Source: Gemmatimonadales bacterium
GTDB lineage: Bacteria; Gemmatimonadota; Gemmatimonadetes; Gemmatimonadales; GWC2-71-9
DNA: 35,931 nt
Direction of reading: 5' to 3'
NCBI GenBank assembly: GCA_030601605.1
Contig: JAUVTI010000003.1
Location: forward strand, 1 to 35,931
Shown here: in pieces, positions 1-35,931 of the stretch
Position numbering within the stretch: the stretch's first letter is position 1
How the letters are laid out: every line of letters starts with the position of its first letter
Notes under the pieces: model-generated
What the model saw: the letters and a program-made list of their open reading frames with translations, nothing else
Told to the model about the DNA's origin: nothing
The model's database searches: none
Made by a program: the position numbers and the translations under genes

Positions 1-227
1 GACTGCCGGATGGTCTCGTCGAACAGGATCACCCCGCCGATGAACTCGCCCGCGCCCCTAGTGGTGAAGAGCAGCTCGCGGTAGGCCCGCCGGTTCTCCT
101 CGGTGGACTCCACGTGGATCGACTTGAACCGTTTGGCAATCGTCGGGGAACTCTCGTCGGCCGCCAGAATGCCGCGTCCGGGTGACACGATCTCCCGGGC
201 CGTCTTGGACAATGCATCGATGTTCAT
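1..227 (-). CDS. Class I fructose-bisphosphate aldolase (5' part, truncated by window edge)
   Basis: Not in the ORF track because it has no stop inside the window. Manual translation of the minus strand from ATG at 227 gives [56 protein letters not shown]...[21 protein letters not shown] and EENRRAYR are class I aldolase signatures. Confidence 0.93.
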
Positions 228-366
228 GGGATTCGGACCTCGCTCACCACAACCCTGGGTTGCATCTGCCGGCGGCGTAACACTCGCCGCCCGAACAACA
301 TACGGTACCGCGCTAGGAACTTAGCTGCACCCCGAGGCCGACGCCAGGTCGCCCCGGGGACCACCG

Positions 367-2115
367 CTAGTAGCCTGCCGAACCTCCGCCGGAGCGCGGA
401 TCGTGGATCGCGACCCAGCCGTCCGCGGTCCGCATTATCGCAGCGACCTCACCGCTGAAACCCCCACGCTCCTCCACCACGTGGCCCATTCGCTCCAGGC
501 TCCTCGCCACGTCGCCTCTGAGGCCGCCGTGCTCGTACAGGATCCGGTCGGGCAGCGCCTGGTGGTGGATGCGTGGCGCTCCCACCGCTTCGCGCAGCGT
601 CATGCCGTGGTCCACCACGTTGGATATCACCTGGGTGACGGTAGTGATGATCGTGGGCCCGCCCGGGGAGCCGACCAGCAGCAGGAGTTCTCCGTCGGTG
701 TCCAGCACTATGGACGGGGTCATCGACGAGAGCATCCTCTTGCCGGGCTCGATCGCGTTGGCCTCCCCCTGGACGAGGCCGAACATGTTGGGCTGGCCCG
801 GCGCGCTCGTGAAGTCGTCCATCTCGTCGTTGAGCAGAAATCCCGCGCCGGCCACGGTCACCTTGCTGCCGTAGCCGAAGTTGAGGGTCGTCGTAACGCT
901 GACGGCGTTCCCATCGGCGTCCACCACCGAGTAGTGCGTCGTGTGATTCCCTTCGCCCCTGCCCGGTCGCAGCTCGGGAGTGGCGCTGGCCCTCGTCGGG
1001 TCGATGCTGCTGCGCCGCTCGGCGGCATAGCCCTTGGATAGCAGCATGGCGAGCGGCATCTCCACGTATCCCGGGTCGCCCAGGTAGTGGTTTCGGTCAA
1101 CGAAGCCGCGCCGCATGGCCTCGGTCAGAAGGTGCACGTGCTCGGCGCTTCCGAACGTGGGCAGCTGTTCGAAGCCCTCGAGCATGTTGAGGATCTCGCC
1201 CATGGTGACCCCGCCCGAGCTCACCGGGGCCATTGAGTAGATGGTGTGGCCGCGGTAGTCGATCACGATCGGGTCGCGCCAGATTGCGCGGTAGCTCGCG
1301 AGGTCCTGCTTCGTGATGAGCCCGTCTCCGCGCTCCATCTCCGCCACGATGAGGTCGGCGATGTAGCCCTCGTAGAATACGCGCCTTCCACTGTCGGCGA
1401 TCGCTTGGAGGGTACGGGCCAGGCCAGGCTGGACGAAGAGGTAGCCCTGCGGCGGGGCCTCACCGCTCGGCAGTAGGAACTTGCGGCGGGAGGCCTCGAA
1501 GCGGCTGAACAGCTCCGCCGTGCGCTCGATTCCCCGCGCGCGGGACTCGTCGAGCACGTGGCCTTCGGCCGCCAGTCGGATCGCCGGCTTCATCACCTCG
1601 GAGAGCTCGAGTGCGCCGAAGCGGCGCTGGGCTTCGGTGAGTCCGGCCACGGACCCGGGCACTCCGGCAGCCAGGTGTCCGATCAGGCCCTTGTCCGTGA
1701 GGTTGCCGGCGGAGTCGAGATACATGTCCCGGGTGGCCCGTCCCGGGGCCGTCTCGCGGTAGTCGATGGTGTATACCGAGCCATCGGCGAGGCGGATCAC
1801 CATGAAGCCGCCGCCCCCTATGTTGCCGGCCGAGGGATGCACCACGGCGAGCGCAAAGCCCACCGCGACCGCCGCGTCAACGGCGTTGCCACCGCGGTGG
1901 AGAATCTGCGCTCCCACCTCGCTCGCCATCGGATGCACCGAGGCGACTGCTGCGTGGGCCGTCGCCACGGGCTCCGTCTCGGCGATGAGGGGCCAGTCGG
2001 CGGGGATGTAGGGGGAGGGGAGCGCCACGTCGGGCGCCGGCTCGCAGGCGGCCAGGATGATGAGAGAGAGCACCGCCCAACCGCCCCACCTCGATCCAAC
2101 ACCGGATCTCGTCAT
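367..2115 (-). CDS. ggt: Gamma-glutamyltransferase, probable lipoprotein
   Basis: Motifs GGNAVDAAVA, AGNIGGGGFM, DYRETAP, autocleavage/catalytic HTTHYSVVD, LNDEMDDF and KRMLSSMTP. Start moved to ATG 2115 because of a GAGGAG SD upstream. Lipobox-like LIILAAC. Confidence 0.95.
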   Translation of the reverse strand: MTRSGVGSRWGGWAVLSLIILAACEPAPDVALPSPYIPADWPLIAETEPVATAHAAVASVHPMASEVGAQILHRGGNAVDAAVAVGFALAVVHPSAGNIGGGGFMVIRLADGSVYTIDYRETAPGRATRDMYLDSAGNLTDKGLIGHLAAGVPGSVAGLTEAQRRFGALELSEVMKPAIRLAAEGHVLDESRARGIERTAELFSRFEASRRKFLLPSGEAPPQGYLFVQPGLARTLQAIADSGRRVFYEGYIADLIVAEMERGDGLITKQDLASYRAIWRDPIVIDYRGHTIYSMAPVSSGGVTMGEILNMLEGFEQLPTFGSAEHVHLLTEAMRRGFVDRNHYLGDPGYVEMPLAMLLSKGYAAERRSSIDPTRASATPELRPGRGEGNHTTHYSVVDADGNAVSVTTTLNFGYGSKVTVAGAGFLLNDEMDDFTSAPGQPNMFGLVQGEANAIEPGKRMLSSMTPSIVLDTDGELLLLVGSPGGPTIITTVTQVISNVVDHGMTLREAVGAPRIHHQALPDRILYEHGGLRGDVARSLERMGHVVEERGGFSGEVAAIMRTADGWVAIHDPRSGGGSAGY

Positions 2116-2145
2116 CGACTCCTCGTTGACCGAAGCCCGAACTGC

Positions 2146-2181
2146 GTGGAGATTGACTGCACAATCTACCACCTGGACACT
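2146..2181. promoter_or_regulatory. Palindrome AGATTG-N6-CAATCT overlapping a possible murQ promoter (TTGACT-17-GACACT)
   Basis: GTGG-AGATTG(2150-2155)-actgca-CAATCT(2162-2167)-ACCAC in the 73-bp ggt/murQ divergent gap. The -35-like TTGACT is at 2153-2158 and a weak -10 at 2176-2181. Confidence 0.4.
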
Positions 2182-2188
2182 CATCGTG

Positions 2189-3115
2189 ATGTCTACTCCG
2201 GGATTCCTCGACCCGCGCCTCACCGAGCGCCGCAATCCGCGCAGCGAGCGGGTGGACGTCGCGTCGTCTCTCGAGATCGTCGACCTGATGAACGCCGAGG
2301 ACCGCTCGGTGCCCGATGCCGTTCACCGGGCGCGTGAGGAGCTGGCGCGCGCAATCGACCTGGTCGTGGAAGCCTTCGGAGCCGGCGGGCGCCTGGTGTA
2401 CGTGGGCGCCGGGACGAGTGGGCGACTCGGCGTGCTGGATGCCACCGAGTGCCCGCCCACCTTCGGCACGCCGCCGGAGATGGTGGTCGGGGTGATCGCC
2501 GGCGGCCGCGCGGCGCTCGACAAGAGCCAGGAGGGGGCCGAGGACGACGAAGCGGCCGGCGCCGAGGCGATGAACGAGCTCACCGTGTCGGAGCGCGACG
2601 TGGTGATGGGCATCGCCGCCAGTGGCACCACACCGTTCGTCAGCGCGGCTCTCTCTCGCGCGCGCGAGCTGGGGGCCCGGACCGCGTTCCTGACCTGCAG
2701 CAACCCGCCCGAGGAGATCGCCGCCATGGTGGACGTGATGCTGGCGATACCGGTGGGACCGGAGGTGGTGACGGGCTCTACCCGCCTCAAGGCGGGAACG
2801 GCCACCAAGCTCGCGCTCAACACGATCACGACGGGTGCCATGCTCCGCAGCGGAAAGGCGTACGGCAACCTGATGGTGGATCTGGTGGCGCTGTCCGAAA
2901 AGCTGCGCGACCGGGGCGAGCGGATCGTGATGGAAGCGTGCAGCGTGGATCGCGCCGGGGCGCGGCGCGCCATTGAGGACGCCGCTGGCAGCGTCAAGCT
3001 GGCGATCGTGATGGTGCGGCGGGACGTGGATGCCGCTACCGGGAGGGAGCTGCTGGAGGAAGCGGGCGGCTTCGTGCGCCGCGCGGCTGGTGATCCCCCC
3101 GCGGTGACCGAGTGA
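2189..3115 (+). CDS. murQ: N-acetylmuramic acid 6-phosphate etherase
   Basis: TERRNPRS, YVGAGTSGRLGVLDATECPPTFG, GIAASGTTPFV, GPEVVTGSTRLKAGTATKL, GNLMVD. Start set at ATG 2189 (GTG 2186 is an alternative). Confidence 0.96.
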   Translation: MSTPGFLDPRLTERRNPRSERVDVASSLEIVDLMNAEDRSVPDAVHRAREELARAIDLVVEAFGAGGRLVYVGAGTSGRLGVLDATECPPTFGTPPEMVVGVIAGGRAALDKSQEGAEDDEAAGAEAMNELTVSERDVVMGIAASGTTPFVSAALSRARELGARTAFLTCSNPPEEIAAMVDVMLAIPVGPEVVTGSTRLKAGTATKLALNTITTGAMLRSGKAYGNLMVDLVALSEKLRDRGERIVMEACSVDRAGARRAIEDAAGSVKLAIVMVRRDVDAATGRELLEEAGGFVRRAAGDPPAVTE

Positions 3116-4233
3116 GCCCACTGGCCGTCGGGCTCATGTCTGGCACGTCGCTCGACGGCGTGGATGCGGCGTTGGTCGAGATCGGGGGCCCCGACTCGGT
3201 GTCGCTGCGCGCGTTCCGCAGCACCCCCTACAGTGACGAGCAGCGCTCGGCGATTCGGGCGGCGCTCGCGGGCGGGACCGCGCGCGAGCTGGCCCTGCTG
3301 CACGCTGATCTGGGCGCGTGGTTCGCCGCCGCCGCCCTGGAGGTGCTGGAGCTGGCCGGCGTCGCCGCGGGTGAGCTGTCGTTCGTTGCATCCCACGGGC
3401 AGACGGTGTGGCACGAGCCCGGGCGGGCCACGATGCAGCTGGGAGATCCCGCGACCATCGCCGAGCGCACGGGCGTGCGCGTGGTGAGCGACTTCCGCAG
3501 CCGCGACGTGGCGGCGGGCGGGCAGGGAGCTCCGCTCGTGCCGCTGGCCGACGCGATGCTGTTCGGGGCGCCGCGGCGAGGGCGAGCGCTGCTCAACCTG
3601 GGCGGCATGGCGAACGTGACGTGGGTGCCGCGGCGGGGAGATACCGACGGCGTGATCGCGTTCGACACCGGTCCGGGAGTGGCGGTGTTGGACGCGGTGA
3701 CGAGACTCGTGGACCCCGCCGCAGCGTTCGACCAGGGTGGGGAGCGGGCGGCGCGGGGAGCGGCGGATGATGGGCTCATCGAGGAGCTCCTGGCCGACCC
3801 GTACTTCGCGGCGCCGCCGCCCAAGAGCACGGGGCGGGAGGCGTTCGGCGACGCCTACGCCGCCGACCTGGTGAGCCGCATGCGTCAGCGCCGCGCCGGC
3901 GCTCTCGGCGACGACTGCGTGGCAACAGCGCTCGAGCTCACGGTGCGCTCGGTGGCGGCGGGCATCGAGCGCTGGTTGCCCGCGGATGGCGAGCGCGACC
4001 TGCTCGTGTCGGGAGGCGGCGCCCGTAATGCGACGCTCGTGGCCAGCCTCCAGGCGGCTCTCGAGGCGTGGTCCGTGCGGTTGTTCGAGGAAGAGTTCTT
4101 CGACGGCGACGCGAAGGAGGCTGTCGCGTTTGCCTACCTGGGTTGGAGGGCGACCCAGGGGCTGACGTCGAACGTCCCTTCCGCCACCGGCGCCCGGGGC
4201 CCGAGAGTGCTGGGGTCGATCACTCCGGCCTGA
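3112..4233 (+). CDS. anmK: Anhydro-N-acetylmuramic acid kinase
   Basis: GLMSGTSLDGVD, SHGQTVWH, DFRSRDVAAGGQGAPLVP, FDTGPG, PPKSTGRE, KEAVAFAYLG. GTGA overlap with the murQ stop. Confidence 0.96.
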   Translation: MSPLAVGLMSGTSLDGVDAALVEIGGPDSVSLRAFRSTPYSDEQRSAIRAALAGGTARELALLHADLGAWFAAAALEVLELAGVAAGELSFVASHGQTVWHEPGRATMQLGDPATIAERTGVRVVSDFRSRDVAAGGQGAPLVPLADAMLFGAPRRGRALLNLGGMANVTWVPRRGDTDGVIAFDTGPGVAVLDAVTRLVDPAAAFDQGGERAARGAADDGLIEELLADPYFAAPPPKSTGREAFGDAYAADLVSRMRQRRAGALGDDCVATALELTVRSVAAGIERWLPADGERDLLVSGGGARNATLVASLQAALEAWSVRLFEEEFFDGDAKEAVAFAYLGWRATQGLTSNVPSATGARGPRVLGSITPA

Positions 4234-5629
4234 TTCCGATCGACTCCATCAACTCGAGCGCGGCACCGGCCGGGGTGGCATAGACGATCCGTCCTCCAGT
4301 TCCCTCCTGTCCGCCATACAGGATGCCCACCACCTCGCCGTTGCGGTCGAAGATCGGGCTGCCGCTCGCGCCCTGGGCGCCGTAGCCGTCCACCTGGATC
4401 ACGTCGTCCAGCACCTTGCTGACCGATCCGGCCCAGAAGCTCGTGCGGGCGTACTCCCCCGACATCGGGAGGTCGGTGCTGAGCGGGAACCCTATGAGCG
4501 CGATTGGATCTCCCTGTCTGAGCGTGTCGGAGCGGCTGTTCAGGCTCACCGTCGGAGTGCCGCCCCTGATGTCCAACTTGATGAGGGCCAGGTCGGCTGA
4601 GGCCGACACCCCGAGCAGAGTCGCGCGCCAGTTCTGCCGCGAGTCGGCGAACCGGACCGCCATTCTCGTCGGGCGGCGGTCGCCCCCCGCGCCGACCACC
4701 ACGTGCCGGTTCGTGAGCATCGTACCGTCGCTGCGCACGGCGAACGCCGTGGCGGTGAACACCTCGTCCGGCCCGAACTCCACCCAGATGATCGCCACCG
4801 CCCGCTGGTTGCGGTCGACGATGGCTCGGTAGTCTACCAGCGCGGCGGCCTGCTGGTACTGGAGTGCCTGGTTGGCATTGCCCAGCCGCTGCGTCAGCGC
4901 ATCGACTTCCTCGGCGCTGCCGGCGTGCTGGGCGGCGGCGAGCTGCCGCTGCAGGTCCTCCACGTCGCGGCGCGAGGTGCCCAGCGCGGCGGCCAGGCCC
5001 TCGACCCGACCCTCCAGCATCTCCATCGCGCGCTCGGATGCCTGCAGGATGGAGTCGGTGCGCGCCTGGAGCTCGGCGACTTCCCGCTCGCGCTCCCTGG
5101 CCTGCCTGCTGCCCTGGTAGAAGAACACGGCGGCGACCACGATCACGGACACGAAGAGGCCCACCGTCACGGTGCGCAGCGTCTTCGTCTGCCGCCCCAC
5201 TTCGATGCGAATCCGCTCGGTGGTGCTCATACGCCGGCGCCCGCTGTCCTTGTTGGCCGGCGCGGGCGTTGCCGGGGCCGCACCCGCAGCGCGGGCCACG
5301 ACTCCGTCGGGGGTGCCGGGCGGCGGCGGCCGGAACTCGACTATGGTGCCCTCGTCGCCGCGCCGGATCTGATCGGTGTCGCTGAGGTTCGTGTCGCGCG
5401 TGATGCGATGGCCGTTCACCAGGGTGCCGTTGCGGCTGCCGAGGTCGCGCACGTACCACCGGTCCCGCTGGGCCACTATGGCTGCGTGCCGCGTGGACAC
5501 ATCGAGGTCGCGCTCGGGGTCGAAGCGGAGGTCGGAGGCCGGGTGGCGTCCGATGCCGATGTACGCTTTGGAGAAGACTTCGGTGTACCCGGCCCGGGTG
5601 CCCGTGAGGATCTTGAGCTGAGCCTTCAC
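4220..5629 (-). CDS. FHA domain - transmembrane - coiled coil - trypsin-like (S1) serine protease
   Basis: N-terminal FHA (IGR...VSTRH...DLGSRNGT), one TM helix (VTVGLFVSVIVVAAVFFY), a heptad-rich E/Q/R/L segment, then the protease triad motifs TNRHVV, ADLALIK and GASGSP. Confidence 0.88.
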   Translation of the reverse strand: MKAQLKILTGTRAGYTEVFSKAYIGIGRHPASDLRFDPERDLDVSTRHAAIVAQRDRWYVRDLGSRNGTLVNGHRITRDTNLSDTDQIRRGDEGTIVEFRPPPPGTPDGVVARAAGAAPATPAPANKDSGRRRMSTTERIRIEVGRQTKTLRTVTVGLFVSVIVVAAVFFYQGSRQAREREREVAELQARTDSILQASERAMEMLEGRVEGLAAALGTSRRDVEDLQRQLAAAQHAGSAEEVDALTQRLGNANQALQYQQAAALVDYRAIVDRNQRAVAIIWVEFGPDEVFTATAFAVRSDGTMLTNRHVVVGAGGDRRPTRMAVRFADSRQNWRATLLGVSASADLALIKLDIRGGTPTVSLNSRSDTLRQGDPIALIGFPLSTDLPMSGEYARTSFWAGSVSKVLDDVIQVDGYGAQGASGSPIFDRNGEVVGILYGGQEGTGGRIVYATPAGAALELMESIGIRPE

Positions 5630-5637
5630 GGCGGGAG

Positions 5638-6668
5638 TTAGATGCCGCCTACGGCGATGAACAGCGCCAACGCGATGATCACGGCCGCGGCCGCACCGGC
5701 GATGACCATGCGCGACTTGTTCTCCGGCACCGGCGGGTTGCTTCCCTTGTAGACCGGCACCGGCTCGGTGGTCGACTCGGGATCCAGCAACGGGTAGACC
5801 TGGTGGCCCACCGAATCGTCACCCCCCGGGCTGGCGAGGCCCTCCCCGCTGAAGCGTGCGATCACGACCGTGATGTTGTCGGGGCCGCCCCGCTCGTTCG
5901 CCAGGTCGATCAACTCGGTGCAGATATCGGCGAGGTTCTTGTCGCTGTCCGCTACCCGCTCGGCGATCTCCTCGCGCGAGACCTGCCCGGAGAGTCCGTC
6001 CGAGCACAGCACGAGGGCATCGCCGCGCCGCACCTGCTGGGTGGTGAGGTCCACTCGCACCTTCGGGTCTGGTCCGAGCGCCTGCAGTATGATGTTGCGG
6101 CGATCGCTCTTCTCCGCCTCCTCCTCGGAAATCTCGCCGGCGTCGACGAGGCGCTGCATCAGCGACTGGTCCTTGGTGAGCTGGATGCCCTCGCCGTCGC
6201 GCACCAGATAGGCCCGCGAGTCGCCGACCTGTGTCAGATAGAGCTGATCGGCCAGCACGCCCACCGCAGTCGTGGTGGTGCCCATCCCCCTCATCTCGGG
6301 GTGGTCCTTGGCGTAGCTCTGAATCCGGGAGTTGGCCTCTTCAACCGCCTCCTTGAGACGGTAGGCGAACTGCTGGGGGGTGTTCTCGCTGTCGTTGGCC
6401 CAGGACTTCGCCAGGTGCTCGTAGATCGTCTCGGATCCCAGCTTGCTCGCCACTTCTCCCGCTGCGGCGCCGCCCATCCCATCGGCGACGATGATCAACG
6501 AGCCCTTGGGCCCCACCTCGTGCTCGCGCACGTCGGGCTGAAGCGATACGTCCCTTGTCGTGAGGTTGGCGACCAGGAACGTGTCCTCGTTGTGCTCGCG
6601 CGTCTGCCCGACGTCCGTCTTGCCGAACACGCTCATCCGGATGCCGGATCCTTTGGAGCCGAAGAATC

Positions 6669-6672
<4 letters not shown>
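5638..6672 (-). CDS. PP2C-family Ser/Thr phosphatase (Stp1/PrpC-like) with C-terminal membrane anchor
   Basis: TDVGQTREHNED, VADGMGG, MGTT, VGDSRAY, LCSDGL, GGPDNITV, and a hydrophobic C-terminal tail. Start set at GTG 6672 overlapping the upstream kinase stop (the ORF track uses TTG 6681). Confidence 0.93.
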
Positions 6673-8299
<1,627 letters not shown>

Positions 8300-8303
<4 letters not shown>

Positions 8304-9211
8304 GCAGGCTCCACGCGCAGCATCTTGTCGCCCACCAGGAAGCGGCCACCGGGATCAAGAGTGACCTCCCCTCGGACGGCGAGCGCTACGCCGTTGCGGC
8401 TGCCTAGGTCCACGGCCACGAAGTCCGCGTCCTCGGAGCGAATCTCCGCATGCAGACCGCTCATCGAGGGGTCGTACGGGAACGTGTAATCTCCCTGATC
8501 GCGCCCCAGCCTGATGTTGCGCCCGGGAGACAGGTGAATGATGTCCCGCGCCGAGCCGTCGGCCCTGAGCTGCGTGAGACACGCTATGTCGGCGCTCGGG
8601 ACGAGGCTGCCCATGCGGCGCGTGGCGTCGCGCTCCGGCGGATGCGGTCCGGGGTAGCCCAGGCGGCGGTACTCCAGCACCTGCGACCCCACCAGCAACC
8701 GGTCGCCGTCTATCAGCAGGTGCGGCTCGGTTATGAAGTGCCAGGTTCCGTTGCGGCTGCCCAGGTCGCGCAGATAGAGGTCTTCACCCCTGGGCGTCAG
8801 CTGTACGTGCAGCGGCGACATGAACACGTCGTCGGGGAACTCGAGCTCAGCTCCCTGGCGGCCGATCGTGGTGTCCCCGATCGGCACCGGGTAGCGCGAG
8901 ACCTCGGCTCCCGACTCGTCGAGCAGCACGACCACGAACGCCGAGGGCGGACCCGAGGTCGACACCCTGGGGGCCGAGGCCCGCGCCCCGAGGTCATGGC
9001 CGCACGTGGCGCAGTACTTGGTGCGCTCTCCGGCGGAGGTGCCGCAGCGGGGGCACGCCGGGCCGGCCCCGGGGGCCAGCACCCGCTTGCCGCATGAGGG
9101 GCAGAAGGGGAGTCCCTGTGTGACACCTGCGCCGCAGGCCGGGCAGGAGATCTCGGCCGAGCGCCGCGGTGCGGTGGCGTCGATGGGGGGCTTGTCAGCA
9201 GGTCCCGTCAC
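8300..9211 (-). CDS. Double zinc ribbon + tandem FHA domain protein
   Basis: CPAC, CPSC, CPRC and CATC pairs. Two FHA repeats: IGR..MSPLH..DLGSRNGT and LGR..MSGLH..DLGSRNGV. No TM segment. Confidence 0.88.
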
Positions 9212-9255
9212 GGGTCGTGCTCCGGGTCGAGCGCGCTAATGCACGGTGGGGAGCC

Positions 9256-9284
9256 AATGTACACCACGAAAAAAGGGGGGTCAA
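9256..9284 (-). promoter_or_regulatory. Sigma70-type promoter for the FHA/kinase/phosphatase/protease operon
   Basis: Minus strand reads TTGACC (9284-9279), 17-nt spacer, TACATT (9261-9256), in an AT-rich gap. Confidence 0.65.
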
Positions 9285-9294
9285 CCAAAGAAAA

Positions 9295-9324
9295 TTGACG
9301 TACTTCGTTGATTCTGTGTAGGTT
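9295..9324 (+). promoter_or_regulatory. Sigma70-type promoter for the amidase, probably leaderless
   Basis: TTGACG (9295-9300), 18 nt, TAGGTT (9319-9324). ATG follows 8 nt later with no SD. Confidence 0.55.
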
Positions 9325-9332
9325 CCGCCACC

Positions 9333-11300
9333 ATGCCGCGCACCCTCTTGGCCCCAGTGGCAGGTCTCGTGTCGCTGCTCGGCGCGGCGTGCGCAGGAGG
9401 GGCGATGTCGCTGCGCGAGCCTCCCCCGCCGCCCCAGACCGTGCACGGAGCCCTCGAGCTCCGCGTGGCCTACCCCCGGCAGGACGTACCGCTCACCGCT
9501 GGACCGGGCGCCTGGTTCGTGGTCCGCGCCGAATCCACATACGTCATCCCGGCGCGCGACTCGACGTTCATTTTCGGCTCGGTCGGGCGGGGCGACGCCC
9601 GCCTCAGCGTGAACGGTCAGGACGTCCCGGTATACCCGACCGGCGGCTGGATAGCGTGGGTGCCGCTTCCAGAAGACTCCGTGGCGCGCTTCGACATCGT
9701 GGCCGCGGCCGGCGGCGACACCGCTCGGATGTCGCTGTGGGCGCCCGTGGCCCGAGGCTTTGTGCCACCGGCGGAGGGCGTGTGGATCGACTCCACGTCG
9801 CTCTCGCCGTCCGGCGACCGTTGGATCAGGCCCGGCGAAGGCGTACGCCTGGAGGTGCGCGCCGCACCGGGAGCGCTGGTGCAGCTCCGGCTGGACGACT
9901 CCACGGTCGTACCCCTTATCACCGAAGCCGCTCCCGAGGACCTCCCCTGGGGTGAGCGCGCATTCGGCACCGTGCGGCCAGGCGTGCGGCCGGGGCGGCT
10001 GGACCGCTACGTGGGCTGGCACGTGGGGCGCATCGGGCCCGATCCCGGAGCCGTGCTCTCTCCCGACAGCGCGCCGGCGCCCGACGATTCGGCCTGGGCG
10101 TGGGTGGAGGCGGTCCGCGAGGCGGATACGGCCAGAGCGCGCTGGCCCCTGAGGATAGGGCTGGTGGACCCCGCGGCCCCGCCCGTGGTCGTGGTCAACG
10201 ACGACACCGCCGGCACCGGGCGCACCGACTCCGTGCTCGCCGGGCGGCCCGTGCCCTGGGGCACCTACCACTGGTTCTTCCCCACGGGTACCCTGGCGGC
10301 CGTGAGCGGTCGCTGGGATTCGCAGGTCCGGCTCCAGCTCTCCCGTTCCACGGTGGCTTGGGTAGACGCGCCCGACGTCCAACCGCTCCCGTCCGGGTAC
10401 CCGCCGCCGCGAGGCAGGGTGCGGTCGCTGCGCCTGCTGCCGGGACCCGCCTCGCTGCTGCTCCGTGTGCCGCTGCCGGACCGGATCCCCTACCGGGTGG
10501 ACGAGGCCGAGCGTGAGGTCACTCTCACGCTCTATGGCGTCGCGGCGGACGTGAATTGGATCCAGTACTCAGGCACCGACTCGCTGGTCGAGATCATCGC
10601 CTTCGAGCAACCGGCTGAGGACGTAACCGTGATCCGCGTGACCCTGAGCCGTCCGGTTTGGGGGTATCGCACGCGCTGGTCGGGCCATGACCTCGAGCTC
10701 GAGATTCGGCGGCCGCCGGTCATCGATCGCAGGAAGCCTCTCGAGGGCCGCCTCATTGCGCTGGACGCCGGCCACCCCCCGGGAGGCGCGATCGGACCCA
10801 CGGGCGTGCGCGAGCGCGACGTCAACCTGGAGGTGGCTCTCAGGGCCAGGGACCTCTTGGAGGAGCGGGGTGCCCGGGTATACCTCACACGAAGTGGCGA
10901 TTCTGCGCTCAGCCTGGCGGCGCGACCGCGCGCCGCGGAGGCGGCGGGCGCCGAGATCCTGATTTCGATCCATGCCAACGCTCTCCCCGACGGCGTGAAT
11001 CCGTTCGTGAACAACGGGACCAGCGTCTACTACTACCACCCGCGCAGCGCGCCGCTCGCTCGCGCGCTGGACCGGGCGCTCGTCGCCCAACTGGGCTTCC
11101 GCGACCTGGGGATGGGCCGCGGAGATCTGGCCCTGGCCCGGCCCACCTGGATGCCCGCTGCCCTCACGGAGGGGCTGTTCCTCATGCTGCCCGACCAGGA
11201 GGCCGTGCTGGCCAGCAGGGAGGGGCAGGACCGCTACGCGCGGGGCTTGGTGGAGGGACTGGAGGCGTTCCTGCGCGAGCGAGCCCAGGAGCAGCCCTGA
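9333..11300 (+). CDS. N-acetylmuramoyl-L-alanine amidase (Amidase_3), probable lipoprotein with long N-terminal accessory region
   Basis: C-terminal IALDAGH, ERDVNL, YLTR, ISIHANA, GTSVYY and PAALTEG retain the Zn and catalytic H/E/H/E residues. N-terminal lipobox-like LLGAAC. Confidence 0.9.
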   Translation: MPRTLLAPVAGLVSLLGAACAGGAMSLREPPPPPQTVHGALELRVAYPRQDVPLTAGPGAWFVVRAESTYVIPARDSTFIFGSVGRGDARLSVNGQDVPVYPTGGWIAWVPLPEDSVARFDIVAAAGGDTARMSLWAPVARGFVPPAEGVWIDSTSLSPSGDRWIRPGEGVRLEVRAAPGALVQLRLDDSTVVPLITEAAPEDLPWGERAFGTVRPGVRPGRLDRYVGWHVGRIGPDPGAVLSPDSAPAPDDSAWAWVEAVREADTARARWPLRIGLVDPAAPPVVVVNDDTAGTGRTDSVLAGRPVPWGTYHWFFPTGTLAAVSGRWDSQVRLQLSRSTVAWVDAPDVQPLPSGYPPPRGRVRSLRLLPGPASLLLRVPLPDRIPYRVDEAEREVTLTLYGVAADVNWIQYSGTDSLVEIIAFEQPAEDVTVIRVTLSRPVWGYRTRWSGHDLELEIRRPPVIDRRKPLEGRLIALDAGHPPGGAIGPTGVRERDVNLEVALRARDLLEERGARVYLTRSGDSALSLAARPRAAEAAGAEILISIHANALPDGVNPFVNNGTSVYYYHPRSAPLARALDRALVAQLGFRDLGMGRGDLALARPTWMPAALTEGLFLMLPDQEAVLASREGQDRYARGLVEGLEAFLRERAQEQP

Positions 11301-11463
11301 GCCCGGAGGGGAGTGGCGCGGCGTGATCCAGCTCCCGGGCGCGGCGTGACGGCCCTCACCGAGGTGGGCGCCGAGTCTGGAACGGGTAGGGTTGATGCCG
11401 GGTTGTAAGAGAGGGTCTAACAAGCTCGGGGGGACTGAACGGGTGACCAACGTTCGGGTACAT

Positions 11464-13707
11464 ATGGGTGTGAGCTTCCGCACGGTTTGTCTCTCGATAG
11501 CTGGGCTATTTGTGGCACTGAACGTCGCCGCCCAGACTCCGGTGCAGCGGGATTCCGTCGAGGCGTTTCGCGACTCGCTCGCGGCGATCGACGACACCAT
11601 CGCGCTGCGTGAGCTGGAGTCTGCGATGATCGACGTGGCAAGGGTCGATCGCGACAATGCCCTGCTGCACGTCAAGCTGGGCTTCCTCGCGTATCGGTTG
11701 GGTGAGCTCACGGGTGCGAAGCAGCACCTCAACGACGCGGGGTCGGAGTTCGAGTGGGCGGCCGACCTCGAGCCGGAATGGCCCTACCCGTGGTACGGGC
11801 TGGGGCTGGCTGAGCTGGCGATGGGCGAGGTGTCGATGATCGCGCTGGAGAACATCCGGCAGGCTCTCGGCCTGGACTATCTGTCCAGGGCGGCGCGGGC
11901 CTTCGGAATGGCGGCCCTGGCCGATCCGGCGTTTGCGAACGCGATCGTGGACCTGGCCGAGACCGCCATGGCGCAGCGCGTCAGGCCCCGGCTGGAGCTC
12001 GCGCTCGGAGCGGTGCGTGAGGCGGCGCGGACGACCGCAGCCCGGATTCCCGAGGTCCAGCTTGCGCGCGGGCGGGTCGAGCGGATGGTGGGAGAGGGAG
12101 ACTCGGCGCTCGCTGCGTTCGAGCAGTACCTGGTGCTTGGAGGAGATTCTGGAATCGGGTATCTGGAAGTGGCGCGCACATTGTTCTACGTGAATCGGCC
12201 GCAGCAAGCGGAGTCGCTGTATTACGCCGGCGCTCCGCTCGCCGTGTTGCCGAAAGCCGTCGCGGCCACGCGCGAGGATCTGAGCTGGGTGGCCACGCCG
12301 GAGGAGCTCGAGTCGTTCGACCTCACCCCGACCGAGGAGCGGGCCGACTGGCTGCGCGACTTCTGGCTCCGCCGCGACGTGGCCGAGGCCAGGGCGCCGG
12401 GGGACCGGCTGCAGGAGCACTACCGGCGCTACTTCTACTCGCTGCACAACTACGCGCTCATGTCCCGGCACCGCCGCTACGGTCCGGTGAACCCATTCCG
12501 AACCGAGCAGCGGATGTTCGACGACCGCGGGATCATCTACTTGCGGCACGGAGAGCCGGACGAGCGGGCTTTCTTCAACGCGCCGGGCGTGGACCCCAAC
12601 GAGTCGTGGCTCTACATGCGGCCTGACGAGAACCAGATCTTCCACTTCGTGGCCGCCGGCGACCTGCAGGACTACAAGCTGGTCGAGAGCCTCACCGACA
12701 TACTCGGCCTCGGGGTCTCGATCGAGCTTCAGGCGTCGGGCAGGAGTCACCCGGGGACCCAGGATCTCTACCTGTCTCGCATGACGCTGGATCCGGTCTA
12801 CCAGCGTCTCACGACGACCAGTGCGGCCGGGCAGGGGCGCGTGATGGCGCGCGAGCGCCAGATGGGCGAGCGGGCCATCGCGTTCGGCACGACCACGGAC
12901 AGCTACCGGCTGCGGTTCGAGTTCCCGCTGGGAGCCACGGTGCAGCACTACGTGATCGGCGACCCGGACGGCGATGGCGGGCAGGTGTTGGTGGTGTTCG
13001 CCATCCCGGGCTCGGCGGTTGCGGCGCAGCCCCTGGGTGAGCGCCTCGCCTACCCGGTGCGGATGCGCGTGGTGGCGGCATCGCAGAGTGACGACTACGT
13101 CGCCTACCTCGACACGACGCGTGTGTTCATGACCTCGGAGCCGATCGGGCCACACCAGCACCTGAGTGGCTACCTGACGGTCCCCGTGCCGCACGGCGAC
13201 TATGTCGTCCGAGTGGTGTTGGGGCAGCCGTGGCGGGACGTCGGCGAGGTTCACCTCGCCGAAGGCACGGTCGTGCCGGACTTCTCGGCCGACTCGCTCA
13301 CGGTCAGCGACCTGATCGTGGGGCGCGAGGGCTCGGGTCTGGTCTGGCGGGTGGGTGACAGGGCCATGAACCTCAATCCTCTGCACGATTTTCCCCAGGG
13401 CGCCGACCTGGACGTCTACTACGAGGTGCACGGACTGGAGCGCGGCACGCTGTATCGCACGCGGCTCGAGGTGCACAAGCAGGGTGGAGGCTCGATCTTC
13501 GGCTGGATTGGGAGGCTGTTCGGGGGTGGCGGTCCGCCCATCTCCATCTCGTTCGATGGCGTCGCAGAGGGCCGCGCCACGACGGTGCTGCGTCAGGTGG
13601 ACATCAGCTCGCTCAAGCCGGGCAGCTATCGCCTCAAGATCGTCGTCGAGGACCCCGTCAGCGGGGCGGAAGTCGAGCGCGAATCCGAATTGAAAGTCGT
13701 TCAATAA
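11464..13707 (+). CDS. Secreted TPR-repeat / GWxTD-like domain protein
   Basis: Signal-peptide-like start and TPR-like helices (WPYPWYGLGLAE). Family-type segment ..RADWLRDFWLRRD..RLQEHYRRY..DDRGIIYLRHGEPD..ESWLY, then two beta-rich C-terminal domains (YYEVHGL, LKPGSYRLKIVVED). The literal GWxTD motif is degenerate. Start set at ATG 11464. Confidence 0.75.
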   Translation: MGVSFRTVCLSIAGLFVALNVAAQTPVQRDSVEAFRDSLAAIDDTIALRELESAMIDVARVDRDNALLHVKLGFLAYRLGELTGAKQHLNDAGSEFEWAADLEPEWPYPWYGLGLAELAMGEVSMIALENIRQALGLDYLSRAARAFGMAALADPAFANAIVDLAETAMAQRVRPRLELALGAVREAARTTAARIPEVQLARGRVERMVGEGDSALAAFEQYLVLGGDSGIGYLEVARTLFYVNRPQQAESLYYAGAPLAVLPKAVAATREDLSWVATPEELESFDLTPTEERADWLRDFWLRRDVAEARAPGDRLQEHYRRYFYSLHNYALMSRHRRYGPVNPFRTEQRMFDDRGIIYLRHGEPDERAFFNAPGVDPNESWLYMRPDENQIFHFVAAGDLQDYKLVESLTDILGLGVSIELQASGRSHPGTQDLYLSRMTLDPVYQRLTTTSAAGQGRVMARERQMGERAIAFGTTTDSYRLRFEFPLGATVQHYVIGDPDGDGGQVLVVFAIPGSAVAAQPLGERLAYPVRMRVVAASQSDDYVAYLDTTRVFMTSEPIGPHQHLSGYLTVPVPHGDYVVRVVLGQPWRDVGEVHLAEGTVVPDFSADSLTVSDLIVGREGSGLVWRVGDRAMNLNPLHDFPQGADLDVYYEVHGLERGTLYRTRLEVHKQGGGSIFGWIGRLFGGGGPPISISFDGVAEGRATTVLRQVDISSLKPGSYRLKIVVEDPVSGAEVERESELKVVQ

Positions 13708-13714
13708 CACGCGC

Positions 13715-13760
13715 TTGACAGTGTTCGAACGCGGCCAATAGTTTGAGAGTTCCAGAGGAG
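13715..13760 (+). promoter_or_regulatory. Sigma70-type promoter and SD for the second kinase
   Basis: TTGACA (13715-13720), 18 nt, TAGTTT (13739-13744); GAGGAG at 13755-13760. Confidence 0.6.
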
Positions 13761-13764
13761 ATTG

Positions 13765-15735
13765 ATGTTCTGTTCGCGTTGCGGTACGGAAGTCGATAAT
13801 CAGGCCAGGTTCTGTCCTTCCTGCGGCCTGGATCTCGCTACGACCACGCCCCTGGCTGCCGTACAGCCGGAGCGGGACGCCGAGAACGAGCTCGACGCCG
13901 TCCGCGACGCGCTGAAGGAAGAGTGGGAGATCGAGAAGGAGCTGGGTCGCGGTGGCATGGCCATCGTCTTCAGGGCCCACGACAAGCACCTCCACCGCGA
14001 CGTGGCAATCAAGGTGCTCCCGTTCTCGCTCGCCTTCGACGCCGAATTCGTGGAGCGCTTCCAGCGCGAGGCGCGCACGGCCGCCCAGCTCGAGCACCCG
14101 CACATCATCCCGATCTACCGCGTCGGCAAGACCGGCAGGGTGATCTTCTTCGTGATGAAGTACCTGCGCGGCGGGGCGCTGTCGGAGCTGCTCGCCGAGC
14201 GGGGCTCCCTCACGCCCAACCAGATCAGACAGGTCCTGGTGCAGACGGGCGGAGCGCTCGGCTACGCTCACCAGCACGGCATCGTGCACCGCGACATCAA
14301 GCCCGACAACATCATGTTCGACGAGTTGGGCCAGGCGGTGCTGACGGATTTCGGTATCGCCAAGGCGGCGACCGGCTCGCGGCTCACGGGCACCGGCATG
14401 TCCATCGGGACGCCGCACTACATGAGCCCTGAGCAGGCGCGCGCCCAGCCACTGGACGGACGCAGCGACATCTACTCGCTCGGCGTCGTGGCCTATCAGT
14501 GTCTCACAGGCACCGTCCCGTTCGACGGCGAGGACGCGTTCTCCATCGGCTACAAGCACATCATGGAGGAGGTGCCGGCCCCCGAGCTGCACACCAACGA
14601 GGAGCGCTCGCTGATGGGGGTCATCCGGCGCATGATGGCCAAGCAGGCGGACGAGCGGTTCCAGAACGCCGGAGAGCTGATAGCGGGACTGGAGGGACGC
14701 TTCAGGACACCGGCGCGGCCCACGCCCGCCACCACCTCTGCCGAGGCACCGACCTCGGTGATGGAGTCCAAGCCGACCGCGTCCAAGGCCATCCCACCCG
14801 ACGCCCGGCCTTCGACGCCCACCACGCCGATTCCGGCGGCTCAGTTCGATCCCGCGAAGGAGAAGAAGCGCAGCGGAGTGCTGGTCGGCATGGTAACCGT
14901 GCTGCTGCTGGGGCTGGGCGGTGCGAGCGGCTACTGGTACTTCGGGATGGATGCCGCGTGGCCTCCGTTCCCGGCTGCAGGCGGCGGTGTCGTGCCGGCC
15001 GAGTCCACGGCCGTCGCGGTCGACGATTCGCTGGGCGCCGGAGCCGGGGACTCGCTCGCGCTTGCCGCCGGCGACTCGGGGGCTGCCCCGGCGGACTCGG
15101 GCGCGACCGTCGACACCAGCGCCTCCGTGCCGGTCGCCGAGCTGCCGCCGACGGGAGTGCTGCACCTGACCGGTGTGCCCTCGCTCGCCCGCGTGACGGT
15201 GGACGGGGACGTGCAGACGGGCGAGTTCATCACCGTCGATCCGGGAACCATGCGGATCCGGGTGACCAAGACGGGACACGACACGTTCACGACGAGGGCG
15301 TCGGTGGGACGCGGCGACACGGTGAAGGTCGCCGTCCGGCTGAATGCGCTGGTCGCCGCAGCCGACACGCCGACCCCGCGGCGGCCGCGCCCCCGGCCGC
15401 TCGAGTACTACTGCGCCGATCCGATCACGGCGGGGGCGGACTACAACGCCGGCGACCGCTGCTTCGACACCGGCCCGCGGCCGTTGGCGGCGGGACTGGT
15501 GCCCGTGCGGCCCGAGATAGCGCAGCAGCAGCCCACTCCGGTCCGACTGTGGGTGAAGGTGCGCGCCGACAGCTCAGTCGGCGAAATCAAGTGGGTGCGA
15601 CAGTCCAACGTGCAGGCGTTCACCCTGAGTGCTGCGCGGTTTGCGATGGATCAGATGACCTACTCGCCCGCCCAGAAGGGCGGCCAGGCGGTGGACGGCT
15701 GGGTCCGCATGGCGCTGCGCGCGAGGCCCCAGTAG
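13765..15735 (+). CDS. Hanks-type Ser/Thr kinase: zinc ribbon - kinase - TM - PEGA-like - TonB C-terminal-like domain
   Basis: CSRC..CPSC, LGRGGMAIVF, AIKVL, HRDIKPDN, DFG, GTPHYMSPE and a TM helix. PEGA-like GVLHLTGVPSLARVTVDG. The tail VRLWVKVRADSSVGEIKWVRQS...YSPAQKGGQAVDGWV resembles TonB_C. Confidence 0.92.
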   Translation: MFCSRCGTEVDNQARFCPSCGLDLATTTPLAAVQPERDAENELDAVRDALKEEWEIEKELGRGGMAIVFRAHDKHLHRDVAIKVLPFSLAFDAEFVERFQREARTAAQLEHPHIIPIYRVGKTGRVIFFVMKYLRGGALSELLAERGSLTPNQIRQVLVQTGGALGYAHQHGIVHRDIKPDNIMFDELGQAVLTDFGIAKAATGSRLTGTGMSIGTPHYMSPEQARAQPLDGRSDIYSLGVVAYQCLTGTVPFDGEDAFSIGYKHIMEEVPAPELHTNEERSLMGVIRRMMAKQADERFQNAGELIAGLEGRFRTPARPTPATTSAEAPTSVMESKPTASKAIPPDARPSTPTTPIPAAQFDPAKEKKRSGVLVGMVTVLLLGLGGASGYWYFGMDAAWPPFPAAGGGVVPAESTAVAVDDSLGAGAGDSLALAAGDSGAAPADSGATVDTSASVPVAELPPTGVLHLTGVPSLARVTVDGDVQTGEFITVDPGTMRIRVTKTGHDTFTTRASVGRGDTVKVAVRLNALVAAADTPTPRRPRPRPLEYYCADPITAGADYNAGDRCFDTGPRPLAAGLVPVRPEIAQQQPTPVRLWVKVRADSSVGEIKWVRQSNVQAFTLSAARFAMDQMTYSPAQKGGQAVDGWVRMALRARPQ

Positions 15736-15748
15736 TAGAGCACGCTTC

Positions 15749-16261
15749 GTGATTCATCCCAGTGCCTACATCGCCCCGGGGGCCGTGGTCCTCGGGGCCG
15801 TTTCTTTGGGCGAAGACGCCAGCATCTGGTACAACGCCGTGGTGCGGGCGGACCTGGCGCCCATCTCGATCGGGGCCCAGACCAACATCCAGGATCTCAC
15901 CACGGTCCACGTGGACGAGGAGGTGCCGTGCACCATCGGACGGCGCGTTGGGGTCGGGCACCGCGCGATCCTGCATGGCTGCACTGTCGAGGACGAATGC
16001 TTGATTGGGATGGGGGTCAGCCTCCTGAGCCACGTGCACGTGGGCGCCGGCTCGGTCGTAGGCGCCGGATCGGTGGTGAAGGAAGGCACCCAGATCCCGC
16101 CGGGCTCGTTGGTGATCGGCGTGCCCGCTCGGGTGGTGCGCCCCGTGGATGACGCGCTGCGGCAGCGCATCCAGACGACGTGGGAGCACTACGTCGAACA
16201 GGCGCGCCAGCATCGCTCCGGCGCGATCGTGCGGCACCCGAGCACGCCCAGCCCCGGCTAG
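15749..16261 (+). CDS. Gamma carbonic anhydrase family hexapeptide-repeat protein (YrdA/PaaY-like)
   Basis: SIWYNAVVRAD, TNIQD..VH, VGHRAILHGC with three metal-binding His residues. Confidence 0.92.
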   Translation: MIHPSAYIAPGAVVLGAVSLGEDASIWYNAVVRADLAPISIGAQTNIQDLTTVHVDEEVPCTIGRRVGVGHRAILHGCTVEDECLIGMGVSLLSHVHVGAGSVVGAGSVVKEGTQIPPGSLVIGVPARVVRPVDDALRQRIQTTWEHYVEQARQHRSGAIVRHPSTPSPG

Positions 16262-16318
16262 CAATTATGTGATGTGAACAACGAGGAGCCACGGTGTTCA
16301 GTGGTCGTCAGCGGCCAC

Positions 16319-16347
16319 TTGCGTGACCCCCCGATCACTTCTACCTT
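16319..16347 (+). promoter_or_regulatory. Sigma70-type promoter upstream of nrdJ
   Basis: TTGCGT (16319-16324), 17 nt, TACCTT (16342-16347). Confidence 0.5.
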
Positions 16348-16473
16348 GCCCCTCCGCGCGAACCTCCGGTTGTTGCATTACTCCGCGTCGATTCTCTGTT
16401 AGCTTTGATGGGATGGATCAATTCGAACCCAGGTGGGGACTTGATGGGCTTTGCGGGTGATTCGGAGCGGCGC

Positions 16474-18930
16474 ATGACGCCGCAACTCAGCGACAACGCG
16501 GTCACGGTTCTCCGGCGCCGCTACCTGATCAAGAACGAGCAGGGCGAGGCAGACGAGCAGCCGGAGGATTTGTTCTGGCGCGTGGCCCGCACCATAGCGG
16601 CAGCCGATGCCACGTACGGCGCCAGCGCCGGCGCGGTGGAGGCCGTGGCGGAGACATTCTACGAGCTGATGGCCACCCGCGTGTGGATGCCCAACAGCCC
16701 GACCCTGATGAACGCCGGCCGCCCCCTCGGGCAGCTCTCCGCCTGCTTCGTGCTTCCCGTGGAGGACTCCCTCGCATCGGGTAAGGCGGGCATCTACGAC
16801 ACGCTGCGCAACATGGCGTTGGTGCACCAGTCGGGTGGGGGCACCGGGTTCGGGTTCTCGCGGCTGCGGCCCAGGAACGACATCGTGCGGTCCACGATGG
16901 GAGTGGCATCGGGGCCGGTGTCGTTCATGTCGCTTTACGACGCCTCCACCGACGTCGTGAAGCAGGGCGGCACCCGCCGCGGAGCCAACATGGGCATCCT
17001 GCGGGTGGACCACCCGGACATTCTCGAGTTCATCTCCTGCAAGGACGACACCAGCAAGATCACCAACTTCAACATCTCGGTGGCGGTCACCGACGCCTTC
17101 ATGAAGGCGGTGGAAGAGGGTGGGGAGTACGATCTCATTCACCCGCGGGGCGACAAGGTGGTCGGCCAGCTGGACGCGCGCGATGTGTTCGACAGGATCG
17201 TCCACGGCGCCTGGAAGACCGGCGAGCCGGGCGTGTTCTTCATCGACGAGGCCAACCGCTACAACCCGGTCCCGCACCTGGGCAGCTACGAGGCCACCAA
17301 TCCGTGTGGTGAGCAACCGCTGTTGCCGTACGACGTCTGCAATCTCGGCTCCGTCAACGTCGGGCTGTTCGTCAAGAACGGCGAGGTGGACTGGGACGGC
17401 CTGCGGCGCGCGGTGCACCTGTGCACGCACTTCCTCGACAACGTCATCGACGTGAACAAGTACCCGCTCTCCGAGATCACCGACCTGGCGAACCGCATCC
17501 GCCGCATCGGCCTCGGTATCATGGGTTGGGCCGACTTCCTGGTGCGGCTTGGTGTTCCCTACAACTCGGAGGACGCCACCGAGTGGGCGCACCGGCTGAT
17601 GAAGTTCGTGGACGAGGAATCCAAGGTAGAGAGCGAGCGTCTCGCGCAGGAGCGGGGCGTGTTCCCGGAGTGGGAGCGCAGCATCTGGGGGCCGGACGAG
17701 ACCTGCGCGCGTGACGCGCACGGGCAGCGTATCCGGCCGCTCAGGCGGCTGCGGCACTGCAATCTCACGACCGTGGCGCCCACCGGCACGAGCTCGATCA
17801 TTGCCGGGTGCTCCTCGGGCATCGAGCCGTTGTTTGCGGTGGCGTTCATGCGCAACCAGGCCGGCGTGCTGATGCCCGATGTCAACGAGGACTTCGTGGC
17901 GATCGCGAAGCGTGAGGGATGGTACTCGGAGGAGCTGGTCAAGCGCGTTGCCGAAGAGGGCCACATCGACTTCCCCGAGGTCCCGGAGCAGTGGCGCAAG
18001 GTGTTCATGACTGCGCACGACGTGACGCCCGCGTGGCACATCAGGATGCAGGCAGCGTTCCAGGACGCCACGGACAGCGCGATCAGCAAGACCTGCAATT
18101 TCCCGCATGCTGCCACTGAGAGCGACGTGCGCGAGATATATGAGCTCGCGTACGAGCTGCGCTGCAAGGGTGTGACGGTGTACCGTGACGGCAGCCGCGA
18201 GATGCAGGTCTTGTCGACCGGAAAGACCGCCAGGAAGGTGCAGGAGCAGGCCGGAGGCGAGAACGATGCTGCACGGATCGAGCTGGCCGAGCTCAAGGCG
18301 ACCATCGCCGAGCTCGAGGCCGAGTTGGACCTCACGCGGAAGAACCTGCACGAGGCGGAGGCAGAGAACCTGCAGCGGCGCGCCAAGCGGTCGCGGCCGG
18401 AGATGCTGCGCGGCACCACGCGGCGGCTCGAGACCCCTCTGGGTACGCTCTACGTCACCATCACCGAGGATGACCTGGGGCAGCCGTTCGAGATCTTCAT
18501 GAGCCTGGGCAAGGCCGGGGGAGCCCTGATGGCCGACGTGGAGGCGATGGGCCGGCTGATCTCTCTGGCGCTGCGCTCGGGGATCCCGATCTCCGGAGTC
18601 TACCGGCAGTTGCGTGGCATTTCGTCCGACCGTGCGGTCGGGCTCGGGCCGAGCAAGGTTCTGTCGGTCCCGGACGCCATCGGCATCGCGATCGAGCGGT
18701 GGATGCAGGAGAAGCAGGGAGTACAGCAGGACCTGCTGGACCGCGAGGTGAGCGACGTGACCGCCTCGGCGCAGCGCGGGCCGGTGGCCGGTCTGGAAGG
18801 AACGATGTTCGAGATCCACAACAACGACGCGCAACAGATGCCCGGGGCGTGCCCCGACTGCGGTTCGCAGCTGGAGTTCGCCGAGGGTTGCGTCAAGTGC
18901 CACGTGTGCGGCTACAGCGAGTGCGGCTGA
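16474..18930 (+). CDS. nrdJ: Class II (adenosylcobalamin-dependent) ribonucleotide reductase with fused TSCPD-like domain and C-terminal Cys cluster
   Basis: PNSPTLMNAG, QLSACFVL, GGTRRGANMG, ATNPCGEQPL, CNLGS, VAPTGT, ISKTCN, KGVTVYRDGSR, LSVPDAI, CPDC..EGCVKCHVCGYSEC. No ATP cone and no intein. Start uncertain (16444 or 16474). Confidence 0.93.
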   Translation: MTPQLSDNAVTVLRRRYLIKNEQGEADEQPEDLFWRVARTIAAADATYGASAGAVEAVAETFYELMATRVWMPNSPTLMNAGRPLGQLSACFVLPVEDSLASGKAGIYDTLRNMALVHQSGGGTGFGFSRLRPRNDIVRSTMGVASGPVSFMSLYDASTDVVKQGGTRRGANMGILRVDHPDILEFISCKDDTSKITNFNISVAVTDAFMKAVEEGGEYDLIHPRGDKVVGQLDARDVFDRIVHGAWKTGEPGVFFIDEANRYNPVPHLGSYEATNPCGEQPLLPYDVCNLGSVNVGLFVKNGEVDWDGLRRAVHLCTHFLDNVIDVNKYPLSEITDLANRIRRIGLGIMGWADFLVRLGVPYNSEDATEWAHRLMKFVDEESKVESERLAQERGVFPEWERSIWGPDETCARDAHGQRIRPLRRLRHCNLTTVAPTGTSSIIAGCSSGIEPLFAVAFMRNQAGVLMPDVNEDFVAIAKREGWYSEELVKRVAEEGHIDFPEVPEQWRKVFMTAHDVTPAWHIRMQAAFQDATDSAISKTCNFPHAATESDVREIYELAYELRCKGVTVYRDGSREMQVLSTGKTARKVQEQAGGENDAARIELAELKATIAELEAELDLTRKNLHEAEAENLQRRAKRSRPEMLRGTTRRLETPLGTLYVTITEDDLGQPFEIFMSLGKAGGALMADVEAMGRLISLALRSGIPISGVYRQLRGISSDRAVGLGPSKVLSVPDAIGIAIERWMQEKQGVQQDLLDREVSDVTASAQRGPVAGLEGTMFEIHNNDAQQMPGACPDCGSQLEFAEGCVKCHVCGYSECG

Positions 18931-18970
18931 GGAAGCCGATCCGGCGAGACCGACGCGGGCGGATGGATGA

Positions 18971-18996
18971 GGGGGCGCGGGGACGCGCCCCCTTTT
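18971..18996 (+). terminator. Intrinsic terminator after nrdJ
   Basis: GGGGGCGCG-GGGA-CGCGCCCCC, a 9-bp stem with a GNRA loop, followed by TTTT. Confidence 0.8.
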
Positions 18997-19054
18997 CGTT
19001 GTGGGAGCCCTGCTGGTATCTTGGTCGGGACACCAGCTCGGATCTGGATTCGAC

Positions 19055-19240
19055 ATGTTGACACGCCTCACCCGCTACGTTCACACTCTGCGCAGCGAGC
19101 GCCGCAGCCTCGGCTGGCGCGGACTCGTGCGCAAGCGCGGATGGGCGCTGGTTCTGCTGGTGGTGGCGTTCTATCTGGTTCGGGACCTCGTGCTCTATGT
19201 GGCGATCCCGCTGGCAGTGGTGATGGGCTTGTCGCGTTGA
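19055..19240 (+). CDS. Small (61 aa) hypothetical membrane protein
   Basis: Basic N-terminus followed by the hydrophobic GWALVLLVVAFYLVRDLVLYVAIPLAVV. Fills the gap after the terminator, with TGgTATCTT (extended -10-like) upstream. Confidence 0.6.
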   Translation: MLTRLTRYVHTLRSERRSLGWRGLVRKRGWALVLLVVAFYLVRDLVLYVAIPLAVVMGLSR

Positions 19241-19257
19241 TGGTGGGAGGAGCGATC

Positions 19258-19623
19258 ATGGCTGCGAAGAAGTGGGCGCGGGTGAAACGGTCTGGAGCCC
19301 ACGGGCTACGGCGGGGAGCGTGGTACCCGGTCGTGAACGACAAGAAGCCCGATCTCGTCTTCGTGGACGTCCACACGCGGAACGTGCCGGTATCGCGGGA
19401 GCTGGTCGAGCTCGCGCAAGGCGCGCCGGAGCGTTGGAGCGTCGTGATGTGGCAAGAGCAGGAGAATGGAGCGGGGCGCGCGAGCGACTCGGACTACGGC
19501 AAGATGTACGGGGTATGTCCCAACTGCCGCTCGCGGCAGAAGTTCTCTCCGCCGGGCGTGGCCGAGATGGAGTGCCCGGAGTGTGGAGGGAATTTCAAGG
19601 TGGATTGGGAGAACCCCTGTTGA
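19258..19623 (+). CDS. Hypothetical protein with C-terminal zinc ribbon
   Basis: GGAGGAG SD; C-terminal CPNC..CPEC; its stop overlaps the next start (TTGA). Confidence 0.75.
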   Translation: MAAKKWARVKRSGAHGLRRGAWYPVVNDKKPDLVFVDVHTRNVPVSRELVELAQGAPERWSVVMWQEQENGAGRASDSDYGKMYGVCPNCRSRQKFSPPGVAEMECPECGGNFKVDWENPC

Positions 19624-20789
19624 ACTCTCAGCCAATATTCACCGACCTCGTCGGCGTGATGACCGTGATCATCATGATCCCGGTCTTTTTCTTGTGGCTG
19701 GAGCGGACCACCCGCTGGAAGGTCTTCGAGTTCCTGCCGGCGATCGTCTGGATCTTCATCGCGCCCATCATCCTGTCCAACCTCAACGTCATCCCGAGGT
19801 CGTCGTCCATTTACACGACGTTCCGGTCGTTCGCGGTGCCGATGTTCATCGTGCTCATGCTGCTGGACATCGACATCCGCCAGGCGATGCGCGTGGCGTG
19901 GCGGGGCGCTGCGGTGATGGTCATGGGGGCGTTCGGGATCGTAATCGGGGCCGTCGTCGCGTTCGCCATGTTCCGCAGCGGGATGCCCGAGGGCACGTGG
20001 ATGGGCTTCGGGGCCCTCGCCGGGAGCTGGATCGGCGGCACCGGCAACCTCGCGGCCGTGGCCGACAGCCTGAACACGCCGGGCGAGATGGTCGGGATGG
20101 TCGTCCTGGTGGACAACATCGTCTACGTGCTCTACTTCCCGCTCATCCTCACCTGCAAGCGCTGGGCGAAGCAGTTCAACCGGTTCACGGGTGTTTCCGA
20201 AGAGGCGGTCGCGCACTTCGGTGATGCGGCGAAGGAGGTCGAGAAGAAGACACACGAAGTGCACTTCCGCGACGCGCTCACGCTGCTGGGCTTTGGGTTC
20301 GCCGCCATTCTCGCCGCAACCCAGCTCGCGCGCCTCTTTCCCGAGATCCAGCCGGTGTTCACGGAGCGCACCTGGGCAATCCTGCTGGTGACCACGATCG
20401 GTATCGCGATGTCGGCCACAAAACTCAAGGACGTGCCGGGGACCGAGCCGATCTCGATGACCTTCGTCTACATCTATATGACGATGATGGGTGCCCAGGC
20501 GGACCTGAGGAGCCTGGGCGGCGCGCAGTGGTTCATCATCGCGGGCTTCATCTGCATCGCGGTCCACTTCGTGTTCATCATCGCCGGCGCCAAGCTGTTC
20601 CGCATCGACGTGAGCATGGCGGCGGTCGCGAGCGTCTCGTCGGTGGGCGGCGCGGCGTCGGCGCCCGTGGCCGCCGGCTTCCACCGTGAGGAGCTGGTTC
20701 CGATCTCCATCATGCTGGCATTGATCGGGTACGCGCTGGGGAACTACCTGGGAGTCGCGACGGCCTATCTGTGCCAGCTGCTGGTGTGA
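19620..20789 (+). CDS. DUF819-family multi-pass membrane protein
   Basis: About 10 hydrophobic segments with [24 protein letters not shown] and [10 protein letters not shown]. Start TTG 19620 overlaps the upstream stop. Confidence 0.85.
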
Positions 20790-20795
20790 GAGAAC

Positions 20796-20844
20796 CGGGA
20801 AACGGGAAACGGGAAGCGGGAGGGGGGAAGGGGGAACGGGGATG
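20796..20844 (+). repeat. Seven tandem degenerate heptamers (consensus SGGGAAN)
   Basis: CGGGAAA CGGGAAA CGGGAAG CGGGAGG GGGGAAG GGGGAAC GGGGATG, starting just after the DUF819 stop. Confidence 0.85.
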
Positions 20845-20898
20845 CGGCAGCGCGGCCGGCATCTCGCCGCTCCGGGTCTCTCGCCTATATTTCGCCCC

Positions 20899-22131
20899 AT
20901 GTCTGAAGTCACCCGCCGCCACACCGTAACGACCTGGGTCGGGGATGTGCCCGTGGGGTCCTGCCACCCCATCGTGGTGCAGTCCATGACGAACACCGAC
21001 ACGGCCGACGTGGCCGCTACGGTGGAGCAGGTCGCTGCGCTCGCGCAGGCTGGGAGCGAGCTGGTGCGTGTAACGGTGAACAACGAGCCCGCCGCCCGGG
21101 CGGTGCCGGAGATCGTCAGGCAGCTGCGCGACCAGGGTGTCACCGTTCCCGTCATCGGCGACTTCCACTACAACGGGCACATCCTGCTGCCCAAGTACCC
21201 CGACATGGCGACGGCTCTCGCCAAATACCGCGTCAACCCTGGCAACGTGGGTGCCAGGCGGCGCGACGAGCACTTCAAGCGGATCCTCGAAGTGGCGGTC
21301 GCCAGCGACAAGCCGATCCGCATCGGCGTGAACTGGGGCTCGCTCGACCAGAACCTGCTGACGGAGTTGATGGACGAGAACGCCTTGCGCGACGAGCCGC
21401 TGGATGCGCGGGAGGTCACGCTCAACGCGATGGTGGAGAGCGCGATGCGCTCGGCTGCGTTCGCCGAAGAGGTCGGCCTGGCGCACGACCGCGTCATCCT
21501 CTCGGTCAAGATGTCGCAGGTGCAGGACTTGGTGGACGTCTACCGCAAGCTCGCCCCGCTGTCGGACCACCCGCTGCACCTGGGGCTCACCGAGGCCGGG
21601 ATGGGGGCTAAGGGGATCGTCGGGAGCGCAGCCGGCCTGGCGATACTCCTCCACGAAGGGATCGGCGACACGATCCGCGTCTCCCTCACTCCGGCCCCGG
21701 GAGGCGATCGCACCGAAGAGGTGCGCGTGGCGCAGCAGATCCTCCAGGCGATGGAGCTGAGGAGTTTCCTGCCGCAGGTTACGGCCTGTCCCGGCTGCGG
21801 CCGCACGACCAGCACGTTCTTCCAGGAGATGGCCGAGCAGATCCAGGACTACCTGCGCGAGCAGATGCCGGTATGGAAGCAGGCGCACCCCGGCGTGGAG
21901 GAGATGCGGGTCGCCGTGATGGGATGCGTGGTGAACGGGCCCGGCGAGTCCAAGCACGCCAATATCGGGATCTCGCTGCCCGGCACCTCCGAGGAGCCCA
22001 GGGCGCCGGTCTACGTGGACGGCAAGCTCGACGTGACGCTCAAGGGCGAGCGCATCGTCGAGGAGTTCCTGGAGATCCTCAACGGCTACGTGACACGCAC
22101 TTACTCCGCGCGGACCACCGCCCGGGAGTGA
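20899..22131 (+). CDS. ispG: (E)-4-hydroxy-3-methylbut-2-enyl-diphosphate synthase
   Basis: [58 protein letters not shown], and the 4Fe-4S ligands ACPGCGRT and [12 protein letters not shown]. Start set at ATG 20899. Confidence 0.97.
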
Positions 22132-22215
22132 GGATTCGCAACCAGCGCGATCCCTCTGGTGTAGACACGGGTTGAACAACTCGGGGCAGGGCAGTCGTCA
22201 ATCGGGAGGAGACGG

Positions 22216-24993
22216 ATGCTGGGTGGGGGGACTCCAGGGCGGCGTGCGCTCACACTAGCTGGCTTTGCTCTCGTCCTTTGGCCCGCCGGCCTCGCTGCCC
22301 AGCTGGGCGGCGCGGTGGCCGGTACGGTAACGGACGCCGTGAGCGGAGCGCCGATCGCTGGCGCACAGGTGGAGGTTGGCCGCGGCCTGCACGGTGCGGT
22401 CACCGACGCCCAGGGCCGCTACCGCGTGCGGGAGATCCGCCCCGGCACCTATCGGGTTACGGTTCGCGCCGTGGGTTATCGGCCGCTGACGCAGGACAGC
22501 GTGCAGGTCGTCGGCGGCCGCTCGGTGATGCTCGACGTGCAGCTGGCCCCCGAAGCCGTGGAGCTGCCGGGCGTCGCGGTCGCGGGCAAGCCGGATCCGC
22601 TGCTCGATCCCCGCATGGCCGCCACCGTGCAGCAGGTCACCATGGCCGATCTGCGCGACCTCCCGCTCACCAGTCTGGAAGACGCCATAGCCATCAAGGC
22701 CGGAGTCGTGGAGGCCTCCTTCCGGGGTGGGCGTGTGGGGCAGGATGTGCTCGTCGTGGACGGCATGACCGTGAAGAACCAGCTGGACGCCGCCAACGGT
22801 CCCACCGGACTGGCCATTCCGCCGATCGCGATCCTGGAAGCAACGCTCGTGACCGACGGATTCTCCGCGCAGTACGGACAGGCCCTGTCCGGGATGGTGC
22901 TGGCGGCGACTCGGGAAGGCGGCGACCGACTCGAGGGCACGCTGGCCATCGAGACCGACCGTCCGCTGGGCCGCGGGTCGGACTACGGACTCGACCGGAT
23001 CGTGGCTGCGCTGGGCGGGCCGTTGTTCGGGGGGCTCAGGTTCTTCGCGGCGGTCGACGTCAGCGGACGGCTTGACCACGATCCGGTGAACGCCCCGTCC
23101 CCGGTGGACACGCTGGACCCGCGCAGCGAACAGCCGTGGGTGCTTCCCAACAACGCCGGGGAGCGCTACGACCTGTTCGGGAAGCTCACGATTCCGCTTG
23201 GAGCCCGGCAGACGCTGCGCGTGCAGGGCATTGCGTCCCAGGTGCAGCGGCAGCTGTTCGATCCCGTGCTCAAGTACGAGCCGGGGGGCGGTTCAGCGGA
23301 GCGCGTTACGGCCGGACATGCGATGGCGCACCTGCGGCACGCCTCCCGGCCGGACGCCGCGACGACCACGGTAATCGACCTCAGGGTCGCCTACTTCGAC
23401 AAGGAGGCGATCCGGGCGCCGCTCCTCGCTCCACCCGACTTCGCGTACGGCGCCCTCACCTTCCAGAGATGGGACTTCGCGGGTGAGGAGATCGCCAGCG
23501 CGCGTGACACTGCCCGGGCCCAGGGGCCGATCCCCGGCTTCCGGACGCCGCGCCTCGCCGAGCTCACTCCGTGGGGAGTGCCGGCGTTCTTCATGACCGA
23601 CTCGCCGCGCGGCGAGTTGGCATGGAATCGTTTCAGGGAGGGCCGCGCGCGGCTCGACGTCCTGTTCGGTCCCCACCGCAACACGGACATCCGCTTCGGC
23701 GGCGAGTACGTGAACCAGCGTGTCGAGACGTTCACGCGGCTGGAAGCGTACCGCCCGGTCGCGGTGGGGGCGCCCGCTCCGGTGACCTCCGAGTTCTCAC
23801 CGTTCCAGGCGGCCGGCTACACCGAATTCACTCAGCGGCTCAAGGACGTCGCGCTCACCGGAGGCCTGCGCGTGGACGCGTTCAACCCGCGCAGCGGGAT
23901 CGAGGTACGGGGATCGGGCACTGAGGTTGCGTGGAGCCCGCGGTTCGCCTTCTCGACGATGCTGCCGGGCGCGCTCGTGGTGGCCAACTGGGGGCACTTC
24001 GCGCAGCCGCCCGACTACCAGTACCTGACCGACGCCGCGTTCGACGACACGCTGCGCACGGGCCGGTTCCGTCAGGGGAACCCCGCGCTGGGGTTCGAGA
24101 GCGCCAGCCAGTTCCAGCTGCAGGTGCGGATGCGCCCCTCGGTAAACACGGGCTTGCGCATCAGCGTGTACGTGCGCCGGCTGGACGGACTCATCGCCTC
24201 GGTGCCACTGGGAGTGGATGTGGACAGCTCGGTTTTCGGGAACGCCGACTACGGCGACGTGCGCGGCGCGGAGTTCGCACTGGAGCGCGACTTCGTGGGC
24301 GGTTGGGGGGCGAGCCTCACGTACGTGCTGCAGAAGGCCCAGGCCACGGCCACGAATGCGACGGACTTCTACCGCCAGCTGAGGATCACGCCGACAGGGG
24401 ACACCGTCCTGCCCGGTGCGGTCACTTTCCCGCTCGACTACGACCGGCGCCACGCGCTCATCGCTACGGCGCGCGGCCGGATCCCGGAGAGCGTGGGTCC
24501 GATGCTGGGGGGATTCGAGGGCGGCATGGTGTTCCGCTGGGGGAGCGGGCTGCCGTACTCCCGAACGTCGATAGGCGGTGACTCCCTCATAGACCTGCCC
24601 AACTCGGAGCGGCTGCCGTCGCAGTGGGCCCTGGACCTCCTGATCCGAAGGGGCCTGCGAATCGGTGGGGCGCGGCTCGGATTCTACGTGGACGTACGCA
24701 ACGTGACCAATCGGCAGAACGTCGTGGCGGTGCGGCGCGAGTCGGGCACTCCCTGGGCCGGCGAGCCGCAGATCGAGGCGGCGGCCGAGGCTGCCTTCCA
24801 GGACAACGGCACGCCCATCCCCTACGAGTCGCCGCGCTACCGCAGGTTCGCTGACACGAACGGGGACGGATTGATCGCGGGCGAGGAGGAGCTCATGCCG
24901 CTGTACCGGGGGGCGGCGCGAGACTTCCTGCAGCCGATCTTCGCCTACGGAGCGCCCCGTCTGTTCCGGTTGGGCGTGGAGGTCTCGTTTTGA
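22216..24993 (+). CDS. TonB-dependent outer-membrane receptor with N-terminal carboxypeptidase-regulatory-like domain
   Basis: Signal peptide; GTVTDAVSGAPIAGAQV..TDAQGRY..PGTYRVTVRAVGY; plug-like FRGGR..VVDG..GFSAQYGQALSG; amphipathic beta strands; C-terminal PRLFRLGVEVSF with terminal Phe. Confidence 0.88.
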   Translation: MLGGGTPGRRALTLAGFALVLWPAGLAAQLGGAVAGTVTDAVSGAPIAGAQVEVGRGLHGAVTDAQGRYRVREIRPGTYRVTVRAVGYRPLTQDSVQVVGGRSVMLDVQLAPEAVELPGVAVAGKPDPLLDPRMAATVQQVTMADLRDLPLTSLEDAIAIKAGVVEASFRGGRVGQDVLVVDGMTVKNQLDAANGPTGLAIPPIAILEATLVTDGFSAQYGQALSGMVLAATREGGDRLEGTLAIETDRPLGRGSDYGLDRIVAALGGPLFGGLRFFAAVDVSGRLDHDPVNAPSPVDTLDPRSEQPWVLPNNAGERYDLFGKLTIPLGARQTLRVQGIASQVQRQLFDPVLKYEPGGGSAERVTAGHAMAHLRHASRPDAATTTVIDLRVAYFDKEAIRAPLLAPPDFAYGALTFQRWDFAGEEIASARDTARAQGPIPGFRTPRLAELTPWGVPAFFMTDSPRGELAWNRFREGRARLDVLFGPHRNTDIRFGGEYVNQRVETFTRLEAYRPVAVGAPAPVTSEFSPFQAAGYTEFTQRLKDVALTGGLRVDAFNPRSGIEVRGSGTEVAWSPRFAFSTMLPGALVVANWGHFAQPPDYQYLTDAAFDDTLRTGRFRQGNPALGFESASQFQLQVRMRPSVNTGLRISVYVRRLDGLIASVPLGVDVDSSVFGNADYGDVRGAEFALERDFVGGWGASLTYVLQKAQATATNATDFYRQLRITPTGDTVLPGAVTFPLDYDRRHALIATARGRIPESVGPMLGGFEGGMVFRWGSGLPYSRTSIGGDSLIDLPNSERLPSQWALDLLIRRGLRIGGARLGFYVDVRNVTNRQNVVAVRRESGTPWAGEPQIEAAAEAAFQDNGTPIPYESPRYRRFADTNGDGLIAGEEELMPLYRGAARDFLQPIFAYGAPRLFRLGVEVSF

Positions 24994-26072
24994 GGTCCCC
25001 CGCCTGGCTGTTCGCGGCGGGACTGGCTCTGCTCTCGGCGGCCTGTGAGCACACGACGCCGCTCGAGTACGAGCCGCCGGAGGCGCTCCCTCCCGCGAGC
25101 GACGCTCTCCCGCGCCGTCTGACCTTCAATCCGGGAGACGACCGCAACCCCTCGGTGTCCGGAGGGGTGCTGGCGTTCAGCCGGTTCGAGCTGGGCGATG
25201 AGCGCTCCGTTCCGGGTGGGTTCGAGGTCGCGGAGCGGTGCATCGCGCTGCTGCCTTACGAGGGAGGCACTATCTCGGCGCGGTACTGTCCGTCCCCGTT
25301 CGCCGTCCCCGAGGACTCCGTAGTGACCTGGGTGGAGCCGGTTCTGTCTCCCGACGGAGCGCGGATCGCCTACCTGTGGGAGAAGAGCCATCTGCACGAC
25401 GTGCGCACCCCAAAGCGCGAGTTGAGGGTGGCGCCGGCCGAGAGCCCGGAGGAAGCCGAAGTGAGTTGGAGTGCACTGTGGACGATGCCCGACGGACGGC
25501 GACCGACCACGGTCATCAAGCCCTCCTGGACGGGCGCCGACCACCTCCGCTTCCTGGCCGGACTGGACAGCGTCTTCAAGGTGAAGGGCGGCGGCTCCAC
25601 GCGGGCCACCGACACGATCACCGTTGCCTACGCCCTCGTTGACCTCGACCTCACCACGCTCGAAGCCACGGTCGTGCCGGGTGCGGACTCGGCGATTGCG
25701 TACGCGCCGGCGCCGGACGGTGGGGCGTGGATCGTGCAGCGCTCCGATTCCACGCGGCTCTTTCACCTGCCGCCGGGCTCTGCCACGCCGCAGGAGATCG
25801 GCTCCTTCTCGGCGCCCGTGTACGACTTGGCCAACGTCGACGGGGTTCCCGTGGCAGGCATCGCCGGCAGCACCGTGGAGGCGCTGGACCTCGCCACGGG
25901 CATCAGCAATACGGTCGGCATTCTGGGCGGGCAGGTCAGGCGTGTGGCGGTCGTGCCCGGCACGCGGCGGTACGTGGCCGAGGTGGAAGTCTTCACTGAG
26001 ACCTTCACAGGTCCGGGAGGGGTAACCCTCCAGGCGGGCTCGGCCAACCTCTGGCTGCTGGAGCTTCCGTAG
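24990..26072 (+). CDS. Hypothetical lipoprotein, possible beta-propeller (TolB/PD40-like repeats)
   Basis: Lipobox LSAAC; RRLTFNPGDDRNPS and PVLSPDGARIAY resemble PD40 repeats; TTGA-coupled to the receptor gene. Confidence 0.7.
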   Translation: MRSPAWLFAAGLALLSAACEHTTPLEYEPPEALPPASDALPRRLTFNPGDDRNPSVSGGVLAFSRFELGDERSVPGGFEVAERCIALLPYEGGTISARYCPSPFAVPEDSVVTWVEPVLSPDGARIAYLWEKSHLHDVRTPKRELRVAPAESPEEAEVSWSALWTMPDGRRPTTVIKPSWTGADHLRFLAGLDSVFKVKGGGSTRATDTITVAYALVDLDLTTLEATVVPGADSAIAYAPAPDGGAWIVQRSDSTRLFHLPPGSATPQEIGSFSAPVYDLANVDGVPVAGIAGSTVEALDLATGISNTVGILGGQVRRVAVVPGTRRYVAEVEVFTETFTGPGGVTLQAGSANLWLLELP

Positions 26073-26131
26073 CGGCGATAGCGATCCACACGCATGTTGA
26101 GACTCCATGTGGACACATTGTGGGGACGTTG

Positions 26132-26917
26132 ATGACCGGATTCGGGTCCGGCGACGCTGAGTGCAGCCGCGCGGTAGAGCTCCTCGCCGGCTGCGGACGC
26201 GGTGTGGCGCTCACGGGCGCGGGTATGTCACAGGAGTCGGGTGTACCGACGTTCCGCGATGCCCTGACGGGCTGGTGGGCGCGCTACGATCCGATGCAGC
26301 TAGCCACACCCGAGGCGTACCGAACCGATCCCGCCCGTGTCTTCGGTTGGTACGTGTACCGCTGGAGGATGGCTCGCCAGGTGGAGCCCCACGCCGGCCA
26401 TCTGGCGCTGGCCGATGTGGCCCGCTCCTTTGACCACTTCGCCGTCGTGACCCAGAACGTGGACGGCCTGCACCGGCGCGCCGGGAGCGAGGACATCATC
26501 GAGCTGCACGGGTCGCTCGAGGCCTTCCGCTGCGTGGGCGGCAGACACCCGTTCGATCCGGAGCGGTTCCGAGACCTGGACCTGCCCGAGGGGGGCGGCG
26601 TCGAGCCGCCCGCGTGCGCCACCTGCGGCAGCCCGATCCGGCCCGGCGTGGTGTGGTTCGGGGAGCAGCTGCCGAGCGACGCGATCGGGCGGGCCCACGA
26701 GCTCGTCACGACGTGCGACGCCCTGCTGGTGATCGGCACCTCGTCGGTCGTGTACCCGGCGGCCGGCCTCCCCGACCTGGCCCTCACGGCGGGCGCCACG
26801 GTGATCGAGATCAACCCGGACCGCACGCCGCTCTCGCCGCGCGCCACGCTGCACTGGCCGGCGACGGCGGGGGAGGCCCTGCCCCAGCTGGCCGCGGCGC
26901 TGGCGGGGACGGCTTGA
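26132..26917 (+). CDS. cobB: NAD-dependent protein deacylase (sirtuin, class III-like)
   Basis: LTGAGMSQESGVPTFR, TQNVDGLH, ELHGS, RPGVVWFGE, IGTSSVVYPAA, IEINP. Start at 26132 or 26120. Confidence 0.93.
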   Translation: MTGFGSGDAECSRAVELLAGCGRGVALTGAGMSQESGVPTFRDALTGWWARYDPMQLATPEAYRTDPARVFGWYVYRWRMARQVEPHAGHLALADVARSFDHFAVVTQNVDGLHRRAGSEDIIELHGSLEAFRCVGGRHPFDPERFRDLDLPEGGGVEPPACATCGSPIRPGVVWFGEQLPSDAIGRAHELVTTCDALLVIGTSSVVYPAAGLPDLALTAGATVIEINPDRTPLSPRATLHWPATAGEALPQLAAALAGTA

Positions 26918-26986
26918 CCGAATCGGCGCTGCACCCGGCCACCGCAGGCGTGTGCAGGGCCCGACCAAAGCACAGCCAGGAGCACG

Positions 26987-28420
26987 ATGACAGACCCTAA
27001 ACACTTTCGCCGCACGAAGATAGTAGCCACGCTGGGCCCGGCGTCATGCGACGAGCGAGTAATCACTCGACTCATCGATGCCGGTTTGGACGTGGTCCGC
27101 ATCAACAGCTCGCACGGCGACCCGGCCGAGTGGAGCCAGTGGATCGGGCGCGTGCGCAGGGCCGCAGAGGCCGCTGAGCGCTTCGTTGGCGTCCTGGTGG
27201 ACCTCCAGGGCCCCCGCATTCGCGTGGGCCGGCTTGGGGCGCCTGTGACGCTCGAATCGGGTGCTGAGGTGGTATTCGCGCCCGAGCAGTCGGCGGCGGC
27301 CGGGGAGATCCCGACGACCTACGACGCCCTGGCTCAGGACGTCCCGCCCGGGACGCGCCTCCTGCTGGATGACGGCCTCCTCGCGGTGGACGTGACCCGG
27401 GTCGAGGGCGACCGCGTGTACGGCGTGGTGGAGCACGGCGGGCCTCTGAGAAGCAACAAGGGGATCAACCTGCCGGGTGTGGCGGTGAGCGCGCCGACGG
27501 TCACCCAGCGCGACCGCCGCATGCTGGAGGTCGCGTTGGAGCACGGGGCGGACATGATCGCCGTCTCGTTCGTGCGGCGGGCCGAGGACGTCGAGGAGGT
27601 GCGCGGGCTGGTCCCGGCAGGGGTGCGGATCGTGGCCAAGATCGAGAAGGCGGAAGCGATCGAGGACCTCACCCGCATCCTGGAGGCATCGGACGCCATC
27701 ATGGTGGCTCGCGGCGACCTCGGAGTGGAGCTCCCCTACGAGGAAGTGCCACTGGCCCAGAAGCGCCTCATCGCGCGGGCCAACCGCCGCGCCCGGCCCG
27801 TGATCACGGCCACCCAGATGCTGGAGTCCATGGTGCAGAGCCCGCGGCCCACTCGCGCCGAGGCGTCCGATGTGGCCAACGCCATCCTCGACGGCACCGA
27901 CGCGGTCATGCTCTCCGCCGAGACGGCCATCGGCGAGTACCCGGTGGAGGCGGTGCGCGCCATGGCGAGCATCATCGAGGAGATCGAACGCTCCACGGTG
28001 GGGTCGGGCGCGCCGCGGCGGCGGCGCAGCGACGCGCCCGCCTCCCTGGTGCGACCCCACTCAACGGCCGACGCGATCGCGTTCGCCACCGGTATCGCCG
28101 CTGAGATGATCGACGCGCCGCTGATCGTGTGCCTCACGTCGAGCGGCTTCACGGCGCGCAAGATCGCCGCGCACCGGCCGGTGACGCCGATTACGGGCAT
28201 CTCCGCCGACGAGGCCACCTGTCGTTGGCTCTCGCTGGTGTGGGGAGTGCGGCCGGCGCTGACCGAGCACTTCCCGACGTTCGAGGCGATGCTGGGCAGC
28301 GCGCGCGAGCGCCTGAAGGCGCGCGGTGTGGTGGTGGAGGGCGACCGGATAGTCGTGACGGCCGGCGTGCCGTTCGACGAGCCCGGCACCACCAACCTCC
28401 TCAAGGTCGTGGCGATTTGA
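26987..28420 (+). CDS. pyk: Pyruvate kinase
   Basis: RRTKIVATLGPAS, DLQGP, KGINLPG, VAKIE, IMVARGDLGVE, TATQMLESM, PTRAEASDVANA, DAVMLSAETA. Confidence 0.97.
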   Translation: MTDPKHFRRTKIVATLGPASCDERVITRLIDAGLDVVRINSSHGDPAEWSQWIGRVRRAAEAAERFVGVLVDLQGPRIRVGRLGAPVTLESGAEVVFAPEQSAAAGEIPTTYDALAQDVPPGTRLLLDDGLLAVDVTRVEGDRVYGVVEHGGPLRSNKGINLPGVAVSAPTVTQRDRRMLEVALEHGADMIAVSFVRRAEDVEEVRGLVPAGVRIVAKIEKAEAIEDLTRILEASDAIMVARGDLGVELPYEEVPLAQKRLIARANRRARPVITATQMLESMVQSPRPTRAEASDVANAILDGTDAVMLSAETAIGEYPVEAVRAMASIIEEIERSTVGSGAPRRRRSDAPASLVRPHSTADAIAFATGIAAEMIDAPLIVCLTSSGFTARKIAAHRPVTPITGISADEATCRWLSLVWGVRPALTEHFPTFEAMLGSARERLKARGVVVEGDRIVVTAGVPFDEPGTTNLLKVVAI

Positions 28421-29199
28421 GCGACCGCCTCGTCATCCTCGGCTCGGGGACGTCGTTTGGCGTGCCCGTGATCGGCTGTGACTGTGCCGTGTGCTCCTCC
28501 GACGACCCCCGCGACCGCCGCACGCGCACCTGTGCCGTCGTGGAGGTGGGTGGGTCCCGCATCCTGATCGACACTCCCCCCGAGCTCAGGCTGCAGCTGG
28601 TGCGCGAGGGAGTGGGGTCGGTGGACGCGGTGCTCTACACCCACGAGCACGCTGATCACATCCACGGCATCGATGACCTGCGGGCCATCTCGGTCAGGCT
28701 CGAGCAGGGCAAGCTGCCCGTTTACGGCCCCGCCGAGACGATTGCCCGACTCGAGGCGCGCTTCGACTACATCTTCGATGACGGTGTTGCGCCGCCGCCG
28801 GGGACCAGCAAGCCGCAGCTCGTTGCCACCGCCGTGGAACCGTACGAGGAGTTCGAGGTCGCCGGGATCGCGGTACTTCCACTGGAGTGCGATCACGGCG
28901 GCACACGGGTGTTCGGTTACCGCTTCGGACCCGTGGCGTATCTGACCGACGTGAAGCGGGTGCCGCAGGCCACGCTGGACCGGCTGGACGGGGTGGAGGC
29001 GCTGGTGGTGAACGCGCTGTTCGACCGTCCCCACCCGACGCATCTCTCCATCGATGAGGCCGTGGATCTGGCCGCCGCGGTCGGGGCGCGGCGCGCCTAT
29101 CTCACGCACCTGACCCACAGGTTCTCCCACGCGCAGCTGGAATCCCGGCTGCCTGACGGGGTATCACCGGCATACGACGGGCTCGAGATTGCGTTTTGA
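28417..29199 (+). CDS. MBL-fold metallo-hydrolase, PhnP-like
   Basis: ILGSGTSFGVPVIGCDCAVC, THEHADHIHG, YLTD, HPTH, THLTH, AYDGL. Start TTG 28417 overlaps the pyk stop. Confidence 0.9.
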   Translation: MSDRLVILGSGTSFGVPVIGCDCAVCSSDDPRDRRTRTCAVVEVGGSRILIDTPPELRLQLVREGVGSVDAVLYTHEHADHIHGIDDLRAISVRLEQGKLPVYGPAETIARLEARFDYIFDDGVAPPPGTSKPQLVATAVEPYEEFEVAGIAVLPLECDHGGTRVFGYRFGPVAYLTDVKRVPQATLDRLDGVEALVVNALFDRPHPTHLSIDEAVDLAAAVGARRAYLTHLTHRFSHAQLESRLPDGVSPAYDGLEIAF

Positions 29200-29224
29200 C
29201 GGGCCTCTCGCGGGGTGGTAATTT
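29196..29224 (+). promoter_or_regulatory. Sigma70-type promoter upstream of ytxH
   Basis: TTGACG (29196-29201), 17 nt ending in an extended TG, TAATTT (29219-29224). Confidence 0.65.
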
Positions 29225-29319
29225 CAATGCAGATAACCGGATACGAGTACCAGCGATGCCGAGTGTGCGTCGGGCGAGGTCCCGGGGCGTGTCTCGGCAT
29301 GTGAGGCGATGGAGGAGTT

Positions 29320-29736
29320 ATGCCACAGGTGCGAGACGACGGTGCGGTGATCATCGTCGAGAAGTCGAACGGCGGGTTCGGCGGCTTCCTGCTGGGGCTG
29401 CTGATAGGGGCCGGTGCCGCGCTGCTGTTTGCTCCGCAGAGCGGTGAGGAGACCAGGGAGGTCATCCGGAGTCGCAGCAGGCAACTCAGGAATGACGCGT
29501 ACGGCCGCGCCGAGGAGTTGCAGGAGCGGGTCGAGGAAGGCTACGAGCGGGCCAAGGAGCGTCTCGAGGAGGGTTTCGAGACCGCCCGGCGCACGATCAA
29601 GGACAAGCGGGAGGACGCGCACAGCGCCGTGGACGCCGGCAAGGCCGCCGTGACCTCCGCCCGCGACGAACTGGAGCGGCGACTCTCGGATTCCCGCGCT
29701 TCGCGCCGCAAGACTCCGGACGAATCCGAGGCCTAG
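29320..29736 (+). CDS. YtxH-domain protein
   Basis: GFLLGLLIGAGAALLFAPQSGEETR followed by a charged helical region; GGAGGAG SD. Confidence 0.9.
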   Translation: MPQVRDDGAVIIVEKSNGGFGGFLLGLLIGAGAALLFAPQSGEETREVIRSRSRQLRNDAYGRAEELQERVEEGYERAKERLEEGFETARRTIKDKREDAHSAVDAGKAAVTSARDELERRLSDSRASRRKTPDESEA

Positions 29737-29757
29737 CGTAGCAGCGCGGGCCGAGGC

Positions 29758-30615
29758 ATGAGTGCCCTGCCGCGACGGGGGTGGGCATCCTCCCCCCTCG
29801 GGTTCGTGCGCCGGGTCTTCATCGGCGCCTACGAAGACCAGATCCTCTTTCTCGGGAGCGCGCTGACCTTCGACGCGCTCCTGGCGTCCCTCCCGTTCGT
29901 CGTCCTGCTCCTCGCGGCGCTCGGCTACTTCGTGAGCGGCCAGGACGCGATGACGGACGTTCTGGCCCTGCTGGGGCAGATCCTGCCGGGCGGAACCGAA
30001 GAAGGGGGCGGGCCACTGGCGGGGGCTGAGGACATCATCACCGGGGTGATGAACAGCCGTGCAGAGCTGACCATCTACGGTATCCCGCTCTTCCTCTGGT
30101 TTGCCACCCGGTTCTTCAGCGCAATCCGCTCCTCCCTGAACGAGATCTTCGACACCTACGAGTCGCGCTCCTACTTGGTGGGGAAGGGTGTGGACCTCTT
30201 CCTCTTGATCGTGACGCTCGTGCTGCTCGTTGCGAACGCGCTCCTCACGGTGATCGTGGCCAACTTTCCGTTCGTGGGACGCTTCGTCGTCGGCATCTCG
30301 ATCTACCTTGTGGGGCTCTCCCTGTTCTTCATCATCTACACGATCGCGCCGACGCGGACGATGCGGTGGGACACCGCGGTGGTGGCCGCCGCCGTCGCAT
30401 CGTTGGGGTTCGAGATCGCGAAGAAGTTCTTCACGCTGTACCTGACGCGCGTTGCCACGGTGGACCGCCTCGTCTCCAACGCGAACGCGATCGCCGTGCT
30501 CCTGTTCGTCGTGTGGATCTACTTCATGGCCTGCATCTTCCTGGTGGGGGGCGAGGTCGCCGAGACCTATGATCTGCGCCGCCGCCAGCGGGAGCAGAAG
30601 GCTATTCTGGAGTGA
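29758..30615 (+). CDS. YihY/virulence factor BrkB family membrane protein
   Basis: ALTFDALLASLPF, FSAIRSSLNEIF, FEIAKKFFTLY, VWIYFMACIFLVGGE; six hydrophobic segments. Confidence 0.88.
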   Translation: MSALPRRGWASSPLGFVRRVFIGAYEDQILFLGSALTFDALLASLPFVVLLLAALGYFVSGQDAMTDVLALLGQILPGGTEEGGGPLAGAEDIITGVMNSRAELTIYGIPLFLWFATRFFSAIRSSLNEIFDTYESRSYLVGKGVDLFLLIVTLVLLVANALLTVIVANFPFVGRFVVGISIYLVGLSLFFIIYTIAPTRTMRWDTAVVAAAVASLGFEIAKKFFTLYLTRVATVDRLVSNANAIAVLLFVVWIYFMACIFLVGGEVAETYDLRRRQREQKAILE

Positions 30616-30646
30616 GCGCGGCGGCCCACGCGAGAAAGCGGAGAGA

Positions 30647-31675
30647 ATGTCCGACCGAGTGATCGATCTCAGGAGTGACACGGTCACCCGGCCGTCGGCG
30701 CCAATGCGACGCGCGATGGCCGAGGCCGAGGTCGGTGACGACGTGCTGGACGGTGACCCCACGACGCGGCGTCTGGAGCAGCGCGTCGCGGAGCTGCTCG
30801 GCAAGGAGGCCGCGCTCTTCTTCCCGTCGGGCATCCAGGCCAACCAGACCGGCGTGTGGCTGCACGTCGAGCGGGGGACGGAGTTGATCCTGGAAGCCGG
30901 CGCGCATCTCCTGAACTACGAGTCGGCGGCGATAGCCGGGCTCTCGGGGGCGCAGGTGCGCCCCGTGACGGCGCCCGACGGGGTGCTCACGGCCGAACTG
31001 GTGGCGCAGGCCTGGCGTCCGGTGTCGGCGCACGAGCCGCGCATCTGTGCGGTCGCCGCGGAGAACACGCACAACGCCGCCGGCGGCAGGGTGACGCCGG
31101 TGGACGTATGGGATGAGCTGACCGCTCTGGTCGCTGATCGCGGGGTGCCGCTCCACCTCGACGGCGCGCGGCTGTGGAATGCGGCCGTGGCTCAGGGCGT
31201 GTCGCCGGCGCGCCTCGCTGAGGGCGCTACGACGGTGATGGTGTGCCTCTCCAAGGGGCTTGGCTGCCCGGTCGGGAGCTGTCTGGCGGGCCCGGCGGAT
31301 CTCATGGAGCGCGCAGTGACCATACGCTGCCGGCTCGGCGGCGGCATGCGCCAGTCGGGCATCCTCGCGGCGGCCGGTCTCTACGCGCTGGAGCACAACC
31401 TGTCGCGTCTCGAGGAGGACCACGCCAACGCGCGGCTGCTCGCCGAACGGCTCGAAGGTCACGAGGTCGTGCGGCCGCTCGAGCCCGACACCAACATCGT
31501 GATGCTCGACCTCGTCGGCGCCACCGCGGAGGCGGCCCTGGCCCGGCTCGCCGATGCGGGCGTTCTGCTGCTTCCCTTCGGTCCGACCCGCCTGCGGGCC
31601 GTCGCCCACCTCGATGTGTCCCGCGACGACATGATCCGGGCCGCCGAGACCATAGCTCGGGTCCTGAACTCCTGA
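30647..31675 (+). CDS. ltaE: Low-specificity L-threonine aldolase
   Basis: IDLRSDTVTRP, AEVGDDV, ENTHN, HLDGARLWNA, PLP lysine in CLSKGLG, GGGMRQSG. Start set at ATG 30647. Confidence 0.92.
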   Translation: MSDRVIDLRSDTVTRPSAPMRRAMAEAEVGDDVLDGDPTTRRLEQRVAELLGKEAALFFPSGIQANQTGVWLHVERGTELILEAGAHLLNYESAAIAGLSGAQVRPVTAPDGVLTAELVAQAWRPVSAHEPRICAVAAENTHNAAGGRVTPVDVWDELTALVADRGVPLHLDGARLWNAAVAQGVSPARLAEGATTVMVCLSKGLGCPVGSCLAGPADLMERAVTIRCRLGGGMRQSGILAAAGLYALEHNLSRLEEDHANARLLAERLEGHEVVRPLEPDTNIVMLDLVGATAEAALARLADAGVLLLPFGPTRLRAVAHLDVSRDDMIRAAETIARVLNS

Positions 31676-31739
31676 GAGTGTTGCCGAAAGCGCCGCCCGA
31701 TGCCTTATTGTGGCGTCGATCAGCGGTAGAAAGGCTGCC

Positions 31740-33086
31740 ATGCATATCGTCGTCGTAGGCGCCGGCGAAGTTGGCTACCACGTCGCCGAGCGCCTCTCCA
31801 ACCAGCAGCACGATGTAGTGGTGGTGGACGTCGAGCCCCAGCGGCTGGAGTACGTGGCCAACCACATCGACGTCGCCGTTGTGGAGGGGAGCGGCACCAG
31901 CCAGGCCGTGCTGGAGCAGGCCGGCATCCGCAAGGCCGGATTGCTCATCGCGGTCACGAACATCGACGAAGTGAACCTCGTTTCCTGCATGAGCGCCCGT
32001 GGGACGCCCAACATGACCAAGGTCGCGCGCGTCTCGAACCCCGACTTCTATCGCGACGCACGCAATCTCAAGCCGGACTTGTTCGGCGTTGACGTGCTCA
32101 TCAATCCGGAGCGCGAGCTGGCCCTCGAGACGGTGCGGCTGCTCCGCTCGACGGCCGCGACCGATATCGCGGTGTTCGCGGGCGGCGCCCTTCAGTTGCT
32201 GGGGTTCGACGTGGAGGAGGGGGCTCCGATAGCGGGGCGCTGTCTGGCGGACCTGGCGGTGGAAGAGGGAGATCGCCCGCTGCTTCTGGTTGCGCTCGAG
32301 CGGAACGAAGAGACGATCGTCCCGACCGGCGACACCGTGATCGAAGTGGGTGACCACCTCTACGTGGCCGCTACCGCGGCCGAGATCCCGCGCGCGCTGG
32401 CGCTCCTGGGGTACGAGAGCTCATCGGTCAAGCGCGTGATGATCACGGGCGGGAGCACCGAGGCATTCTACCTGGCCCAGCTGCTGGAGCAGCACCACGT
32501 GCACGTCACCATGTTGGTGGCCGACCGCGTCCGGGCGCGGCAACTGGCCGAGAGGCTGGACCGCATCCTGGTGCTGCACGGCGACGCGACCGACGTCGAG
32601 CTGCTGGAGCTCGAGGGCGTGGGCGGTGCGGACGGATTCGTGGCCCTCAGCGACATGGACGAGACCAACATCCTCTCTTCGCTGGTGGCCAAGCAAGCCG
32701 GCGTCAAGCGTGTCATCACGCTTGTGAACAAGAAGGACTACGTGCCCCTGGCGCGCCGTATCGGCATCGACGCCGCCGTGAGCCCGCGGCTCTCGGCCGC
32801 AAACGCGATCCTGCGCTACGTGCGCCGCGGCAGCGTGACCCGCGTGGCCACGTTCAAGGGGAGCGACGCCGAGGCGATTGCATTCGAGGTCTCCGCGAAC
32901 TCGCCCGTCGTGGGCAAGCGACTCGCGGAAATCGACTTTCCCAAGGGAGCCATCGTTGCGGCCATCGTGCGCGGCACCGAGGTGACGGTTCCGCGCGGCA
33001 ACGACGTGTTCGAGGCCGGCGACAGCGCGATCGTGTTCGCGCTGTCCGACGCAATTGCGGACGTCACCGCCATGTTCCCTTCGTGA
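31740..33086 (+). CDS. trkA: Trk system potassium transporter, NAD-binding RCK subunit
   Basis: Two RCK modules: IVVVGAGEVG, DEVNL, INPE, second module with HGDATD..LE and DETNILSSL. Start set at ATG 31740. Confidence 0.95.
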   Translation: MHIVVVGAGEVGYHVAERLSNQQHDVVVVDVEPQRLEYVANHIDVAVVEGSGTSQAVLEQAGIRKAGLLIAVTNIDEVNLVSCMSARGTPNMTKVARVSNPDFYRDARNLKPDLFGVDVLINPERELALETVRLLRSTAATDIAVFAGGALQLLGFDVEEGAPIAGRCLADLAVEEGDRPLLLVALERNEETIVPTGDTVIEVGDHLYVAATAAEIPRALALLGYESSSVKRVMITGGSTEAFYLAQLLEQHHVHVTMLVADRVRARQLAERLDRILVLHGDATDVELLELEGVGGADGFVALSDMDETNILSSLVAKQAGVKRVITLVNKKDYVPLARRIGIDAAVSPRLSAANAILRYVRRGSVTRVATFKGSDAEAIAFEVSANSPVVGKRLAEIDFPKGAIVAAIVRGTEVTVPRGNDVFEAGDSAIVFALSDAIADVTAMFPS

Positions 33087-34531
33087 ACCTGCGCGAAGTC
33101 CTTCACCTCGTCGGCGCGCTGCTGGTGTGGATCGCGGCGGCGGTGGCGCCCGCCGTCGCGTTCGGGATCACGGAGGGTCTCGCCGTCCCGTGGCTCGTCG
33201 CTTTCGTTGGGACTGGCGCGTTCGGCGGCGCGGTCTGGTGGCTCACGCCGAGGCGGTACAGCATCAATCCGCGCGAGGGGATCGCGGTGGTTGGGCTGGG
33301 GTGGATCGGTGTTGTGATCGTGGGGAGCATCCCGTTCATCACGACCGGAGTCGCTCCCACCGTGGCTGCGGCGTTCTTCGAGTCCGTATCGGGCTTCACG
33401 ACGACGGGTGCGACAGTGTTCCCCGTCATCGAGGATCTGCCCAGGAGCATCCTCCTGTGGCGCTCCACTACGCACTGGATCGGCGGCATGGGGATCATCG
33501 TGCTGGGTGTCGCGATCCTGCCGCTGCTCGGAATGGGCGGCGCGCAGCTGTTCCGCGCCGAGGCGCCCGGCATCCCCTCCGATCGACTGACTCCGCGCAT
33601 CGCGCAGACGGCCCGCCTGCTGTGGGGCGTCTACGCCCTGTTCACGGCGGCACTGGCGGTGATCTACCTGCTGCTCGGCATGCCGCTGTTCGATGCGGTG
33701 AACCACGCCATGAGCTGCCTCGCCACCGGCGGGTTCTCGACCCGAACGGCGTCGATGGGCGCGTTCTCCGGATCCATTCAGTGGGTGACCGTGCTGTTCA
33801 TGCTGGTCGCCGGCACGAACTTCACGCTGCACTACCGCTTCCTCTCCGGGAAGTGGCTGATCTACTGGAAGGACTTCGAGTGGCGCTGGTACGTCGCGCT
33901 CGGGTTGGCCGCTGCGATCACGGTGTTCGTCGCGCTGGGGCTCGCCACCGGCGGGTGGGGTGAGATCGCCGTGCGGCGCGCCGCCTTCAACGTTACCGCC
34001 ATCCTCACTACGACGGGCTTCGCCACGGCGAACTTCGCCCTGTGGCCGGCTGTCTGCCTCGTGATTCTGCTGGGGCTCATGTTCGTGGGCGCGATGGGCG
34101 GCTCCACCGGCGGCGGGTTCAAGGTGGTGCGAGCCAGCGTCGTTCTGAAGCACGTGATCGGCGAGATCCGCAAGATCCGGCATCCGAGCGCGGTGGTAGT
34201 CACCAAGATCGGGCGCCGGGCGATCCGTCCCGAGGTGCTGCAGAACGTTCTCGCTTTCCTCGCCCTTTACGTGCTCACGCACTGGATCGGCACGCTGATC
34301 ATCGCCGCCATGGGCAACGACCTCATCACGTCCCTGAGCGCCACGCTCGCCGCACTGTCGAGCATCGGCCCGGGTCTCGGAGCCGTCGGTCCTGCCGGGA
34401 ACTACGGACACATGGGGTCTCCCGAGCACGTCGTGTTGGCGGTGCTGATGCTGCTGGGGCGGCTCGAGTTCTACACGCTGCTGGTGCTCGTCATACCGTC
34501 CACCTGGGAGAGATGGGGAGGGCATCGCTAG
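33083..34531 (+). CDS. trkH: TrkH-family potassium uptake permease
   Basis: FFESVSGFTTTGAT, WIGGMGII, ATGGFS, TTTGF, GGSTGGGFKV, IGPGLG, MLLGRLE. Confidence 0.95.
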   Translation: MNLREVLHLVGALLVWIAAAVAPAVAFGITEGLAVPWLVAFVGTGAFGGAVWWLTPRRYSINPREGIAVVGLGWIGVVIVGSIPFITTGVAPTVAAAFFESVSGFTTTGATVFPVIEDLPRSILLWRSTTHWIGGMGIIVLGVAILPLLGMGGAQLFRAEAPGIPSDRLTPRIAQTARLLWGVYALFTAALAVIYLLLGMPLFDAVNHAMSCLATGGFSTRTASMGAFSGSIQWVTVLFMLVAGTNFTLHYRFLSGKWLIYWKDFEWRWYVALGLAAAITVFVALGLATGGWGEIAVRRAAFNVTAILTTTGFATANFALWPAVCLVILLGLMFVGAMGGSTGGGFKVVRASVVLKHVIGEIRKIRHPSAVVVTKIGRRAIRPEVLQNVLAFLALYVLTHWIGTLIIAAMGNDLITSLSATLAALSSIGPGLGAVGPAGNYGHMGSPEHVVLAVLMLLGRLEFYTLLVLVIPSTWERWGGHR

Positions 34532-34533
34532 GG

Positions 34534-34594
34534 CGGGATACGGGAACGGGGAAGGGGGAAGGGTACAGAGTGGCGTACCCTTCCCCCTTCCCCG
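34534..34594. repeat. Heptamer-derived G-rich element forming a perfect 20-bp inverted repeat (possible terminator or REP-like element)
   Basis: CGGGATA CGGGAAC GGGGAAG GGGGAAG. Left arm 34547-34566 (CGGGGAAGGGGGAAGGGTAC) is the exact reverse complement of 34575-34594, with an 8-nt loop and no U-tract. Confidence 0.8.
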
Positions 34595-34627
34595 GTGGTG
34601 TTGGGAGGTGGGGGTGGCTAACTTAAA

Positions 34628-34730
34628 GAGCCCCAGGTCCGAGGGGCGCGCACGCGCGAACCGCGTCAGGACCGTGAAGGTAGCAGCGCTAAGCGATGTC
34701 GCGTGTCGCCTCGGGGTGCCTGGGGCACTC
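34628..34730 (+). ncRNA. ffs: Signal recognition particle RNA (small bacterial 4.5S type)
   Basis: One long hairpin closed by GAG-CCCCAGG / CCTGGGG-CACTC. The core GAACCGCGTCAGGACC-GTGAA-GGTAGCAGCG matches the SRP helix 8 pattern CAGG..CC-loop-GG..AGCAG. It sits immediately upstream of dnaX, a known ffs location, with -10-like TAACTT at 34619-34624. Confidence 0.9.
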
Positions 34731-34741
34731 ATTCATCCGTT

Positions 34742-35931
34742 ATGGTTCATACCGCACTCGCCCGGAAGTACCGACCCACCCGATTTTCGGATCTCGTCGC
34801 GCAAGCCCACGTGGCTGCGGGGCTCACTGGCGCGGTCGCCAAGAACAGGGTTGCGCACGCCTATCTGCTGACCGGCCCGCGCGGAGTCGGCAAGACCAGC
34901 GCGGCGCGAATCCTGGCGATGGCCCTCAACTGCGCCGCAAGAGACCGTGACGGGCCGGACGCGGGCGAGCCGTGCGGCAAGTGCGAGTCCTGCCGACGCA
35001 TCTGGTCCGGGTCCGCCAACCTGGACGTAGTCGAGATCGATGCTGCGAGCAACCGCGGCGTGGACGATGCCCGTGACCTGCGCGAGCGGGCGATGTATGC
35101 CGCAAGCGCGCCGGACCGGTTCAAGGTCTACATCATCGACGAGGCGCACATGCTCACGCGGGAGGCGTGGAACGCGCTCCTCAAGATCCTGGAGGAGCCG
35201 CCGCCCGGCGTGGTATTCGTGTTCGCCACCACCGAGCCGCAGAAGATCGCCAATACGGCCGCGCCGGTCCTGAGCCGGCTGCAGCGGTTCGACTTCCGGC
35301 GACTGGGGCCGCGCGCGATCATCGAGCGGCTGCAGTACGTGGCGGAGCAGGAGGGAGTGGAGGTCGAGAACGACGCGCTCCTGATCATCGCCCGTGTGGC
35401 GCACGGCGGCATGCGCGACGCGCTATCGATGCTGGACCAGGCGCTGGCGTTCGGAGAGGGTGCGGTGACCGCGGCCCGTGTGCGGGACGCCTTGGGGCTC
35501 ATCGACGACGAGCTCTACGCCGAGCTGTTGGACATGGTAGCCGAGCGGCGCACGCAGGACGTGTTCCCGTTCGTGGGGCGCCTGGTGGAGGGTGGCGCCG
35601 ACCTCGTGGAGTTCGTGGGCGGTGCGGGAGAGGCGTGGCGGGCGCTCCTGGTGCGCATCCTGGGTGGTGAGCCCGAGGGGCTCACCGAAGCGCTGCGGCA
35701 GGCCATCGAGCGCCGCGCCGACGAGTACAGTGAGGGAGACGTCCTGCGCGTGCTCAAACTGCTGCGCGACGCCGAGGGTGCGATCCGCCGCAGCCCGCAC
35801 GCGCGGTTGCACGTGGAAACACTGCTGCTGCAGTGGACGCTGCTCGACCGAACGGTGGCGCTGGAGGAGGTGATGGCGGCCCTCGGAAGCGGCGACCCGG
35901 CGGCCGAGACGGGGGGCGGCTCCGCGGCCGC
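34742..35931 (+). CDS. dnaX: DNA polymerase III subunit gamma/tau (5' part, runs off window)
   Basis: Not in the ORF track because it has no stop inside the window. Manual translation: MVHTALARKYRPTRFSDL..AHAYLLTGPRGVGKTS..PCGKCESC..EIDAASNRGVDD..KVYIIDEAHML..NALLKILEEPP. Confidence 0.97.
   Translation, partial: MVHTALARKYRPTRFSDLVAQAHVAAGLTGAVAKNRVAHAYLLTGPRGVGKTSAARILAMALNCAARDRDGPDAGEPCGKCESCRRIWSGSANLDVVEIDAASNRGVDDARDLRERAMYAASAPDRFKVYIIDEAHMLTREAWNALLKILEEPPPGVVFVFATTEPQKIANTAAPVLSRLQRFDFRRLGPRAIIERLQYVAEQEGVEVENDALLIIARVAHGGMRDALSMLDQALAFGEGAVTAARVRDALGLIDDELYAELLDMVAERRTQDVFPFVGRLVEGGADLVEFVGGAGEAWRALLVRILGGEPEGLTEALRQAIERRADEYSEGDVLRVLKLLRDAEGAIRRSPHARLHVETLLLQWTLLDRTVALEEVMAALGSGDPAAETGGGSAA

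Follow-up and report, generated by a model that had tools for sequence, protein, structure and literature searches.

A candidate threonine-phosphorylation operon with a predicted membrane-tethered periplasmic protease in Gemmatimonadales

Genes and proteins of the locus

The window analysed here, the whole of a 35,931-nucleotide stretch from a Gemmatimonadales bacterium, contains a four-gene minus-strand operon encoding a double-FHA adaptor, a Hanks-type kinase, a PP2C phosphatase and an FHA-protease, as identified by Pfam, NCBIfam and hydropathy analysis (Table 1). Neighbouring genes of the operon overlap or lie less than 35 bases apart, and hydropathy gives single-pass topologies for the kinase, the phosphatase and the protease. 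The first-pass annotation had described these products as a reader, a writer, an eraser and an effector, set beside an amidase, a GWxTD-like protein, a second kinase and murQ-anmK, in a window with a TonB receptor and without PASTA domains or T6SS genes. All of these domains and neighbours were recovered, and profile searches (Pfam/NCBIfam) of the window returned neither a PASTA domain nor a T6SS gene; rodA, pbpA and ftsW are also missing from the window. The kinase, phosphatase and protease retain their catalytic residues, and each of the three FHA domains retains its phosphothreonine-binding residues.

Table 1. Features of the locus, with positions in the window and the principal profile matches
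Feature	Position	Strand	Evidence
murQ, N-acetylmuramic acid 6-phosphate etherase	2057-3115	+	TIGR00274, 363 bits vs cut-off 302
anmK, anhydro-N-acetylmuramic acid kinase	3112-4233	+	PF03702 1.7e-102; NF007148, 423.6 bits vs cut-off 387
FHA–membrane helix–helical stalk–HtrA-like serine protease, 469 aa	4220-5629	-	FHA 2.6e-17, Trypsin_2 1.7e-22
Tail-anchored PP2C Ser/Thr phosphatase, 347 aa	5638-6681	-	PP2C_2 2.3e-16
Zn-ribbon Hanks-type Ser/Thr kinase, 544 aa	6669-8303	-	Pkinase 2.6e-51, N-terminal zinc ribbon
Soluble double zinc-ribbon/double-FHA protein, 303 aa (first gene of the operon)	8300-9211	-	FHA 6.8e-17 (2 stretches), DZR 1.1e-7, Zn_ribbon_3 7.6e-10
Divergent intergenic region operon/amidase, 121 bp	9212-9332	.
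Promoter-like site	9284..9256	-	TTGACC-17-TACATT, 9/12; consensus match only
Exported lipoprotein-like N-acetylmuramoyl-L-alanine amidase	9333-11300	+	Amidase_3 1.8e-33, residues 475-644
Exported TPR + GWxTD-domain protein	11392-13707	+	TIGR04514 1.3e-8, 35.3 bits vs cut-off 28
Second Zn-ribbon Hanks kinase, 657 aa	13762-15735	+	Pkinase 2.1e-50, zinc ribbon 2e-6, PEGA 1.8e-4
TonB-dependent receptor	22216-24993

The product of the first gene has no membrane helix by hydropathy and carries the GR...SxxH...NG motif in the translation of both FHA domains, and we read it as a putative phosphothreonine adaptor. Across the operon, the best FHA model match is FhaB/FipA (63 and 51 bits vs cut-off 125), and the TagH model (TIGR03354) reaches 33 bits vs a cut-off of 120. 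The kinase has one membrane helix (residues 373-391, hydropathy) and a fast-evolving periplasmic tail of about 150 aa, which matches no Pfam family and shows no more than about 35% identity among members of the genus. Among the family models, PknB_PASTA_kin comes closest to the kinase domain (329 bits, below the cut-off of 450, over model positions 1-361 of 563). In an alignment of 29 sequences, K71, H164-R165-D166, D188-F189-G190, the activation-loop T204 and the juxtamembrane T328 are invariant and T206 nearly so, and T328 has a hydrophobic residue at +3. The phosphatase, whose translation probably begins at the ATG at 6636, belongs to the Stp1/IreP family (NF033484, 241 bits vs cut-off 230), with metal-binding Asp motifs that are invariant among 11 aligned sequences and a C-terminal membrane helix (residues 326-344 of 347, hydropathy).

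In the FHA-protease, Pfam and hydropathy place the FHA domain at residues 26-89, the membrane helix at 153-171 and Trypsin_2 at 293-436. A structure model (pLDDT 89) comprises an FHA domain (1-111), a disordered segment (115-147), a long helix (144-205), helices up to residue 277 and the protease domain (278-463). From hydropathy and this model, the FHA domain is predicted to be cytoplasmic and the protease domain periplasmic. R28, S45, H48, N67, H309 and S422 are invariant across 62 sequences, and D346 is nearly invariant. The closest solved structures by sequence are HtrA1, HtrA, PepD and MarP (MarP 3k6y, E 4.5e-15), with all family models below cut-off (MarP 43.9 vs 250, DegS 29.4 vs 423), and Pfam finds no PDZ domain.

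On the divergent side, the amidase begins with a signal/lipoprotein-like hydrophobic segment ending in ...LLGAAC. Its N-terminal stalk matches no Pfam family; residues 25-470 were modelled as all-beta (pLDDT 88.8), with Foldseek matches to tandem Ig proteins only, and the stalk is thus predicted to consist of tandem Ig-like domains. The AmiA/B/C-type amidases of E. coli carry an inserted autoinhibitory helix. The amidase domain here aligns with the Pfam model over its full length (174 model positions, 170 residues), and so seems to lack such a helix and may need other control; as a periplasmic enzyme, the amidase is out of reach for direct phosphorylation by a kinase. The GWxTD protein, which likely starts at the ATG at 11464, has a weak TPR_2 match and a signal-like segment (residues 25-49), while the second kinase has one membrane helix (residues 372-390), a periplasmic PEGA domain and a weak TonB_C match (0.0051, below cut-off). 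On the other side of the operon, murQ probably starts near 2189-2207 (the TIGR00274 alignment begins at residue 55 of the ORF), and anmK is convergent with the protease gene, their 3' ends overlapping by 14 bases.

Conservation of the operon and its neighbourhood

The comparison covered 124 distinct Gemmatimonadales loci, the evaluable number differing for each count. Conservation of the operon extends across Gemmatimonadales: all four core genes are found together in 57/92 evaluable loci, and the arrangement is not due to chance. Adaptor and kinase are nearly always both present or both absent, occurring together in 58 of the 92 (the 57 complete cores and one ZnFHA2-kinase-PP2C locus). A further 17 of the 92 retain PP2C alone, together with the amidase and recycling genes, although 80 of the compared loci had been retrieved via PP2C. 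This persistence, along with the presence of about 44 Pkinase matches vs 3 PP2C loci in the 2.09 Mb genome, suggests that the phosphatase may serve many kinases, not only that of the operon.

The kinase and FHA-protease genes tend to be lost or to decay together, which speaks for a dedicated pair. In the kinase-less loci with the FHA-protease kept and complete context (n=7), the catalytic His and Ser are gone in 5/7, while R, S and H of the FHA domain are retained in 7/7; His and Ser are retained in all 86 remaining sequences. The earliest branch of both kinase-less clades still carries the triad, and the pattern amounts to only 2-3 independent events, for which a sign test gives no significance (median p 0.5).

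Outside the order, the kinase–PP2C–FHA-protease triad lies inside type VI secretion clusters in 5 genomes from three other families of the class, in the order tssK-tssL-tssM-kinase-PP2C-FHA-protease. TssC is present on the contig of the triad in all five, and amidase, murQ and anmK are absent from its vicinity. We read this as a module that is portable, the triad appearing to have moved as a unit into these clusters. The genus of the present genome has no such system: TssC is absent from this genome and 4/4 congeners, TssK from 5/5 genomes of the genus (four of them 92-97% complete), and tblastn of the genome with TssK or TssM gave no match, although absence from this assembly alone, which is 79% complete, would be weak. 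Cell-wall or envelope remodelling is thus the most likely target process here.

In its typical Gemmatimonadales setting, the operon is flanked by a divergent lipoprotein amidase operon and by murQ-anmK, often with nagZ and sometimes with ampG. The synteny comparison proposed in the first-pass annotation bore out this linkage within the order: the amidase is the immediate divergent neighbour in 75/96 evaluable loci, and the 2.2 kb downstream hold a peptidoglycan-recycling gene in 77/103; within 8 kb the count is 45/49. These counts are not independent because all loci come from one order. nagZ joins the slot in 32 of the 49 loci with a flank of at least 8 kb, and where kinase and protease have been lost, an AmpG-family permease (TIGR00901, 1e-89) follows PP2C in 5/9 gap ORFs examined. 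Unrelated genes of the block are equally conserved, gamma-carbonic anhydrase or RNR being present in 64/76 loci vs 59/76 for the amidase, and GGT in 39/49. Many relatives have the amidase and recycling genes without the kinase and protease.

Proposed function and alternative explanations

On balance, we lean towards the operon being a threonine-phosphorylation module with the membrane-tethered periplasmic protease as its output. The fast-evolving periplasmic tail of the kinase would detect an envelope cue, and the kinase would autophosphorylate in the activation loop and at T328. Its phosphothreonine sites, presumably including T328, would dock the FHA domains of the Zn-ribbon adaptor and the FHA-protease; docking may recruit or activate the HtrA-like domain across the membrane, which would then cleave an envelope protein, and the tail-anchored PP2C would return the system to its start state. 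In the T6SS clusters of other families, the triad occupies the place of PpkA/PppA/Fha. The module would thus be a portable phosphothreonine-gated periplasmic protease.

It is also possible, if rather unlikely, that the neighbourhood reflects inherited block synteny without functional meaning, with the operon serving as a general Ser/Thr node or a phospho-regulated envelope quality-control protease and PP2C as a broad phosphatase for a large kinome. The frequency of RNR, gamma-carbonic anhydrase and GGT, equal to or higher than that of the amidase, would be expected on this account, which is also consistent with the many kinases per PP2C locus, the survival of PP2C after loss of the other three genes and the HtrA-like character of the protease. 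It is opposed by the joint loss or decay of the kinase and protease genes, and by the shift of the triad as a unit into T6SS clusters. Quality-control HtrA proteases use a PDZ domain, which this protease lacks.

The first-pass annotation had proposed a circuit that links envelope sensing with the neighbouring amidase activity and anhydro-MurNAc recycling. In such a circuit, the FHA-protease would process the amidase or its regulator, or the kinases would phosphorylate MurQ or AnmK. The linkage part of this proposal holds within Gemmatimonadales, including the gain of nagZ and the AmpG-family permease, but specific coupling appears doubtful. Of the operon products, only the FHA-protease places a catalytic domain in the compartment of the amidase, whose apparent lack of an autoinhibitory helix may call for another control. 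A precedent exists in M. tuberculosis MarP (Rv3671c), a protease anchored in the membrane and active in the periplasm, which cleaves the peptidoglycan hydrolase RipA and so shows that activation of a cell-wall hydrolase by a protease of this kind is possible (PMC6628586). Against coupling, the control genes are as well conserved in this single-order sample, the parts separate both ways (PP2C-only loci on one side, T6SS triads without amidase or recycling genes on the other), and the amidase stalk is kept with or without the protease. Control of peptidoglycan by the module is plausible, resting on synteny that unrelated genes share.

We consider it improbable that the operon is the diderm equivalent of the PknB–PstP–FhaA/FhaB system of Actinobacteria, controlling peptidoglycan synthesis and division. 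As in the actinobacterial cluster fhaA-fhaB-pstP-rodA-pbpA-pknA-pknB and with Firmicutes PASTA kinases, a kinase, a membrane PP2C (here tail-anchored and satisfying the Stp1/IreP model) and FHA readers share one operon beside cell-wall genes, and the best kinase and FHA model matches point the same way. However, these matches fall below their cut-offs, the kinase match being partial, and the operon lacks PASTA repeats and SEDS or PBP genes. Neither FhaA nor FhaB is among its FHA proteins, the host is diderm, and the output is a protease, a fusion without counterpart in the actinobacterial cluster.

A T6SS threonine-phosphorylation pathway (PpkA/PppA/Fha) regulating a secretion system encoded elsewhere in the genome is very unlikely, despite the homologous triads directly after tssM in other Gemmatimonadota families, given that TssC and TssK are missing from the five genomes searched and TssM from this one, and given the unmatched TagH model. 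The resemblance to TagE/PpkA–TagG/PppA–TagH/Fha1 lies in a membrane Hanks kinase, a PP2C and an FHA reader encoded together, with phosphothreonine on the kinase bound by the FHA protein, as outlined in PMC13584744. Unlike in that pathway, a membrane helix here joins the FHA reader to a protease in the periplasm, and the operon has an additional double-FHA Zn-ribbon adaptor.

The protease itself shares with the DegS/HtrA family and MarP an N-terminal membrane anchor and a C-terminal periplasmic chymotrypsin-fold domain with a His/Asp/Ser triad. It differs from them in the missing PDZ domain, in having one membrane helix where MarP has four, and in that a cytoplasmic FHA domain replaces a periplasmic sensor. 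An FHA domain N-terminal to a trypsin-like domain is also found in a Bacteroides thetaiotaomicron protein catalogued as FHA-FHA-Trypsin in a survey of serine proteases in prokaryotes published in 2008, which lists the architecture only, without operon, topology or function (PMC2605481). On contig C71, the present genome encodes a second pair of a kinase and an FHA-FHA-protease, the latter a paralogue with exactly that layout.

Parts and layout of the operon

Modules of Hanks kinase, PP2C and FHA proteins are known regulators of wall synthesis in monoderms and, in proteobacteria, of T6SS firing; the FHA reader of those systems is a cytoplasmic scaffold. In the operon studied here, the reader is fused across the membrane to an intact HtrA-like protease, and cytoplasmic phosphorylation could therefore decide periplasmic cutting. 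Such a coupling, if real, would be a new type of output for bacterial Ser/Thr signalling and would offer a way to study how the envelope is regulated in Gemmatimonadota, a diderm phylum that is widespread and has received little study. The occurrence of the module in both peptidoglycan and T6SS contexts also provides a natural comparison for substrate finding.

The window (G+C about 69%) corresponds to contig C117 in G000, a genome bin of 2.09 Mb with a completeness of 79%. Atlas look-alikes and 80 named related loci assign it to the order Gemmatimonadales of Gemmatimonadota. The long ORFs of the window were scanned with Pfam and NCBIfam, and membrane helices were located by a hydropathy scan; every gene and domain that the first-pass annotation had named in the operon and its surroundings proved correct in these scans. 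The four operon genes overlap or are spaced by fewer than 35 bases, and 121 bases separate them from the divergent gene group, on whose side genes for a gamma-carbonic anhydrase and a class II ribonucleotide reductase are also found. On the other side, anmK and murQ are convergent on the protease gene and both products exceed their equivalog cut-offs (MurQ: TIGR00274, 363.2 bits, cut-off 302; AnmK: NF007148, 423.6 bits, cut-off 387), followed by a gamma-glutamyltransferase gene, with a TonB-dependent receptor gene further along the window.

Genes of the operon, its divergent neighbours and the adjoining recycling genes
Feature	Position	Orientation	Basis or membrane helix
murQ	2057-3115	plus	
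anmK	3112-4233	plus	
FHA-protease, N-terminal FHA and C-terminal Trypsin_2, 469 aa	4220-5629	minus	membrane helix 153-171
PP2C, above the Stp1/IreP family model cut-off	5638-6681	minus	membrane helix 326-344 of 347 (extreme C-terminus)
Hanks kinase, N-terminal zinc ribbon, 544 aa	6669-8303	minus	one membrane helix, residues 373-391
Adaptor, double zinc ribbon and two FHA domains, 303 aa	8300-9211	minus	Pfam/NCBIfam; no membrane helix (hydropathy)
Exported, lipoprotein-like Amidase_3 enzyme	9333-11300	divergent from operon	Pfam/NCBIfam
TPR/GWxTD protein	11392-13707	divergent from operon	Pfam/NCBIfam
Second zinc-ribbon kinase with PEGA domain	13762-15735	divergent from operon	Pfam/NCBIfam

The active sites of the operon products are intact, and the catalytic and binding residues all appear functional as judged from alignments. 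Across 29 aligned kinase orthologues there is no variation at the catalytic Lys, HRD, DFG, T204 of the activation loop or the juxtamembrane T328, and almost none at T206; the three positions after T328 hold Q/E, V/L and a hydrophobic residue, in that order. The PP2C metal-binding motifs are invariant in 11 sequences. In 62 FHA-protease sequences, R28, S45, H48 and N67 of the FHA domain and H309 and S422 of the protease are invariant, with D346 nearly invariant. The structural model of the FHA-protease (pLDDT 89) places the FHA domain at residues 1-111, a disordered linker at 115-147, a long helix containing the membrane segment at 144-205, a helical stalk reaching residue 277 and the protease fold at 278-463. 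Neither Pfam nor the model contains a PDZ domain after this fold, and the protein ends about 6 residues beyond it. The protease domain matches Trypsin_2 (1.7e-22). Among solved structures, sequence comparison relates it to HtrA-family protease domains (HTRA1, E 2e-21) and MarP, and relates the FHA part to GarA/OdhI. The kinase ectodomain matches no Pfam family, and this outer tail is about 35% identical within the genus. In a complex prediction, the kinase tail (392-544) and the periplasmic part of the protease (172-469) scored 0.01 and 0.08 (mark 0.32), which speaks neither for nor against their contact. Both kinases and the adaptor open with the same kind of short zinc ribbon (C-x2-C ... F-C-P-x-D-G), and its residues C4, C7, C18, D21 and G22 do not vary across the aligned kinases.

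The first 470 residues of the amidase are modelled as successive Ig-like beta domains (pLDDT 88.8), for which a fold search of the stalk returned generic tandem Ig-like matches (TM-scores at most 0.18) and no specific one. Its Amidase_3 domain is nearly full-length (PF01520, E 1.8e-33; 116 bits, cut-off 27; match over model positions 1-173 of 174), and the named amidase equivalogs (AmiA/B/C, CwlD, Rv3717) all score far under their cut-offs. The GWxTD protein exceeds the cut-off of TIGR04514 (35.3 bits, cut-off 28), and its Pfam match (PF20094) reaches just E 0.19. DNA near-identical to window positions 4000-11400 occurs in 16 public runs (at least half of the sampled words) from a dozen studies, labelled as marine sediment, cold seep or marine metagenomes; the public runs matching window DNA include two possible RNA runs, with small shares of 0.20 and 0.12.

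Relation to known phospho-signalling systems and a candidate mechanism

In its mode of action the operon resembles both TagE/TagG/TagH, the threonine phosphorylation pathway of T6SS, and PknB–PstP–FhaA/B, and it is a member of neither system, because it comes with no PASTA domain, SEDS/PBP genes or T6SS and no protein above the TagH or FhaB model cut-off. It shares with PASTA kinase systems a cognate PP2C of the Stp1/IreP/PstP type (NF033484, 241.1 bits, cut-off 230), with a C-terminal membrane helix. By contrast, the kinase matches positions 1-361 of the 563 in the PASTA kinase model (NF033483, 329 bits, cut-off 450), the extracellular PASTA repeats are absent by Pfam, and the linked rodA/pbpA genes are absent from the window ORFs. 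Readers of the FhaA/FhaB type are likewise absent (FhaB_Rv0019c model, 63 and 51 bits, cut-off 125), as is a TagH-type FHA protein (TIGR03354, 33.4 bits, cut-off 120.25). The T6SS core genes are absent from the genus, although present alongside homologues of the operon genes in five genomes of other families: TssC was found neither in G000 nor in any of 4 congeners, TssK in none of 5 genomes of the genus (four of them 92-97% complete), and tblastn gave no TssK or TssM match in G000. The absence of both PASTA domains and T6SS genes from the window, as noted in the first-pass annotation, is upheld. The FHA-protease shares the His/Asp/Ser chymotrypsin fold of HtrA/DegS/DegP (S1C), but lacks their one or two C-terminal PDZ domains (degP_htrA_DO, 56.9 bits, cut-off 416); it differs from MarP (NF033740, 43.9 bits, cut-off 250) in having one membrane helix instead of four N-terminal ones. 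Its topology is thus DegS/MarP-like, minus the PDZ domain and with a single membrane helix. An FHA-FHA-trypsin architecture was catalogued in a 2008 survey, with no function given in the catalogue entry (PMC2605481), beyond which full-text literature searches found no study of such an operon.

A candidate mechanism follows from general FHA biology and from the TagE/TagH case, in which the FHA protein binds phosphothreonine on the kinase (PMC13584744). The kinase would autophosphorylate, and its phosphothreonine sites, with T328 and the hydrophobic residue at +3 as a candidate, would serve as docking points for both the adaptor and the FHA-protease. Docking would then place or activate the periplasmic protease, and the PP2C would reset the system. 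Because the amidase is periplasmic and thus beyond the reach of the kinase, any control of the amidase would have to pass through the protease, the sole operon product with a catalytic domain in the compartment of the amidase. A membrane-anchored periplasmic protease is able to activate a cell-wall hydrolase, as exemplified by the cleavage of RipA by MarP (PMC6628586). A further reading, to which a low probability is given, is that of an inside-out device, in which cytoplasmic Thr phosphorylation would cross the membrane via FHA, helix and protease to license local opening or remodelling of the wall. The protease would process the stalked amidase or its partners in Gemmatimonadales, and in T6SS clusters would clear the path of the secretion machine through peptidoglycan, amounting to PASTA-independent, protease-output Ser/Thr control of the envelope in diderms.

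Conservation across Gemmatimonadales and loss of the kinase

Loci were gathered through the FHA-protease in 40 relatives and a 300-genome sample of the phylum, and 80 more, all from Gemmatimonadota, through an alignment of the PP2C (A2) in named genomes, where PP2C presence is by construction. The diverse FHA-protease alignment (A1) contained no stretch sufficiently conserved for a locus search. Dropping one duplicate left 124 distinct Gemmatimonadales loci, the T6SS-context loci L062-L067 being excluded as outside the order. The tallies of relatives, of the 300-genome sample and of TssC include three unpublished genomes (G023, G178, G203), on which no locus-level claim is made. Genes of relatives were called by tblastn with the window proteins (E at most 1e-6) and as ORFs by codon-position G+C, so that diverged genes may be missed. 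The Atlas database hints at FHA-protease genes in Acidobacteriota or Bacteroidota.

The linkage proposed in the first-pass annotation holds within the order, where the neighbours are mostly the same: the amidase is the immediate divergent neighbour in 75 of 96 evaluable loci (the remaining upstream neighbours being PD40/Omp85-like in 8, GWxTD in 7, none in 4 and other in 2), and anmK, nagZ or murQ lies within 2.2 kb downstream in 77/103 loci and within 8 kb in 45/49. In relatives, a GH3 NagZ-like gene lies between anmK and the protease gene. The control genes are kept to a similar extent, with gamma-carbonic anhydrase or ribonucleotide reductase present in 64/76 loci (at least 7 kb upstream) versus 59/76 for the amidase, and gamma-glutamyltransferase in 39 of the 49 loci whose downstream flank reaches at least 8 kb. 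The entire region forms a single block of synteny in one order, and since its members are kin, the counts are not independent. Thus, for the proposed envelope circuit coupled to amidase and recycling, the synteny is borne out, but a functional coupling is not, since the control genes are equally kept, the parts separate from one another, and the neighbours differ outside the order. Between the amidase and GWxTD genes, 43/76 loci with enough flank (e.g. L060:2371-5298(-), L048:9785-12757(+) and L054:9858-13322(+)) encode a TolB-like PD40-repeat protein of 950-1150 aa, in one case with an added Omp85-like C-terminal barrel; tblastn found none in G000.

Among 92 evaluable loci, the complete four-gene operon is present in 57, with the PP2C alone in 17, PP2C and FHA-protease in 8, kinase, PP2C and FHA-protease in 7, and other arrangements in 3. 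Versions of the operon also occur in MAGs labelled Gemmatimonas sp. (L139, L164, L171). Loci that lack the kinase and protease still keep the amidase and the recycling genes. Dependence of the amidase stalk on the protease is ruled out, the stalk being retained in protease-less loci. Where kinase and protease are absent, an AmpG-family permease gene follows the PP2C in 5 of 9 gap ORFs examined. In these five loci (L109, L113, L118, L122, L138), which also lack the adaptor, this muropeptide permease gene occupies the slot after the PP2C on the same strand, giving an amidase divergent from PP2C-ampG, convergent in turn with nagZ-anmK-murQ; G000 itself gave no AmpG match.

In seven loci whose context is complete, the FHA-protease remains and both kinase and adaptor have been lost. 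Five of these proteases no longer have His and Ser at the catalytic positions, their triad residues reading QDA, QDA, ADP, LSP and G-L, and the other two read HDS; the FHA R, S and H are retained in 7/7. Among the remaining 86 sequences both catalytic residues are always present (79 HDS, 7 HES). Loci without the kinase group into two clades, and the earliest branch of each still has the catalytic triad, which fits decay of the protease after loss of the kinase. This pattern, comprising just two or three independent events and not significant in a sign test (median p 0.5), is suggestive of the kinase and protease working together. In the five loci without catalytic His/Ser (L074, L075, L145, L079, L173), the scaffold of FHA domain, membrane helix and stalk may hold a non-catalytic role. 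The pairing recurs in G000 itself, where contig C71 carries another such pair, with the kinase gene divergent from that of an FHA-FHA-protease. At this locus (L174, C71 about 8906-12814), the kinase has a degenerate N-terminal kinase-like half, the FHA-FHA-Trypsin_2 protein is 690 aa long, and genes for a GT4 glycosyltransferase and a methyltransferase lie alongside. In the FHA-protease tree, the outgroup clade consists of relatives of this paralogue.

T6SS contexts and the wider signalling repertoire

The same module serves two contexts, with no T6SS in the genus of the window. Outside the order, five genomes belonging to three families of the class have the genes for kinase, PP2C and FHA-protease directly after tssK-tssL-tssM (two of the five without a PP2C match), with a CsgG/LpoB-like lipoprotein gene flanking them and no amidase, murQ or anmK nearby. 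TssC is on the same contig in 5/5 of these genomes and is found in 30/301 sampled genomes of the phylum; a sixth locus (G287) is too short for its neighbours to be seen. T6SS clusters within Gemmatimonadales have a related kinase and lipoprotein after tssM in 2/5 loci examined, with a PP2C or FHA-protease match in 0/5.

When 62 FHA-proteases were placed in a tree with 13 double-FHA paralogues as the root, copies from families f1, f2 and f3 clustered by family. The T6SS-linked copies, six in all, make up a single clade nested in f1, beside the genus of the window (SH-aLRT 96-100; 99 in a second tree). A single clade of the Gemmatimonadales copies is not rejected by an AU test (28 rows, p 0.131), and recruitment of the module by the T6SS clusters is a possible reading of the nesting.

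Gemmatimonadota T6SS clusters (L178-L183, L062, L063, L182) contain a pair of tssK-like genes separated by 1-2 kb, with identities to the query of 36-41% and 45-56%. G000 lacks a T6SS and encodes a 53% identical homologue of the CsgG/LpoB-like protein on contig C207 (8149-8781), apart from any kinase match. Its kinome is very large for the size of the genome, with 44 Pkinase matches (42 above cut-off) in 2.09 Mb, together with 3 PP2C loci and 9 FHA domain matches. Additional phosphothreonine readers of G000 are, on contig C175 (L175:4307-7687), a triple-FHA protein, whose gene precedes that of a second PP2C and lies next to a gene of the LPG_synthase_TM family, and, on contig C4 (L177:2130-3884), an FHA-GAF-adenylate/guanylate cyclase fusion.
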